A DNA stretch of 64,000 bases, from NCBI GenBank assembly GCA_023137125.1, contig JAGLPW010000098.1, positions 13,751-77,750 on the forward strand, in the 5' to 3' direction. A program made the translations under genes and the position numbers. This document shows, piece after piece, positions 1-64,000 of this stretch; the first letter of the stretch is position 1; each line of letters opens with the position of its first letter. A model generated the notes under the pieces. That model had not been told where the DNA came from. It searched no databases and worked only from the letters and a program-made list of their open reading frames with translations. Source of the stretch: Candidatus Cloacimonadota bacterium (GTDB lineage Bacteria; Cloacimonadota; Cloacimonadia; Cloacimonadales; TCS61).

Positions 1-53
1 TATTATCCAACATCTATTTAAAAAATTTATCCAATAATTCCTAATAGTTGTTT

Positions 54-130
54 ATTCATTTTAATGAATTTTTTAATGACTAGGCAAGGATATAACCATC
101 AAATATCTCCTGACATTCATTTTAATGAAT
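54..130. promoter_or_regulatory. Two identical 16-bp perfect palindromes ATTCATTTTAATGAAT (54-69 and 115-130), 61 bp apart, just beyond the hipT stop
   Basis: Read directly from the sequence. The same core (TTCATTnnAATGAA) recurs in front of hipB with the same 61-bp spacing. Probably an operator pair for an HTH repressor. On the minus strand an ATG at position 12 opens a frame that leaves the window. Confidence 0.45.
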
Positions 131-136
131 ATTTCA

Positions 137-1108
137 TCAAAATTTTTCTGTCATTGCCTTCAATCTATCCAGATAGATTTCTAAGTATTTTTCCTTCCCT
201 TCTGAGCTTAAAAAGGATTGTGAAATCAATTTTTCTACCTTCTCTCTTTTACCTGGAAATTCTAAGATCATCTTTTTTACTCTATTGGATTTAATTTTAT
301 AAAACTCACCCAATTTAATAAAATCTTCAAATCCACAAAAGCCATTATTCTTATAATGTTCAGTCTCAAAATCTTCAAACATATCCAATGCCATTCTGCT
401 TTCATTAGGAAAATGGATATTCGTATTAAGCAGATCATATGCCGGAGAAAGCACAAAATCACTATTGATTGTTTCTATAAGTGAAAAATTTTTCAAATGT
501 GCATCACCATTACCAAAAATATAGTTAAACAGAACTAGTTTAAATAACTTTTCAATCTCGATCTTGGGTGCAGCACAATGATCATGTATAATTTTTCCTA
601 TCTCTTCATAACTAGTTTCATATTTAAAATTGGGACCATCTGACTCCGGTGAAATTCCACCAATTTGACAAAAATCCTCCTGACGAAATTTCTGCCCTTC
701 TCTACGATCAAAACGTTTGGTAATGTAGGCTGATTCACCATCAACAAAATTTATTAAAGCATTTTCTGCTGTTTGAATTTTAAAAATCTGCTTTGCGATC
801 TGCATGGTCAAATGTTCATTAGCAGGAATATCAGCCTGCAAATATTCTATATCTGTATTGGGAACAGGTTTAAGAATATATTCTCCTTCCCTTGTAGTAG
901 GAATCAGATTCTTTCCTGATAATTTTAGGGAGATCTTATCCTGAACTCCTGAAATGGAGAAATGATCGATCTTTTGGTAACGGATAGTTTGAAATTCAGT
1001 TTTTTTTAAATTCAAAATCGGAGATTTTCCCTTAAACATCTTCCGTAGACAGGCATTGCAATATACTTTGTTTTCTACTTGTTTTAAACACCCCATGCAC
1101 ACTCTCAT
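137..1108 (-). CDS. hipT: HipT-type short HipA-family Ser/Thr kinase toxin
   Basis: 323 aa. Carries the HipA kinase core motif GNGDAHLKNFSL and the Gly-rich loop HFSISGVQDK with an S-I-S double serine. The N-terminus has CxxC-x9-CxxC (CMGC...CNAC). It lacks the HipA N-terminal subdomain, which is encoded by the preceding ORF. ATGA start/stop overlap with that ORF. Confidence 0.85.
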   Translation of the reverse strand: MRVCMGCLKQVENKVYCNACLRKMFKGKSPILNLKKTEFQTIRYQKIDHFSISGVQDKISLKLSGKNLIPTTREGEYILKPVPNTDIEYLQADIPANEHLTMQIAKQIFKIQTAENALINFVDGESAYITKRFDRREGQKFRQEDFCQIGGISPESDGPNFKYETSYEEIGKIIHDHCAAPKIEIEKLFKLVLFNYIFGNGDAHLKNFSLIETINSDFVLSPAYDLLNTNIHFPNESRMALDMFEDFETEHYKNNGFCGFEDFIKLGEFYKIKSNRVKKMILEFPGKREKVEKLISQSFLSSEGKEKYLEIYLDRLKAMTEKF

Positions 1109-1422
1109 TTTATTTCCTCAATGATCACACATCCTATTGTATCTACGGTTGCAGTTTTAATAAGCCTAGTAAAATAATCTTTCTCATCAATCTTCAGTTT
1201 ACGAGATTGAATTTTGGTAGCAAAACCTTCCGTTAGCAGTCCGTGAAAAAAAGGGAAAAGCTGTTTAGAGTGAAATTCTTTTTTGCTTTTTGGTAAAGAA
1301 AGACTGATCGATTTGGCAGAATGATCTGATAGATAAGATTCATTATATTGAAAATTATATCCAGAATCTGTTTTCTCTAGGATTCCCGCTAGACGTTGTC
1401 TGAAATAGACATTTGCTTTCAT
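1105..1422 (-). CDS. hipS: HipS-like protein (free-standing HipA N-terminal subdomain)
   Basis: 105 aa. Resembles the HipA N-terminal domain (LFPFFHGLLTEG, compare the HipA LPPFFxNLLPEG segment). Sits between an HTH gene and the kinase with 1-nt and 4-nt overlaps. Confidence 0.75.
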   Translation of the reverse strand: MKANVYFRQRLAGILEKTDSGYNFQYNESYLSDHSAKSISLSLPKSKKEFHSKQLFPFFHGLLTEGFATKIQSRKLKIDEKDYFTRLIKTATVDTIGCVIIEEIK

Positions 1423-1631
1423 TATTCTTCACCTTTTACTTTTATGCTGAGTTCCAATCCTAATACATCACACAATCTATGTATCACCTGCAAAGTAGGG
1501 TTTCCCTTACCCGATTCAATATCGCTGATAGTATGCAATGCTACTTCTGAAATTTCACTCAGATCTTCTTGATTGATCTTCAATATCTTACGCCGATCCT
1601 TGATTATGCTACTAAATTCTTTTTTATTCAT
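1422..1631 (-). CDS. hipB: XRE/Cro-type helix-turn-helix protein (HipB-like)
   Basis: The sequence INQEDLSEISEVALHTISDIESGKGNPTLQVIHRLCDVLGLEL is a classic HTH_3 pattern. I place the start at the ATG at 1631 (MNKKEF, 69 aa), which has a GAGG Shine-Dalgarno. The longer tracked ORF (to 1697) would run through the operator palindrome. Confidence 0.8.
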   Translation of the reverse strand: MNKKEFSSIIKDRRKILKINQEDLSEISEVALHTISDIESGKGNPTLQVIHRLCDVLGLELSIKVKGEE

Positions 1632-1644
1632 CGTTACCTCTTTT

Positions 1645-1719
1645 TTCATTAAAATGAATATCTTAGTATAATATATAATATTACTGGATAAATGCAAGTT
1701 ATTTTTTCGTTTTAATGAA
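1645..1719. promoter_or_regulatory. Operator-like palindrome pair upstream of hipB: TTCATTAAAATGAA (1645-1658) and TTCGTTTTAATGAA (1706-1719), 61 bp apart
   Basis: Read directly. Lies in the hipB 5' region. Related to the palindromes at 54-130 and has identical spacing. Confidence 0.5.
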
Positions 1720-1775
1720 TATATTGCTGTTGCTTAAATTGAAGAGTAGATAATATAAGGATAAAAACAAATACT

Positions 1776-1808
1776 AAAAAAAGCTACAGATCATTGATCT
1801 GTCTTTTT
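1776..1808 (-). terminator. Rho-independent terminator (stem ACAGATC/GATCTGT, loop ATT, flanked by A- and T-runs)
   Basis: Perfect 7-bp stem. The minus-strand reading is followed by a T-run (AGCTTTTTTT). Lies downstream of the 1838-2566 gene. Confidence 0.7.
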
Positions 1809-1837
1809 CCTCATTCAAGTTTAAATGAGGAAATTTC

Positions 1838-2566
1838 TTACAAATTATAGCTTTCAATAATTTTTAGAACAAAACTGTAGAAGCAATATATCATCCCCAT
1901 TTTTAGGATCCCCTCAAAATATGGGATTACACTTATAGAGTTTCCGCTCATCATCAAATATCTTCCAACAAACGCAAAGATGAAGTAGACTGGAACTAAT
2001 AAAATAATTAATGAGAGATAGCGATTTATGAAGAATTTAGGGCTTACGCTCTTGATATTTTTTATTAAATTATTGAACACAAAGATAAACACTACCGTAC
2101 CGATCAAGGCCAGCGGAATATAGACAAGAAGCCAGGAATGACCAAGATGTTCAACATTTATTTTATCTAATAGGGTTGTAGTATCTTCAATTTTCTTACC
2201 TAGCTGTTCCCGCAGTAAGAGTATTTCATCTGCAGAAAGAATAAATGCTATCACACTGAATAATCTGATAAACCATTGCCGGGTTGAACTAATCTTTAAT
2301 TTTTCTCTATCCCCCCAGCCTATTAAAAAGAAACCGGAAGCAATGATCAACATCATAAAGCTGATGAACCAGGTTGCTAGGGAAAGATCATGTGTATAAT
2401 CCAATTGATAAAATACACCATGTATTATCCACATTAGCACTCCCCTATCTTTTACTAGGATAAGCTGAAAACCAAAAAAATATGACATAAAAGAAAAAAT
2501 AATGATCATGAGAATAACAAGAAGGATCGGTGTTTTCATTAATAATAAGAATTCTCTAAACTTCAT
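1838..2566 (-). CDS. Multi-pass integral membrane protein, function unknown
   Basis: 242 aa with about 7 hydrophobic segments. I recognise no family motif. Confidence 0.6.
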   Translation of the reverse strand: MKFREFLLLMKTPILLVILMIIIFSFMSYFFGFQLILVKDRGVLMWIIHGVFYQLDYTHDLSLATWFISFMMLIIASGFFLIGWGDREKLKISSTRQWFIRLFSVIAFILSADEILLLREQLGKKIEDTTTLLDKINVEHLGHSWLLVYIPLALIGTVVFIFVFNNLIKNIKSVSPKFFINRYLSLIILLVPVYFIFAFVGRYLMMSGNSISVIPYFEGILKMGMIYCFYSFVLKIIESYNL

Positions 2567-2593
2567 TTCAATTGCTCCTTTGGTATATTCTCT

Positions 2594-3820
2594 TTAGTGT
2601 GTAGGAACTACAGCTCTGAATAACTCCATTGAACCTTCGATGGAATATTCAGAGATCGCGAACGGGATAAAAATAGATTCTCCCGACTTTAATTCAAGAG
2701 AGAACTGTGACCATTTTATTGACCCCTTTCCTTCTGTACATAGGATGATCTCAGCACTTGAGAAATTCATATTTACAAAAGATTCATCATCTCTTATTAC
2801 AATTTTCGAAAGCTGAAATTCTTTGGCAGATGTTTGATAAATATTTTCATTATTACCTATTTTCGGTTCGACCTTTTTTAAGCCGATATGATCAAAATTG
2901 AGTATCTTTACCAATTCCGGCAGATCAACTTTTTTGGGGGTTAACCCACCGCGCAATACATTATCCGAATTTACCATAATCTCTACACCGCAACCATTTA
3001 AATAGGAATGAAGTACTCCTGCCTCTATGAATAATGCTTCTCCCGGCTTAAGTTTTACTACATTTAAAAAGAGGGGAGAAAAAACTCCCATATCAGTAGG
3101 ATAGATCGCTGCCAGTCTTGTCATCCATCTAAATATTATAGCTTCATGATCATCTCTTGGTTCAAATTCTACAAGCTTATTTATCAAAATACTAACCATT
3201 TTAGTTTGATTATCATTGTGTTTACTCATTAGTTCCAAGAACATTCTTTTCAAATTTCGGGTGCAAGGATCTGTTTCTAGTTCTTTTATGCCAGGAATTT
3301 GATCTTCTAGTTGTAAATATTTAATTCTCTCGACTATCTCTTTGATTGGTTGGAATCCGCACATAGCATCAAAATTGGTTAAAGCACAAATAAGTTCCGG
3401 TTTATGATTATCGTCTTTATAAGTTCTCTCGGGAGAGTTGAGGGGAATATTTTTTTTATTCTCAAGTTTAAAACCTTTAACAGCTTGAGTTTTACTGGGA
3501 TGGGCTTGAATGGAGAGTGGGCTGGCTGCAGCTAACACCTTAAACAGAAATGGTAATCTATTGTTGAACTTATCGGCAATTTTCTTTCCCAGCATTTTAT
3601 AAGGATCATCATTAATGATCTCTAACAATGATTTCTCAGATGAATTTATCTTGATGCGTGAAGGTGCAATAGGATGAGCCCCCATCCACAGCTCGGCCTG
3701 TGGTTCCAAAGAAGCTTCATCTCTCCCTTGTAAATGTGAAATAAATGTTTTGGATCCCCAGCTATATTCAAGTATAGAATTTCTCAACTTGAAGATCCTC
3801 AAAGCATCAGTTTCACTCAT
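2594..3820 (-). CDS. manA: Mannose-6-phosphate isomerase, class I
   Basis: 408 aa. Motifs: AELWMGAHP, LSIQAHP, and HSYLNGCGVEIMVNSDNVLRGGLTPK (type I PMI cupin signature). Confidence 0.85.
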   Translation of the reverse strand: MSETDALRIFKLRNSILEYSWGSKTFISHLQGRDEASLEPQAELWMGAHPIAPSRIKINSSEKSLLEIINDDPYKMLGKKIADKFNNRLPFLFKVLAAASPLSIQAHPSKTQAVKGFKLENKKNIPLNSPERTYKDDNHKPELICALTNFDAMCGFQPIKEIVERIKYLQLEDQIPGIKELETDPCTRNLKRMFLELMSKHNDNQTKMVSILINKLVEFEPRDDHEAIIFRWMTRLAAIYPTDMGVFSPLFLNVVKLKPGEALFIEAGVLHSYLNGCGVEIMVNSDNVLRGGLTPKKVDLPELVKILNFDHIGLKKVEPKIGNNENIYQTSAKEFQLSKIVIRDDESFVNMNFSSAEIILCTEGKGSIKWSQFSLELKSGESIFIPFAISEYSIEGSMELFRAVVPTH

Positions 3821-4008
3821 CTAAGCAATCCCCTTAACAAAATTATTTTTCTATTTTAGCAACTTGGCAACACATCAAATCATATACTGTCTATATATTC
3901 TATATCATATAGGTCAACTATAAAATTTATTGTTTTTTAAACACACTACAGCTCTTTTATGAAATCAACAATTTGATATTCATAGAGCAAGACATATTAT
4001 TGTAGTTC

Positions 4009-5925
4009 TTAATTATTCTTAATGGCGATCTGTTTACCCCTTTTTCTGGGGATAGTAAAAAAGAATTTACAACCGGAATTTAGTTTTGATTCTACCCATA
4101 TTTTACCATTATTCATTTCAATGATCTTTTTAACGATAGCCAAACCAACTCCTGCTGTTTCGGTTTCATCGTGGTTATTTAAAGACTTAAATATCTGAAA
4201 AATGTTCTCAAAATATTTTTCTTCAATACCATGACCATTATCTGCCAAACTGAAGACCCATTCTTTTTCATCTTCATGGCAATCAATAACGATCTGTGTC
4301 TTCGGTTTATTCGAGAATTTTATTGAATTCTCGATCAAATTGGAAAATATCTGACTCAATCTATTTTTATTATAAATTACATTGGGAAGTTCAGCACCTA
4401 AAGTAATAGTAATCTTGGGATGAAGGTTCATAGATAGGATCAAGTTATTTAGTAATTCTGTAATATTTACATTATTCAATTGTTCATTTCCTGTTATGTT
4501 GTAATAGAGTGACAATCCTTCAATAAGCTGATGCATTCTCACAGTTTTGCCAATAAGGAGCTTCATATGCTGTTTCCCATCTTCATCAAATTTATCTTCA
4601 TAATCTTTAGATATCCAATTAGCTAACTTGTTTATAGCCTTCAAAGGAGATTTAAGCTCATGTGAAGTAATATAAACAAAATTTCTAAGTTCTTTATTGG
4701 TCAGAGTAAGATCTTCCAATATCAGATTTCTTTGCTTTTCCACTTCTTTCTGCATAGTAATATTTCTCATTGAACCGATAATCTCGATAGGAAGATCGCT
4801 CTTATCTAACATTAATTTAGCAGTAAGAAAACAGGTAACCGGCATACCCTTTTTACCTTTAATAACTATTTCAAAGTCGTTTACATGCTCATCTTTTCTA
4901 AGAGCTTTCAGGAGGCTATTTCCTTGCTCTTTGTTGTAATATAGATCAACAATAGGTTTACCTATAAGCTCATCACGAGTAAGGTCTGAGATATCCTCAA
5001 TTGAAGGGTTGATCTCTATTATTTTCCCGTCAATATCAACTTCGAAATAGATATCCTGAATGTTCTCAAAAAGTCTTTTATAATTCTCTTCGTTATTTAT
5101 CAGTGTTTTCCCGGAATTTTCTTTTTCCGTTAGATCTTTGCAGCAGATAATAATTGCCGCCGGGGCACCATCATCATCATAAACCATATCGGTGCTAATC
5201 TCAGCAATGAATAAAGAACCATCTTTTCGTTTATCTGAGATTCTTATAACTTTTCCCATCCATTTTTGTATATTTTTCTTAGTAAATTTTGTGCGAACAA
5301 GATCTATGGTAAGTTTAGAAATATCTTCTCCGATCAGTTCAATTTGTGTATATCCATGAATATCTGCATTGGCCTTATTGGTATAGATGATTTTCCCATC
5401 CAGATCTGTCATGGTAACACCTAACCTCATTTTTTCGATAGCATTCTTAAGATTATTAAAGTCAGCTTTCGTGTTCTTCAGCTGTTCAATTTCATAGGTC
5501 AGATTTCTATTGACCACAGTCAATTTTTTAGTTTTTTCTGCAATTATGTTATTCATAGATGCCAGTTCTCTCTCAAGATTCCTCTTAAGGAAAAACCGTT
5601 CTCTTGTGTTGAAGTAAGCAATGATGAAGAAATTAATGAGGGCGATTAAGAATATTCCTAACACGATCTGAAAAAAATTACCTGCCAATAAACCAGGATA
5701 ATTAAGACCCAGCCGCTTGAAGGTTCGTTTAAACTTCTCAGAGATGGTTAAATTTTTATCGAGTCTTTCGGAATCATCTGTTTCAGTGATATTTTCGATC
5801 GAAATGGAATCAATCTTGTTTACTGATTTTATAATATCTTCAATATCCGAATCAGCAGAAAGGGTGATCAGTGAAATCTGAAAAACTATAATGGACAATA
5901 ATATTCTTATGATATTTTTCAACAT
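4009..5925 (-). CDS. Sensor histidine kinase with signal/TM segments, coiled coil, two PAS-like domains, HisKA and HATPase_c
   Basis: 638 aa. H-box ITSHELKSPL. N/G boxes NLIENSIKF, DNGHGI, GVGLAIVKKI. No adjacent response regulator. Confidence 0.85.
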   Translation of the reverse strand: MLKNIIRILLSIIVFQISLITLSADSDIEDIIKSVNKIDSISIENITETDDSERLDKNLTISEKFKRTFKRLGLNYPGLLAGNFFQIVLGIFLIALINFFIIAYFNTRERFFLKRNLERELASMNNIIAEKTKKLTVVNRNLTYEIEQLKNTKADFNNLKNAIEKMRLGVTMTDLDGKIIYTNKANADIHGYTQIELIGEDISKLTIDLVRTKFTKKNIQKWMGKVIRISDKRKDGSLFIAEISTDMVYDDDGAPAAIIICCKDLTEKENSGKTLINNEENYKRLFENIQDIYFEVDIDGKIIEINPSIEDISDLTRDELIGKPIVDLYYNKEQGNSLLKALRKDEHVNDFEIVIKGKKGMPVTCFLTAKLMLDKSDLPIEIIGSMRNITMQKEVEKQRNLILEDLTLTNKELRNFVYITSHELKSPLKAINKLANWISKDYEDKFDEDGKQHMKLLIGKTVRMHQLIEGLSLYYNITGNEQLNNVNITELLNNLILSMNLHPKITITLGAELPNVIYNKNRLSQIFSNLIENSIKFSNKPKTQIVIDCHEDEKEWVFSLADNGHGIEEKYFENIFQIFKSLNNHDETETAGVGLAIVKKIIEMNNGKIWVESKLNSGCKFFFTIPRKRGKQIAIKNN

Positions 5926-6069
5926 TGATCATTCCTTTTATATTATGGCTTTATATTTCGCTTAGCGATGAATAACCGTCAAGCATAACTATTATATTTT
6001 CATAGAACACTAACATATAGCTATAATTGTAAATCTGCTAGAAACAGCACAGTTATACCAATAATGCTC

Positions 6070-6100
6070 AAAAAATAGGACCCGGCAAAAACCGGGTCCT
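6070..6100 (-). terminator. Rho-independent terminator (GGACCCGG CAAAAA CCGGGTCC)
   Basis: Perfect 8-bp GC-rich stem. The minus-strand reading is followed by TATTTTTT. Lies 27 nt downstream of the OmpA-family gene. Confidence 0.8.
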
Positions 6101-6126
6101 ATAAAGTGCAGATTATTTATTATGTA

Positions 6127-7647
6127 TTACTTTGTTCTAAAGAACTCAATACGTCTATTTTTTGCACGTCCAGCTTTTGTTTTGTTTGAAGTTACAGGAT
6201 GATCTGGACCTAAACCTATGGCACGTAATCTGTGCTCTTTAATTCCCTGATTGATCAGATAACGGCGAACAGATTCCGCTCTTTTTCTGGAGAGCTTCAT
6301 ATTTAGTGATCTGGAACCAGAACTATCGGTATGGCCACTGATCTCAAGATACATTTCTTTGTAATCTTGCAAAGTTCTAACAACTTTGCCTAATACATTC
6401 TTTGCACCATCAGTCAGTTCAGAACTTCCAACCTTAAAGTTCACACCATCGAGAACAATAGGTGATTTCTTCTCAAAAATGATTTCCGGTTTCTTGTCGG
6501 GACAACCATCATCATCCATGAAGCCATTAAACGTCTCTGGTTCTAACGGACACTTGTCATCTCCATCCATGAAACCATCACCGTCTGTATCTGCATTTTT
6601 CGGGTCAGTCTGATGAATGAATACCTCATCACCATCATTCAACCCATCACTATCCGTATCAACTGAGTTAGGATCAGTCATGTAGTTATTAACCTCATCA
6701 CCATCACTTAAGCTGTCAGCATCCGTATCAACCGAGATAGGATCAGTATGGTATGTATAAACTTCTTCATAATCATTAACGCCATCCATATCAGTATCGG
6801 CTACATTAGGATCTGTTCCTGTACTGTCTGCACTGATAAATACACCTGTATTTGTTTCAACTGAATCTGCCAATCCATCAGCATCATTATCGTAATCAGG
6901 ACAGCCATCTTCATCTTCGAAATCATCAAAATCCTCAGGAATGAATGGACACTTATCGAGTTTATCTTCAATTTCATCACCATCGGAATCTCTCCAGCCA
7001 CCAAAACGCAGAGTGAAGCCAAAACCTGCTGACAGATTACCTGATTGGACATCGCCTCTGGCAAGAGAACCTGTAGATTCACCGGACATATCTTGATCCT
7101 GGTTAAATATTCTTTGATATTTTACTCCGAAATCGAATGCAACAGTACGAGAAATCTCCCATTCAATACCACCACCAACATTAGCTATAAAATTATTTCC
7201 CGATGTGATCTCAGTACCGGTATCGGTATTTTCACAATTCCACATCATTACGCCCATTCCTGCAGTGATATATGGGATCCAGTTCTGATCTTTGATCAGA
7301 TTATAACGCCCAAAAACAGAGATAGGGATAAATGATGTCTTAAAAGGAGCATCCTCTTTGGAAACCAAATGGCTCATCACCTCTAAAACTTGATCTTTAT
7401 CACGCACTGTAACAAAACCATAGCCAGCTTCAATGCCAATCCCGATTTTACGAGTAATATAATATCCACAGTTGAATTCCCCTAAAATCCTTACTGAACT
7501 GTCATCCACTTCTCCACCGATCAATTTGGTAGCATTGCCATGCAGCCCTGTAAATATTTGTCTTTGAAAAATTTGAGCAAAAACATTACTGCTCATCAAA
7601 ACCATCATAGAAATAAAAACTAACAAAATTTTTGTTTTCTTTGTCAT
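6127..7647 (-). CDS. OmpA-family outer-membrane protein with thrombospondin type-3-like Ca-binding repeats
   Basis: 506 aa. Signal peptide, N-terminal beta-barrel-like region, D-rich repeats (DTDxDGxxDxxE repeated) and a C-terminal OmpA domain (GHTDSSGS...NMKLSRKRAESV). Confidence 0.85.
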   Translation of the reverse strand: MTKKTKILLVFISMMVLMSSNVFAQIFQRQIFTGLHGNATKLIGGEVDDSSVRILGEFNCGYYITRKIGIGIEAGYGFVTVRDKDQVLEVMSHLVSKEDAPFKTSFIPISVFGRYNLIKDQNWIPYITAGMGVMMWNCENTDTGTEITSGNNFIANVGGGIEWEISRTVAFDFGVKYQRIFNQDQDMSGESTGSLARGDVQSGNLSAGFGFTLRFGGWRDSDGDEIEDKLDKCPFIPEDFDDFEDEDGCPDYDNDADGLADSVETNTGVFISADSTGTDPNVADTDMDGVNDYEEVYTYHTDPISVDTDADSLSDGDEVNNYMTDPNSVDTDSDGLNDGDEVFIHQTDPKNADTDGDGFMDGDDKCPLEPETFNGFMDDDGCPDKKPEIIFEKKSPIVLDGVNFKVGSSELTDGAKNVLGKVVRTLQDYKEMYLEISGHTDSSGSRSLNMKLSRKRAESVRRYLINQGIKEHRLRAIGLGPDHPVTSNKTKAGRAKNRRIEFFRTK

Positions 7648-7683
7648 GTACCACTCCTCCTGAATTATATATTTTTCAAATTT

Positions 7684-10600
7684 CTATTTTGCTCCCATAT
7701 CGTTCCTGGAACCATCGGCATCATTATATTCCTCCGCTGGATCTCCGGTATCGATACATGGGGATTCTTCTAATAGATCATAATTTCTATTGGCTGCATC
7801 TTTAAATTTAGGATCAGAATTTATTACTCCCATCTTAAAGAAAAGTGAACCATTATTATTTGTTTTAAAACCATCTTCTGCATTCATAATATTGGAATAA
7901 CTTAAAGCCATTGTAATCTTTCCAAATTTATGGAAACATACTTCTTGAGGAGAGTTGTTCCATAAAATTGAATTAGATATTTTTGGATTTGAGAAACTAT
8001 TGCAATAAATTGCTCCACCAAATTTAGCAGAATTATCGGCAATTGTAAGGTTATGCCAGTAAGAGGTTGAATACTGGGTATATATCCCACCACCATAACC
8101 ATATTCTGTACCAATGACCTCGTTACCTGCTATAACAATTTCGGTGAGTTCCGGGCTTGAATTATAAACATATATCCCTCCACCGAATTCATTGGCTTTA
8201 TTATCTATAATTTCCAATTTGTTAAGAATTGGATTAGAATTACTTAAATAAATTCCACCTCCGTAACCGTGCTTTGTCCCTAAAGAAGAATTATTTTCGA
8301 TCTTCACATTCTCAATTAGAGAGTTGGAATTATAGAGATAGAATCCACCGCCAAATTTCTCTGCATTATTATCTTTTATAATCATATCGCTAATTGTCGG
8401 AGTGGCATTATAAATAAAGATACCGCCTCCACGGGATCCATTTCCGGTTCCATTTTGGATCGTGAAACCGATGAGTTTTGCTTCCTCGGTCTCTTCGCTT
8501 TCAAAATTAACCACACTGCCGGAGCTCTTTCCATCAATAATAGTAGAAGTTATATATGATCTGTCTTCTGTCTCTTGAAATTTAGAGCAGACTGTTATGT
8601 TCTTACCTTCAAAATTTATATTTTCTTTATAGATGCCAGGCTGAACAATTACAACATCTCCCGAGACAGCAAAGTTAATTGCGGATTGAATTGTCGGATG
8701 ATCTTCGGGGACGCGCAATTTTCCAAAATGACATATAGCAGAATATATCTTAGATTCCGGTGAATTATTTCTATTGATATAACTATAAATTCGGTAATAA
8801 TATTTTTCGTGGATATCAATATCTGTATCAGTGTAAGATTCTGAATTTGCAGAGATATTTGCAATTGTTTTAAAATCGGCATTTTCTGTTCTTCTCTGAA
8901 TTTTGAAACCCTCTTCAATATTGCTGTTATCTGTCCAAGCAAGTTTAACCTGTCGATCTGCAATAACCGAAATCTTAAAATCCGAAGGAACGAGCAAGCC
9001 ATAATACTCCGAAACTGTATTTGTATTATGAGAGATATTCATATCTGTAAAGGCGTGAATGCGGTATGAATATTCTACATCGTAATCTAAGTCTTTATCA
9101 ATAAATTCTGTTATGTTTGATTTTACGCTTTTTATCACTCTATAATCAGAGTCGTTTTGGCTTCTCTCGATCTTGTAACCATCCTCAAAATAACAGTTAT
9201 CATTCCAATTCAATTTGATCTTACCGGCAGAGACAATCTCCGCACTTAGATTTGTTGGATGTGGAAATATAGTATTTAAGTATTCAACATTAGAAAAATC
9301 GGAATTGTTGACCGAAGTAGTTGCCTGAACTCTATAATAATAAGTTTTTTCAAACTTTAAGTTATCATCTGTATAAGAAGTTGAATTAGCAGGAAGTTTA
9401 ACAAGAATTTTAAATTCTTCATCCTCTGCTCTCCTTTCTATTTTAATCCCTGTTTCAAATTCACAGTTATCTTCCCAATAAATTGAAGCAGTTCTATCAT
9501 CGAGAATTTCTGAACTCAGATATGAAGGTCCGGGGAAAACTGTTTTTGCCATGATCTCACTTGAATAGTTTGAAGAGTTAGATTTTGTTACTGTTGCAAT
9601 CCGGTAGATATACTGTGTACCATATTTGAGCCCTTCATCCAGATATGAATCTGCTGAAGCTGCGAGTTCTTTGATCAAAACAAAATCTTCCTTTCCTTTC
9701 TTTCTTTCAATTTTGAATCCAGTATCAAATGTACAATTATCCATCCAGGATAATTTTAATGACTGGTCATCTAAAATAAGCACCGAAAGGTAGGTAGGCT
9801 CTGGAAAAATTGTCTTTGCAGATAATATATTGGAGTAGGCAGATTCGGATGCTGTTGTAAAAGCAATTACTCTGTAATTATAGGTTGTGCCAAAAGAGAG
9901 GTTGGAATCTAAGAAGTGTGTAGTATTTGGTTCTAGATCTGCAATTTCTTCAAATTCACCTCCACTTTCCTTTCTTTCCAATCTGTAACCCGTCTCAAAA
10001 GAACAGTTATCTTCCCAATACAATTTAAGTGATTGGTCATCGATATTTTCAGAATAGAGATTCTCGGGACCAGGGAAACCGGTCTTTGTACCGACCTCGT
10101 TAGAATATTCAGATTCATTTACTTTAGAGAGTGCTTTGATCCGATATGTGTATTCATCCCCTAATTGCATATTTTCATCCAGATAATCTCTCTCATCCTT
10201 ATCGAGTTTTATTATTATCTCATACTCTTCATTATTTACTTTCCGCTCAAGAATATACTCATGTGCCAGGGTGGATCTATCTTCCCAATATAGTTTCGCA
10301 GAATGGTCATTTAGGACATCAATATATAATTGTTGGGGTGAAGGAAATAATAATTCTGCCGATGCCGAAGCACTTGGCCGAGATTCATTTATCTCTGTAA
10401 ATGCTTTAATGATATAGATATATGTTTTACCGTCTTCTAATTCAATGTTGATAAAATAACGTGAATTCTTATCTACAATAGCAATTTCTTCAAATTCATC
10501 ATTGCCGGTTTTTCTCTCAATCTTAAATCCACTTTCATATTCATATCCATCATCCCATGTAAGGCGTACAGACTGATCATCTAGAGCTATTACTTTAAAA

Positions 10601-11271
10601 TTTGCTGGTGCAGGGAATTCAGTTTCAACTGTAATTTTATCTGAAGCTAATGATTCATTAAATTCAGATTCAGCCCTTACTTGATAATAATATTTCTCAC
10701 CGACTATCAACCCTTCATCAACATAAATAGTTTCATCGACAGCAATTTTTCCTATTACCACATATTCTGTATCCTTACTTTTCCGTTCAATAATAAATCC
10801 GGTCTCAAAATCGCAGTTATCATGCCAGGTTATTGTTACAGATTGATCATTAATCGGTTTTACACTAAGATCTGATGGTTCGGGAAATATTGTGGAAATT
10901 GTGATCTCATCAGAAAAATCGGATTTTATTTCTTCATCGTAACATTGAACTTTATATGAATAATTAGTATTGAATGTTAGTTCCTCATCAACAAAAAAAG
11001 CTTTATTTGTCTCTAATCTACTGATCTCAGCAAATTCATCATCTCCTTTTTTCCTAAAAAGAATATATCCCGAAATATTCTTTTCTGAACTCTGCCAGCG
11101 TAGAGAAAGCGTATGATCATTTAATGGCTTAGCAGATAGGTTTGCTGGGCGTACAAGAATAGTGACCTCTGTACTAATGGAGTCTTCAGTTGATACAGCC
11201 TCATCAATTTCCTGGGCGAAAATGTTGCCAGCAAATATGATAACAAATACAAAGAATATCCACGTTTTCAC
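7684..11271 (-). CDS. Secreted protein with nine tandem FN3-like repeats followed by a right-handed parallel beta-helix domain; no T9SS CTD
   Basis: 1195 aa with a signal peptide. Nine repeats of about 95 aa (FPxPxxL...DDQSxxLxWxD...GFxIERK...YxYRV). PbH1-like repeats (GGGIYxxNSxP). Ends DMGAK immediately before the next gene's RBS. Confidence 0.75.
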   Translation of the reverse strand: MKTWIFFVFVIIFAGNIFAQEIDEAVSTEDSISTEVTILVRPANLSAKPLNDHTLSLRWQSSEKNISGYILFRKKGDDEFAEISRLETNKAFFVDEELTFNTNYSYKVQCYDEEIKSDFSDEITISTIFPEPSDLSVKPINDQSVTITWHDNCDFETGFIIERKSKDTEYVVIGKIAVDETIYVDEGLIVGEKYYYQVRAESEFNESLASDKITVETEFPAPANFKVIALDDQSVRLTWDDGYEYESGFKIERKTGNDEFEEIAIVDKNSRYFINIELEDGKTYIYIIKAFTEINESRPSASASAELLFPSPQQLYIDVLNDHSAKLYWEDRSTLAHEYILERKVNNEEYEIIIKLDKDERDYLDENMQLGDEYTYRIKALSKVNESEYSNEVGTKTGFPGPENLYSENIDDQSLKLYWEDNCSFETGYRLERKESGGEFEEIADLEPNTTHFLDSNLSFGTTYNYRVIAFTTASESAYSNILSAKTIFPEPTYLSVLILDDQSLKLSWMDNCTFDTGFKIERKKGKEDFVLIKELAASADSYLDEGLKYGTQYIYRIATVTKSNSSNYSSEIMAKTVFPGPSYLSSEILDDRTASIYWEDNCEFETGIKIERRAEDEEFKILVKLPANSTSYTDDNLKFEKTYYYRVQATTSVNNSDFSNVEYLNTIFPHPTNLSAEIVSAGKIKLNWNDNCYFEDGYKIERSQNDSDYRVIKSVKSNITEFIDKDLDYDVEYSYRIHAFTDMNISHNTNTVSEYYGLLVPSDFKISVIADRQVKLAWTDNSNIEEGFKIQRRTENADFKTIANISANSESYTDTDIDIHEKYYYRIYSYINRNNSPESKIYSAICHFGKLRVPEDHPTIQSAINFAVSGDVVIVQPGIYKENINFEGKNITVCSKFQETEDRSYITSTIIDGKSSGSVVNFESEETEEAKLIGFTIQNGTGNGSRGGGIFIYNATPTISDMIIKDNNAEKFGGGFYLYNSNSLIENVKIENNSSLGTKHGYGGGIYLSNSNPILNKLEIIDNKANEFGGGIYVYNSSPELTEIVIAGNEVIGTEYGYGGGIYTQYSTSYWHNLTIADNSAKFGGAIYCNSFSNPKISNSILWNNSPQEVCFHKFGKITMALSYSNIMNAEDGFKTNNNGSLFFKMGVINSDPKFKDAANRNYDLLEESPCIDTGDPAEEYNDADGSRNDMGAK

Positions 11272-11356
11272 ATTCCCCCCTTATTCATTGGAACTATCCA
11301 TAATTTATATTTAATATATTAATAAAATTCTTTTAATGTTTTTATATTTTTAGAAC

Positions 11357-11824
11357 TTATGTTGTCAATAAATTCTTAAGTTTGCTTTTCATGGCATCAT
11401 AATGTGAGCCGTTCCAATAAATCTTTCCGCATTTTTTACATATTTTGAAATCAGAGAAATTATTTCTAACATTTTCCGGGACTAAACCTTCAATTTTTTC
11501 TAATTGAACTTTCCGCAATTTGCTGTTACAATTCAAGCATCTTGAGAATAAAATAACATCCTCTAATTCAATTAAATCCTGCATCTCCAGTAACTGTTTA
11601 TCATATTTTTCTGTACGGATCAATATCCTAGAGAAATTCTCTTTTCTTTTAGAAATTTTATTACTTCTTGTTAGGAACACTCTACGTTCTTTGTTGCAGA
11701 GAGATATCTTTTTTTCTATACTTATGCTTTTGTAAACAGCAGCATCATAACCCAGCATTCGCAACCATTTTGCCAGCTTGCCTAAATTTTCATCTAATAG
11801 AAACTTCTTTCTGTTTTCTGCCAT
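11357..11824 (-). CDS. Mut7-C RNase domain (DUF82-type PIN-like plus zinc ribbon) protein
   Basis: 155 aa. FLLDENLGKLAKWLRMLGYDA at the N-terminus. C-terminal CLNCN...CKKCGKIYWNGSHY zinc ribbon. Confidence 0.7.
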   Translation of the reverse strand: MAENRKKFLLDENLGKLAKWLRMLGYDAAVYKSISIEKKISLCNKERRVFLTRSNKISKRKENFSRILIRTEKYDKQLLEMQDLIELEDVILFSRCLNCNSKLRKVQLEKIEGLVPENVRNNFSDFKICKKCGKIYWNGSHYDAMKSKLKNLLTT

Positions 11825-11829
11825 AAAAC

Positions 11830-12570
11830 TTAAAATCTACCTACTTCAAAGAATGTTTTTACTTCCTGTATATCTGTTTGTTTTGCCTCTTCTAATGTTC
11901 CATTAAATAGCAATCTCCCGTTATCGATAAAAATAATTCTGTCTGCAATACGGTGAATACTGGCAAGTTCATGTGTTACAATTACGATCGTCATATTAAG
12001 AAGATTTTTTAATTTCAGTATAAGCTCATCAAGAGATGCACTTGTTAGTGGATCAAGACCTGCAGAAGGCTCATCACAGATCAAGATATCAGGATCGAGT
12101 GCAATTGCTCTGGCAAGAGCAGCTCTTTTTTTCATTCCACCCGAAAGTTCTGCCGGAACCATATATGTTGCATAACTGAGATTAACCAGATCCAATTTTA
12201 CTTTTATCATTTTTTCTATCACATTTTTAGAAAGCCTTGTATGTTGTTCTAAGGGAATAGCTATATTATCAAAAATACTAAGAGAGTTAAGAAGTGCACC
12301 ATTTTGAAACAACATTCCAATTCTACTGAGAATATCATCAAATTCCTGTTCATCCATATTAGTTACTTCTTTATTAAAGATCTTCACCGATCCTGCAAAT
12401 GGCTGATAGAGTTTAAGTATATTCTTAATAAGAGTGGTTTTGCCACAACCACTGCCGCCCAGAATTACAGTTACTTCCTGAGGATAGATATCTAGAGAGA
12501 TATCTTCCAATATGGTCTCTTCACCATATTTTGCAACTAAATTATTAACCGATATTATTGGTTTTTTCAT
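11830..12570 (-). CDS. mlaF: ABC transporter ATP-binding protein, MlaF-like
   Basis: 246 aa. Walker A GGSGCGKTT, signature LSGGMKKR, Walker B ILICDEP. Overlaps the upstream permease gene by 4 nt. Confidence 0.85.
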   Translation of the reverse strand: MKKPIISVNNLVAKYGEETILEDISLDIYPQEVTVILGGSGCGKTTLIKNILKLYQPFAGSVKIFNKEVTNMDEQEFDDILSRIGMLFQNGALLNSLSIFDNIAIPLEQHTRLSKNVIEKMIKVKLDLVNLSYATYMVPAELSGGMKKRAALARAIALDPDILICDEPSAGLDPLTSASLDELILKLKNLLNMTIVIVTHELASIHRIADRIIFIDNGRLLFNGTLEEAKQTDIQEVKTFFEVGRF

Positions 12571-13640
12571 ATATTAAAATAGAAGATCAAACTATTGATC
12601 GCATCCAGTATAATTATCCAGAAGATCGAAGCAACAACCGCTTGTGTTGTAACTTTGCCAACACCTTCTGCGCCACCTTTCACATTAAATCCGTAGTAAC
12701 TTCCAATTATTACAATAACCCACGCAAAAAAGTAACTCTTTCCCAATCCGATAATCGCATCTCTTATAGTAACGACTTCGATCACTCGATTGATAAAAAC
12801 AGTTGCACTCAGATCAAGATATGTTACAGCTACGATCAATCCGCCAAATATTCCGATCAAGGTTGAAGCTGTAACTAAAAGCGGGATACAGATCGTGATG
12901 GCATGGAATTTGGGAACGACCACATATCTTATTGGATTTATCGCCATCATTTTTAATGCATCGATTTCTTCTGTAACCTGCATTGTAGCTATCTCTGAAG
13001 CAATTGATGAACCACTTCTACCTGCCAGGATTATTGCTGTGAGAATAGGACCCATTTCCGTGACCATCGATATTCCCATGAGATCTGCAACAAATATATT
13101 TGCACCAAATTGTCGCAATTGTGCAGCGGATTGCAAAGCTAGGATCAAACCAAGGATCATTGAAAGCAAGGCGATTATTCCAAGCGCATCCACTCCGATG
13201 AATAGAGCTTGTTGAATTACTGATCCTTTGCGTTGTCCCTTTTTATTAAAAATACCAACAAATGACCAATAGGAAATATCCGCGATCAAGTATATTCCAT
13301 CTTTTATTGATCTGAGAAAATCCACAGATCCCGATCCAAGTTGCGTGAAGAAATCTAATTTATTCTCTGTTTTAACATGTTTTAATTTTGTTGATGTAAA
13401 AGTATTATAGGCTATTCTTACCATTTCATTCATAGAAAGTGACTCATCAGGATTAAGCTCTAATTGTGACAGTATTTCATCTATAAAAGCTATGCCTGCA
13501 CTATCGATCTTTGTAACCTGCTGCAGATCAAGTGTGAAAATAGTTTGATTACTATATTTTGGAAATTCATCATACAAAGCAGGTACGGTGTGCTTTGTAA
13601 GCTCTCCATCAAAGAATAATGATTGTGCTCTATATTCCAT
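12567..13640 (-). CDS. mlaE: MlaE-type permease fused to an N-terminal STAS (MlaB-like) domain
   Basis: 357 aa. The first ~100 aa are STAS-like (TLDLQQVTKIDSAGIAFIDEI). The rest is the MlaE/YrbE permease pattern (ITAIILAGRSGSSIASEIATMQVTEEIDAL). Confidence 0.8.
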   Translation of the reverse strand: MEYRAQSLFFDGELTKHTVPALYDEFPKYSNQTIFTLDLQQVTKIDSAGIAFIDEILSQLELNPDESLSMNEMVRIAYNTFTSTKLKHVKTENKLDFFTQLGSGSVDFLRSIKDGIYLIADISYWSFVGIFNKKGQRKGSVIQQALFIGVDALGIIALLSMILGLILALQSAAQLRQFGANIFVADLMGISMVTEMGPILTAIILAGRSGSSIASEIATMQVTEEIDALKMMAINPIRYVVVPKFHAITICIPLLVTASTLIGIFGGLIVAVTYLDLSATVFINRVIEVVTIRDAIIGLGKSYFFAWVIVIIGSYYGFNVKGGAEGVGKVTTQAVVASIFWIIILDAINSLIFYFNI

Positions 13641-13641
13641 A

Positions 13642-15786
13642 CTATCTCAAGAAATATGTTACTCTTAAGAACAGACTGTGCTCTTTAACCAGATAGTCAA
13701 TTCCAGAATCTTTACTTAATTTTTCTAAATTAAATTTGTAGTCGAGTGAGATATGTTTGAACAAATTCAGATTAAAGGAATTTTCCCATTCAAATGTATA
13801 TTCATCGTTTTCATCAAATGGGAAATAGAAATCTGCATCTGTAGAATAAGTTAGGTTAAAAGGTAGTTGAAAATCACCGACAAGAGACAACTCTGTCCCA
13901 GTAGTATTTGTGGAGACTAATTCGAAGTATTTTCTATGTTCAACATCAGCAGTATCAATAAATGTTTCTGAATCATCATAAACGAAAACATCTTCAACGA
14001 AAGATTGTCTAATTCCAAAACCTGCTCTAAAACTCAAATTCGCTCTGGAAAGATTCAATATCCTATAATTAATACCAATTCCTTCTTTTAATTCTATTGG
14101 GTAAAATGATGGTTTTGTCTTTATCTCATCAGATAGTACACTATCTCCCAAGGCAACTCCATTTTCATCAAATTTTTGGTAATAGAATTCCTTAGAGCTA
14201 TATTGTGTTTCATCGAAGAAATGTGAATTAACATCAAATCTTCCATAAAATCCAAGATCTTTTACAAAATAGTATATTCCTGTATTTTTAAGATCGAATT
14301 CATCTGAAGCAAGCCTGAAATCTGTATCTGTTGTTTTTGAGATCCCAATTGAGATCCCAAGATCAATTACACTTTTCATATTATAAAAAAGTGGGTCTTT
14401 GTCATAAATTAGATAATTCTCCAATTGTGAGTTCATAGTTATGGTAGTTTGGGGATCATCTTCATTTAGTTCATTATCACTGTTCAAATTCCCATTGATA
14501 TGAATTGCGCTTGATAGTTTAAGTGACTCCATTGATGCTGCTAAAAAGCTTTCCTCTAGAATCCCAGCTCCTGCCATATTTGTTGGATTCCCCTCTTCAT
14601 CAGTCTCCATTACAATTGTCATTTTCTGAACACTGCCTTCTTCTATAAGAACTGTTGTGAAATCGGTGTAAGTGTTAAACGGTTCATTATTTATGGTTAT
14701 CTTATAATGTCCCGGTTTTAAAACCCAGACCTTTTCCTGCTCACCAAGTTCTACTTCTGCTGGAAATTCACTACCAAAACTCTCACCGTCTTCTAAACCA
14801 AATAACTCGTAAATCACTTTGGCAAAGTTTCTATTTTTATCAATAATTTGAACTATCAAACAGCCCCAATTGGGTTCTACTATTGTTTTATAGCGCGGGT
14901 GTACTTTAATGTTCTTCTTCGTCATTTTCTGATCTGTATTTCCAGATCCATATTCGATAGAATAGGTACCCTCCATCAATGGTAGGGCTTCCCCAATTTT
15001 GACGGATCTTTCGTAACCATATTTGTCATAGACTTTATAATATGGTTCATTCTCTGTTCTTGTGATTGCTGGAACTAGTAGAAGTCCTTTCCCGCTGTTA
15101 TCTTCTTCAGAATCAAGTATTTCAACCAGTGCTGGATCGATCTCTAAAGGGATATTTTCTTGTGCGATAAGTGCTTGTGGACCATAAGTATTATAAATGT
15201 TGATCTTTGCTGCGAATTTGTCGATCTCATCTAAAATGATATCGTTTATTGTTTGGGCAAAAGTATCAAAATCCTGTTTTAATAATACTCTTTCAACATT
15301 TGCCAAATGAATTATTAATGGTTTTTCCGTATCTTTTTTCCGATATGTAAAATCAATATTTAGTCTTGCTTGATAGAACGTTTCCGAAATATACATTTCA
15401 ATATTATTTATACTTGTATCAATAACATAATCTGGAGTGGAAGTAAATAACTCTCTTTGAGTATTTTTGAACATATTATAGCTATCAAATCGTTTTTTTA
15501 TCAAATTAGGAATTATTTTTGAAAGTTTTACACCCCAAAGATTATTGTCGGAATAGGTAATGCGCGGTCCAAAATGACGAACTACGATCTGTTTTCTATT
15601 ATATGTTCTTGGAACTTTTGTATCTTCGATGTAAACAGATTGGTCGAATGGTTCATCCAACCTGAGTTCATCTTTTTCGCTATGAGAATAATATTCAAGT
15701 ATGAAGTAGTTTCTGGGAACAATGTTTCTTGCCAAGCACCCAAATAAAAATATGATCGATAGACTTAGAACAATTATTTTTTTCAT
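13642..15786 (-). CDS. Large lipoprotein: N-terminal ABC-transport auxiliary-lipoprotein-like region plus a C-terminal beta-barrel-like region
   Basis: 714 aa. Lipobox LFGC. The C-terminal ~300 aa have alternating beta-strand patterns and end in ...LRVTYFLR. Embedded between mlaD and mlaE. Confidence 0.5.
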   Translation of the reverse strand: MKKIIVLSLSIIFLFGCLARNIVPRNYFILEYYSHSEKDELRLDEPFDQSVYIEDTKVPRTYNRKQIVVRHFGPRITYSDNNLWGVKLSKIIPNLIKKRFDSYNMFKNTQRELFTSTPDYVIDTSINNIEMYISETFYQARLNIDFTYRKKDTEKPLIIHLANVERVLLKQDFDTFAQTINDIILDEIDKFAAKINIYNTYGPQALIAQENIPLEIDPALVEILDSEEDNSGKGLLLVPAITRTENEPYYKVYDKYGYERSVKIGEALPLMEGTYSIEYGSGNTDQKMTKKNIKVHPRYKTIVEPNWGCLIVQIIDKNRNFAKVIYELFGLEDGESFGSEFPAEVELGEQEKVWVLKPGHYKITINNEPFNTYTDFTTVLIEEGSVQKMTIVMETDEEGNPTNMAGAGILEESFLAASMESLKLSSAIHINGNLNSDNELNEDDPQTTITMNSQLENYLIYDKDPLFYNMKSVIDLGISIGISKTTDTDFRLASDEFDLKNTGIYYFVKDLGFYGRFDVNSHFFDETQYSSKEFYYQKFDENGVALGDSVLSDEIKTKPSFYPIELKEGIGINYRILNLSRANLSFRAGFGIRQSFVEDVFVYDDSETFIDTADVEHRKYFELVSTNTTGTELSLVGDFQLPFNLTYSTDADFYFPFDENDEYTFEWENSFNLNLFKHISLDYKFNLEKLSKDSGIDYLVKEHSLFLRVTYFLR

Positions 15787-15799
15787 GTCGTATTCTCCC

Positions 15800-16729
15800 C
15801 TAATTCTTTGACCTTATTAGCAGTGATGGATCTTCACTGATCTGCCTGGAAAAATCGTTTAAATAGTCGATCGTTTCTTTCAGACTTTCAATCGTATCGA
15901 GCAGATCCTGCCTGCTTTCAAGATGAGTTGCATCGATGTGAGAAATTGCATTATTTGCATCAATTGTAAGTTTATGAATATCTGCCATGAGTTGTTTCAG
16001 ATCAGAATCTGCAAGCTCTGATGTTATCTTCTGAGTACTTGTAACAATCTTCTCAACTTGACCCGATCCCATGATCGCATCTAATCTTTCTAAAAGAGAT
16101 TTTGTATTCTCAGCTATCTGCTCAAAATCTTCTGTGATCGCTTCTAAACTTGAGACGGTATTAGAGATTGAGCTTTGATTTGCATCGATGATAGTATCTA
16201 CGTTCGCAATAATATTATTAAATCGTTTTGTGTTTTCTTCATTTGTAATGGTATTTAAATTATTAAGAAGTATTTCAAATTTATTGGCAAGTATCTCAGC
16301 CTTCCCTGAAATACTTTCAAGAGTAGATAATCCTGCCAAAATGAAAGAACCTGATTCTAACATCTCTGCTTCCTGTGTTCCACCAGTTATTTCAACTTGA
16401 ACCAAACCGGTAATTCCTATAGGGATCAATGAAGCTTTCATATCTCCCTTAATTGGTGTTCCCGATTTTACACTTGTAGTTACAATGATGTCAGTAATAT
16501 TCTCCGGGTCAATTGAGATATCATCAACTCTTCCAATTCCAATACCTCGATATTTCACCGGTCCTCCGATCTGAAGCCCTGTTACCGATGAATCTTTATA
16601 TCGAATATAATAAATATCACGTTTTTCCATGATCTTTGTACCAGCAACCATGATGAGAAACATGACCATTAAAACGGATATTACGGTAATAAAAATGCCT
16701 AATCTGAATTTTTGCGCTTTAGTTACCAT
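15800..16729 (-). CDS. mlaD: MlaD/MCE-domain protein with a long C-terminal helical region
   Basis: 309 aa. N-terminal TM segment, MCE core (GLQIGGPVKYRGIGIGRVDDISI), then a helical tail. Confidence 0.8.
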   Translation of the reverse strand: MVTKAQKFRLGIFITVISVLMVMFLIMVAGTKIMEKRDIYYIRYKDSSVTGLQIGGPVKYRGIGIGRVDDISIDPENITDIIVTTSVKSGTPIKGDMKASLIPIGITGLVQVEITGGTQEAEMLESGSFILAGLSTLESISGKAEILANKFEILLNNLNTITNEENTKRFNNIIANVDTIIDANQSSISNTVSSLEAITEDFEQIAENTKSLLERLDAIMGSGQVEKIVTSTQKITSELADSDLKQLMADIHKLTIDANNAISHIDATHLESRQDLLDTIESLKETIDYLNDFSRQISEDPSLLIRSKN

Positions 16730-16813
16730 CGATTTCTCCTTATTTATATACTTCTTAAGTAATAGAATATCTTGATGTCAAGTAAAATGCTTGTGTCAAT
16801 TGTTGAACTAGTT

Positions 16814-19800
16814 TTAAAAAATGATTTCTATCCAGATACTAAGACGGAACATTGACGAGGTTGTACCTCGCTTCTTATCTTTACTCCATTCATATTCACT
16901 GGTAAGTCCGGCGGTAATACTTTTACTAAATTTATAAGATGCACCTGGTGTAACACTGTATGATTCCCTATTAATTTCAGTAATTTTTTCTTCTTGGCCT
17001 TTTCTTGTTGTTTTCTCTTTTCCCATACTAAAAGCTACATCTGTTGTAAATTCATTCTTCATATTTGTTCGTTTAAAGAATAAAATTCTTACACCTTTGG
17101 GGTTTGAGAATGACCAAGATAAATTACCATTCATAGATTGAGTAACAGTATGCCTAATATCATCATAACTAACACGATGGCTAATGTTTTCTAGATCAGA
17201 ATAATTTAGAGAAAAACTGCTTGTAATATTATGAACCCAATTCCCATGCCAAGAAATTAATGGTGTTAGATTAACTCGTTTCGATTCTGTGTCAGCTGCA
17301 ATAAAATCGATATCGCCATCCAGAGTTTCCGAATAGACATAGCTGCTTGTAAGACGAGAACTTGTAAGTATTTTATCTGCTCTTATAAGTTTTTCAAATT
17401 CTGTTAGTGTTACAGAAACGTTTGGGAACGTTGTGGATCTTTTTTCAGTACTATTATTACTAATAGTTTTTATAATTTCTTTTGAGTAACCAAAATTTGC
17501 TGATAGATTCCTTATGATCGGGAAGCTGGCTGATGTTGAATAATTGTCGGAAACTACTTTTATAATTATTTCCTTATTTTCTCCCTCTTCACTAAGGATA
17601 TGTGGTAGGCCCAACTGATATAAAAAATTGGGACGTTCGAATCTGTCTTCATATGTTGTACGGTAAGCATTATCATATGAAACACGGATATTGCTTAATC
17701 CGCTTATATAGCTTACTATTGAAGCGAAAGGATTACTTTTGCGCTCCGGCATTGTCATTTGTTCTGCTTCCTGCACTGGTTCCTGCTGTCCATTTTCTTC
17801 ACCTTTTTCTAGATCTTCCGGTGAACCGTCTTTTAAATCTTCATCTCCATTTGAGTCACCTATTTCTCCATTCTCGAATTTTTCAAATTCATCCTTTGGA
17901 TCATCACCACCAAATGGTGTGCTAATCTCTCTTTGTTCAAAAAGTTCTTTCTCTTCTTCTATATGCTCTTGTGCTTGTTCCTGTTCAGGTTCGGATATTT
18001 CTTCTCCATCAACAGTTTCAGAGAACTTTTTATCAAGCCAACTGGCTAGATCTCGTAACATGTCCTGATTTTTCAAAGTAAAATCACCACCAATTCTCCT
18101 GTTAATACCACCTCTATAGTAAAGTGTGTCCTGCGTACCGGATTTCACATGATCATCATCATAGACAACTGAAGCATCTGCATTGAAACTGAATATGTTA
18201 TCAAGGTACTTTGGATCGAAACCGATAGCAATAGTTTGAGTTCTCTCCTTCTCCTCACCAATATTATATCCTTTCCAGTAATTTTTTAGCATAAGATCAC
18301 GTTTGGTGATCAGATCGTATGAAGTTGTAATATCACTAAAAATATCGTAATCTATACCAGAAGTTGTTTCAAATACACGAGTTTTAAATAAATTTGTATT
18401 TGTAACCCAATGTGGAATCGAATCTGTGTAAGTATCCCAACGCCAGGCAAGCGGATCAGTATTCCGTAAAGTTAATGAATTAGATATAGAGTGTGGGAAA
18501 AAATGAAACTTATAATTTGAAAATAATCCAATATCGATCTTCTCTTTGGGAATTGTGAAGTTATAATCATGTTTAAGTGTATATGATAATGTAGTATCAG
18601 CACGAGCAGCATTTGTAACAAACGTTTTCTGAATATTACCACTAAGAGTTGTGTTCTTTATTGTATATGCTAATATTTTGCTTTTGGGTGTTTTCGTTTG
18701 GGTTATTGACAGATCTGCACGATAGGACAGATTATTGTTTGTCTCGCGCTCTTTATCTTCATCCAAAAGATCTTCACGTAAAATATCGGAACCAGCTTTA
18801 AATCTTGGTATTCCAATAGAATGTGCCCTAGTTAAATTAAGTGGAATATTAAAGCCCCATTCTGCCGGCATAAATTTATTTAAATTTATTCTATTCGAGA
18901 TATCGAGATTTGTTTGCTGAATAAAAGACATATCTGTTGTTCTTCTAGCTGAAGATTGAAAATTCTCTGATCTATATTCCAGACCAATACTGAATGTGGA
19001 GAAATCTGCAAAATTGGTTGAAAAATTAACATCAGTGGCAAATCCAAAATCTTCATATGGGTCTGCCACCCTGATATCATCAAAATAAATTCTCCCAGAG
19101 AATTGATTTGATGCTTCTAAACCTAAAGACATTTCTCTAATATCAGACAAACTAGGATTTCCAACTTTTGAAAGTTTGATATCTCCGATATAATAAAATA
19201 CATCTTTTCTGCTATCCAGATTTTTTAATTGTGTGAATTTAGAGAACTCAATCTCAATTTCATTCCAACCATCTTCATTCATAACTGAACTATATTCTTG
19301 TAGGTCCAATGGTTGTTTGATCTCATAATAATTCACAGAATCGGCACCAAGACGAATTATCAGAGAATCTTGTTCCAGCGGAGAATAACCTTCTATAGGT
19401 TTCTCGGCATATACCCAATATCGAATTTTATTATAAGCAAGGAGATTATATGAATCTAAAAAATATTGAGTTACCAAACCATGTTTATCTATGTCCATAT
19501 TATTATAGTCAATGGTTAATGATTGCTCAAGCGTTGCTTCACCTTTCTCTTCGATAACGGTATGTGGGGCAGGTGTATAATGCTGACCCGATTGGTTATC
19601 AGCAATACCAACTTGCATAATTTCGGTATCATCTGTAGCAACAGTACCATCTTTGTTCTTGATAAATCCTTCTTCCCATTTATTACCAACTATATCTAAA
19701 TTTACAATTCTAACTCTAGTACTATCTTCAACTTCAAACCAGATACGTGAAAAACTAATCTTTTTGATATTGGGAACTTCATTTGCATTATCCGTTATAA

Positions 19801-22800
19801 CTCTGTAATTATCGGGATTATGAAGAGGAATTCGGAATAGTCTCCAGCCGTTAAATTCACCTTCCATAAACTCTTCGCCTTCATTCAGACTTACTGTATA
19901 TTCAAAGTAAATATTATCTTCATCCAGAACACCATTATCGTTCAAATCCTCAGAATCGAGTTTTGTATTTCCTTCTGTTCCGTTGATATAAGGATACTCT
20001 TCAGCACCATTTATCACTACCTCTACATTATCAAAATCATCATAAGGGTCATCACCATTCGGGTTACCATCATTATCTTCACCATTAACACCAGGTATCC
20101 TGTCCAATCCTACATCTTCTCCGCCATCATAAATTCCATCAGCTTCTACCAGTCCATCTTCTTTATCGGGTTCATCATTTTCTCCAGGACGATAAAAATC
20201 CTCACTCATTATTCCCAGATCAATATGCATTATTACCGGACGGGTTTCTTGATTGTAGTTAAGTGTATCTACTTTTGCCAGGATCTCGATATATTTCTTT
20301 TTAGAAAAATCTATATCATTACCAATATATTTCATTATGCCTGCCCAATATTTCATGTTTGTTCCGGGCATTCCGATATCGGGAGGTTTTATTTTACATG
20401 CTAATATAGAGACTTTTTCTCTTTCCTCTTTCTCGGTTAAAGAATTGGGATCATAAACATCCCTTGCATACACATCGTTGGGCATATAGTAATTAATATG
20501 AGCTTTACCAAAATCGATAAGATTACCCATTGGCTCAACTGCCGGTCTGCTGGCAAATGACCAGGTACTTCTGGTAATTCCAAGTGGATACATCTCCATA
20601 GTGCTTTCCATATCATCAAGATATGCTTCTTTTTTATCATGCTGTTTATCACTTCCGTATATGCGGGGAAGGCTCATAGCTACTTCCCCTGATAGAGTCA
20701 CAGATGATCTGGTATCAGTTGCTATAAGTGGAAGCCAATCAATGAATTTAGTCATAAATGGTAATTCATAGTCAATTTCTCCATCGATATCAGCCAGGAT
20801 AATACTTCTGTTCTCATTACCTATTTTAGGCCTGTCTTCCCTCACTTTCTCCGATTGATAAACAAAGGTTCCGCCAAGCTTAATATTATCATTAAACTCC
20901 ATATCAGCACGCATTCCAAGAATGGTTTTATTATCCATTGCAAAAAGCGGTTTGAACTGATAATTAATTTTAATCTCTATCTCAGGATCTTTCGCTTCAC
21001 TTGTAAGAAATGTAATCATTCCAAAATCGTAGTCTACAATGAAGTCAATATTCTCTACCAGCTTCCTTTCATCTGTTCCGATCTTGATTATAACACTTTT
21101 TGGTAGAATATTCATCCGCCCAAGTGAAATTTGATCTCTTCCTATCTTACCTTTAACAAAAATGAAATTATTAATTTCATTTGATGGGATATTTTCTTCT
21201 ATATAGATGATCGAGTCATTTAATGAATAAAAGGGTCTTATAAATGGAAAATATATGTAGCCTGCATCGAGGTTTATGGCAGCATCTTCACCATTTATCT
21301 TAAAATCTTTGTTGCTATCCAGTCTTAGATATTCGTTTAGTGTTCTAATACTATCTGTAGTAACTTCCTCGGGGGCATTATAATCTGGTGTTGTACCTCC
21401 AGGAGGCAAAGTGTAAACATTCATTTCAAAGCCATCACTTTTGATATTCTGCATTCCTAAATTGTAAATATTTCTTACTTGCAAGTTCCAGTAATTTTCA
21501 TCATTTGCTTCCTGGTTTCTTATACGCAGCATCTTAGTCTCTACAGGTGAACCAGCATCGTTCCCAACAACTATTCCGTCGTTACGAGTATATGTAATAC
21601 CTATAGAATAAATTTTGTTTATACCTTGTGGCAATGTCATAATTATAATACCGGCTTCATCGTTAACAATATAATCTGTTCCCTCTAGTAGAATATCAAA
21701 ATGATATATGTCTTCTGGATCGTTATAATTCACACCATCAATAGTCATTGTATTATTACTTGCAGATCCGTCATCAAGATAAACTGTAAGTTCTTTGGTC
21801 ATATCGGGAAGCATATTATAGCCATTTTGAGTAAGTTCCCATTTACTAGTAATTGGATCAAGTTTAATTGCGTTATCTTTCCAACCCATTGGATAATCTG
21901 TCCCTTCCTCACCATCTAAATCACTGTAAAGTGAGTACAAAGCAGAGGGTTGTTCAATAAAGTAGTGAGTTCTAGGAACAAAAGCATTACTTCTAAACAC
22001 AGTTGAATCCGCTTGAGAATCACCTGTCCAAGTTTGTGTATTCTTTTTTGCTTCATCTTTACCCATGATCGTAGTTACTCTTAAATTACCAGCCTCGAGT
22101 TGTGTTTTGATACCAAAAAGACCTTCGGATGATGCGCTGTAGCTAATAAATTTTGAACCGGATAATGAGAGAGAAATATTACCTCCATCAATCGTTGTTA
22201 TAATTTCATCTTCATCACCTTCATAATTTATATTGATCTCACTTGGTGTTGGCATTACATTTTCATCGGAAGTAGATTGATGATTTACATTCACATGGAT
22301 CTTCTCACCAATTGTTCCTCTAAGACGCAAGTTAAGATCTTGTCGCATTTCGGGAGTAAAACGGATATTATCATCTCTTTCATCTCCCGGTTCATCACGA
22401 ACAGTTCTTCTACCTGCAAATGTCAATCGCTGACTACCATTAAGATTCAGTCTTCCGGCCTTATCACCCATGAATCTACGTACAGATTTAGGTAGGGCCA
22501 TTTTGGGTAATTTGATAACGATTTCAGGGATCAATCCTTCACTTTGCTCACGATCCTCATCTCCCATAAGTTCCTTACATTTCTTGAGTAATTCTCTTTT
22601 GAAATAGCCATAGAATGCTTCTCTGTAAAAGCTCTCAAGTGATACATATATCGGGGGGTAAAGTTCTATATTATTTAATTCTGCAGTTAGTTTTACAAAT
22701 TGTTCATCATAATCTATCTCTTTATCTGTTTGGATCTGATAAGTGCCCAATTTGTTGTGCGGATAGGCTGTGATAGAAAATCCTTTTTGGAATCTATAAA

Positions 22801-22924
22801 CATCGATTTCGTTATATTTTAATTTAGCTATTCCCCTTATCCTGAATTCCGGTTGGAACCCTTGTGCAAAAGAGAATAAGTAAAACAACAACAATATCGA
22901 GACAATTAATAATTTTTTATTCAT
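16814..22924 (-). CDS. sprA: Giant outer-membrane protein, probably the SprA/Sov-type T9SS translocon
   Basis: 2036 aa. Signal peptide ...FSFAQG. Acidic calcium-site-like segments (DSEDLNDNGVLDEDNIYFEY). Beta-rich throughout, with a terminal aromatic (IEIIF). The window is full of T9SS-CTD cargo. The assignment rests on size and my recollection of the pattern; it was not searched. Confidence 0.55.
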   Translation of the reverse strand: MNKKLLIVSILLLFYLFSFAQGFQPEFRIRGIAKLKYNEIDVYRFQKGFSITAYPHNKLGTYQIQTDKEIDYDEQFVKLTAELNNIELYPPIYVSLESFYREAFYGYFKRELLKKCKELMGDEDREQSEGLIPEIVIKLPKMALPKSVRRFMGDKAGRLNLNGSQRLTFAGRRTVRDEPGDERDDNIRFTPEMRQDLNLRLRGTIGEKIHVNVNHQSTSDENVMPTPSEININYEGDEDEIITTIDGGNISLSLSGSKFISYSASSEGLFGIKTQLEAGNLRVTTIMGKDEAKKNTQTWTGDSQADSTVFRSNAFVPRTHYFIEQPSALYSLYSDLDGEEGTDYPMGWKDNAIKLDPITSKWELTQNGYNMLPDMTKELTVYLDDGSASNNTMTIDGVNYNDPEDIYHFDILLEGTDYIVNDEAGIIIMTLPQGINKIYSIGITYTRNDGIVVGNDAGSPVETKMLRIRNQEANDENYWNLQVRNIYNLGMQNIKSDGFEMNVYTLPPGGTTPDYNAPEEVTTDSIRTLNEYLRLDSNKDFKINGEDAAINLDAGYIYFPFIRPFYSLNDSIIYIEENIPSNEINNFIFVKGKIGRDQISLGRMNILPKSVIIKIGTDERKLVENIDFIVDYDFGMITFLTSEAKDPEIEIKINYQFKPLFAMDNKTILGMRADMEFNDNIKLGGTFVYQSEKVREDRPKIGNENRSIILADIDGEIDYELPFMTKFIDWLPLIATDTRSSVTLSGEVAMSLPRIYGSDKQHDKKEAYLDDMESTMEMYPLGITRSTWSFASRPAVEPMGNLIDFGKAHINYYMPNDVYARDVYDPNSLTEKEEREKVSILACKIKPPDIGMPGTNMKYWAGIMKYIGNDIDFSKKKYIEILAKVDTLNYNQETRPVIMHIDLGIMSEDFYRPGENDEPDKEDGLVEADGIYDGGEDVGLDRIPGVNGEDNDGNPNGDDPYDDFDNVEVVINGAEEYPYINGTEGNTKLDSEDLNDNGVLDEDNIYFEYTVSLNEGEEFMEGEFNGWRLFRIPLHNPDNYRVITDNANEVPNIKKISFSRIWFEVEDSTRVRIVNLDIVGNKWEEGFIKNKDGTVATDDTEIMQVGIADNQSGQHYTPAPHTVIEEKGEATLEQSLTIDYNNMDIDKHGLVTQYFLDSYNLLAYNKIRYWVYAEKPIEGYSPLEQDSLIIRLGADSVNYYEIKQPLDLQEYSSVMNEDGWNEIEIEFSKFTQLKNLDSRKDVFYYIGDIKLSKVGNPSLSDIREMSLGLEASNQFSGRIYFDDIRVADPYEDFGFATDVNFSTNFADFSTFSIGLEYRSENFQSSARRTTDMSFIQQTNLDISNRINLNKFMPAEWGFNIPLNLTRAHSIGIPRFKAGSDILREDLLDEDKERETNNNLSYRADLSITQTKTPKSKILAYTIKNTTLSGNIQKTFVTNAARADTTLSYTLKHDYNFTIPKEKIDIGLFSNYKFHFFPHSISNSLTLRNTDPLAWRWDTYTDSIPHWVTNTNLFKTRVFETTSGIDYDIFSDITTSYDLITKRDLMLKNYWKGYNIGEEKERTQTIAIGFDPKYLDNIFSFNADASVVYDDDHVKSGTQDTLYYRGGINRRIGGDFTLKNQDMLRDLASWLDKKFSETVDGEEISEPEQEQAQEHIEEEKELFEQREISTPFGGDDPKDEFEKFENGEIGDSNGDEDLKDGSPEDLEKGEENGQQEPVQEAEQMTMPERKSNPFASIVSYISGLSNIRVSYDNAYRTTYEDRFERPNFLYQLGLPHILSEEGENKEIIIKVVSDNYSTSASFPIIRNLSANFGYSKEIIKTISNNSTEKRSTTFPNVSVTLTEFEKLIRADKILTSSRLTSSYVYSETLDGDIDFIAADTESKRVNLTPLISWHGNWVHNITSSFSLNYSDLENISHRVSYDDIRHTVTQSMNGNLSWSFSNPKGVRILFFKRTNMKNEFTTDVAFSMGKEKTTRKGQEEKITEINRESYSVTPGASYKFSKSITAGLTSEYEWSKDKKRGTTSSMFRLSIWIEIIF

Positions 22925-22932
22925 CTATTTAT

Positions 22933-23706
22933 TTATTTGCAACAGATTAGATTCAATCCATCCAAAGTTAAGTTTTTATCAATAATATCAATTTCTTTTG
23001 AATCATTGCAGATCAACTCGGCAATTCCGCCTGTAGCAATAGTTTTTATAGTTCCAAGATTCTTATACTCTTTTTTTAGAGCTTTGATAAATCCATCCAG
23101 CATAAGTAAATTTCCTGTAATAATACCGGAAAGCAAGGCATCTGTTGTATTCATTCCCAATAAATGTTCCGGCTTTTGTAGTTGTACATTCGAGAGGAGA
23201 GCAGTTGAATCGAAGAGATTCTTGGCAGAAGTAATTACACCAGGTGCTATTATGGTTCCAAAAAAATGACCATCCTTTCCAACTAATTGAATTGTAGTTG
23301 CTGTTCCAAAATCACAAATGATACAATTAGTTTTGTATTTTGTTATTGCTGAGAATGCATTTACCACAAGATCTGAGCCAATGAAACCGGGATCTTCCAT
23401 AGAAAATTTTAATCCAAGTTCAGAATATGCATTAATAATTTCAAAATCACATTTTAGGTATTTTTTTATTAGATGAGAAAATATCCGTGTAATTTCCGGC
23501 ACAACAGATGAGATCGTGGATTTATTAATTTGAGATAGTATTAATTTGCGGTCATCTGCTAATTGCTTGATAATACTGAAGTATTCATCTTCCGTTTTTG
23601 CTTTATCCGTATTTAAACGCCATGTGTATAGGCATTCAGTATTGGAATAAAAACCCATTACAATATGTGTGTTTCCAATATCAATTACCATATTAATATT
23701 CTTCAT
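22933..23706 (-). CDS. coaX: Type III pantothenate kinase
   Basis: 257 aa. Motifs: VIDIGNTHIVMG, CDFGTATT, IATGG. Confidence 0.85.
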   Translation of the reverse strand: MKNINMVIDIGNTHIVMGFYSNTECLYTWRLNTDKAKTEDEYFSIIKQLADDRKLILSQINKSTISSVVPEITRIFSHLIKKYLKCDFEIINAYSELGLKFSMEDPGFIGSDLVVNAFSAITKYKTNCIICDFGTATTIQLVGKDGHFFGTIIAPGVITSAKNLFDSTALLSNVQLQKPEHLLGMNTTDALLSGIITGNLLMLDGFIKALKKEYKNLGTIKTIATGGIAELICNDSKEIDIIDKNLTLDGLNLICCK

Positions 23707-23858
23707 AAAATTCCTTCCTCTAATTATTAATACATAAATTAGAATATGATAAAAATTGTAAAATAATAATTAATAATATTAATACTTCATAAATATTGAA
23801 ACATTTGGAAAAATCTGTACAGTTCATATCTTGTCAACTAAAGAATAGCACTCATAAT

Positions 23859-23892
23859 AAAAAAAGCCGACAATTAAGCCGGCTTTCTTTTT
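23859..23892 (-). terminator. Rho-independent (bidirectional-looking) terminator, stem AAAGCCG/CGGCTTT
   Basis: Hairpin flanked by an A-run and a T-run. Lies directly downstream of the ferredoxin gene on the minus strand. Confidence 0.7.
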
Positions 23893-23906
23893 AATAAATT
23901 CTTAGA

Positions 23907-24077
23907 TTATAATGTGATCGCTTCTGTAGGACAAGAATCAAGACATGCACCACAATCAACACATTTCTCTGCATCAACAACAGCTTTATCGTCTTTCATT
24001 TCAAGAGCTTCCGTAGGGCATGTATCGATACATGCACCACAACCAATACAAGTTTCGGCATTAATTATTACAGACAT
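23907..24077 (-). CDS. 2x[4Fe-4S] ferredoxin, 56 aa (not in the ORF track; below the size cut-off)
   Basis: My own translation: MSVIINAETCIGCGACIDTCPTEALEMKDDKAVVDAEKCVDCGACLDSCPTEAITL. It has two CxxCxxCxxxCP motifs and a GGAGG RBS 7 nt upstream. The tracked plus-strand ORF 23914-24102 is its antisense shadow. Confidence 0.9.
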   Translation of the reverse strand: MSVIINAETCIGCGACIDTCPTEALEMKDDKAVVDAEKCVDCGACLDSCPTEAITL

Positions 24078-24167
24078 TTTATTCCTCCATCAATCAATTT
24101 GAAGCAAAAATTATTATTCTTTAATTTTGTTCAAGTTATTTTTATAATATTATTTTTTCTGTTTTTA

Positions 24168-24923
24168 TTATTTTGTTAAATTAAAGAAATCACAACCATT
24201 TCCATATGATAACTCAGCAATTTTTTTTGGTGTTACTCCTCTAATTTCCGAGATTTTTTCTATTATATATTGTAAATTTAAGGGTGAATTTCTTTTCCCT
24301 CTTTGTGGATGAGGTGAAAGATATGGTGAATCTGTTTCGATAAAGAATTTATCTTCCGGCACTAATCTTATTATGTTTTCCATGTTTGAATTTTTGTAAG
24401 TAACCGTTCCGGTAAAGGAGATATACCAACCTTTTCCTATTAACTTCTGTGCAAAAACTTCATCACCAGAAAAACAATGAAAAACAACATTTTTTACATT
24501 ATTTCTGCATAAAATGTCATAACAATCTTCGTGTGCATCTCTGTCGTGAACAATAATGGGCATATCTAATTCTAAAGCAATTTTTATCTGCTGTTCAAAT
24601 ACTTTTTTCTGCACATCTTTAGGAGATAGATTTCGATAATAATCTAATCCGATCTCTCCTATCGCAATTACTTTGGGATGTTTTGCTTTCTGGAGGATGA
24701 ACTCAGCATTAAAATCTGTTGCATCATGCGGATGAAATCCTACTGATGCATAGATTCGATCATATTTTTCTGCCAAGTTTATACTTGCATTACAGGTTTT
24801 CTCATCAACTCCAATATTGAGTATATATTCAATACCGCTATTAAAGCATTTTTTTAGAAGTTGCTCTCTATCTTTATCAAAATGTTGGAAATCAAGATGT
24901 GCATGTGTTTCAAATATTTTCAT
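24168..24923 (-). CDS. tatD: TatD-family metal-dependent hydrolase/DNase
   Basis: 251 aa. Motifs THAHLDF, GEIGLDY, HCFSG, ETDSPYL. Confidence 0.85.
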   Translation of the reverse strand: MKIFETHAHLDFQHFDKDREQLLKKCFNSGIEYILNIGVDEKTCNASINLAEKYDRIYASVGFHPHDATDFNAEFILQKAKHPKVIAIGEIGLDYYRNLSPKDVQKKVFEQQIKIALELDMPIIVHDRDAHEDCYDILCRNNVKNVVFHCFSGDEVFAQKLIGKGWYISFTGTVTYKNSNMENIIRLVPEDKFFIETDSPYLSPHPQRGKRNSPLNLQYIIEKISEIRGVTPKKIAELSYGNGCDFFNLTK

Positions 24924-24924
24924 A

Positions 24925-26313
24925 TTACCTCTTATTATTTTCAGCCGGATGCAGGATCATCATTATAAGATCTATCTTATATTCTTTACTTACATGAAAA
25001 AAAATCTCTGCAATATCACATGAACCCGTCTGCGTTCTAGCTACTAAAAAGCCCTTAAACTCTATCGTTCCACTTATTTTTTTTATACTGTCAATTCCGA
25101 AATATACCGTTCTATCATTCCAATATTCATTAAGAAGAAGTAGAATGTCGGAATAAGAATCTGTTTCATAAAGTTCACGTTTATCAGAATAAACAACAAG
25201 TGTTGAAGATGCTTCATCGTGAATCAACAGGAAATTCATGAGTTTGGAACCAATAGCACGATGTTCATAAATAAGTTGTGGAAGATAATTTGCTATATGT
25301 GAAATTTCAGTTTCAGATAAACTAGACATATCAATATTATCAGATCCCAATTTTATTTTCTTTCCATCTAATTCCAGATCATTTAGTGGAAATATATTTA
25401 TCATATCAACACCTTTCTCCAATTCAAAAGAAATATCTCCATCCAATTTATCTTCAAATTTATCAATTTCAAGATACCAGATATTCTTTTCATTTGAGAT
25501 CGAATGGTTGGGAAATTCCAGTGCAAGAAATTCGTGAATATCTTTAATTTTATTATGTAGAAGTTCACGTCGCGGAGGTGTTTCAAAATAATTTCTTATA
25601 TATTCAGCAAGTGTGAGGTCTTTAATTTGTGTTTTTATCTCTTCTTTTTCCGGTTCAATAATTGGAGGAAAATATTTTTCACTTTTAGTAAACTCACATT
25701 TTCTAATTTCCGAGATAATTTCTTTAATATTATAAACCTGAGGAAATGATATCATAAAATCACTCATTTTATCTGAAATAAATATAAATCCCAATGTATC
25801 TACATTTGTTATTAATTCCACAGGTTGTAATTTAAGTCTGGGAATTGGACGTTCTTCCCACATGAGATCCAGAGCATTCTCACCAATTTGTTCTTTGTAT
25901 TCCAAAATAATTTTATTGTGATCTACAAGATCGGTTATGAACATCTTATCATTACAATTCAAACGATAGATAAAGCTTTCAATAAAATTAATATAAGAAT
26001 TTATTTGTTGTTCATCATCTATATAAAACAAAAAGGGGACTATCTCTCTTTGAGAGCTGATCTTCCAATTCTCCCAGTCATACTCCACATTGATCTCTCG
26101 ACCATTTTTATATAGAAAGCTCCTGACTATTTTTTCACTGGTAAAACCTGCTGGGAGATCACCATCAAGTTTTTCTGATTCAAGCCACGATCTATATAAT
26201 TCATACTGATAAGAATTAATAAAGTCACTTGCTTTGGGTTCAAAACCATACAACTTTATAGTAATGAAAACAAATATCGTCATTATTAGAAGCTTATTAA
26301 ATTTATTTGACAT
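24925..26313 (-). CDS. Hypothetical exported or membrane-anchored protein
   Basis: 462 aa with an N-terminal hydrophobic segment. No motif recognised. Confidence 0.5.
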   Translation of the reverse strand: MSNKFNKLLIMTIFVFITIKLYGFEPKASDFINSYQYELYRSWLESEKLDGDLPAGFTSEKIVRSFLYKNGREINVEYDWENWKISSQREIVPFLFYIDDEQQINSYINFIESFIYRLNCNDKMFITDLVDHNKIILEYKEQIGENALDLMWEERPIPRLKLQPVELITNVDTLGFIFISDKMSDFMISFPQVYNIKEIISEIRKCEFTKSEKYFPPIIEPEKEEIKTQIKDLTLAEYIRNYFETPPRRELLHNKIKDIHEFLALEFPNHSISNEKNIWYLEIDKFEDKLDGDISFELEKGVDMINIFPLNDLELDGKKIKLGSDNIDMSSLSETEISHIANYLPQLIYEHRAIGSKLMNFLLIHDEASSTLVVYSDKRELYETDSYSDILLLLNEYWNDRTVYFGIDSIKKISGTIEFKGFLVARTQTGSCDIAEIFFHVSKEYKIDLIMMILHPAENNKR

Positions 26314-26394
26314 AACTATCCTGCTTCACTTTTGTGAACAAGTAAATTGAGTAAGTTAAAAGAGGTCAACCAAATCTATATTTAGGAGCGAATT

Positions 26395-26679
26395 ATGATG
26401 ATCGCTGAAAAAGATAAAAAGAGAATAATGGAATTTTATGAACTAAGTGGAGGAAACTTCAACCTGCGAAAATACCATAAACCAGTTCTGGTTTATGATA
26501 TTGACGATGACAAGGTTAGGTATTCTCTTTGGGAAGAAGAAATCTTGGAAAGATATGGGTTGAAGAACGTGGATGGTTGGGATCACACAGAAAATGTAGC
26601 TTTCTGCCCGGACTGGATGCAGGGTGAAGAAGATGATGATGATCTTGAAGATATTGATCTGGATGATGACGATCTGTAA
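26395..26679 (+). CDS. Small hypothetical protein with a strongly acidic tail
   Basis: 94 aa. AGGAG RBS. C-terminus GEEDDDDLEDIDLDDDDL. Followed by a terminator. Confidence 0.5.
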   Translation: MMIAEKDKKRIMEFYELSGGNFNLRKYHKPVLVYDIDDDKVRYSLWEEEILERYGLKNVDGWDHTENVAFCPDWMQGEEDDDDLEDIDLDDDDL

Positions 26680-26700
26680 TTAATAATTTTATAATTATAC

Positions 26701-26735
26701 AAAAAAGCCGCTCTAAATTGGAGCGGTTTTTTTTA
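26701..26735. terminator. Bidirectional rho-independent terminator (stem CCGCTC/GAGCGG between A6 and T8 runs)
   Basis: Lies between convergent genes 26395-26679 (+) and 26845-27951 (-). Confidence 0.75.
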
Positions 26736-26844
26736 TTCAATATATTCGTTAATCCTTCCTTAAAAGAACAACGTGGAAGATTCCAACCTAAGGCGGGTAA
26801 ACGTCAGGATGACGAAAGAATATACTCTTTAATATTTTACTTAT

Positions 26845-27951
26845 TTATATTAATTGGAAGAAAAGTTCAATTCCTATATCTATTGCTTTTTCGTCAGGAA
26901 GGAATTGAGGTGAATGTAGATCAGCATTATCGTCTTCATTCCCAACTCCCAGCCAGAAAAGAAGACCACTATATTTTTCAGTAAAAAATCCAAAATCTTC
27001 TCCTGTGAAAACCTTCTCGGCTTCTTTGAATATTATCCCCATTTCTTCCGCTTTTCTTTTAAGTTTTCTAAATAGTATTTCATCATTGATAACTTCCTTG
27101 TAATAAGCTTTGTAAATTATCTCTGTATCAACTCCATACTTTTTTGCAATTTTAGATTTCACATTTTCTATTAAAGCTTTTAGAATCTCATGATTTTCAT
27201 TTGTGTATGCACGGAAAGTTCCTTCCAATCTACATTCCGCAGGAACAGCATTCATCACAACACCAGCATTCATTTTACCAAATGCACAAATCACTGGTTT
27301 CCCAATTGGGAATTCTTTTCTTATTTCATTCTCAAGTTCAAGGTAAAATTCTACTCCAGTAGTAAGTGCATTTATCCCTTTTTCAGCAAAAGCAACATGT
27401 GCACTTTTGCCATTGAACACAACCTCTATCTCCTGTGTATTGGCAAAAAATATTCCTGTTTTAGAAGCTGTTTCACCTGTTTTCATTTCACCATTCACAT
27501 GCAGAGCATAAGTTTCTGAAATATCAAATTTATCCAAGATCTTTGTATTTAAAATGCGTGTTGCTCCGCCTTTTCCCTCTTCGGCAGGTTGAAACAAAAA
27601 CAATAGATTCTCACGAACATTTTCAGTAATAACTTTCTCAATTAGCCCAATGAGTATTGTCATGTGCATATCGTGACCACAAGCATGCATTTTTCCTTTA
27701 TGTTCCGAAGAAAAATCGCAATTTGTATCCTCGGTAATTGGAAGTCCATCCATATCTGCTCTGAAAAGTTTGTACTTCCCGTTCCCATGTGAATATTCAA
27801 CTAATATCCCCGGGAAATTGAATGTGTGGATATTCAACCCATTGAGGTTCCCTAATAATTGCAAAATATACTTTTGTGTTTTTATTTCCTCAAATCCAAG
27901 TTCAGGAATTTTATGCAGCTCTTTTCTAATACTGATAAGATCAAACATCAT
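26845..27951 (-). CDS. M20-family amidohydrolase (N-acyl-amino-acid / N-acetyldiaminopimelate deacetylase type)
   Basis: 368 aa. Motifs RADMDGLP, MHACGHDMH, QPAEEGKGGA. Confidence 0.8.
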   Translation of the reverse strand: MMFDLISIRKELHKIPELGFEEIKTQKYILQLLGNLNGLNIHTFNFPGILVEYSHGNGKYKLFRADMDGLPITEDTNCDFSSEHKGKMHACGHDMHMTILIGLIEKVITENVRENLLFLFQPAEEGKGGATRILNTKILDKFDISETYALHVNGEMKTGETASKTGIFFANTQEIEVVFNGKSAHVAFAEKGINALTTGVEFYLELENEIRKEFPIGKPVICAFGKMNAGVVMNAVPAECRLEGTFRAYTNENHEILKALIENVKSKIAKKYGVDTEIIYKAYYKEVINDEILFRKLKRKAEEMGIIFKEAEKVFTGEDFGFFTEKYSGLLFWLGVGNEDDNADLHSPQFLPDEKAIDIGIELFFQLI

Positions 27952-28069
27952 ATTATCCTTTTATTTAATTCTATTTTAGAATTGTGAGTTGTTGGAAATT
28001 CTGTCAATCAAATCATTTACTTGACATGCAAACGGGTGCAAAATTTTCATAGCTATCGTTAATAGTTGT

Positions 28070-28146
28070 GCCCCCGTAGCTCAGCTGGATAGAGCAGTTC
28101 CCTCCTAAGGAAAAGGTCACCTGTTCAAATCGGGTCGGGGGTACCA
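28070..28146 (+). tRNA. tRNA-Arg (anticodon CCT), CCA encoded
   Basis: Folded by hand. Acceptor GCCCCCG/CGGGGGU (G1-U72). D arm GCTC-AGCTGGATA-GAGC. Anticodon loop CTCCTAA. T arm ACCTG-TTCAAAT-CGGGT. 3' end ACCA. Confidence 0.85.
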
Positions 28147-28436
28147 AGCCGTTCATAATCCTATTTGTAACAATATCAATACCTTACATGAACAAATAAA
28201 TAAGATATAATTTGACATAAAAATAATTTATTAATATCTGTTGATATGTTGATTTAGGAATTTCTATGGTTTAAGGGTGATCTTGTGAAACTGAATATTG
28301 AAAGATTATTGGAGTGCCTTATGATATCTATTTTTTCCAACCATCTGAAGGTTACATTTCCTAATATCATATCAAACCAGCATTATAAAAAAGTTTCCAA
28401 TTATGCATTTGAGAAAATTAGTATCATATTAAAATT

Positions 28437-30929
28437 ATGAATAAAATACAAAAACTTTTCCCCAAAATTATCTATTTACTACTTTGCTTATTCTTTTTAT
28501 TTTTTGGAATAAACGGTATTAGAAACCTGAAATTTCGTCCCGTTCTCCCTTTTACTTGGACAACCACCAATAGAGGAATTGCAATAAGTAACATTAATAT
28601 AAAGAATGGATCTTTGGCTAACAGCATCAATATTGGTGATATCCTATTAACTTTAGATGGAAGATCGATAATGGATGTCCGGGAAATTGAATTTTTGGTG
28701 GATGCAAAAAAGACAGGAGAAAGTTTAGAACTAGAATTACAGAGAGAATCTGAAACTTATACTGTTACTCTCATCCTTTCTTCAAAATGGAACAGGAGAT
28801 TCATCTTAACGAACCTTCTGCTGGGAATTTTATTTTGGTTAGTAGGAATATTCATTTATTTCATAAAACCTGCCGAAAAATCAGTTCGTGTTTTTTCACT
28901 TGGTTGTCTGGTGACTTCAGCAGCCATAATGATGGTTTGGTGGAGTTATCCATACAATAATAGCGCAATACAGGATTATTTGCCTTCCTTTTTATATTTC
29001 ATCTTTTATCCCACAATCCCTGCTATCGTTCTCTATTTCTCCTGCATCTATCCGGAAGAAAAAGAACTGCTTCGTAGAAATAAACTTTTTCATTATCTTC
29101 TTTTCATTCCCTGTTTTGCCTTTGTTTTATTATTGGAAGGCAGTTATCTTGCAGCAATAAAACTGGAAACTTATTCCTCTATAAGAACTTTCCTCAATGC
29201 TCTGGTTGCATTCAGAATATATTTCATCTTTTATATGGCATTGAGTATGTTCTGTTTCTTTCGGTCCTACAAATATGCTGTTAACAGGGAAGTACGGAAT
29301 AAAATCCTATGGATTTTATGGTCTATTAGTCTGGGAATAGCACCTTTTCTTTTGCTATGGACACTGCCACTTGCACTTATCCAGCGATCGTTGATCCCCG
29401 ATGAAATCAATTATCTATTCCTTATGATAATCCCTCTAGCAATTTCCTTTTCCATCGTTAAGTATAGATTATTTGATATTGAGATCATTATTAATCGTAG
29501 TATTGTATATCTGTTGGTCACAGGGATTATAGTATCCATTTATCTTCTATTAACTGGTTTTGTTGGATATTTTCTGGGAACAATGAACCCGAACAGAACC
29601 TATATATCGTTCACCATTATCTGTACTCTAATCGCTGCTATTCTGTTCTCTCCCCTCAAACAACGTATTCAGAATCTGGTTGATAAAACTTTTTATCGCT
29701 TGAAATACAATTATCGCTTGGCAGTAAAAGATTTTGGTAGTGCTGTATTCTCTACCCTCGATAAGACCGGATTGCTAAATTTACTGATGGAAAAGATTAA
29801 TGAAGTTTTCCCTGTTGAAGGGATTGCTCTTATTCTAAAGAACCCAGTTTCAGAGGATTACGAATTAAGCTGCAGTTATGGATTAAATAAAAATGAAAAA
29901 ACAGGGCTCCGCTTTAAACAGAACAGCGATCTGATTGAATTTATCGCTGAGCATAAATCTCCTATGATCAGAAAAGGTCGAGAAAGTTTTGCTCCAAGTA
30001 TTGAGTTACCCGATGTTCCTATTCTGAACAAGCTCGGAATCGAAATGCTGATTCCAATCACTTTTCAACATCAACTTTCAGGATTCCTAATTATAAGAAA
30101 AAAATTGTCAAAGGTCAAATTCTCGGAAGAAGATATCAGCTTGTTATCAACTATGCTGGAAGAAAGTTATATTGCCTTGGAACGTCTTAGAATGCAGGAA
30201 TCCATGATCCTGGAGAGAATTGAAAAAGAGAAATTGGAAGAACTCAACGAGCTGAAATCTGAATTCATCTCTCATGTTTCCCATGAACTTCGAACACCCA
30301 TCACAGCTATCTTCTGGTCAATAGAAAATATGCTTGACGGTGTTATTGAAAAACCGGAACCGAAAGTTATCGAATACCTTGAAGGGATCAGGGATAATAG
30401 CAAACACCTGGGTAGAATGATCGAGAACCTGCTGGATATAGCTAAGATCGAAAGTGGAAAAATTGATGTATATCCGGAAAGATTAATTTTGTTTCAGGAA
30501 TTAAACAAATGCTGCAACATTATGCAACCATTTTTCGAAGAGAAAGAAATTAAAATTGAACTATCCTGTCCAACTAAGCTAGAAATGGAAACAGATCCTG
30601 ATTTTTTCAGTACTATTATGACTAACCTTTTAAGCAACGCCATCAAACATTCTCCTCAAGGTAGTGTAATAGAGATTAAAGCAATAAAGATTAAAAAACA
30701 GATTGTGATATCAGTTAATGATAATGGTTCTGGTATCGAAAAATCTAAGCAAAAGAAAATATTCGAGCGTTTTGAAAGAGTGAAAACAGAAAATATAAAA
30801 AATGAAAAAGGACTTGGTTTGGGTTTGTACATTGTAAAGAAACTTGTAGATTTGCAGAATGGAGAGATCAAGGTAAAAAGTGAGATCAAAAAGGGAAGTA
30901 CATTCACAGTTACTTTTCTTGCAAAATAG
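28437..30929 (+). CDS. Sensor histidine kinase with an N-terminal PDZ-like domain, ~10 TM segments, a GAF-like linker, HisKA and HATPase_c
   Basis: 830 aa. H-box SHVSHELRTPIT. Also NLLSNAIKHS, DNGSGIE, GLGLGLYIVKKL. Confidence 0.85.
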   Translation: MNKIQKLFPKIIYLLLCLFFLFFGINGIRNLKFRPVLPFTWTTTNRGIAISNINIKNGSLANSINIGDILLTLDGRSIMDVREIEFLVDAKKTGESLELELQRESETYTVTLILSSKWNRRFILTNLLLGILFWLVGIFIYFIKPAEKSVRVFSLGCLVTSAAIMMVWWSYPYNNSAIQDYLPSFLYFIFYPTIPAIVLYFSCIYPEEKELLRRNKLFHYLLFIPCFAFVLLLEGSYLAAIKLETYSSIRTFLNALVAFRIYFIFYMALSMFCFFRSYKYAVNREVRNKILWILWSISLGIAPFLLLWTLPLALIQRSLIPDEINYLFLMIIPLAISFSIVKYRLFDIEIIINRSIVYLLVTGIIVSIYLLLTGFVGYFLGTMNPNRTYISFTIICTLIAAILFSPLKQRIQNLVDKTFYRLKYNYRLAVKDFGSAVFSTLDKTGLLNLLMEKINEVFPVEGIALILKNPVSEDYELSCSYGLNKNEKTGLRFKQNSDLIEFIAEHKSPMIRKGRESFAPSIELPDVPILNKLGIEMLIPITFQHQLSGFLIIRKKLSKVKFSEEDISLLSTMLEESYIALERLRMQESMILERIEKEKLEELNELKSEFISHVSHELRTPITAIFWSIENMLDGVIEKPEPKVIEYLEGIRDNSKHLGRMIENLLDIAKIESGKIDVYPERLILFQELNKCCNIMQPFFEEKEIKIELSCPTKLEMETDPDFFSTIMTNLLSNAIKHSPQGSVIEIKAIKIKKQIVISVNDNGSGIEKSKQKKIFERFERVKTENIKNEKGLGLGLYIVKKLVDLQNGEIKVKSEIKKGSTFTVTFLAK

Positions 30930-30941
30930 GAGAAAAGGAAA

Positions 30942-32294
30942 ATGAGAAATGAAAAAATATTGATCATTGATGATGATCCTCAGATCCGCATGTTACTTAA
31001 CGACCGATTAGAAATGAATAAATATATAGTAACTCAGGCAGAAAATGGGATACAAGGTCTCGATCTAATCCAAAGAGAAAACCCTGATCTTGTTCTACTG
31101 GATTTGATGATGCCTGAAATGGATGGGATGGAAGTTTTGAATCGGATTAACTGTGAGCATCCCGATCTAACTGTTATCATCTTAACTGCTTTTGGTACAA
31201 TTGAGAAAGCCATTGAAGCCATGAAATTGGGTGCTTATGATTTCTTACCAAAACCTTGTAAACCGGATCATATTCTACTGGTAGTAAAAAAAGCACTGGA
31301 ACGAAAAGGATTTAAGGAAGAAATTCAATTCCTCAAAGACGAGATCGAAAGCCAGTATGATATGTTTATCGGTGAAAGTAAAGAAATGAAAAGAGTAATG
31401 GAAATGGCTCATCGAGTTGCTGCCGGTAAAACTACAGTGCTGGTTGGTGGTGAAAGTGGAACCGGAAAACAACTTCTATCTCGGGCTATTCACGATATGA
31501 GCGATCGCAGTGACAAACCATTTGTTCAAGTAAATTGCACTACACTTTCTGAACATTTACTCGAATCAGATCTTTTCGGACATGAGAGAGGAGCCTTTAC
31601 TGGAGCACACCAGATGAAAAAAGGTCGAGTGGAGATGGCTCACAGAGGGACTCTGTTTTTAGATGAGATCGGTGATTTAACTCCTTCAATTCAAGCTAAG
31701 CTACTCCATTTTTTAGAACAAAATGAGTTTGAACGAGTTGGCGGTATGAGCCCAATGAAGGTTGATGTCCGGGTAATTGCTGCAACTAATAAAAATCTAA
31801 AGGATGAAGTTAAAGAGGGTAAATTCAGGGAAGATCTCTACTTTCGTCTGAATGTTGTAAATCTTACATTGCCACCACTAAGAAAAAGAGCTGAAGATAT
31901 AAAACTTTTAGCACAATATTTTTTAGCAAATTTCAATCGGATTTTACAAAAAAAAGTAAAGAAAATAAATTCTGAAGCTTTGAATATTATGAAAAAATAT
32001 CATTGGCCTGGAAATATCAGAGAACTAGAAAATGTTATTGAAAGAGCGATCGTACTGACACCAGAAGATGTGATCACTCCGGATTTACTGCCTATGCAAA
32101 TGACCAGTGAATCAGAAAAAACACTAAAGGTAGGTCTTCATATGGATGAAGCAATTCTTAAATTCAAACATCAGTTTATTACCCGTACTCTGAAATTTAC
32201 AAATTACAATCAAACTGAAGCTGCAATACTGCTGGATATTCAAAGAACATACCTGAATAGATTGATCAAAGAACTTAATATAAAAATCAAATAG
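30942..32294 (+). CDS. Sigma-54-dependent response regulator (NtrC family: REC-AAA+-HTH)
   Basis: 450 aa. REC domain (DLVLLDLMMPEMDG). Walker A GESGTGK. GAFTGA loop (HERGAFTGA). C-terminal Fis-type HTH. Confidence 0.9.
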   Translation: MRNEKILIIDDDPQIRMLLNDRLEMNKYIVTQAENGIQGLDLIQRENPDLVLLDLMMPEMDGMEVLNRINCEHPDLTVIILTAFGTIEKAIEAMKLGAYDFLPKPCKPDHILLVVKKALERKGFKEEIQFLKDEIESQYDMFIGESKEMKRVMEMAHRVAAGKTTVLVGGESGTGKQLLSRAIHDMSDRSDKPFVQVNCTTLSEHLLESDLFGHERGAFTGAHQMKKGRVEMAHRGTLFLDEIGDLTPSIQAKLLHFLEQNEFERVGGMSPMKVDVRVIAATNKNLKDEVKEGKFREDLYFRLNVVNLTLPPLRKRAEDIKLLAQYFLANFNRILQKKVKKINSEALNIMKKYHWPGNIRELENVIERAIVLTPEDVITPDLLPMQMTSESEKTLKVGLHMDEAILKFKHQFITRTLKFTNYNQTEAAILLDIQRTYLNRLIKELNIKIK

Positions 32295-32321
32295 TCACTT
32301 CTTCGCTTCAGATCCAAAATC

Positions 32322-32358
32322 GGTGTATGATATTTCAGACACAAGTGTCTAATACACC
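32322..32358. promoter_or_regulatory. Nested inverted repeat GGTGTAT-N8-AGACAC-AA-GTGTCT-A-ATACACC; candidate enhancer (UAS)
   Basis: Read directly. Lies 127-163 nt upstream of the sigma-54 promoter at 32485. A second inverted repeat, TGTATA-N6-TATACA, sits at 32446-32463. Confidence 0.4.
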
Positions 32359-32484
32359 ATAACTTTTTCTTTCATTCACTCATACACAATAGAACTTAAA
32401 ATCAATATAGAACACATCGTAAACTCTTGTTTTTAAAGAAGATATTGTATAGTGAATTATACACGAACTCTATGTGAATGACAC

Positions 32485-32500
32485 TGGCACAGTTTATGCA
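32485..32500 (+). promoter_or_regulatory. Sigma-54 (-24/-12) promoter TGGCACAGTTTATGCA
   Basis: Matches the consensus TGGCAC-N5-TTGCW with GG-N10-GC spacing. The AAGGAGG RBS and the ATG at 32528 follow 28 nt later. Lies immediately downstream of a sigma-54 activator gene. Confidence 0.8.
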
Positions 32501-32527
32501 GTAAAGAAGGTTAACAAGGAGGTAGTT

Positions 32528-33079
32528 ATGAGAACCAAATCTTTTTTAGCCATTTTATTAACAGTTGCCTTTCTAATGACATTCAATTGTCAGATTATTT
32601 CAGCCCAAACCGAGAATCCAAACACGCCAATTCGTTTTTCTGAGCGAAACATGGGAGGACCAAGGTTAGGAATAACCTATATTCCAGGTGATGGTGAACT
32701 TGTGCAGAAATTGAAAGATAATGGCATTGGTAACACTATTAGTCAATTCGGCTGGCACTTTGAATACGCAGTCATTCCTGAAGGCGGTGGCCCATCTTTT
32801 GTAATTGAGTTAATTCCGTTGGTTGGAGGTGTTGAATATGGGAAGTTTGTTCCTAGCGCCACATTAGCCATGGGGGTGCGTATGCCAAACGGTATAGAAT
32901 TTGGCATGGGACCCAATTTACTCTATGGTGGCGGAGATAATGTTAACTCGGCATTGGTACTGGCCATTGGGAAAAGTTTTAATTACGGTGGAGTAAGCAT
33001 TCCGATTAACCTTGTTTTTGTCACGAATCCGGATGGCAATAGAGTCTCAGTTATTTTTGGATATGCTATTGCTAAATAA
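32528..33079 (+). CDS. Exported Gly-rich protein, possibly a small outer-membrane protein
   Basis: 183 aa counted from the ATG with the AAGGAGG RBS. The tracked GTG start at 32474 would overlap the sigma-54 promoter. Signal peptide ...QIISAQ. Confidence 0.6.
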   Translation: MRTKSFLAILLTVAFLMTFNCQIISAQTENPNTPIRFSERNMGGPRLGITYIPGDGELVQKLKDNGIGNTISQFGWHFEYAVIPEGGGPSFVIELIPLVGGVEYGKFVPSATLAMGVRMPNGIEFGMGPNLLYGGGDNVNSALVLAIGKSFNYGGVSIPINLVFVTNPDGNRVSVIFGYAIAK

Positions 33080-33084
33080 TTATT

Positions 33085-33109
33085 GGCCCCAAATATCGGG
33101 GCCTTTTTT
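33085..33109 (+). terminator. Intra-operon rho-independent terminator/attenuator (GGCCCC AAATATC GGGGCC TTTTTT)
   Basis: Perfect 6-bp GC stem plus a T6 run, directly after the first gene of the sigma-54 operon. Confidence 0.7.
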
Positions 33110-33144
33110 CAATTTTAAAGAAACAAGATTTTAGGAGGATAATA

Positions 33145-33831
33145 ATGAAAACTCTAATTATGATTCTAATACTGGTATTTTTGAACGAATTATCTGCAGA
33201 TAATGATCGATCCAATGAGCTGCAGTTAGGATTCTATCTCGGAGCAGCAATTTCTCCTGCAGTTAAGGATGCTCACGGTGATCATATAAATTTTTCTGGT
33301 GAATATGAGGACACAGAAATTGGTGATATTAACATAAATCAGAATACGGTTTCGGGTATTAATGCCCGTTATTACTTCAGTGATTATCTAGGCGTCGTGG
33401 TAGATGTGATGTTTGCAACAGCAAAGTTCCCGGAACAGGAAGTTAGTTTACTTGGCTTTGAAATAACACAACCCAAATCTGATCTGGAATATAATTTGTT
33501 GTCGCTTGGGCCTATTGGCCGATATAAAGGAGAAGGAATCTGGCAGAATCTAAATCCATATACTTCTTTTGAAGTATCAATACTTAATGGAACAGCCAGT
33601 GATGTAAACATGTATCCAGATTACGGTGAAGGCGGATCGTCATCTATAGACGGAACTGGATTCAGCTTTAGTATTGGATCACAATACAACCTGGACATAT
33701 TTGTAATTTCAGTTGAATATCGATGTGAATACTTGGATTTGGAAATCGATCATTTTCGCAGCTTCGAAGAAGGAATAAGACTTACTAAGTATGGGTCGTA
33801 TATATGTTTAATTGGTAGTATTCGCTTTTAA
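33145..33831 (+). CDS. Outer-membrane beta-barrel protein (OmpW/porin-like small barrel)
   Basis: 228 aa. Signal peptide, alternating beta pattern, C-terminal ...GSIRF. Confidence 0.55.
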   Translation: MKTLIMILILVFLNELSADNDRSNELQLGFYLGAAISPAVKDAHGDHINFSGEYEDTEIGDININQNTVSGINARYYFSDYLGVVVDVMFATAKFPEQEVSLLGFEITQPKSDLEYNLLSLGPIGRYKGEGIWQNLNPYTSFEVSILNGTASDVNMYPDYGEGGSSSIDGTGFSFSIGSQYNLDIFVISVEYRCEYLDLEIDHFRSFEEGIRLTKYGSYICLIGSIRF

Positions 33832-33860
33832 GAAAAATAAATTTTCAAAGGAGAGAGAAG

Positions 33861-34424
33861 ATGAAGAAAGAAAACAGGGCACCAATTCATGAACAAAAGA
33901 TTCTTGAAGATCCGCAGCAATATACCTGGTTTGCACAGATCAGCAATATTGTCAGGTTGAAGAGGAAATTACCTGAAGATTTCAGTGTTTGGCCACTGCA
34001 GGAGAAAAACAAATCTGAGTTATCTGAGCTATATTCTACTTCTTACTCACGTAAAATAGTTAAGAATTTGGTTGAAGCACAAAAAGAAATGGATCATGTT
34101 TTTCAAAATGAGTATGGTCTGTTAGATTTTTCCGCTTCATTTAATGTTATGCATAAAAACATGATTGTAGCTTCGATTATAACAGTCAAACAAGCTCCCT
34201 GGGATGATACACCATCAGGTCCATTCATCATCGAGCTAATGGTTAAACCCTACCACAGGAGACTTGGAATAGCAGAATATCTCCTTCGACATATTGCAGT
34301 TAATTTAGCAGATAGTGGAGCTAAAACAATTGCATTGAGAGTGATGTCAGATAATATTAAAGCTCTCAAACTTTATCGTAAATGTGGTTTTGTAAGTTGG
34401 GATGACGCTTTGGAAGTAGTTTGA
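33861..34424 (+). CDS. GNAT-family N-acetyltransferase
   Basis: 187 aa. Acetyl-CoA motif A: HRRLGIAEYLLRHI...GAKTIALRV...ALKLYRKCGF. Confidence 0.75.
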   Translation: MKKENRAPIHEQKILEDPQQYTWFAQISNIVRLKRKLPEDFSVWPLQEKNKSELSELYSTSYSRKIVKNLVEAQKEMDHVFQNEYGLLDFSASFNVMHKNMIVASIITVKQAPWDDTPSGPFIIELMVKPYHRRLGIAEYLLRHIAVNLADSGAKTIALRVMSDNIKALKLYRKCGFVSWDDALEVV

Positions 34425-34442
34425 CAAAATGAGGAGAGAAAA

Positions 34443-35681
34443 ATGAAAGAAAAAATATATCCTGATAAACAGAAATTGTATAAACTCCCCTGGTCAACCA
34501 ACGAAAGTCCTATCGGCTGGTTGGAAGTAACCGACATCTGCAATATCCATTGTGAAGGTTGTTACCGTTTAAACAGAGATGGTCATAAACCATTTGAACA
34601 ACTCAAAGAAGAAATACTCCTACTTAAAAAATGGCGTAACTGTGATTCAATTACACTTGCAGGAGGAGAATCGCTTCTACATCCCAATATTCTGGATCTG
34701 GTAAAATTCATTAATAATAAAGGCATGAAAAGTGTTATCATCACAAATGGTGTTGCTTTAAATATGGAAATCCTGCAGAAGCTGAAAAAAGCAGGGTTAT
34801 CAGGTGTCAACTTTCATATAGATTCCACCCAGAACAGACCTGAATTCAAAGGAATCAAGGATGTTGGTGAAGCAGATGTGAATACTGTTCGAGTTAAATA
34901 TGCTAGAATGGTGAAAAAGGTTAAGGGACTTACCACTGGTTTTGGCATTACTGTCGATACAAATAATCTAACAGACATACCAAAATTTGTGCAATGGGGT
35001 ATTGAAAATATCCATGTGGTCAACAGTTTATCTTTTAAAACTTTTCGGGGATTGCTGGTAGAGCAAGGGTTCGAATATTTTGCTGGAAGTAAGAAAATTG
35101 AACTGAAAAAAGATAGTCTTGGTTATACGATTGGTCCGGAGAAGAAAGATAGGATTACAATAACTTCCAGTGATGTATATTCCACGATCAAACAGAATTT
35201 TCCTGAGTATGAAGCAAATTCATATTTAAGTGGAACTAGAGATTATAAGTCGCTGAAATGGATATTGGGAAATGTAATTCTGAACACAAAACATAAACTA
35301 TTTGGTGCTCTGGGAAAACGATCAATGGAGATCATCCAGACAGGTTATCATTTTTTATTCGGAACCTATCCTATTCACACCAAACGTAGATTTGGTAGAT
35401 CATTATTTTGGCTGGCTCTTTTTGATAAAACGGTTAGGAAAGCTTTTTGTAACTGGCTGAAGTATATTCTCGTTTTTCCAATAAGAGTTTTTTATCCGAT
35501 AAAAACACTGAACATCGGAATTGTTCAGCCTCCAGATCTATTACCGGATGGAAGTTGTGATATGTGTGAAGGCTGTCCTGATCTTTGTGTGTTCGAAGGT
35601 AAATTAGTGAATTCCTGTCGGTTAGACGAATACATCAAATACGGTTGTGTACTTCATGTTCACTCAGACACTAATTCTTAA
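34443..35681 (+). CDS. Radical SAM protein with an extra C-terminal Cys cluster
   Basis: 412 aa. CNIHCEGCY (CxxxCxxC), GGESLLHP, and C-terminal CDMCEGCPDLC (Cx2Cx2Cx3C). Confidence 0.8.
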   Translation: MKEKIYPDKQKLYKLPWSTNESPIGWLEVTDICNIHCEGCYRLNRDGHKPFEQLKEEILLLKKWRNCDSITLAGGESLLHPNILDLVKFINNKGMKSVIITNGVALNMEILQKLKKAGLSGVNFHIDSTQNRPEFKGIKDVGEADVNTVRVKYARMVKKVKGLTTGFGITVDTNNLTDIPKFVQWGIENIHVVNSLSFKTFRGLLVEQGFEYFAGSKKIELKKDSLGYTIGPEKKDRITITSSDVYSTIKQNFPEYEANSYLSGTRDYKSLKWILGNVILNTKHKLFGALGKRSMEIIQTGYHFLFGTYPIHTKRRFGRSLFWLALFDKTVRKAFCNWLKYILVFPIRVFYPIKTLNIGIVQPPDLLPDGSCDMCEGCPDLCVFEGKLVNSCRLDEYIKYGCVLHVHSDTNS

Positions 35682-35698
35682 CAATCATAATGGAGGTT

Positions 35699-36242
35699 AT
35701 GATGAAAACAGTAATATTAATTCTATTTTTGTTAATTATAATAACAAATTCGGCATTTAACGCGGAAGCAGACACAACCAAGAAAGCCTGGCTGGAAGTC
35801 GGTTTCGGCATAGGTAAGGTTAATGAAGTGACGAGTGAATGGAGTACCAAATTTGCTTTACTAGACAAAGAAAAGATCTACTCTATTCATTATATTGATT
35901 TCGATACCAATTTTGGACTTATCGGTCCTGTTATGAGGAAAGAGAGAAGTAGGCTTAGGTATTATAATGTTTCAGTTTTAGGAGTACAATACGGGATATG
36001 TACAGGGAGTAAAAAACTGCAGAATGAGTTTATCAGCAGGTTTGTCATACATAACGTTATTTACTGATCGGGATGATGATTCTATTAAGAAAGTAAAAAC
36101 TGTTGGCGTACCCTTATCTGCTGACCTGGACTTACTAATATTCAAATACTTTGGGTTTAAATCTTCTCTAAATATGATTTTAAACTCAGAACGACCACTT
36201 CTCTTTATAAACCTTGGTGTAATGTTGGGCAGACTTAGTTAG
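35699..36242 (+). pseudogene. Small OMP-like gene split across two frames (35690-36067 and 36024-36242)
   Basis: The two tracked ORFs overlap in different frames. Signal peptide in the first, beta-like pattern continuing in the second. An A6 run lies at about 36013-36018, near the junction. Either a frameshift or an assembly error. Confidence 0.4.
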
Positions 36243-36366
36243 GTTAAAATGAGTTTAGAGAGAGTCTTTTTAAATATACATCTAATGAATTACTTTACAG
36301 TTTCTTATACTTTTGATATTCATAACTACAGTTTTAATTTTATGTAGTAAAACTAGGAGAATATGT

Positions 36367-37455
36367 ATGATCTTTGAACGATTATGGAAAATAATCTTTT
36401 TTGTATTGTTAACTATTTTCTCCAGTTTCAGTTCGATTGCTTATGCTGATGCCAATAATCTGAATAAAAAGACTGTGAACCTTTTTCCCATTCTGATGTA
36501 TGATTCGGATATTGGTTTTGGATTGGGAGGGAAAGGTGTAATAAAAAATCAATTCCAAAGAAATGAATCATTTGATCTGATCTTGTTTGGCAGTACAAAA
36601 GGTGAACAGTGGTTTGTGTTCAATTTTTCATTTCCCGATGCTGAATTACGACAGGGCACATTATATTCCTTTTCGTTGGATCTGAAATGTGAATATGACA
36701 AGATATTGAAAAGCAATTTCTTTGGTTATGGAAATAATTCCAAAGACAATAATGAACAATTTCCTAAAGAATTTTTGAAGCTGGAATTAAAATTAGGCCA
36801 TGCATTCACAAAACAAATCATTGGGGAGACAGGAATATTTTTCAATCATACAAGTGTTTATAATTTTGAAAATAACGGTCTGATGTCTGGCAGCATAACA
36901 GGTGCAGGTGAAAACATTACATCATATCTCACATTTCGTTTACGATGGGATACGCGCAATAGCCAAATACATCCTGTTAGTGGGTGCAAAATTAGTCTGA
37001 ATTCAGATTTTACGAGGAAGTTGCTTAGCAGTGATTTTAAATTTAATAGATATCAACTCGAAGCAAATATATACAAAAAATTATTCACATCAGATCATAT
37101 CATTGCTGTACGATTTCTGGCACAACATATCGATGGTTCTGCACCATACTATGAACAAAGTATCATTGGAGGGACCTGGTCTGCCCGGGGATATAAAGTA
37201 GACCGTTTTATAGAGAAAAATATGACCCTGACTTCGCTGGAATATCGCTATCAATTTTATGAGTGGATCGGTGCTGTTTTTTTTATTGATTCAGGACGAG
37301 TCTACAGATCTCTGAGAAAACTCTCTCTGCAGGAGTGGCATAGCAGCTTAGGAACAGGATTAAGGTTCTATCCTGGGACATTTGTTGTTAGATTTGATAT
37401 TGGAGTGAGCAAAGAAGGAACCAGATTCTTCTTCAATTTCGGGCATGTATTTTAA
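36367..37455 (+). CDS. Omp85/surface-antigen (D15) type outer-membrane beta-barrel without obvious POTRA repeats
   Basis: About 362 aa counted from the ATG at 36367 (AGGAGA RBS; signal peptide ...SIAYA). Contains GGTWSARGY, and the C-terminus FFFNFGHVF ends in an aromatic residue. Confidence 0.5.
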   Translation: MIFERLWKIIFFVLLTIFSSFSSIAYADANNLNKKTVNLFPILMYDSDIGFGLGGKGVIKNQFQRNESFDLILFGSTKGEQWFVFNFSFPDAELRQGTLYSFSLDLKCEYDKILKSNFFGYGNNSKDNNEQFPKEFLKLELKLGHAFTKQIIGETGIFFNHTSVYNFENNGLMSGSITGAGENITSYLTFRLRWDTRNSQIHPVSGCKISLNSDFTRKLLSSDFKFNRYQLEANIYKKLFTSDHIIAVRFLAQHIDGSAPYYEQSIIGGTWSARGYKVDRFIEKNMTLTSLEYRYQFYEWIGAVFFIDSGRVYRSLRKLSLQEWHSSLGTGLRFYPGTFVVRFDIGVSKEGTRFFFNFGHVF

Positions 37456-37556
37456 ATTGAATAGCTTCTCTTTATATTAACTACAAGAATTTCCAAAATA
37501 TAGATAATATTATTTTATTCAATTTGATTTAAAGACATTTCGCTCTTCTATTTGAT

Positions 37557-37661
37557 TTAACGAATCTTATTATTATCCATTTCTAAAGCCTTCATAATAT
37601 GGTATATTTGCTGGATTTCTTTTATCAACTGAGTTCGAACTGAGGAGGTTTGGGGGTACCA
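37557..37661 (-). repeat. Copy 1 of a ~100-nt conserved element (second copy at 47026-47127)
   Basis: The plus strand ends ...GAGTTCGAACTGAGGAGGTTTGGGGGTACCA. The minus strand has an open frame, WYPQTSSVRTQLIKEIQQIYHIMKALEMDNNKIR*, with no in-frame ATG at its start. Confidence 0.6.
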
Positions 37662-37685
37662 TTAAGATAAATGCAAACGGTTATA

Positions 37686-38480
37686 TTATGATAATGAAAT
37701 ATTTCTTCTTTTAACTTTGCCGATTTCAACTAATATAACAGAGATATTATCATTTGATCCTCTTTGTATTGCGTATCTATTGAGTGATTCGACAGAAGCT
37801 TTTAAATCATTTATCCCGATAACATAATTATACAATTGAGTTGGATCTGTTTCTCGTTTATCAATTATTAATCCGTCAGAGCATAATAAAAATCCTATAC
37901 TTTCTTTTAAAGAATAGCTTGCTTTTTCCAAAGGGAAGATGTCAGGTTTGTAGATACCAAATCCTAGACATTTGGTTACTAAATGTCCAATATATTTTAT
38001 TGTTGCATCTTCAGGATAATATCCACGTTTTCTTCTGTAATCTTCTATGGCAGAATGATCTTGAGTGATTTGAAACATTGATTGAGAATTGTAATAATAT
38101 GCTCTGCTATCTCCAATATTACCTATAATATACTCGTTCCCCGCAATGAGAATGCAAGTTAAAGTAGTTCCCATACTTTTTATTTCTGTTTTTTTTCTTG
38201 CGATATTCATTATCTCTTTATCAGCAGCCTTTATTGCATTTGTTAGTGCATATTTAAGATCAAATGATGTTAAATGTGAAGAAAAATATTCTTTTAGATA
38301 ATCTTTACATTCCTCTATAGCTATCTGACTGGCAATTTCTCCACAATCCAATCCTCCCATACCATCTGCTATTGCGAAAAAATAAATATCTCTTTCAGAA
38401 TCAATTATTGTTTCAGTAATGGAATCTTGATTAATCAAGCGTCGACCAATAAATGAACGCGCGTATGAAGTAATTTTCAT
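37686..38480 (-). CDS. PP2C-family Ser/Thr protein phosphatase
   Basis: 264 aa. Motifs: NQDS, FAIADGMGG, GDSRAY, LLCSDGL, GSNDNISVILV. Confidence 0.85.
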   Translation of the reverse strand: MKITSYARSFIGRRLINQDSITETIIDSERDIYFFAIADGMGGLDCGEIASQIAIEECKDYLKEYFSSHLTSFDLKYALTNAIKAADKEIMNIARKKTEIKSMGTTLTCILIAGNEYIIGNIGDSRAYYYNSQSMFQITQDHSAIEDYRRKRGYYPEDATIKYIGHLVTKCLGFGIYKPDIFPLEKASYSLKESIGFLLCSDGLIIDKRETDPTQLYNYVIGINDLKASVESLNRYAIQRGSNDNISVILVEIGKVKRRNISLS

Positions 38481-38546
38481 AACTTCCTTATTTCATCAAA
38501 CTGGAAAGGTTGCCTGACCACTCGCAAGTGGTCAGACTAAATTCCC

Positions 38547-40046
38547 TTATTTCATAAGGATCATCTTCTTCGTCTTTTCGAAATTATCGGTTTTAAGTTT
38601 GTAGAAATAAATTCCTGAACTTACATGTTTGCCAGAATCATCTTTTCCATTCCAGATAATTGAATGCTGACCGGCTGATAACTGATCCCTGACAAGCTGT
38701 TTCACTTTTTGCCCTTTGATGTTGTAGATATTAAGTGTGACTTTTGAATCCTCTTTGAGAGAATAATTTATGATAGTGGATGGATTGAAGGGATTAGGGA
38801 ATGCATTTAACAAGCCAAAATCATGTGAAAAGTTAGAAAGTTCTTCCTCCACATTCGTTATTCCTTCTGGTGCAAGTTTTACTAAGTACATATCAAAATT
38901 GGTCCAAGTATTGTTTTCAATCCACCCTCCAAATACAAAACCTCCGTCATCGGTCTGTAGAATTGAATTACATACTTGACGGGTACCTTGTATACCACCT
39001 TCACTCATATATTCCCACTCCGAATATCCTAAGGAATTTGTTTTAATTATTTTACTGTGATGAGATGTTCGACAACAACCAATTTCAGAAAATCCACCAA
39101 GGATATATCCACTATCTGAGGTTTGTAAAACACTTTTACCTTCATCGTAACTCATAGAACCAGAATCATATATTTGAACCCAATCTAAACAAACCCAAGT
39201 ATCAATTTTCATAAGAAACATTTCCATTCCATCATAATAGGGCACGTTCGTATATCCACCTAAAATATATTCACCTTCATCAAATACTTGAATCGAATTA
39301 CAACAATCATGTAAGCCGATATCAATTATCCAAGGCCATTCCAAATTTCCGTAACTATCTGTTTTTACTAGGTAAACATCGGTAGGATCCCAATTACCAT
39401 AAACACCACTGCTCCCACCTAGAATGTATCCACCATCTTCAGTTTTATCGATAGAATAACACCTATCATCTAAGCTATCACCGAATGTCTGTTGCCACAA
39501 CAAATCACCCCAAGAATTAACTTTAAGTAAATACATATCATCTTCACCTGCACCAAAAGAGTCTGTATATCCTGCTAAAACACACGTGCTATCTTCTAAT
39601 GTTAACATAGAGTAGCAGACTTCATCACCGGGACCACCATAAGTTCTCGTCCAGAGTGTATCTCCGTTTGAATCAATTTTAACCAAATAGATATCAAGAC
39701 CACATGCTCCAAAGCTTTCAGTGTATCCAGCAGCTATAAAACTACCTCCAACAGACCTTTGGATTGAATAACATTTATCATTTAATGATCCGCCATAAGT
39801 CCTAGTCCACAGAGAATCACCTAGAGAATCTGTTTTAACTATGTAGAAATCATATATTCCACTGCCTTGAGATTCCTCCGTGATACCAGCCATGATGTAT
39901 CCACCATCATCAGTTATCTGAATCGAATTGCATTCATCTTTTCCTGGACCACCGTACATTCTTGCCCAAAGTGTGTCGGGTGCTTGAGCAAAAGTACATA
40001 TAATAAGAAACAGAAACTCTAATAAAAAAAATATTCTTTTTTTCAT
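38547..40046 (-). CDS. Secreted 7-repeat beta-propeller-like protein with a T9SS C-terminal sorting domain
   Basis: 499 aa with a signal peptide. Seven repeats of about 50 aa (W..TYGG...D.C.SI..T.DGGYI.AGYT.SFGAG..D.YLVK.D..GD). CTD AFPNPFNPSTIINYSL...KKMILMK. Confidence 0.75.
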   Translation of the reverse strand: MKKRIFFLLEFLFLIICTFAQAPDTLWARMYGGPGKDECNSIQITDDGGYIMAGITEESQGSGIYDFYIVKTDSLGDSLWTRTYGGSLNDKCYSIQRSVGGSFIAAGYTESFGACGLDIYLVKIDSNGDTLWTRTYGGPGDEVCYSMLTLEDSTCVLAGYTDSFGAGEDDMYLLKVNSWGDLLWQQTFGDSLDDRCYSIDKTEDGGYILGGSSGVYGNWDPTDVYLVKTDSYGNLEWPWIIDIGLHDCCNSIQVFDEGEYILGGYTNVPYYDGMEMFLMKIDTWVCLDWVQIYDSGSMSYDEGKSVLQTSDSGYILGGFSEIGCCRTSHHSKIIKTNSLGYSEWEYMSEGGIQGTRQVCNSILQTDDGGFVFGGWIENNTWTNFDMYLVKLAPEGITNVEEELSNFSHDFGLLNAFPNPFNPSTIINYSLKEDSKVTLNIYNIKGQKVKQLVRDQLSAGQHSIIWNGKDDSGKHVSSGIYFYKLKTDNFEKTKKMILMK

Positions 40047-40093
40047 ATTTTCCCTCCTTTTAAGGAAATACTAAAAGCATTTGGAATAAAGTT

Positions 40094-41668
40094 CTACTTC
40101 ATCAATATCATCTTTTTAGTTTCTTCGTGGTTGTCTGTCTTCAATTTATAGAAATAGATACTACTTGAAACTGATTTACCGTTATCGTCTTTCCCATTCC
40201 AAACAATTGAATGTTGACCATCTGGAAGTTGATCGTTGACAAGCTGTTTCACTTTCTGTCCTTTCAGATTGTAAATCGTTAATTCAACTTCGCTTTCTTC
40301 GGGTAGCTGATAACTTATAGTTGTAGTTGGATTGAATGGATTGGGATAATTTTGATGTAGTTGTGTAAAGCTTGGAATTACTAAATCATCTACACCAACA
40401 ACATTCTGATTTTCATAAGCTCCCATATCAATTCTTCCACCATAAATACGTGAGTTCCCGGCTAGGTCTAATTCAGGCAGATTTAATCCGGTTGTATTGG
40501 GATCACCGGTATTAACACAAGGTGATAGATCTTGCAGCATAAATGGATGATCTCCTGTTCCAACAAATAATGGGTCTTCGTCAATATTGCCAGTACCTGT
40601 CCAACCATCTTGTATATCCGAATATATCACTGTAACTGAGCCAGAAAAAATATAGATCTGTTCTGGTAAATTATCCCATAAAATGCAATTAACTAAACTT
40701 GAATTGGAACTGATGCTGTTACAAATTCCTCCACCTTGATCATAGGAAAGATTTCCAACTATTGTGCAATTAATGATCTCTGATTGCGAATTCGAAACTA
40801 GAATTCCACCACCAACTCCATCGCAATTATTTCCACTAATTAAGCAGTTGATAATATTTGCATCAGAATCCTGAATAGCTAAACCACCTACATTGTCTCC
40901 TAATGCTGAATTTCCTCTTATGATATTACATACAAATGTTGGAGAACTATTTAGGATTAATACTCCACCAGTTGTTATATTTGAAGAATTGTTTTCAATT
41001 ATGTTATTAATGAAAGTAGGATAACTTAATTCAATTGACACACCTCCAGTATGCCCCTGAGCAAAATTGTTTGAGATGATATTACCTTCAACGTAAGCAT
41101 TGGAGTTTTGGTAGAACTCAAGACCACCACAGTTCAAGGTTGTAGATGTATTGTAGGAAATTACATTATCGATGATCCTGGGATTAGAACTGTAAGCACA
41201 ACTTACTCCTCCAGTATAGTCTGCACTATTTTCAGTTATTATATTGTTACAAATAGTAGGAGATGAGCCACTCATCCAAATTCCTCCAGCAATTGTTCCC
41301 CAACCAGGATCGAGTGTGCCAGTACCTTCTGTAAGTGTAAAACCGATTATAACAGAGGTTGTATCTTCGTTAGATGTAAATCGTACACACGAGCCAAGAT
41401 CAGGATTCGTAGCTTGGCTGCCGTTAATGATTGTGTTTTCGATATGAAGTGGATCAGCATCAATCAGGAAATTACTCGCTACAGTAATCGGCTTACTTAT
41501 AAAATCGATATTTTCAAAATAAGTTCCATCTGCCACCAATACCGTATCTGTGTCGGCAGCAGCGACAATTCCTGCCTGGATCGTCGGTTGATCGGCAGGA
41601 ACGTTGATGATGGTTGAGTACAAACAAGTTGTTATTAACAAAATAAAAATTGGTATTAGCTTTTTCAT
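40094..41668 (-). CDS. Secreted right-handed beta-helix (PbH1 repeat) protein with a T9SS CTD
   Basis: About 524 aa counted from the ATG at 41668 (AAGGAGG RBS). Signal peptide and PbH1-type repeats. DMGAYEN is followed by the CTD NYPNPFNPTTTISYQL...KKMILMK. Confidence 0.75.
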   Translation of the reverse strand: MKKLIPIFILLITTCLYSTIINVPADQPTIQAGIVAAADTDTVLVADGTYFENIDFISKPITVASNFLIDADPLHIENTIINGSQATNPDLGSCVRFTSNEDTTSVIIGFTLTEGTGTLDPGWGTIAGGIWMSGSSPTICNNIITENSADYTGGVSCAYSSNPRIIDNVISYNTSTTLNCGGLEFYQNSNAYVEGNIISNNFAQGHTGGVSIELSYPTFINNIIENNSSNITTGGVLILNSSPTFVCNIIRGNSALGDNVGGLAIQDSDANIINCLISGNNCDGVGGGILVSNSQSEIINCTIVGNLSYDQGGGICNSISSNSSLVNCILWDNLPEQIYIFSGSVTVIYSDIQDGWTGTGNIDEDPLFVGTGDHPFMLQDLSPCVNTGDPNTTGLNLPELDLAGNSRIYGGRIDMGAYENQNVVGVDDLVIPSFTQLHQNYPNPFNPTTTISYQLPEESEVELTIYNLKGQKVKQLVNDQLPDGQHSIVWNGKDDNGKSVSSSIYFYKLKTDNHEETKKMILMK

Positions 41669-41700
41669 AATAGCCTCCTTGTTTATTGAAAATCTAAATA

Positions 41701-41716
41701 GCATAACCCAATCCAA
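41701..41716 (-). promoter_or_regulatory. Candidate sigma-54 promoter TTGGATTGGGTTATGC (weak -24 element)
   Basis: GG-N10-GC spacing. The -12 element, TATGC, is like the three strong sites. It lies 32 nt before the ATG at 41668. A second candidate, TTGGCATAACACTAGCA, is at 41941-41957 (minus strand). Confidence 0.35.
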
Positions 41717-41990
41717 ATAAAAAAATTATTTCTACCAGTAACTTAATTCGTAAAATAATAGGCAGTTACGTGATTTGTGGTTGTTAATAAAAATCTTAAT
41801 TTAAAGCTAAAAAATTCAAGAAGCTTTAGAATTTTATTAAAGTTTCTTTAGTTTTTTTAAATTGACAAGTAATTACATAAAACCTGATTTTGAAAATGGT
41901 TGTAAGATTTATATCTATAAGTTAATAGTTCTATTGTTTTTGCTAGTGTTATGCCAATCAGTGAATTAAATTTTATTACTAAGAGGCATT

Positions 41991-44900
41991 ATGAATTGGG
42001 AAAAAATTGTATCTAAAAAATTGATTGGCAAAGGTACATTTGGAAAAGTCTATAAAGTAACTGATGAAAAAGGCACGATCTGGGCTTTAAAAATAATTGA
42101 TAAACAGTATCATAAGTTTCGTATTCAGTTCAAAAGTGCGTTCGAAATAACCATGAAGATAAATGATATTAATTATGTAAAAGCCTACCAATGGCTCTCT
42201 GATAAAGATGTTAGCTGGGTGATGGAGTATGTGGAAGGGAAACCGATATCTGCCTTAAGGTTCTCAGATGAATTTAATTTAGACGAAATCCTGAAAGTTA
42301 TGATACAGGTCTGTAATGGATTGATGGCACTTCACAGCAAGAATATCATTCATCGGGACTTGAAACCGCAAAATATTCTTCTGAATTCAAATAATATTAT
42401 TAAAATTACAGATTTCGATTTTATAAAAATTGAACAAACCGGAAAACAGATGAGTCAATTTATTGGAACTCCCGCTTATTCATCCCCTGAACATTTTATA
42501 TCTTCTTATGACCTTGATATCAGAAGCGATCTGTATTCTCTCGGTGTAATATTATATGAACTGGTTACAGGAAAGTTACCGATCGAGGGAAAAGATGCAA
42601 AAGAGATAGGAGATAAACATCGTTTAAAACCAATTATATTGCCGACAAAGATCAATCCACTTATCCCTGAAGGAGTTGAGAAAATAATTACAGGATTATT
42701 GGAGAAAAATCCCAAAGACAGATACCAGCATGCTCATGCTGTGGCAATGGATCTATTTAAAGAAATAAAAAATAAAAAAGGTATTAAAGTTAAAGAAGAT
42801 ATTCCCTATTTGTTAAAACCAAGATTCGTGAACCGTGTAATATCATTAAAAACTCTAAATGAATTATCTGATGAGTTAGAGAGTAAAAATGGGAAAGTTG
42901 TACTGGTTCTGGGTGAATCGGGAATTGGAAAATCGAAACTGATCCAGCAGTTTTATCATTACCTGCAATTTCAGAATGTAGATTTTTATTATTCGGTTTG
43001 TAAACTTGTGGAACACTCATTTGAACCGCTATCTTCGATCTTTGAAGAGATTTTATCAGCAAAAACTGAAACTAAGAAACGGAAATATTTCGGAAAATTT
43101 GGTTGGGATCTAATTAAATTTGGAATTTTAGCAGAAAAAGAGTGGATGAATAAAATTGAGAAACCTGTTGAATTAAGCGGTAAGAGTGCTGAAATAAGAC
43201 TGTTTAATACTATGACCAACTTCATTCAAAAAGCAGCAGCCAAACCGCTGGTGATCTGTATAGATGACTTGCAATGGGCAGATGAGATAATCTTGAAGTG
43301 GCTTATCTATGCTGAGAGAAATCTAAAGGAATTTCCTGTACTGATCGTTGGTCTTCACCGTACGGAACAGCTCATTGAAGATTCATTGATCTTAAAAATA
43401 GAAAATCTGATCCAGATAAGAATAAATAATCTAAAATGTGTTGATGTTTCCGATATGATAAGATCCATGCTGGGTAAAAAAAGTTCCAGCAAAGAATTAG
43501 ATAATTTCATTAAAAGTATCATTACCCACACAAAAGGCAATCCATTATTTATCAGGGAGATTTTGTATTATTTGCAGGAAAAGAAAAAGATAACCATAGA
43601 AAATAATAAGTGGAAATTTCCCCTTGATCCGGAAATAAAAGACCTGCCATCAGATATTCACATGATCATTTTAGAAAGGATCCACGAGTTGAGCAGTGAA
43701 ACTTTAATTACTTTGCAGACAGCATCCGTTATTGGTAAGCAATTCAGCTTTGAAATGCTCATGTATATGACAAAGAAAAGTGATAATGAATTACTGGATG
43801 ACCTGATAGACTGCCGGGAAGTAAGTTTAATCGAAGGATCGGGCAATGATTATATCTTTATCCATGATAAGGTTCGAGAAGTTGTGGAGAATGAGGTTAA
43901 AGAGAAATATCCCTCCTTTTGGAAAGAACTTCACTTAAAAGCAGGAGAATTCCTGGAAGAAAAGTATTCTTCCAATCCAGATGAAGTTCTGGATGACATG
44001 GCAAATCATTATCTGGTTGCTGGGATCAGGGATAAATCAGTGAAATATTGCCAGTTGGCAGGAGATAAAGCGGGTGATAGATTTATTTTTAACAAAGCCT
44101 TATATTATTATGGATATGTTAAACAAATTATCAGCAAAGAAAGGAAAAGTATTAATAAAAATGAACAGGAATATACTGAACTTTCTAATCGACTATTTGA
44201 TGTTCAAATTAATATTATTGATATTTTCAGATGGACTGGGCAGTGGGAAAAAGCACTGGAAAATGCTGAGTTTACATTAAAAATGGCTGAAGATTTAAAC
44301 GATAAAAAGTATTTGGCAATTGCATTAAATAAAATAGGACTGCAATATTTCTACAAAGGTCTTTATCGTGAAGCAATGGAAATATTTAGAAGATATCTAA
44401 CAATTGACAGGAAAATTGGGTTTGAACTGGGTAAGTCCACAGCTTATGCAAACATGGGAATTATACATCTAAATCAAGGTGATTTGAAAAAGGCTTTAAC
44501 ATGTTTTGAGAATGAACTGAAAATTGTACGAAAATTGGGAAATATTCGAGAAGAATCTTTTGCTTATGGTTATATTGGTAATGTATATTTCGGTTATGGT
44601 AATCTAACAAAAGCCTGTGAATACTACAATAAAAAATTACATATAGCTGAGAAGTCGGGTGATAAATTGGCAATATGTGAAGTCCTGGGGGATATTGGCA
44701 GTATTTTTTTTAGGAAAGGAAATTATGACAAAGCTATGGATTATTACAAAAAAAATTTAATAATCGCCGAGGAGATCGGATACAAGCGTCGTATCTCTGT
44801 TGCTGTCGGATTAATGGGCAATGTACATTTTGTCAGGGGAGAATATGAAAAAGCAAGGAAATGTTATAATCAGAAAATGAAAATCGCAGAAGCTTTAGAC

Positions 44901-45446
44901 GAAAAACTTAGTATTATAAATTCATCATTAAGTATGGGTAAGATCCATTATTATCAAAAAGAATATAGAAGAGCTTTGGAATATTATGAAAGAGCGATTT
45001 CTCTGACAAATGAAATGGAATTGTGGATAAAGCTTCCATATATTATACTTCAAAAAGCGAAGATCAAGTATGAGCTGAAGGAATATGAAAACGCCCTTAA
45101 ATTTTCCCAAAAGGCAGATCATTTAGCTTATAAAATGAAAAATGAAGTCAGGATTTTTGAGTGTAAGTTAATGAAAATTAAAATCTTATTTAAAACTACT
45201 ATAAATAGAGAACTAAAAATAAAAAATTGCATAGAACCACTTGAGGAATTACTGGAACAAGTAAAAGATGAAGAACAAATAGCTGAAATTAATTATGAAT
45301 TAGCTGTTATGTATAGCGAATTTAAAAAGAAAACTGAAGTAGAAAAACATATAAAAAAAGGAATATCTCTATATGAAAAGCTTTATAAAAAAACTCCTAA
45401 ATTTGAATATAAAAATAAAATGGAATGCTTACAGAATTTAAATTAA
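41991..45446 (+). CDS. Ser/Thr protein kinase fused to an AAA/STAND-type NTPase and a long TPR array
   Basis: 1151 aa. Hanks kinase motifs (GKGTFGKVYK, HRDLKPQNILL, GTPAYSSPE; DFD in place of DFG). P-loop LGESGIGKS, then DDLQWAD. TPR repeats run from about residue 700 to 1000. Confidence 0.85.
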   Translation: MNWEKIVSKKLIGKGTFGKVYKVTDEKGTIWALKIIDKQYHKFRIQFKSAFEITMKINDINYVKAYQWLSDKDVSWVMEYVEGKPISALRFSDEFNLDEILKVMIQVCNGLMALHSKNIIHRDLKPQNILLNSNNIIKITDFDFIKIEQTGKQMSQFIGTPAYSSPEHFISSYDLDIRSDLYSLGVILYELVTGKLPIEGKDAKEIGDKHRLKPIILPTKINPLIPEGVEKIITGLLEKNPKDRYQHAHAVAMDLFKEIKNKKGIKVKEDIPYLLKPRFVNRVISLKTLNELSDELESKNGKVVLVLGESGIGKSKLIQQFYHYLQFQNVDFYYSVCKLVEHSFEPLSSIFEEILSAKTETKKRKYFGKFGWDLIKFGILAEKEWMNKIEKPVELSGKSAEIRLFNTMTNFIQKAAAKPLVICIDDLQWADEIILKWLIYAERNLKEFPVLIVGLHRTEQLIEDSLILKIENLIQIRINNLKCVDVSDMIRSMLGKKSSSKELDNFIKSIITHTKGNPLFIREILYYLQEKKKITIENNKWKFPLDPEIKDLPSDIHMIILERIHELSSETLITLQTASVIGKQFSFEMLMYMTKKSDNELLDDLIDCREVSLIEGSGNDYIFIHDKVREVVENEVKEKYPSFWKELHLKAGEFLEEKYSSNPDEVLDDMANHYLVAGIRDKSVKYCQLAGDKAGDRFIFNKALYYYGYVKQIISKERKSINKNEQEYTELSNRLFDVQINIIDIFRWTGQWEKALENAEFTLKMAEDLNDKKYLAIALNKIGLQYFYKGLYREAMEIFRRYLTIDRKIGFELGKSTAYANMGIIHLNQGDLKKALTCFENELKIVRKLGNIREESFAYGYIGNVYFGYGNLTKACEYYNKKLHIAEKSGDKLAICEVLGDIGSIFFRKGNYDKAMDYYKKNLIIAEEIGYKRRISVAVGLMGNVHFVRGEYEKARKCYNQKMKIAEALDEKLSIINSSLSMGKIHYYQKEYRRALEYYERAISLTNEMELWIKLPYIILQKAKIKYELKEYENALKFSQKADHLAYKMKNEVRIFECKLMKIKILFKTTINRELKIKNCIEPLEELLEQVKDEEQIAEINYELAVMYSEFKKKTEVEKHIKKGISLYEKLYKKTPKFEYKNKMECLQNLN

Positions 45447-45550
45447 ATACCTGATGTTTAATATTTATATGTATCTAATTATTAAATCTAAAAACTTTAC
45501 AAGAATTTTGCTGATTGAAATTTTAAATAAATGTAATTGGAGTATTTATT

Positions 45551-47020
45551 ATGACACGAAAAAAAAAGGATAATTATCATAATTTGTTAGATTATTTATA
45601 TTCATCAGTTGATAATTTCAAACCTGGATCCGCTTATGAATTATTATTAGCGATCTTAAGTGCTCAGTTAAATGCAGATTGCTGCCTTCTTATTAATAAA
45701 TATGAACAGATATTATACAAATCTCCTACTTTAATAGATACTGAGTTCAGTCATACCATTTTAAAAAAGGCAATAGAAAATAATGAATCCTGTTATATTC
45801 AAAATGCTGTAGATGAAAGTGGATTGAAAAATATAGAAAGTATTGCCGGACATATTTTCTTATCTGTAATATGTATTGTTTTGCATGACCAAGATAATGA
45901 AATTGTGGGAGCTTTGTATTTGGATAGACATAACCTGGAAAAGAAGGATTTTAATATTTATGATCTCAGGCAAGCAGAAGAATTTGCCAAAAATTTTTCC
46001 AACATCTTGATAGATGAAGGTCTTGAAAAAATGGAATTAACCAGGTTACGTAATGATTATGGTTTTGAGGGATTGATCGGCAAAAGCGATTCAATGCTGA
46101 GCATCTTCGAACAGATACACAAAGTTGCCCCAACTGAGTCTAACGTATTTTTGCAGGGAGAAACAGGAACGGGAAAAGAATTGGTTGCTAGAGCGATTCA
46201 TAGAAGAAGCAAACGTGCTGATTGTCCATTTATCGCTATCAACTGTTCAGCAATTCCTAAAGAGCTTTTGGAGAGTGAATTATTCGGACATGAGAGAGGC
46301 TCCTTTACCGGAGCAACGAACAAACGGAAAGGTAAATTTCAATTAGCACATAGAGGAACTTTATTTCTAGATGAGATTGGAGAATTGGAGCCAAATCTTC
46401 AAACCAAGATATTGAGAGCGTTACAGGAAAGGGAAATTCAACCGGTTGGCAGTGAGAAGATTGTTAAAGTCAATATACGCCTGATAACAGCATCCAGCAA
46501 ACAAATTACTAATGAAATCCGAAAAGGAAATTTCCGGAAAGATCTGTTTTATAGAATTAATTCCTACCAGATATTTCTTCCACCTTTAAGAGAACGTGGG
46601 AATGATATTATTTTACTGGCAGAACATTTTATCACCAAATATTGTATTGAAAATGGCAATTATATTCCTCCTCCTTATTTCACAAAAAAAGCAAAAGAAA
46701 AACTTCTTTTCTATTTCTGGGAAGGAAACGTTCGAGAAATCCAAAATACTATGGAAAATTTATCAATAAACTATACAGAGGGTAAAATAATAACTGATGA
46801 TCAACTCAAGTTTTACCCTATTGGATCTGATGACACACAAAGAGCTCAAAATAACATTTCATTAAAAGCAGCTGCTGAACAAACTGAAAAAGAGCTTATA
46901 GAATCATGTTTGATAAAACACAATTGGAGAAAGAATAAAGTAATAGAAGAACTTAATACTACTTTTCCGACGTTAGTAAAAAAAATGAAAAAATACGGAC
47001 TGGAGAAAAAATCACAATGA
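45551..47020 (+). CDS. Sigma-54-dependent transcriptional activator with an N-terminal GAF-like sensor domain
   Basis: 489 aa. Walker A GETGTGKE. GAFTGA-variant loop HERGSFTGA. Also RKDLFYRIN and a C-terminal HTH. Confidence 0.85.
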   Translation: MTRKKKDNYHNLLDYLYSSVDNFKPGSAYELLLAILSAQLNADCCLLINKYEQILYKSPTLIDTEFSHTILKKAIENNESCYIQNAVDESGLKNIESIAGHIFLSVICIVLHDQDNEIVGALYLDRHNLEKKDFNIYDLRQAEEFAKNFSNILIDEGLEKMELTRLRNDYGFEGLIGKSDSMLSIFEQIHKVAPTESNVFLQGETGTGKELVARAIHRRSKRADCPFIAINCSAIPKELLESELFGHERGSFTGATNKRKGKFQLAHRGTLFLDEIGELEPNLQTKILRALQEREIQPVGSEKIVKVNIRLITASSKQITNEIRKGNFRKDLFYRINSYQIFLPPLRERGNDIILLAEHFITKYCIENGNYIPPPYFTKKAKEKLLFYFWEGNVREIQNTMENLSINYTEGKIITDDQLKFYPIGSDDTQRAQNNISLKAAAEQTEKELIESCLIKHNWRKNKVIEELNTTFPTLVKKMKKYGLEKKSQ

Positions 47021-47025
47021 AAAGG

Positions 47026-47127
47026 TTAATTAGTCTTTGTTCTATCCCTTTCTAAAGCTTTCATTAATAAGTAAATCTGCTTAATTTCGTTGAGCAATTG
47101 AGTTCGAACTGAAGAGGTTTGGGGGTA
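47026..47127 (-). repeat. Copy 2 of the ~100-nt conserved element (see 37557-37661)
   Basis: Minus-strand frame YPQTSSVRTQLLNEIKQIYLLMKALERDRTKTN*. 7 of the 16 codons that differ from copy 1 are synonymous. Confidence 0.6.
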
Positions 47128-47136
47128 TCATTTATT

Positions 47137-47404
47137 GATTAGGGATGAGGGATGAGGGATTAAAAACGAGATGTGGCTTTGTGAAACAAAACGCATCGGT
47201 TTTATTGATGAGGGATGAGGGGTTACAAATTAGAGATTAAGAAACAAGATGTGGTTTTACGAAGTAAAACGCTTAAGCGTTGGCTTGTGAGTGGAATGAA
47301 CAAACGAAGCAATAATAAACTTAACTTTTTAATAAACTATCGGTTTTTGATGAGGGATTAGAAATTAGAAATTAGAAATTAGGAATTAGGGATTAGGGAT
47401 TAAC
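47137..47404. repeat. Heptamer tandem arrays (GATGAGG / GATTAGG / AATTAGA) interspersed with two hairpin units
   Basis: Arrays at 47137-47161 (3.5 units), 47207-47222 and 47349-47404 (8 units). Each is preceded by (CGG)TTTT(A)TTGAT. Confidence 0.8.
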
Positions 47405-47436
47405 TTAATTTTGTAATATTTCTTATTCATAGAATA

Positions 47437-47472
47437 TAGAAAAGAAAAGTGAAATCTTTTGCAAGATTTCAC
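47437..47472 (-). terminator. Rho-independent terminator GTGAAATCT-TTTGCA-AGATTTCAC followed (minus strand) by TTTTCTTTTC
   Basis: Perfect 9-bp stem. Part of a ~112-nt module that is ~95% identical to 58522-58633. Confidence 0.8.
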
Positions 47473-47532
47473 TTTATATTATATTAACTTATTTCATTAA
47501 GATTTATAAGCCTCAGGCTTACAAGTCCACCA

Positions 47533-50500
47533 CTATTTTAGCAAGATCATTTTCCTTGTGGATGTATAATGTCCAGAACGCATTTTGTGAAAGTAAACTC
47601 CGGATGAAACATTTCTACCGCTGTCATTTTTTCCATTCCAAACTACATTATGAACACTGGCATTCATCTGTTCATCTACTAATTTCTTAACAAGCTGACC
47701 TTTGATGTTGTAGATATTGAGCGAAATCTTAGAATTCTCTTTGAGAGAATAACTTATTGTCGTTGTTGGGTTGAAAGGATTCGGGTAATTATGGTGTAAA
47801 CTTGTATGCAAAGGAATAAGAACATTATCTGAATCCAGAAGGTCGTTCTCTACTATTTCGGAAGGTGCAGAAGTTCCGCTTTCATAAACTGCTGTCACAT
47901 AGTATTTATAATTTCCGCTTGGTGAATTTATTTCGGAGTAATAAGTATTTTCCGTTGTCTGAATTTCAATGAAATCACCTGCATTATAACTTCGGAATAT
48001 CTTGTAATTCAACACATCGGTGTTGGGAGAATCCCAATTCAGACTAAAATTATTTCCCGAAACTGTCAGAGCTAAATTCTCCGGTGGTTCAAAATAGTTG
48101 AGTGTTGTATCGAAGGTTACGGTTTCTCCTGCATTTATTTCAAATGTGTTGGAGATTGTCTCATAACCTTCTAACAAAAATTCTACTGTGTGCGTACCAA
48201 CAGGTAACGGCAAAAAATACTCACCGGTCTCATTCGGAGTTCCGGCAAAAGTAGAAGAAACAATCTGAACATCAGACAATTCACCCGTTCCGTTTAGAAG
48301 TTCAACAGTTCCAGACAAAAAACCATAACTTGGTAATTGATCACCAGTTAATAGGATATTATCAATATTCCAGTTATGAATAGATGTCCAACCTCCCTCT
48401 ATATAATAGAAAGCAAATTGAAATTCATTAGATCCCACATCTTCGTTATCAATTGTCATATCTATTACAACAGGAACAGGATAGGCTAAGTTATTTACAG
48501 GAAGGTCATCAACAATATGCCAGTTACCGAAATTACTTCTTGTCATTAATTGCAATGTGATATCCGAAGCATAGTTATACAATAAATAAATAAAAGAGAG
48601 ATATAATTCGTTTGCTCCGGCAGTATTAATTACCGGACTTATCAAATGTGCCGTATTACCTGAAAAGGAAGAACCATCTAATTTGATCTCAGGTGATGAT
48701 CCACCCGCTTCTGAAGTATTGCTGATTTCCCAAGGATCATCATTGCCACCTGTTTGTTCTTGAGTCCACCCGAGTGAATTATAATCGGAAAAATCTTCGA
48801 CAAGTAATTGCATTTCTTGTGAAATAACCAGTTGAAATACTCCGGTTTCATTAGAATAATTATCCCCTGATATTGTGTAAGAAAATTCTGCAATATGTCC
48901 TACCGGTGCATTTACAGTAGCTGAAATACTAAATACTGCTGAGAAGTTATATTCTGAGGGGCAATTCCCAGTGTAATATTCAAAGGTATTTAGAACAATA
49001 TATTCATCATTTTCCGAAATCGAGATAGTAGCATTTTCCAATTCATCACCACCGGAGTTGAAAAAGTTTAAAATTAGATCAGTAGTCTCTGCAGGATCAA
49101 GATATTGATTATCACCATCATTTATGATTAATCCTGAGTAGTCTATTACCGGAGAATTTATCGGCAAGTTGAAATGAATTTCAAAATTCTGCAGATCCGT
49201 TTCAATATTCATTGTGATCATTGCCAGATGACCGTCCGGACAGTTTTCTGCAATTTCTATCGAAAAGTCGGAAAGATTTATTCCTGAGCTTCCGGCTAAT
49301 ATCCTGTTATAATCCGATTCATCTTGAATAATAGTGATGTATTCATCAGTGGAAGAAATTTGAGTGTGAATATCGTAAGCGGCTAATGAACCAACATTAT
49401 TTAATACAACATCCAGATCTATAGTCTCACCTACATCGGCTGTTCCGCTGTTATCATCATCGTTAATCGTGATTCCACCGAATAAAAGTTGTGCACCTTG
49501 ATGAGTTAAATGCTCCCCTGTAAAGACAATTGCCATTTCATTTTGCAGGGTCTTAGCCGCAACGGGATATTGATTATTACAAGTATATCCGAGTCCGATC
49601 GTTCCATCCGGATTTTCAATTCCTACAGTAGCATACAATCCGTGATCAACAAAAAAACCGCTGTAAGAACCTACATCGACATTATTTACTTCCAGATATT
49701 GCATTTTTATCACACTGTCACCGAGATAAGTAGGATTTGAATCCACATCATAAAGGATTACCTGAAATGTTTCAGGATCATTATTATACTCATTTATCAT
49801 ATTATCCCATTGAATTATAAATGCATCCAAGGTCGTGTCATATCTATAATAGACATCACCTGTTCTCAGATCATCCCAAAAAACTGCGATAATCGGAGAA
49901 GGACCGGAAGGACCCGGAATATTCCAATTCATAAAAGAAGTGTTGTCGGTGTCTCCCGGAGCTACCCAACCGTTTGAACAAATCGATAATTGATCATAAG
50001 TTTCTCCGTAAAACAGGAATTCTATAGGCAAATTGATGGTTGTGGTTTGCCCTGTATTTCCATTATCATTAAAGTTTAAATTAGTACCTGTGTTGCTGAT
50101 ATCGATCCAATCATATTCCGGAGTTTCAACATATCCTACATCACTGTCGTCATAGCAATAATAACCATATTCGTCGGGTCCAAGCGGATTTTCTACAGAA
50201 ACTTCACCAATTGATAACAGAAATGTTTGAACTTCATCATATCCGGCAGCATCAGTAATTGTAAGCAGCATAGGAATCTGCATTCCTGTGATCAATGATA
50301 AATCAGCGGAAATTGTGAATAGATCTGCTGAATTTTCTACACTTTGTCCCGTATTTATATTTCCGTAATTAGCAAAACCATCAATAATCTCAATTCTATT
50401 GTCAGTGCAAGATAATACACCACTAACAGTATTTCCAGAAACTTGCCCGATATTTTCCAGTGTGATCGTCAGGTTTTTCATATCTCCCGGATCGATAATT

Positions 50501-52860
50501 CCGTTACCTTGAATTTCATAATTATTTACCATCATATTGGGAGCAGATACATTCAAAATAAGATTATCAAACCAAACATTGGAATTATCATCTTCGATCT
50601 CTAATGTAAAAATAATTTCTTGTCCACCATAAACATCTCCATCAACCGTGAAAGCAAAATCATCATTAGCATAAGCCGATCCTCCTGAATTTATCGATCC
50701 GTAATCTGCTGAGTTATTGGTAATATTGATGTCATCAGATTCGCAAGACAGAATAGCACTTACGCCGTTTGCTGTAGTCGTTCCATAATTTTGTAACTCA
50801 ATCCCAAAAGCAATTGTTTCGTTTGAATTAATATATCCATCGTTATTCCCGGCAGAATCATCTATTTGAAAATCTGAATGATTAATAAAAACATCATTTT
50901 CAACTATCTCTATTTCAGAAATATTGGGGATAAAATTATGTTTCGTGACGGTAAGAGTTGCTGTTCCTGTTTCTTCGGGTTCAAACGGAAGTAATACAAA
51001 ACCGTTTTCAGCAGAGAAGGCTGTAGTTTGGATGTCGTTCATAACTATTGTAATCCAAGAGCCGGTAATAGCATCACCGTTTGAATCCGTGACTTGAATT
51101 TCCGTAAAGTTGTTTCCGACATTTATTTCGGAAGGTGCAACAACGTATATTTCTTCGGGAATTGCTGTCCATAGATCCAATCCCGGATCACCCATAAGAT
51201 TGTTCCAATATGAAAACTGTGTAACTTTATTAGCCGGATTTTCGGGATAATTTAAATAGAGATCATTTTTAGCATTTACCAAAGCACCACCGAGATTATA
51301 GATACCTTTGGAAAAAATGCCGTGAAAAATCCCTGCATCGACAATATTATTGAAACAAGTGTGCGTATTAGGTGTAGCAGTCGAGATAGCAGCAATTGCA
51401 CCTTTTGGAACACTGGGTGTACCTGCTCTTAAGAAAGCCTCTGAGTAGGAAGTTTCCGAGGCAAAATTACCTGTATTGCAACTAAGGGATACAGCTATGG
51501 GTAGCATAAAACCGTTGTTCAAACTATTTGTGTTACTGTTATCCCAACCGCTCATTCCTGCAAATCCGCGATAATTGAAATAACTTACACCACCGTTTAT
51601 ACCGCTCGTCATCTGTGAAATCCAAGGTCCCGAATATACTTCTGTGACGTCAAAATCGGGATTGTGCTGTAAGATCATATCTTTGATGAAAATATTTGTA
51701 TCGATACAAGATGTCCCTGAAGTTGTCGGATCACCTACGAGTAATGCTTTTTCATACCACTCGGTCTGATCAAGATATGGCTCTTTCTCGTAATGTAAAA
51801 TTTTACTGACTACAGTTTGTAATTCTAAAATTGAATTGAATGATAATCTGCCAATAAATGCGTCTGCCAGGATGTCATTTCCTTCCAACAATGTATAATA
51901 ATGATCTCCTTCTCCACTATCTACATAACCGGTAGGAATATTAAAGCTACCCGATGCATCACCCACCAGGCAGATGAATTCGGGTTTGTTCTCCCAATTA
52001 TCATATGCATCCTGAATATAACTTTTTATTTGATTTAATGATGTTCCGGTTTCGGCAGTACTTGCTGAGACCACATTAAACCCCTTCTCCCTTTTCCAAT
52101 CTGTGAGATATTCCAAAGTAGAAAGTACTGCTGCATTATTAGGATAGATAAATAAATAACTGGGTTGCTGGAATTCATCGTCACGACTTAAGAATGAATC
52201 GTAGTTTAGTAAACTACTTCGGTAAAGAGGTTCAAATGTTCGTGATTTTTTTCTGTCTGTAGTTTTTATGTTAGTTCCGGGATTGCCGTTCACACTAACC
52301 TCAACTTCTATGTTATTGATCACGTGCAACTCTTCTCTATGAGGATCGTATTGAAAGGCATTTACCGTAACAGCTACAATACGATAATCTCGCATAATTA
52401 CCGGCTCTCCGATCTCTACCTGGCTTTGTGGAAAGGATTGACTTCCATTATAAAAATCTTCATCAATTACAAATTCTCCACGATAAGGATTGCTTTTGGA
52501 ACTAAGCGGTTGCGATGGATAAATTTTTGTGTTAGGTATTACTTGTTCATCAATAGAAGTGATATTGAATGATACTTCACCAACATCAGGAATAGCTATA
52601 AGGCGTGTAAAACGCGGTAAATTCGGCTTCCCCTCTTCAATGAATCTTCCTTCATTTTCATAACTGATTTTGCTGAAAACTTCTTCGTTTTCTATAATCG
52701 TTTCCAGATCATAACCATCTAATTCAAACTGAATTGATGTTTGTGAACGGGAAAGTGAATTGTGGTTAAATAATTGAACGTTATTTTCTACTTCTACCCA
52801 AGCTGCAGAAAGAGATAGAACCAAGAAAATAAGTGCTAGTGTAAATATTAATCTTTTCAT
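47533..52860 (-). CDS. Very large secreted C25-like (gingipain/PorU-type) cysteine peptidase with multiple Ig/FN3-like domains and a T9SS CTD
   Basis: 1775 aa with a signal peptide. The N-terminal third resembles the peptidase C25 layout (EFICLVGDASG...GEGDHYYT; VSLSCNTGNFA as a possible catalytic Cys region). CTD NYPNPFNPTTTISYSL...RKMILLK. The family call is from memory of the motif pattern. Confidence 0.55.
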   Translation of the reverse strand: MKRLIFTLALIFLVLSLSAAWVEVENNVQLFNHNSLSRSQTSIQFELDGYDLETIIENEEVFSKISYENEGRFIEEGKPNLPRFTRLIAIPDVGEVSFNITSIDEQVIPNTKIYPSQPLSSKSNPYRGEFVIDEDFYNGSQSFPQSQVEIGEPVIMRDYRIVAVTVNAFQYDPHREELHVINNIEVEVSVNGNPGTNIKTTDRKKSRTFEPLYRSSLLNYDSFLSRDDEFQQPSYLFIYPNNAAVLSTLEYLTDWKREKGFNVVSASTAETGTSLNQIKSYIQDAYDNWENKPEFICLVGDASGSFNIPTGYVDSGEGDHYYTLLEGNDILADAFIGRLSFNSILELQTVVSKILHYEKEPYLDQTEWYEKALLVGDPTTSGTSCIDTNIFIKDMILQHNPDFDVTEVYSGPWISQMTSGINGGVSYFNYRGFAGMSGWDNSNTNSLNNGFMLPIAVSLSCNTGNFASETSYSEAFLRAGTPSVPKGAIAAISTATPNTHTCFNNIVDAGIFHGIFSKGIYNLGGALVNAKNDLYLNYPENPANKVTQFSYWNNLMGDPGLDLWTAIPEEIYVVAPSEINVGNNFTEIQVTDSNGDAITGSWITIVMNDIQTTAFSAENGFVLLPFEPEETGTATLTVTKHNFIPNISEIEIVENDVFINHSDFQIDDSAGNNDGYINSNETIAFGIELQNYGTTTANGVSAILSCESDDINITNNSADYGSINSGGSAYANDDFAFTVDGDVYGGQEIIFTLEIEDDNSNVWFDNLILNVSAPNMMVNNYEIQGNGIIDPGDMKNLTITLENIGQVSGNTVSGVLSCTDNRIEIIDGFANYGNINTGQSVENSADLFTISADLSLITGMQIPMLLTITDAAGYDEVQTFLLSIGEVSVENPLGPDEYGYYCYDDSDVGYVETPEYDWIDISNTGTNLNFNDNGNTGQTTTINLPIEFLFYGETYDQLSICSNGWVAPGDTDNTSFMNWNIPGPSGPSPIIAVFWDDLRTGDVYYRYDTTLDAFIIQWDNMINEYNNDPETFQVILYDVDSNPTYLGDSVIKMQYLEVNNVDVGSYSGFFVDHGLYATVGIENPDGTIGLGYTCNNQYPVAAKTLQNEMAIVFTGEHLTHQGAQLLFGGITINDDDNSGTADVGETIDLDVVLNNVGSLAAYDIHTQISSTDEYITIIQDESDYNRILAGSSGINLSDFSIEIAENCPDGHLAMITMNIETDLQNFEIHFNLPINSPVIDYSGLIINDGDNQYLDPAETTDLILNFFNSGGDELENATISISENDEYIVLNTFEYYTGNCPSEYNFSAVFSISATVNAPVGHIAEFSYTISGDNYSNETGVFQLVISQEMQLLVEDFSDYNSLGWTQEQTGGNDDPWEISNTSEAGGSSPEIKLDGSSFSGNTAHLISPVINTAGANELYLSFIYLLYNYASDITLQLMTRSNFGNWHIVDDLPVNNLAYPVPVVIDMTIDNEDVGSNEFQFAFYYIEGGWTSIHNWNIDNILLTGDQLPSYGFLSGTVELLNGTGELSDVQIVSSTFAGTPNETGEYFLPLPVGTHTVEFLLEGYETISNTFEINAGETVTFDTTLNYFEPPENLALTVSGNNFSLNWDSPNTDVLNYKIFRSYNAGDFIEIQTTENTYYSEINSPSGNYKYYVTAVYESGTSAPSEIVENDLLDSDNVLIPLHTSLHHNYPNPFNPTTTISYSLKENSKISLNIYNIKGQLVKKLVDEQMNASVHNVVWNGKNDSGRNVSSGVYFHKMRSGHYTSTRKMILLK

Positions 52861-52871
52861 TTCCTCTCACC

Positions 52872-53876
52872 TTATTTCAACAAGATCATCTTCTTAGTGG
52901 AAGTATAAGTGCCTGCTTTTATTTTGTAGAAATAAACTCCTGAAGAAACAGGTTTTTTTTCTTCATCGTCTCCGTTCCAGACAATCTGATGTATTCCTGC
53001 ACCAATTTTTTCATTAACTAACGTCTTAATCTTTTGTCCTTTCAGATTGTAAATGTCAAGATTCACAAACGATGACGTTTGTGCAACCGAAAAGGAAATC
53101 GTAGTCGTCGGGTTGAACGGATTTGGATAGTTACCGATGAGGTCAGTTGAAGGTACTATATCGTTTCCTGCACCAGTTCCTGTGTAAGTAAAATCTATCT
53201 CAATAATTTCGGAAGTACCCTCATCATAAACCGCAGAAACACCTGCCAAGTAGGTTTGTTCATTTACCAGGTCTTCAAATTGAAATTCTGTATCTGTGAT
53301 ATTTTCCAGAAATATTGAATCAAGGTAAATGTCATACCCCGTCAGAACTCTGGAAACAGGAGCATCCCAGGTAAAGAGACCTGTTCCTTCATCTACTGCC
53401 AGATTTTCAGGTGGCAATGTCTGATCAAAAGAAGCGATTGCTTCCGGTACCATATTCAAAGCTTGTTGGTAATAATTACTGCCATACATCAAGATATTGT
53501 TGGCTCCTATAACGATAAAGAAAGGGACATATCCATTTCCAAAATCCCAATAATAATCATCAATTTCAGTAGCAAAAGGCATTGACCAACCAATATCTGA
53601 CCAATCAAACGTGCAAATAAAATATATCTCATCCGGGTTTTGAGTTCCCCACCATGTATTCATAAACGGCGCCGCCGTATAACAGCCACCTCACCAATCT
53701 TCTCCCCAGAAAATTAATATGGCTTTACCAGCCGCTGTAAGTTCATGTATCGAATGATATTCACCATTACTGTCTGTCCATGAATAGTCATCGGTAATTG
53801 GCTCGCCAACTTGCCAAACTGCAAACAATGATATTGTCAACAGCAACATAACGAATACTAATAATTGCTTTTTCAT
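52872..53876 (-). CDS. Thioredoxin-fold (TlpA/ResA-like) protein with an in-frame UGA (probable selenocysteine, UGGC redox motif), an FN3-like domain and a T9SS CTD
   Basis: Tracked ORFs 53691-53876 and 52872-53663 are in the same frame, separated only by a TGA (53691-53693) and 9 sense codons. Merged reading: ...GKAILIFWGEDW-U-GGCYTAAPFMNTWW... Signal peptide at the N-terminus. A SECIS-like hairpin lies downstream of the UGA. Confidence 0.7.
53663..53681 (-). other. SECIS-like stem-loop UAUACGGC-GGC-GCCGUUUA, 13-31 nt after the U of the in-frame UGA
   Basis: Four G:C pairs plus A:U extensions with one U-U mismatch. The apical loop GGC places its Gs at +21/+22. The GC-only 13-mer ACGGCGGCGCCGT stands out in AT-rich DNA. 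Confidence 0.6.
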
Positions 53877-53904
53877 GCTTCACTCCTTTTCATTTTTTTT
53901 CTCC

Positions 53905-55818
53905 TTATTTCATCAAGATCATTTTCTTTGTAGAAGTATATACTCCAGATTTCAATTTGTAAAAATAGATTCCCGAAGAAACAGGTTTGTTGTTTTCATC
54001 ATCTCCATTCCAGACAATCTGATGTATCCCTGCATCCATTTCTTCATTAACCAAAGTCTTGACCTTCTGTCCTTTCAAATTATAGATTATCAGCTCTGTG
54101 CTTTCCGTGTTCTCTGTGGTTAAAGAAAAAGAAATCGTAGTAGTAGGGTTGAACGGATTAGGATAGTTTTTAATCATCTGTATGGCACCTTGTGGCAAGT
54201 TTTCTGATATGCCTACGCCAGAATCACCAAAACCTATAACAGAATACTCTTCCAAAATTGTATTATTGATAGTATCATGATACATCATCCGACCTCCAGC
54301 AAAAACTTCTTCTGTAGAAGGATTAATATCAACACTATTACCCCATTGAGGTCCTATTGCTCCCGGAAAGTTTTCAAATTCTTCATCTATCAAACTCCTC
54401 CAATAAACATCTCCTGTTTCGGCATCCAGCTTTACTGTAATCCAATCTTGCATGGTCGGGAAGATAGGGGGTGGAACTGTATAACTTTGAACAGCATTAT
54501 GGGTTTCTCCAGTTGCAATAACATAACCGGAAGGATCAAAAACCATATCATTGAGCCAATCATTTCCATAAGTATCATTTGGGTCTCCATCAAATTCATA
54601 TACCCAGTCTAATGTTCCGTCAGCAGCATCAAATCTTGCAATACAAAAGTCAACTGATAGACTACCATTGCTGAGAGTTTCGTTTGAAACAAAACCACCA
54701 CCAAAAATTGCATCGCTTGCGTCATCATAAACCAGATACTTACAAATATCAGTTGAGTCAATAAGTCCATTTACCGTAGTACTGACCCATAAAAATTCCC
54801 CATCCTGCGTGTCTATTTGTGCAACTGCAAAATCTTTACCGGTTGTTGATCCGGCCGGTCGTGATAAACCACCTACAAACAGTTCATCACTACTGTTCAT
54901 TGTAAGATTCCATGCCCATAGCGGATTATTATATAAACTTGAGGTTCCATTTGTCCATATGATATTACCATCCGAATCTAATTTTATTACAGAATTTTCT
55001 TCAACACCTACTTCTTCAATAAATTCTCCCTGAACATAAATATTTCCCAGATCATCCGTCTCAACATTTCTGCCACTTCCAAACCGTTCCCCAACTTCTT
55101 TCAACCACAACAGGTCACCATCGCTATTCAGTTTATATATGCCGCAGAATTGATGCGGAAAACCCTGATAATATCTTTGGATAAGCGATACAACAATAAC
55201 ATTGTTGTCGTTGTCCGTTGTAACCCCAAATCCCCAATCGGCAACAGGAAGACTAAAATCCCCTGCAAAATGCCGCGTCCATATAGTATCCTGAGTTGTT
55301 CGATCAAATTTAATGACCATAACATTCTGGCTTGAACCCGGGTAATATGACCGACCGGTAATAACAACATTTTCCTCCTCATCAATAACCATATCATAAG
55401 TTTGTCTGGGAAAATGACCTGAAGTTGTTTGATAAATATTCTTGGTATAATTAACATCTCCGTTGGCTGCGTTAAATTCAATAAAGGTGAGACTTTCATT
55501 ATCTTGTGTGCCCACAGTGAGTACGGTATTATTGCCAGGTTCATAATATACTTCATCACATTGACTCCAATCCGAAGGTAAGTCTGTGTAATGCCATAGG
55601 ATTTCAGGCTCAGTCCGCTCTCTCAATCCATGTGAATTTGTGCTGTTGTTGTGAAGTTTCGTAGTATCTGTTTCATACAATTGACTGTCAGGAATATCTT
55701 GTAAGAAACCGTTTTCATCATATTGCATTTCTGCAAAATCATCCATTCTCCATTGTTGAGCATAAATATTTGCTGTAAACAAAAGAGATACCGCCAAAAT
55801 CAAAATTAAATGTTTCAT
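53905..55818 (-). CDS. Secreted beta-propeller-like protein with a T9SS CTD
   Basis: 637 aa with a signal peptide. Repeated W-anchored blades (IWTRHFAG, LWLKEVG, IWTNGTS, LWVSTTV, DWVYEFDG, YWRSLID). CTD NYPNPFNPTTTISFSL...KKMILMK. Confidence 0.7.
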   Translation of the reverse strand: MKHLILILAVSLLFTANIYAQQWRMDDFAEMQYDENGFLQDIPDSQLYETDTTKLHNNSTNSHGLRERTEPEILWHYTDLPSDWSQCDEVYYEPGNNTVLTVGTQDNESLTFIEFNAANGDVNYTKNIYQTTSGHFPRQTYDMVIDEEENVVITGRSYYPGSSQNVMVIKFDRTTQDTIWTRHFAGDFSLPVADWGFGVTTDNDNNVIVVSLIQRYYQGFPHQFCGIYKLNSDGDLLWLKEVGERFGSGRNVETDDLGNIYVQGEFIEEVGVEENSVIKLDSDGNIIWTNGTSSLYNNPLWAWNLTMNSSDELFVGGLSRPAGSTTGKDFAVAQIDTQDGEFLWVSTTVNGLIDSTDICKYLVYDDASDAIFGGGFVSNETLSNGSLSVDFCIARFDAADGTLDWVYEFDGDPNDTYGNDWLNDMVFDPSGYVIATGETHNAVQSYTVPPPIFPTMQDWITVKLDAETGDVYWRSLIDEEFENFPGAIGPQWGNSVDINPSTEEVFAGGRMMYHDTINNTILEEYSVIGFGDSGVGISENLPQGAIQMIKNYPNPFNPTTTISFSLTTENTESTELIIYNLKGQKVKTLVNEEMDAGIHQIVWNGDDENNKPVSSGIYFYKLKSGVYTSTKKMILMK

Positions 55819-55982
55819 AATTTTTTCCTCCTGTTTTTTTTAATTTTCTTTTCATTACATTTTTTCTGCTTATCTACTGCTATCGATACATTAGATTCCT
55901 TTTTCTTTTTAACATTATCGAATTGCTTTAGCAATAAATCATCATCTTCAATTGATAGGGGAATAATCAATTTATCTCTCAT
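55815..55982 (-). CDS. Possible 55-aa Lys-rich leader ORF, translationally coupled (ATGA overlap) to the 637-aa gene
   Basis: My own translation: MRDKLIIPLSIEDDDLLLKQFDNVKKKKESNVSIAVDKQKKCNEKKIKKNRRKKL. GGAGG RBS 6 nt upstream. The ATG lies 37 nt after the sigma-54 -12 element. Confidence 0.4.
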   Translation of the reverse strand: MRDKLIIPLSIEDDDLLLKQFDNVKKKKESNVSIAVDKQKKCNEKKIKKNRRKKL

Positions 55983-56019
55983 TAAAACCTCCACATTTTT
56001 TTATTTGTAACACTTAGAA

Positions 56020-56035
56020 GCATTTGTTGTGCCAA
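56020..56035 (-). promoter_or_regulatory. Sigma-54 promoter TTGGCACAACAAATGC (minus strand)
   Basis: TGGCAC-N5-ATGC with GG-N10-GC spacing. Same TGGCACA-N4-ATGC form as the sites at 32485 and 63284. Confidence 0.8.
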
Positions 56036-56145
56036 TATGCATCGGAAAGGTTAATGATGAGATAATATGCGTGTAACTTAGTTACCGATAGGCAATTACA
56101 GTTACCTCGAAAATTAATATAGAAATAAAGTAGGATTAAAAATAG

Positions 56146-56257
56146 TCGCAAATATGCGAAAATAAATTGTATAATTTACATAATATATGAGTTATCTTAT
56201 TTAATAGCTTGAGGTTAAAAATATTCGCATGAAATTGTGTGATTCGCAAATATGCGA
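56146..56257. promoter_or_regulatory. Two identical 17-mers TCGCAAATATGCGAAAA (inverted repeat TCGCA-N4-TGCGA) at 56146 and 56244; candidate bEBP enhancer sites
   Basis: Read directly. The copies are 98 bp apart and sit 111 and 209 nt upstream of the sigma-54 promoter, directly downstream of the TPR-bEBP gene. An extra half-site, TTCGCAT, is at 56224. Confidence 0.6.
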
Positions 56258-56318
56258 AAAAAGACGACCTATTCTTTCTCTGATTTACCGGTTATATGAA
56301 TGAAGATATACTTTACAA

Positions 56319-58439
56319 TTATTCAGATATTTTCTTTTTTAATATTCTATAGATTTGAGATTTGTTCAATTTTCCAAGTTCACATGCTTTAGGAATATCT
56401 TGATCAGATACATTTAGTAATTTATTTACATATTTCAAATCCAAATCATCACCCATTTTGGTTTTGAATAATTTATAATCTGACCAATCTATTGGAAACT
56501 CATCAATAGAAGCTGTTTCTGTTTTATGAGCCGCAGCAACAAAAAGCTCAATATGAAGCGTATCTTGTCCGCAGAGCAAAACCGCTTTCTCAATTTCATT
56601 TTCCAATTCACGAATATTACCCTGCCATGGTAGTGAAAGCAGATAATTAAGTGCGTCAGCAGATACTGTTTTGATCTTCTTACTGAATTTTTTATTGTAT
56701 TTTCCGATGAAATGATTCACCAGAGGTGGAATATCAATTTTACGCTCTTTAAGAGCGGGAATTTCTATTTTTATTACATTCAATCTGTAAAACAGATCTT
56801 CCCTGAATTCTGAATTGTCTATCATTTCCTGCAGATCTCTGTGAGTGGCGGATATTATTCTGATCGAAACAGGAACAGGTTTTGTGCTTCCTACCGGTGT
56901 GACAGTTCGTTCCTGAATTACCCGCAGCATTTTGGATTGCAGCGAAAGCGGCATATCTCCAATCTCATCCAAAAAAAGAGTACCGTTGTTCGCCATCTCG
57001 ATCTTTCCCTTTTTATTTTTATCTGCTCCCGTAAAAGCTCCTTTTGCATAGCCAAAAAGTTCACTTTCTAAAAGATGCTCCGGAATTGCTGAGCAATTGA
57101 TTGCAACGAAAGGTGAATTCTTCTTATATTTTCTGTGTATTGCTTTGGCAACAAGTTCTTTCCCGCTTCCCGTTGGTCCTGTTATCATCACATTTACATT
57201 ATGCTCTGCAACCATATTTATCATAGAAAAAACATCATTCATTATTTTACTTCTACCAATAATTTCCGGGAAATCAAACTTTTTATCCGCATTGTCTTCA
57301 ATAAACAGGTTATCTATTTTTTGCATTTGAACATTTGCAATTTTTCGTGCTGTTTCAATGTTCAGAATACTTTCTTTAATTTCAAAATATTTTTTTTGAT
57401 ATTTATAAGCTTTTGCAAAATCATCTAATTTAAAATAGATTTCGTTTGCAACTTTAAAGGTATTCAATTTTATTGTTTTTACATTCAATTCTTCTACTAA
57501 TTCTATTGCTTGATCAATATAACTCAATGCTGTATCAAATTTACCTATATAAAAATAAACTTCTCCGAGATTGCAAAGAATTGGTGACCATGAATACTTA
57601 TCCGATTTATCAATGTACTGCTCTGCTTGCAAAAAATAGGTTAAAGCAGATTCGTATTTTTTTTGAATTATATATATTTCACCAATATTATTTAAAGAAT
57701 ATGCTATGAATTTCTTATGATTTTCTTTTTTGAAAATAGTTAACGCCTTCTGATAATATTGATAAGAAAGATCATAATCTTTTGTGGAAGTGTGTGTTAG
57801 ACCAATATTCAAAAAGACAGAGGCTAGCAATATTTGATCATCATATGTTTCACTAATTTCAAGAGCTTTTTGATGATATTTAATTGCTCTATCATATAAA
57901 CCTACACTATTAAAGTTGTTTCCAATATTGGTAAGTGCGGCAATAATATTACGAGTATTATCTTCCTTCTTAGATTCATTTAATAAATAGAAAAGCGTTT
58001 CCAGTGATTTCTCATAATTTCCTACTTCATCATAAGCTCTTCCGAGATTTAAAGCTGAATTTGTATGGAATTTTTTGTCATCCAAAGTAGAACTTGCATT
58101 GAAACTCAAAGTGAGATATTTTATTGCTTCATCAAAACTATTTGTCCTCATGAAAGTATCACCAACATAATAATAACACTTAATAATATTTGTTTTATCT
58201 CCCAGAAGCTCAAAAATTTTGAGAGCTTGCTTGAATAAGCTGTTAGCTTTTAAGAACTCAGAAAGCTGATGGTAACTTATTCCGAGATCATAATAAAGCT
58301 TTGCTCTTTCGGCATCATCTTCTATCAAACTTATTTGTCCTGAAACTTTTACGGCAAGTTTTAGAGATTCTTTGGGAGAATCTTTTAAATTTTTCTTAAT
58401 TTTCTCTATAGATTTATTAATATCATCTTTCCTTTTCAT
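56319..58439 (-). CDS. Sigma-54-dependent activator with a ~370-aa N-terminal TPR sensor domain
   Basis: 706 aa. TPR repeats throughout the N-terminal half. Walker A GPTGSGKE, YAKGAFTGA, REDLFYRLN, and a C-terminal HTH (IPKACELGKLNKSQIYRILKK). Confidence 0.85.
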   Translation of the reverse strand: MKRKDDINKSIEKIKKNLKDSPKESLKLAVKVSGQISLIEDDAERAKLYYDLGISYHQLSEFLKANSLFKQALKIFELLGDKTNIIKCYYYVGDTFMRTNSFDEAIKYLTLSFNASSTLDDKKFHTNSALNLGRAYDEVGNYEKSLETLFYLLNESKKEDNTRNIIAALTNIGNNFNSVGLYDRAIKYHQKALEISETYDDQILLASVFLNIGLTHTSTKDYDLSYQYYQKALTIFKKENHKKFIAYSLNNIGEIYIIQKKYESALTYFLQAEQYIDKSDKYSWSPILCNLGEVYFYIGKFDTALSYIDQAIELVEELNVKTIKLNTFKVANEIYFKLDDFAKAYKYQKKYFEIKESILNIETARKIANVQMQKIDNLFIEDNADKKFDFPEIIGRSKIMNDVFSMINMVAEHNVNVMITGPTGSGKELVAKAIHRKYKKNSPFVAINCSAIPEHLLESELFGYAKGAFTGADKNKKGKIEMANNGTLFLDEIGDMPLSLQSKMLRVIQERTVTPVGSTKPVPVSIRIISATHRDLQEMIDNSEFREDLFYRLNVIKIEIPALKERKIDIPPLVNHFIGKYNKKFSKKIKTVSADALNYLLSLPWQGNIRELENEIEKAVLLCGQDTLHIELFVAAAHKTETASIDEFPIDWSDYKLFKTKMGDDLDLKYVNKLLNVSDQDIPKACELGKLNKSQIYRILKKKISE

Positions 58440-58521
58440 TTCGACCTCACACTAAACTTACTTCAGTATCAAAATGAGTTATTTTTTTGTCTAATGATTT
58501 TTTATTTCTACATATTAAAGG

Positions 58522-58633
58522 GATTAGAGATTAGGGATTAACTTTATTTTGTAATATTTCTTATTTATAGAATATAGAAAAGAAAAGTGAAATCTATTGC
58601 AAGATTTCACTTTATATTATATCAACTTATTTC
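58522..58633 (-). repeat. Conserved 3' module (heptamers + terminator GTGAAATCT-ATTGCA-AGATTTCAC + last CTD codons), paralogous to about 47384-47497
   Basis: About 5 mismatches over ~112 nt by eye. Terminator hairpin at 58587-58610. Confidence 0.8.
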
Positions 58634-60606
58634 AGAAGAATCATTTTCTTTGTTTGTTCAAGGCTACCTGATTTTAATTTGTAGAAATATAAACCACTGG
58701 AAATAGGTTTTCCGTTTTTATCATCTCCATTCCAGACAACCTGATGTATTCCTATATCCAATTTTTCATTAACTAAAGTTTTAACTTTTTGTCCTCTTAA
58801 ATTATAGATTATCAATTCCGTGTTCTCTGCGCTTTCTGTGGCTAACGAAAAAGAAATGGTTGTTGTCGGATTAAAAGGATTGGGGTAATTGCTGATCAGG
58901 GCTGTGGTTGTAAAAATCTCGTTACCAGCGCTCACGATATTAGGTACAAAATCAATTGTAACCATAACAGATTCACCTTCATCATAAACTGCAACAACAC
59001 CGGCTTCGTAGGTAGTTCCATTTATTAGGTCTGTGAATTGCCATTCCGTATCTATAGTGTTACCTTCCTGCTCGCCATCGAGGTAAACATTATAACCTAT
59101 AGGATCTACTGAAGAAGGAGCATCCCAGGTAAATTGTCCGTTAGCTTCATCTACAGTTAGATTTGTAGGAGGAAATAAGGGAGAACTGATCACGGCACCT
59201 ACTGCATCATCGGCATTTACCATCCCATATCCAGTGTACCTATCCCAACCCGGAGTTGGTTCTTCATCGATAATATCCGTAGTAGTGGAAGTGAGATAGA
59301 ACCTAACTTCTGCCGGTGTGAGGGTAGGATTTTTAGATTTGATAAGTGCTGCAACACCAGCAGCATAGGGAGTAGCACAAGAAGTACCAGCAAAGAGCAT
59401 AAAATAATCTCCTTGAGTAAATCCGCTAACTCCGATAACATCAGTAGTTGGAAGAATTGTTGGAGCAACCAGATCAACAGCATCTCGAGCATCTTGGATA
59501 TCAACACCATAACTCGACCCCCACCACATTTGTCCATCACAAGAAGTAGGACTTTTTCTTTCTGCACAAGGAGAAGCTGCACCCACGGCAATAACATGTT
59601 CATCATTTGCAGGATGAGAAATATATGGTTCATTGAAGTTTTGAGTACACGCCAATAGTGTAACGCCATTATCATAGGCATAAGCAATTGCTGCATCGGC
59701 AGAAGGGTTGGAACCTTGCTGTCCTTCGAATCCAAAACTCATACTGGCGATATCGACCCCATAATCTCCGCAATGCGTTAATGCATTGTTAATAATTGTT
59801 TGAGTTACAGCACCATTATAGGGTGAAATTTTTAAAGGCATGATACTACAGCCTCCTGCTACACCAGAAATACCAATTCCGTTATCTACTGCTGCCGCTG
59901 CTATACCAGCACAACAAGTACCGTGCCCTGCATCCATAAAACTATCATCCATCGGGTCATCATCATTGTCTCCGTAATCATAACCGGGAACACAATTATC
60001 GATCAAATCTTCATGATTGTAATCTACACCTGAATCTATGATAGCTATGATAATGTCGGGATTACCATAGCCTTGATCGTCATCCCAGGCCTCTTCTATA
60101 TGAGAGTCAAATCCAATTACTTGTCCGCTTCCGGGTCCGTTTAGCTCTGTATTATCATGTCCCCAGCAGTCATCAAAGTACGGATCATCGGGTGTAACAG
60201 AAAGATAATATATATATTCCGGATTAGCAAACTCGACATATTCATTATTTTTATAATATTTTATTGCATCCTCAATATCTGTTTTTTCGGGAACAAAGAA
60301 TAGGTACCAGCGAGCAAAACCGGTTTGCTGCTCCCAGACTTTATCATTTACTGGTCTGTGGGCCAGGATTATCTTTGTAACGTCATACTCGACATTCAAG
60401 GCATCTAATGTTTCTAAACCTGTTTGATCGATTTGTTCGTTATTTTGAAGTAATGCATTAATCTTTTCGGAAGCTTCTTCATTCAATTTTACTTTGATCC
60501 GATCGGAAGCATAAAGCTTTCTACCGTGACTGTCCAATATGATTCCTGTTGCAAATATAGAATTTATCAATAAAAATAATATAAGAAAAAATATTAATCT
60601 TTTCAT
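58627..60606 (-). CDS. Secreted S8 subtilisin-family serine peptidase with an FN3-like domain and a T9SS CTD
   Basis: About 659 aa counted from the ATG at 60606 (AGAGGAG RBS). Catalytic triad contexts IAIIDSGVDYNH, HGTCCAGIAAA, GTSCATPYAAGVAAL. CTD NYPNPFNPTTTISFSL...KKMILLK. Confidence 0.85.
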   Translation of the reverse strand: MKRLIFFLILFLLINSIFATGIILDSHGRKLYASDRIKVKLNEEASEKINALLQNNEQIDQTGLETLDALNVEYDVTKIILAHRPVNDKVWEQQTGFARWYLFFVPEKTDIEDAIKYYKNNEYVEFANPEYIYYLSVTPDDPYFDDCWGHDNTELNGPGSGQVIGFDSHIEEAWDDDQGYGNPDIIIAIIDSGVDYNHEDLIDNCVPGYDYGDNDDDPMDDSFMDAGHGTCCAGIAAAAVDNGIGISGVAGGCSIMPLKISPYNGAVTQTIINNALTHCGDYGVDIASMSFGFEGQQGSNPSADAAIAYAYDNGVTLLACTQNFNEPYISHPANDEHVIAVGAASPCAERKSPTSCDGQMWWGSSYGVDIQDARDAVDLVAPTILPTTDVIGVSGFTQGDYFMLFAGTSCATPYAAGVAALIKSKNPTLTPAEVRFYLTSTTTDIIDEEPTPGWDRYTGYGMVNADDAVGAVISSPLFPPTNLTVDEANGQFTWDAPSSVDPIGYNVYLDGEQEGNTIDTEWQFTDLINGTTYEAGVVAVYDEGESVMVTIDFVPNIVSAGNEIFTTTALISNYPNPFNPTTTISFSLATESAENTELIIYNLRGQKVKTLVNEKLDIGIHQVVWNGDDKNGKPISSGLYFYKLKSGSLEQTKKMILLK

Positions 60607-60718
60607 TTGCTCCTCTTTCTTTGTTTTGGAGTAAAACAACCGTGTTGTTTTTACATCAACACGGTTGATACGCTCCATATACTATTTCATCAGGATCTGT
60701 CTTGTGAAATCTCTTTTC

Positions 60719-62683
60719 TTATTTCATCAAGATCATTTTTTTGGTTGAAGTATAACTGCCGTTCTTTAATTTATACAGATACATTCCTGATGAAACAGGT
60801 TGATTATTATCATCCATCCCGTTCCAAACAACATTATGATTTCCTTGAGCAAGTGTACTATGAATTAATGTTTTAATTTTTTGTCCTTTCATGTTGAATA
60901 TTTCAAGATCCACAAACGAGGACGTTTGTGGTACAGAGAAAGATATTAATGTTGTTGGATTGAAAGGATTCGGATAATTCTGTTTCAATGAGAATACTGC
61001 ATTCACGACATTATCATCCGTTCCTACTTCCGATACAAGCGTTATGTTCAATGCATATGGCCCTGTTCCTTCCGGTACTTGTACTTCTTCGATAGTTTGA
61101 GAAATGTATCCATCCAGTGAAAAAGTGACATCATAATATCCAGGTATTATTGCCATTGAATAATCTCCGAGTGTATTCGGATTACCAGTAAATAGATTGC
61201 CGGCACTATCTTCAGCCTCAATTAGAACATCTACAACATTGCCGTAACCACCACTTAAAGTAACAGTACCGTAAAGATCTCCTGTTACATATCCTAGAGT
61301 GAAGTCGATATTACTGGTTGTTTCACCTTCTATTACGACTACATTATAGTTAGTTTGAGAAACATATCCAGCCATAGAAGTGGTTATATTATAAGTTCCC
61401 GGCAAAACTTCCAGTGTGTAATTTCCTGATTCATCAGGATTGGTTAATCCACCACCACCGGTAATTACAACATCTTCCACGTTACCGGCACCATTCAAAG
61501 TAACATTACCTTCAATAAATCCGGGATCTCCGGGTTCACCGTCTTCGATTTCTGCCATATACATATTTAAGTTTCCATCTATACTAATTGTTCCTGTTAA
61601 AAGGTAGTTCCCGGAAAACGTAGGAATAATCTCATTTGCAGTGAGATGCGGACTGTGATCGTACACCCTGTCCCAGACTAATGTTCCTTCAGAATCGGTT
61701 TTGATGATGTATATATCCAGATCAGTATAGCTTGTTCCTGTTATACCTGCTGCTAAAATCCCATCATCAGGTGTAGAGAGTATTGAATTTACAAACTCAA
61801 ATTGAGGAAAACCGAAATAACTTTCCCATAGGAAATTCCCATCAGCATCAGTTCTAACAATATAAGAATCCGCACCGCCAGCTCCGTAAGTATATGTAGC
61901 TCCACCGGCAATCAAATCTCCATTGGCGGCTTCGTTAACTGTTTCAAAAATTTCATCATCCATACCGCCGTAAGCTTGCTCCCAAAGAAATGAACCATCT
62001 GCATCGATCTTAACAAGATATCCGTCAGAGCCGCCGGCACCAAATGATTGAGTCATGCCTGCAATTACATAACTCCCATCCTGCGTTTGAATGATTTCCT
62101 TGCCGTATTCAGCCATCATACCGCCGTAATTTTGTGACCACTCTTCAATTCCTTCGGAGTCGATCTTTAGTAGCCGGATATCAAATCTTTGCATAGGATC
62201 TTCGTTTGAAGGCCCAGCAACGAGATAACCGCCGTCATCAGTAGCTAATATCGAATAACCTACCTGGTCATAAATTACTTCATATCTATAGTCCCATTCA
62301 ATGTTACCTCCCGAGTCCCATTTTATTACTAAGAAATCCTGTCCACCCTCCAGAGTTTGTTTATGTCCGGCTGTAACAAAACCTCCGTCATCTGCTTGAA
62401 CTACAGAATACGCTGTCTCAATATCATAATTATCACCATAAATTTGCGACCAGATAAATTGACCGGTCGAAGTTGTTTTCACCAACGTTGCATTTGGATC
62501 GATAGCAATAAACATTAAGCCTGAAACAACAAAATCCCCTTCGTCGGTTTGCAGTACCGAATACCCATATTCTGCACCTCCTAAATCATGATTTGCATCC
62601 CAGATAATATCTCCGGGATTAGCAAAAACCGCTGTTGTGAGCAGTAAACCTAAAATTACCGCTATGAATAATTTCTTTTTCAT
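60719..62683 (-). CDS. Secreted 7-repeat beta-propeller-like protein with two CarboxypepD_reg-like domains and a T9SS CTD
   Basis: About 654 aa counted from the ATG at 62683 (AGGAGA RBS). Seven W..YGG...DGGY..AG...G..D..LVK.D..G repeats. Two GxVTLxGGxGNVxDVxI...GxYxxxxxPGxYxV domains. CTD ...KKMILMK. Confidence 0.75.
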   Translation of the reverse strand: MKKKLFIAVILGLLLTTAVFANPGDIIWDANHDLGGAEYGYSVLQTDEGDFVVSGLMFIAIDPNATLVKTTSTGQFIWSQIYGDNYDIETAYSVVQADDGGFVTAGHKQTLEGGQDFLVIKWDSGGNIEWDYRYEVIYDQVGYSILATDDGGYLVAGPSNEDPMQRFDIRLLKIDSEGIEEWSQNYGGMMAEYGKEIIQTQDGSYVIAGMTQSFGAGGSDGYLVKIDADGSFLWEQAYGGMDDEIFETVNEAANGDLIAGGATYTYGAGGADSYIVRTDADGNFLWESYFGFPQFEFVNSILSTPDDGILAAGITGTSYTDLDIYIIKTDSEGTLVWDRVYDHSPHLTANEIIPTFSGNYLLTGTISIDGNLNMYMAEIEDGEPGDPGFIEGNVTLNGAGNVEDVVITGGGGLTNPDESGNYTLEVLPGTYNITTSMAGYVSQTNYNVVVIEGETTSNIDFTLGYVTGDLYGTVTLSGGYGNVVDVLIEAEDSAGNLFTGNPNTLGDYSMAIIPGYYDVTFSLDGYISQTIEEVQVPEGTGPYALNITLVSEVGTDDNVVNAVFSLKQNYPNPFNPTTLISFSVPQTSSFVDLEIFNMKGQKIKTLIHSTLAQGNHNVVWNGMDDNNQPVSSGMYLYKLKNGSYTSTKKMILMK

Positions 62684-62820
62684 CTTTTCTCCTGTTTTCA
62701 TCTTTTCCTCCAATTTTTTTGCCACAGAGATACGAAGATTGTAGAGATTTTCTCTTTTAATTCCCTTAATCTATGAAATCTGTGAGCCGTTTTTTTAATT
62801 AACATATTCATACTCCTTAA

Positions 62821-63093
62821 TTATAAAAGAAGTGTTCTCTTCGGTGAAATGTAACTTCCGTTAGTTATTTGATAATAGTATATGCCGTTCAGAACTTTAT
62901 TTCCTGAATTATCTGTTCCGTCCCATTTCATATTATGCTCACCCGATTTTATCTTTTCGTTGAGAATTGTTTTGATCAGCTCATTATCAAAATTGTAGAT
63001 CTGAACCTTGGTTTTATATTTTTCCGTTTTTGAGAAAAATAAAATGTTTATCCAATTTTCAATCGGTTCCGGCATACTCCAATGTACTCTCAT
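62821..63093 (-). CDS. Orphan 90-aa protein consisting essentially of a degenerate T9SS/FlgD-Ig-like CTD, without a signal peptide
   Basis: Starts at the ATG at 63093 (GGTGGAG RBS). INILFFSKTEKYKTKVQIYNFDNELIKTILNEKIKSGEHNMKWDGTDNSGNKVLNGIYYYQI...KRTLLL aligns with the CTDs of its neighbours. Confidence 0.5.
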   Translation of the reverse strand: MRVHWSMPEPIENWINILFFSKTEKYKTKVQIYNFDNELIKTILNEKIKSGEHNMKWDGTDNSGNKVLNGIYYYQITNGSYISPKRTLLL

Positions 63094-63283
63094 TTTTTTT
63101 CTCCACCTTTTACACACTTCTATTTTTTTTGAGGTAGGATTTATTCCCCATAAGAACCACAAATCAATCGGTTCGTTTGGAGAACCAACCCTACCATTAA
63201 TAACGAACCAGTTCTCATTGTATTACACCCAGACAAGACGCCACTACATGCAAAAACTTATGCTCGTATGGTGATGATAATCA

Positions 63284-63299
63284 GCATTTGCTGTGCCAA
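63284..63299 (-). promoter_or_regulatory. Sigma-54 promoter TTGGCACAGCAAATGC (minus strand)
   Basis: TGGCAC-N5-ATGC with GG-N10-GC spacing. A leader of about 190 nt precedes the ATG at 63093. Confidence 0.75.
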
Positions 63300-63432
63300 A
63301 GATAATGAAGTGATGTTTTCTCATTTTACAATCGTCATGTAAGTCTGATAAAAATATGAAGTTAAGAAATGATATATTTTTTATTTATTGTGTTTTCAGT
63401 TAAAATAAAAATCTAATTCTGACCACGAAAAA

Positions 63433-63550
63433 GAAACATATTTGTTTCAGACTATAAATAATTTAATTTCTTTTCGGTGTTAATTTACTGTATTCAAATT
63501 AGTTATGCTTGGTAGTTTCTGTTTTGTTTCTTTAGAAACAAAAATGTTTC
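63433..63550. promoter_or_regulatory. Palindromes GAAACA-TATT-TGTTTC (63433-63448) and TGTTTC-TTTA-GAAACA-AAAA-TGTTTC (63525-63550); candidate bEBP enhancer sites
   Basis: Read directly. The GAAACA-N4-TGTTTC copies are 102 bp apart and sit 134 and 236 nt upstream of the promoter at 63284, directly downstream of the second TPR-type bEBP gene. Confidence 0.55.
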
Positions 63551-63604
63551 ATTTTGAACTACATACCTTTATATCTGCAAAATCTGCGTTATTAGTGCTT
63601 TGTT

Positions 63605-64000
63605 TTATGTCTTTTCTTTCTTCAGAAGTCTGTAGATCTGTGCTCGTTCCAAACCACCGTTCTTGCTCGCTTCTTGAACATTATTGCCGGTTGAGATAAG
63701 AAGTTCTTTCACATAAGCAGCATCGAGTTTATCGACAATCCCATTTTTATAGGATTTATATTCCAGCCATTTTATCGGAAGACCTTCAAAAATATTCTCA
63801 GATTCTTTGTGTGATACATCCGTAAAAAGCTCAATATGAAGCATATCTTGTCCGCAAAACAAAACCGCTTTTTCAATTTCGTTTTCCAATTCACGAACAT
63901 TTCCCTGCCACGAAAGTGAGAGCAAATAATTAAGAGCATCTATAGAAACACTTCTGATCTTCTTATTGAATTTTTTATTGTATTTTCTGATAAAATGATT
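63605..64000 (-). CDS. Sigma-54-dependent activator, C-terminal part only (gene continues beyond the window); paralog of 56319-58439
   Basis: NHFIRKYNKKFNKKIRSVSIDALNYLLSLSWQGNVRELENEIEKAVLFCGQD... is collinear with the C-terminus of the 706-aa bEBP. The HTH differs (VQEASKNGGLERAQIYRLLKK). Confidence 0.8.
   Translation of the reverse strand, partial: NHFIRKYNKKFNKKIRSVSIDALNYLLSLSWQGNVRELENEIEKAVLFCGQDMLHIELFTDVSHKESENIFEGLPIKWLEYKSYKNGIVDKLDAAYVKELLISTGNNVQEASKNGGLERAQIYRLLKKEKT

Follow-up and report, generated by a model that had tools for sequence, protein, structure and literature searches.

The window analysed here, a 64,000-nt stretch of Cloacimonadota DNA, contains two modules that are each comprised of a gene for an enhancer-binding protein (bEBP), two palindromes, a predicted sigma-54 promoter and an operon. 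This common architecture had been noted in the initial annotation and we recovered it in both modules. Every gene of modules 1 and 2, and each module element described below, is on the minus strand.

The regulator of module 2 (bEBP2) enters the window with its last 131 codons (63608..64000), which encode the AAA+ lid (Pfam AAA_lid_14), a linker and a Fis-type HTH. The protein ends in ...NVQEASKNGGLERAQIYRLLKKEKT, with the final codon at 63610-63608 and a TAA stop at 63607-63605. The initial annotation had described the 3′ end of this gene, from 63605 onward; it is present, and we retrieved the full gene from the source contig beyond position 64000 (L001:2036-4150). The gene is predicted to encode a protein 704 aa long with TPR, Sigma54_activat, lid and HTH domains. 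The paralog in module 1 (bEBP1, 56319..58439) is 706 aa long and has the same domain order. Its Pfam matches are Sigma54_activat (PF00158, 1.8e-71), TPR_12 (8e-38) and AAA_lid_14, and PF00158 is also found on full-length bEBP2 in a precomputed annotation. NCBIfam bEBP models cover residues ~370-700 in both proteins and no NCBIfam equivalog reached its cutoff for either.

Alignment of bEBP1 with bEBP2 showed that they are collinear from end to end and 59% identical overall, with identities of 88% in the AAA+ domain, 75% in the lid, 46% in the TPR region and 38% in the DNA-binding domain. The GAFTGA motif (G467 A468 F469 T470 G471 A472), Walker A (GxxGxGKE) and Walker B (LFLDEIGD) are unchanged in all 24 aligned family members, which include both paralogs. 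With the AAA+ Sigma54_activat domain, GAFTGA, Walker A/B and a predicted cognate -24/-12 promoter with upstream sites, the two proteins have the sequence features of bEBPs. Pfam found no Response_reg (receiver) domain at the N terminus, which is occupied by the TPR array, so they are not NtrC-type response regulators. A different regulator within the window (30942-32294) does carry Response_reg. We found no rpoN gene in the 64-kb window and L001 together; a window with four bEBP genes implies that the genome has sigma-54.

The recognition helix is E-R-A-QIYRLLKK in bEBP2 and N-K-S-QIYRILKK in bEBP1, whose HTH carries ...DIPKACELGKLNKSQIYRILKK. Thus, the paralogs differ in these helices and, as described below, in their palindromes, both as initially proposed. 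When the last 90 aa of bEBP2 were modelled, the structure contained a long helix and an HTH (pLDDT >90 over residues 37-87), and the best Foldseek matches of the modelled domain were Fis, NtrX, the NtrC4 DNA-binding domain and ZraR, with NtrC1 also among the matches. The Pfam model HTH_8 was sub-threshold on the bEBP2 C terminus (E 0.011, 15.9 versus 22 bits) and gave no match on that of bEBP1, and a PDB sequence search with a C-terminal profile returned nothing relevant. The assignment of a Fis-type C-terminal HTH is for these reasons made by predicted fold.

Promoters and operons

Downstream of bEBP2 is a predicted sigma-54 promoter, TTGGCACAGCAAATGC (63284..63299), whose elements read TGGCAC-N5-ATGC at 63298-63284. 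The -24 GG (63297-63296) and -12 GC (63285-63284) are correctly spaced, which bears out the initial call. The sigma-54 consensus with at most one mismatch has four matches in the window versus 1.9 expected, which is not significant alone; the promoter call carries weight because of its position and its conservation in related loci. A 5′ leader of ~180 nt follows (63094..63272) with a hairpin at 63190-63166. This is unusually long compared with the 30-80 nt of related loci, and an Rfam scan of 55700-64000, this leader included, found no credible RNA family.

The operon had been read as encoding an orphan C-terminal domain (CTD) protein, a propeller protein and an S8 protease, in agreement with the Pfam domains. 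Its first gene (62821..63093) is predicted to encode a 90-aa protein, with the N terminus MRVHWSMPEPIENW, formed by a CTD of type IX secretion system (T9SS) type alone (FlgD_ig/Por_Secre_tail). This protein passes the FlgD_ig threshold (46.7 versus 27 bits) and is sub-threshold for Por_Secre_tail (18.7). By reading, it lacks a passenger as well as a hydrophobic signal at the N terminus, and it does not qualify as T9SS type A cargo. Its structure model has beta-strand content at low confidence (pLDDT 58). A homologue search limited by its word index found 90-aa homologues at 72-81% identity in at least three clusters, and the equivalent first-gene position is filled in L094, L095 and L099. The second gene (60719..62725; gene call from 62701) is predicted to encode a 668-aa protein with a DUF5122 beta-propeller, CarboxypepD_reg and a T9SS type A CTD (Por_Secre_tail), and its TIGR04183 score (39.3 bits versus a cutoff of 23) identifies it as T9SS type A cargo. 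The product of the third gene (58627..60678; gene call from 60606), an S8 subtilase (Peptidase_S8) with fn3 and a T9SS CTD (Por_Secre_tail), is likewise identified as T9SS type A cargo (PF18962, 33.5 versus 27 bits). An SprA-like T9SS translocon is encoded within the window at 16814-22924.

The module 2 operon ends at a predicted intrinsic terminator (58584..58613) in which a stem of 12 bp precedes a T-rich tail (-14.4 kcal/mol, z -3.7), located between this operon and bEBP1. The terminator belongs to a 116-nt block, a second copy of which, with 95% identity, is found after the module 1 operon (47381-47496).

In module 1 the predicted sigma-54 promoter, TGGCACAACAAATGC (56020..56034), is followed by a 55-aa ORF (MRDKLIIPLSIEDDD..., with a Lys-rich tail; 55815..55982). 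The stop codon of this ORF overlaps the ATG of a gene for a 637-aa protein with propeller and CTD. Besides this propeller protein, the operon encodes an fn3 protein and a gingipain-like C25 protease.

Candidate enhancer sites

Two GAAACA-N4-TGTTTC palindromes had been reported at 63535 and 63433, and both are present 102 bp apart. The distal palindrome is GAAACAAAAATGTTTC at 63535-63550 and the proximal palindrome is GAAACATATTTGTTTC at 63433-63448. The proximal candidate UAS (63433..63448) has the form GAAACA-aata-TGTTTC. The distal candidate UAS (63515..63551) comprises three to four clustered half-sites (63551-63515): the palindrome GAAACA-tttt-TGTTTC (63550-63535) and, after it, the half-sites taaa-GAAACA-aaaca-GAAAC. 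In the related loci L084, L085, L094, L099 and L100 the distal palindrome is likewise accompanied by a neighbouring half-site, either GAAACA or a diverged form (GCAAC/GCAAT). The palindromes start 54 nt past the bEBP2 stop codon and are centred 143 nt (proximal) and ~245 nt (distal) upstream of the -24 GG. In the 64-kb window GAAACA-N4-TGTTTC occurs in these two copies only, even with one mismatch; the core GAAAC-N6-GTTTC is expected 0.10 times by chance, and two copies were reached in 0 of 100 shuffles. The hexamer GAAACA given in the initial annotation is present in both copies, but its position 6 varies among orthologues, whose conserved core is TGAAAC-N6-GTTTCA.

Module 1 has the same layout but a different palindrome, TTCGCA-N4-TGCGAA. 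Its candidate enhancer (56145..56258) contains TTCGCA-tatt-TGCGAA (56258-56243) and TTCGCA-tatt-TGCGAC (56160-56145), which are 98 bp apart; counted upstream from the -24 GG, their centres are at 217 and 119 nt. This motif is expected 0.07 times in the window and two copies were found in none of 100 shuffles. Across the window each of the two palindrome types is confined to its own module.

Comparison with related loci

We compared 16 non-redundant Cloacimonadota loci of the same TPR-bEBP family. A metagenome scan with the C-terminal alignment gave nine loci; the class analysis excludes L090, L091 and L092, whose bEBPs are more distant. A scan of a genome collection with the full-length alignment matched generic AAA+ peptides (LFLDEIGD, LLESELFG) and gave 80 unrelated bEBPs. 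The sole Cloacimonadota locus from that scan, L019, was rejected, as its 1423-aa regulator is a different one and has another HTH.

Each of the 16 regulators has a sigma-54 -24/-12 site downstream of it, together with palindromes whose distances are conserved, with centres 116-143 nt (proximal) and 217-245 nt (distal) upstream of the promoter. The spacing between like sites is 98-103 bp when taken from class-motif positions, the automatic pick having sometimes taken an adjacent inverted half-site pair. The palindrome distance is constant relative to the promoter and not to the stop codon of the regulator; 190 bp are inserted in L088, and the distal site of L097 falls within coding sequence. 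The initial annotation had named loss of the palindromes upstream of orthologous operons as an outcome that would count against it, and we found them conserved. T9SS CTD proteins are encoded by every downstream operon that we examined.

The half-site changes together with the first three residues of the recognition helix. ERA is found with GAAAC, NKS with TCGCA, DRA with GAGAC, DRT with GTGAC and GRT/ART with GACAC, the classes besides ERA and NKS being represented mostly by one or two loci each. The co-variation across relatives that had been suggested as a check was observed: in the 16 loci a class palindrome occurs solely downstream of regulators with the matching helix and never off the diagonal, with a chance expectation of ~0.0013 per region and motif. 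Five independent loci support GAAAC for the ERA class. TCGCA is found with bEBP1, L087, L088 and on one strand of L098, and GAGAC as two perfect sites in L097. For P0005, a second independent D-R-A lineage, GAGAC sites were predicted and the match was partial: GAGACA half-sites are located at the predicted -141/-244 (L103), in asymmetric sites where GAGACA/GCGACA is paired with TGCTTC. Degenerate or asymmetric sites occur in L102, L103, L086 (proximal) and L098 (distal). In the wider family with the same DNA-binding domain Q-I-Y-R is near-invariant, and the residues flanking the conserved Arg form 18 triplets in 29 clusters.

Alternative explanations

From these results we give a probability of about 0.8 to the reading that module 2 is a complete, self-contained sigma-54 unit, that module 1 is a similar unit with its own site, and that the two regulators address different promoters. 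The modules could instead lack insulation and form one integrated switch through mixed oligomers or cross-activation. The high identity of the two AAA+ domains and lids is consistent with this, and hetero-oligomers of paralogous bEBPs are documented for VnfA1/VnfA3/AnfA, HrpR/S, FleQ/T and RedR1/2 (PMC9542535). However, the TPR sensors and DNA-binding domains of bEBP1 and bEBP2 have strongly diverged, the intergenic region of each module contains its own palindrome class only, even at two mismatches, a strong terminator separates the two operons, and in other genomes the paralogs are found singly beside their own operon. We regard a single integrated switch as unlikely.

It is less likely still that the palindromes are operators of another transcription factor, such as a repressor, with the bEBP using other sites. 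Inverted repeats of 16 bp fit many dimeric HTH proteins, but these half-sites shift along with the neighbouring regulator's recognition helix in at least five classes with no off-diagonal case. Their location at about -120 to -245 from the sigma-54 promoter is enhancer-like, unlike that of a repressor operator that overlaps a promoter. We also aligned the intergenic DNA of five ERA-class loci, with regulators 51-69% identical to bEBP2, and the palindromes and the promoter alone aligned, with no further conserved element.

Terminators or RNA hairpins of the upstream regulator gene are a highly improbable explanation of the palindromes. The short distance to the bEBP2 stop codon and the ability to fold stems of 6-9 bp fit such a role, and a simple terminator scan flagged the proximal palindrome of module 1 (56159-56146). 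But the hairpins are weak (proximal -4.4 kcal/mol, z -0.9; distal region z -0.76) compared with the terminator that ends the module 2 operon, only 2 of 6 positions in each arm are G/C, and we rejected the palindromes as intrinsic terminators, for which a stable G+C-rich stem and a U tract are required. There are two copies ~100 bp apart, their distance is tied to the downstream promoter, and among the five ERA-class loci the sequence itself is conserved with no compensatory changes. Chance matches, which the 34% G+C of the window and its lack of enrichment in sigma-54 consensus matches might favour, are refuted by the comparative sequence data, with the elements at the same positions in 16 loci. 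Shuffling also did not reproduce the paired palindromes of either module.

Discussion

We propose that bEBP2 is a cytoplasmic enhancer-binding protein, with a TPR sensor, a GAFTGA-bearing AAA+ domain and a Fis-type HTH, that would bind, most likely as dimers, to the two upstream TGAAAC-N6-GTTTCA palindromes, whose centres are ~143 and ~245 nt from the -24 GG. A signal at the TPR domain would lead to AAA+ assembly, looping to the promoter and ATP-driven opening of the sigma-54 closed complex. The T9SS cargo operon for the orphan CTD, the propeller protein and the S8 protease would be turned on, with the transcript ending at the strong terminator. Site choice would be governed mainly by the three residues with which the recognition helix starts (E-R-A for bEBP2, N-K-S for bEBP1), so that bEBP2 and bEBP1 would address different promoters.

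The initial annotation suggested that the regulator and its site were duplicated and then diverged together, and comparison of the 16 loci supports this co-divergence. Judged from sequence, the duplication is old, the paralogs being 59% identical and orthologues in other genomes being closer to each of them. GAAAC/ERA seems to be the ancestral state and TCGCA/NKS, that of module 1, the derived one. One genome may contain several ERA-class regulators, as L094 and L100, both of this class, come from the same sample; if such regulators coexist, paralogs are not always insulated at the DNA level.

We also considered that the small first-gene product of each operon could be a cytoplasmic ligand of the TPR sensor of its own regulator. 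The candidates are the signal-less stand-alone T9SS CTD in module 2 and the 55-aa peptide in module 1, and the first-gene products of nine examined loci have a common N-terminal M-x3-(W/L)-x2-P-x3-(D/E)(D/E) motif. This idea is speculative and probably incorrect. If true, transcription of the cargo operon would be under feedback from its own product or from secretion load, in a secretion-coupled sigma-54 circuit of a kind not described for type IX secretion.

Paralogous sigma-54 activators with their own dyad-symmetric sites and their own sigma-54 operons are known from the NifA/VnfA/AnfA proteins of Azotobacter vinelandii, which interact and cross-regulate; the VnfA1 site is GT(T/A)C-N6-GTAC, usually with two motifs per promoter (PMC9542535). 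In both groups the AAA+ core is conserved and the sensor and DNA-binding domains have diverged. However, in A. vinelandii metals or redox are sensed through a GAF domain and the targets are nitrogenase genes, whereas bEBP1 and bEBP2 have a ~390-aa TPR array and T9SS-secreted proteases as predicted targets. Paired sites are adjacent in A. vinelandii and ~100 bp apart in the Cloacimonadota modules. The PEP-CTERM system PrsK/PrsR/PrsT also combines a sigma-54 activator that has a Fis-type HTH with an upstream motif, a -24/-12 promoter and targets bearing a C-terminal sorting domain (Haft et al. 2006, PMC1569441). There the sorting signal is PEP-CTERM/exosortase rather than a T9SS CTD, the TPR protein is a separate lipoprotein (PrsT) rather than fused to the activator, and PrsR is a response regulator with a histidine kinase partner, unlike the receiver-less bEBP1 and bEBP2. 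The TIGR02915 (PrsR) score of 310 bits is below the cutoff of 502.6 and the match covers the AAA+/HTH part only, which places our proteins outside PrsR.

NtrC, NtrC4, ZraR and NtrX share with bEBP1 and bEBP2 the layout of a GAFTGA-bearing AAA+ domain followed by a C-terminal long helix and HTH, and, over the last 55 residues, the modelled fold is like that of Fis, NtrX, ZraR and the DNA-binding domain of NtrC4. The NtrC family and the modules described here, in which binding is predicted, also have in common inverted repeats at 100-250 bp upstream of a sigma-54 promoter. Unlike NtrC-type members, bEBP1 and bEBP2 have no receiver domain and HTH_8 is at best sub-threshold. Dedicated transcriptional control tied to type IX secretion is also found elsewhere in the FCB group, in the PorX/PorY-SigP system of Porphyromonas gingivalis, where T9SS machinery genes are controlled by a two-component pair together with an ECF sigma factor. 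By contrast, the modules are predicted to use TPR-bEBPs and sigma-54 and to act locally on individual cargo operons.

The activator/UAS/sigma-54 design is textbook; a family of such activators tied to T9SS cargo is apparently undescribed, and in the literature that we searched no paper links sigma-54 or bEBPs to T9SS cargo or to Cloacimonadota. Cloacimonadota, an uncultured phylum, are important in sediments and anaerobic digesters. This is, to the extent of our literature search, the first concrete regulatory scheme for their secreted proteases and other T9SS cargo. The family is a natural specificity series, with one scaffold (x-R-x-QIYRL) and at least five half-sites at fixed positions, which makes the co-evolution of regulator and site after duplication testable by residue swaps. 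It could provide orthogonal sigma-54 switches for engineering, and the motif-to-helix correspondence lets sequence alone be used for regulon prediction in metagenome-assembled genomes. The family would also be a readable natural code in which three HTH residues correspond to two or three half-site bases.

Two sigma-54 modules and their operons

The relevant genes of both modules all lie on the minus strand. The reading frame of bEBP2, a sigma-54 activator (bacterial enhancer-binding protein, bEBP), enters from beyond 64000 and ends at 63608 with ...NVQEASKNGGLERAQIYRLLKKEKT, followed by a TAA at 63607-63605. Next come two palindromes 102 bp apart, GAAACA-tttt-TGTTTC (distal, 63550-63535) and GAAACA-aata-TGTTTC (proximal, 63448-63433), and a sigma-54 promoter, TTGGCACAGCAAATGC (63299-63284), in which the -24 GG and -12 GC are correctly spaced. 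The operon starts at an ATG at 63093, with AAAGGTGGAG just 5' of it, and is predicted by Pfam to encode a 90-aa protein comprised only of a FlgD_ig or type IX secretion (T9SS)-type C-terminal domain (CTD), a 668-aa protein combining propeller repeats with CarboxypepD_reg and Por_Secre_tail, and an S8 subtilase that carries fn3 and Por_Secre_tail. Re-reading of the sequence and the Pfam searches thus bore out in full the elements and coordinates that the initial annotation had listed for this module. Past the S8 stop codon is a terminator with a 12-bp stem (58613-58584; -14.4 kcal/mol, z -3.7). The leader of module 2 (63272-63094, about 180 nt) contains a hairpin at 63190-63166 and matched none of the Rfam families searched; leaders at other loci with an identified first ORF are 29-79 nt long, and that of the closest orthologue, L094, is 50 nt.

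Module 1 begins with bEBP1 (58439..56319, minus strand), a 706-aa ORF with ...DIPKACELGKLNKSQIYRILKK that contains TPR repeats, Sigma54_activat (1.8e-71) and AAA_lid_14 according to Pfam. Its palindromes, TTCGCA-tatt-TGCGAA (distal, 56258-56243) and TTCGCA-tatt-TGCGAC (proximal, 56160-56145), are 98 bp apart and precede the promoter TGGCACAACAAATGC (56034-56020). The operon encodes, in order, a 55-aa ORF, a propeller protein with a CTD, a 61-aa ORF, an fn3 protein with a CTD, and a gingipain-like C25 protease of 1775 aa that also has a CTD. In the three cargo genes, the 3' stretches coding for the CTD form direct DNA repeats (47514-47715, 52853-53054 and 53886-54087; 202 nt, 61-82% identity). 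A 116-nt non-coding block occurs both 3' of the C25 gene (47381-47496) and 3' of the S8 gene (58519-58634) with 95% identity; it includes the same 12-bp-stem terminator (AAAGTGAAATCT-N6-AGATTTCACTTT) and GATTAGG/GATGAGG heptamer repeats. Among 103 loci compared, it was present in contigs of this organism only. Since the block is far more alike than the regulators, which are 59% identical, it points to a dispersed repeat or to gene conversion.

The regulators and their DNA-binding domains

An exact look-up of bEBP1 led to the source contig L001 (ENA ERZ23498471 scaffold_40, 112 kb), from which we recovered the full bEBP2 gene that the initial annotation had sought beyond 64000. It encodes 704 aa (L001:2036-4150) with the TPR, AAA+, lid and HTH architecture of bEBP1. 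Upstream is a terminator-like hairpin, preceded by TetR, nitroreductase and ferredoxin genes. Source names assign the organism to Candidatus Cloacimonadota. The two proteins align end to end, with 46% identity in the TPR region, 88% in the AAA+ domain, 75% in the lid and 38% in the DNA-binding domain; the GAFTGA and Walker motifs are invariant in the regulator alignment. No NCBIfam equivalog reached its cutoff (PrdR 353 versus 795; PrsR 310 versus 503; NtrC 308 versus 559), and both proteins therefore fall outside all named bEBP families.

Pfam HTH_8 matched the last 41 residues of bEBP2 below threshold (E 0.011) and did not match the bEBP1 C terminus, and a PDB sequence search with the C-terminal domain found nothing. 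The last 90 residues, modeled with AlphaFold, had pLDDT >90 from residue 37 on and showed a long helix, then a helix at 67-74, a turn, and a helix at 78-87. Its best structural matches were Fis, NtrX, the NtrC4 DNA-binding domain (including the DNA complex 4fth), ZraR and NtrC1. Based on this model and these matches, the predicted recognition helix is (E)RAQIYRLLKK in bEBP2 and (N)KSQIYRILKK in bEBP1. The conserved Arg of this helix would align with Fis R85, a base-contacting residue. Searching 1.84 billion representatives with a profile built on the 90 C-terminal residues returned 29 clusters at E <= 1e-10, the architectures of which include TPR-GAF-AAA+ forms and Ser/Thr-kinase-TPR-(GAF)-AAA+ fusions of about 1400 aa. 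Q-I-Y-R is near-invariant in this wider family and the residues flanking the Arg form 18 different triplets, a pattern that would be expected of specificity-determining positions.

Palindromes co-vary with the recognition helix

At 90% identity, the TPR-bEBP family forms about 25 clusters (660-711 aa), and all clusters with a named source are attributed to Cloacimonadota. Sixteen non-redundant loci came from exact look-ups and from scanning metagenomes with the C-terminal alignment. At all 16, a -24/-12 site lies downstream of the regulator gene, and then comes an operon of proteins with T9SS CTDs, including S8 and C25 proteases, propellers, PKD, LVIVD, CARDB and RGI-lyase-like proteins. The loci of P0004 (69% identical) and P0006 (62%), the closest relatives of bEBP2, likewise have the regulator first, then the 90-aa orphan CTD, then the S8 protease.

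Every locus has 16-bp palindromes between the stop codon and the promoter, and the half-site varies with the three residues before Q-I-Y-R. E-R-A occurs with GAAAC (bEBP2, L084/L085, L094, L099, L100), N-K-S with TCGCA (bEBP1, L087, L088/L093; L098 has GTCACA-N4-TGCGAC), D-R-A with GAGAC (L097, two perfect copies), D-R-T with GTGAC (L086/L095), G-R-T or A-R-T with GACAC (L101; degenerate in L102), and P-R-S with GTTACT-N4-AGTAAC (L089). When the -280 to -90 region of every locus was scored with one mismatch or fewer, class motifs were found under the matching helix class and nowhere else, compared with 0.0013 per region and motif in shuffled regions. For P0005, a second, independent D-R-A lineage predicted to use GAGAC, sites lay at the predicted -141 and -244 with GAGACA/GCGACA on one side and TGCTTC on the other, a partial success. 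Subject to this partial match, the comparison supports the earlier proposal of a duplication followed by joint divergence of regulator and site.

In a neighbor-joining tree, E-R-A falls in three separate clades and is thus probably ancestral, and the N-K-S state of bEBP1 appears to be derived. bEBP1 is sister to the clade holding bEBP2, indicating that the duplication is older than the divergence of several genomes.

The comparative evidence also supports the view that the two protease operons are addressed separately, with the caveat that bEBP1 and bEBP2 may form mixed oligomers. Their AAA+ domains are 88% identical, and such oligomers are known for VnfA/AnfA and other paralogous bEBPs (PMC9542535). 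It is unlikely that an unrelated factor binds the palindromes, given that half-sites co-vary with the adjacent regulator. A role as terminators is disfavored; the palindromes are weak as RNA (proximal -4.4 kcal/mol, z -0.9; distal region z -0.76), and it is their sequence, not pairing, that is conserved. Chance is excluded by the class-restricted matches and by the window itself, where GAAACA-N4-TGTTTC has only two copies even with one mismatch permitted (core GAAAC-N6-GTTTC, 0.10 expected; two copies in 0/100 shuffles) and the module 1 motif two matches only versus 0.07 expected.

Site geometry

Proximal site centers lie 116-143 nt and distal centers 217-245 nt upstream of the -24 GG, with like sites 98-103 bp apart. 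These spacings are from class-motif positions, as the automatic pick sometimes hit an adjacent inverted half-site pair. Proximal distances group near 141, 131 and 120, about one helical turn apart, with the exception of L100 (116). It is the promoter, not the stop codon, relative to which the distances are fixed; at L088, about 190 bp are added ahead of the distal site. At L097, the frame of regulator P0008 crosses the distal palindrome (about 8100-8133), where GAGACAAAATTGTCTC encodes ...ETKLSL..., which extends the C terminus by 16 residues; a stop codon seems to have been lost across a DNA site that is conserved.

Alignment of five E-R-A loci gave what reads as a classic phylogenetic footprint, in which only two copies of TGAAAC-N6-GTTTCA and TTGGCA(C/T)-N..-TGCT are conserved. 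The palindromes noted initially are therefore conserved, with boundaries shifted by one position. An adjacent GAAACA or diverged half-site follows the distal copy.

First-gene products and other features of the window

At nine loci, an M-x3-(W/L)-x2-P-x3-(D/E)(D/E) motif is found at the N terminus of the small protein specified by the first ORF 3' of the promoter, as in MRVHWSMPEPIENW, MREQWNMPEPIDDM, MKKNWVMPILDEKV, MINKWLEPVFEEEL and MRDKLIIPLSIEDDD (ORFs considered: window 63093-62824 and 55982-55815; L084, L086, L087, L088, L094, L097, L099, L100). What comes after the motif is a stand-alone T9SS CTD in some products (about 90 aa) and a Lys-rich tail in others (55-57 aa), and in L097 the motif is joined in frame to the N-terminal side of the cargo signal peptide. 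L089 and L098 have no motif-bearing first ORF, and in the GRT/ART clade (L101, L102) the first gene encodes a stand-alone receiver domain instead. The TPR sensor may have these first-gene products as partners.

Between 28437 and 32520 is a third sigma-54 module, different in type from the first two; it contains genes for a PDZ-containing histidine kinase (28437-30929) and a receiver-type bEBP (30942-32294), a palindrome, AGACAC-aa-GTGTCT (32336-32351), and CTGGCACAGTTTATGCA (32484-32500); a signal-peptide gene starts at 32529. In the region 38547-47020, a Ser/Thr kinase-AAA_16-TPR protein (41991-45446) and, following it, a 489-aa bEBP with HTH_8 (45551-47020) are encoded divergently from two genes for T9SS-CTD cargo (40094-41716, with a beta-helix, and 38547-40046) and from one for a PP2C phosphatase (37686-38480); at 41956-41942, TGGCATAACACTAGC weakly resembles a -24/-12 site. 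The DNA-binding domain type of bEBP1 and bEBP2 is found elsewhere in fused kinase-TPR-(GAF)-AAA+ proteins of about 1400 aa. A HipA_C kinase-like toxin domain protein is encoded at the start of the window (137-1108).

An earlier study reported components of the T9SS in Cloacimonadota (PMC11285876). The window encodes a 2036-aa SprA-like protein (16814-22924) with a SprA_N domain, of the T9SS translocon SprA/Sov family, and T9SS machinery is thus encoded near the regulated cargo operons.

Relation to known systems

The closest functional analogues are NifA/VnfA/AnfA, paralogs with discrete dyad sites (PMC9542535). PEP-CTERM PrsR/PrsK/PrsT is conceptually alike, with a sigma-54 activator over genes for C-terminally sorted proteins (PMC1569441). 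What sets bEBP1 and bEBP2 apart from these systems is that their TPR sensor is fused, a receiver domain is absent, and their putative targets are T9SS cargo. Within the paper collection searched, we found no link of sigma-54 or bEBPs to T9SS cargo or Cloacimonadota. Modules 1 and 2 are thus a variation on a well-known type of system, and they are useful mainly as a natural series of specificities and for predicting regulons in an uncultured phylum.
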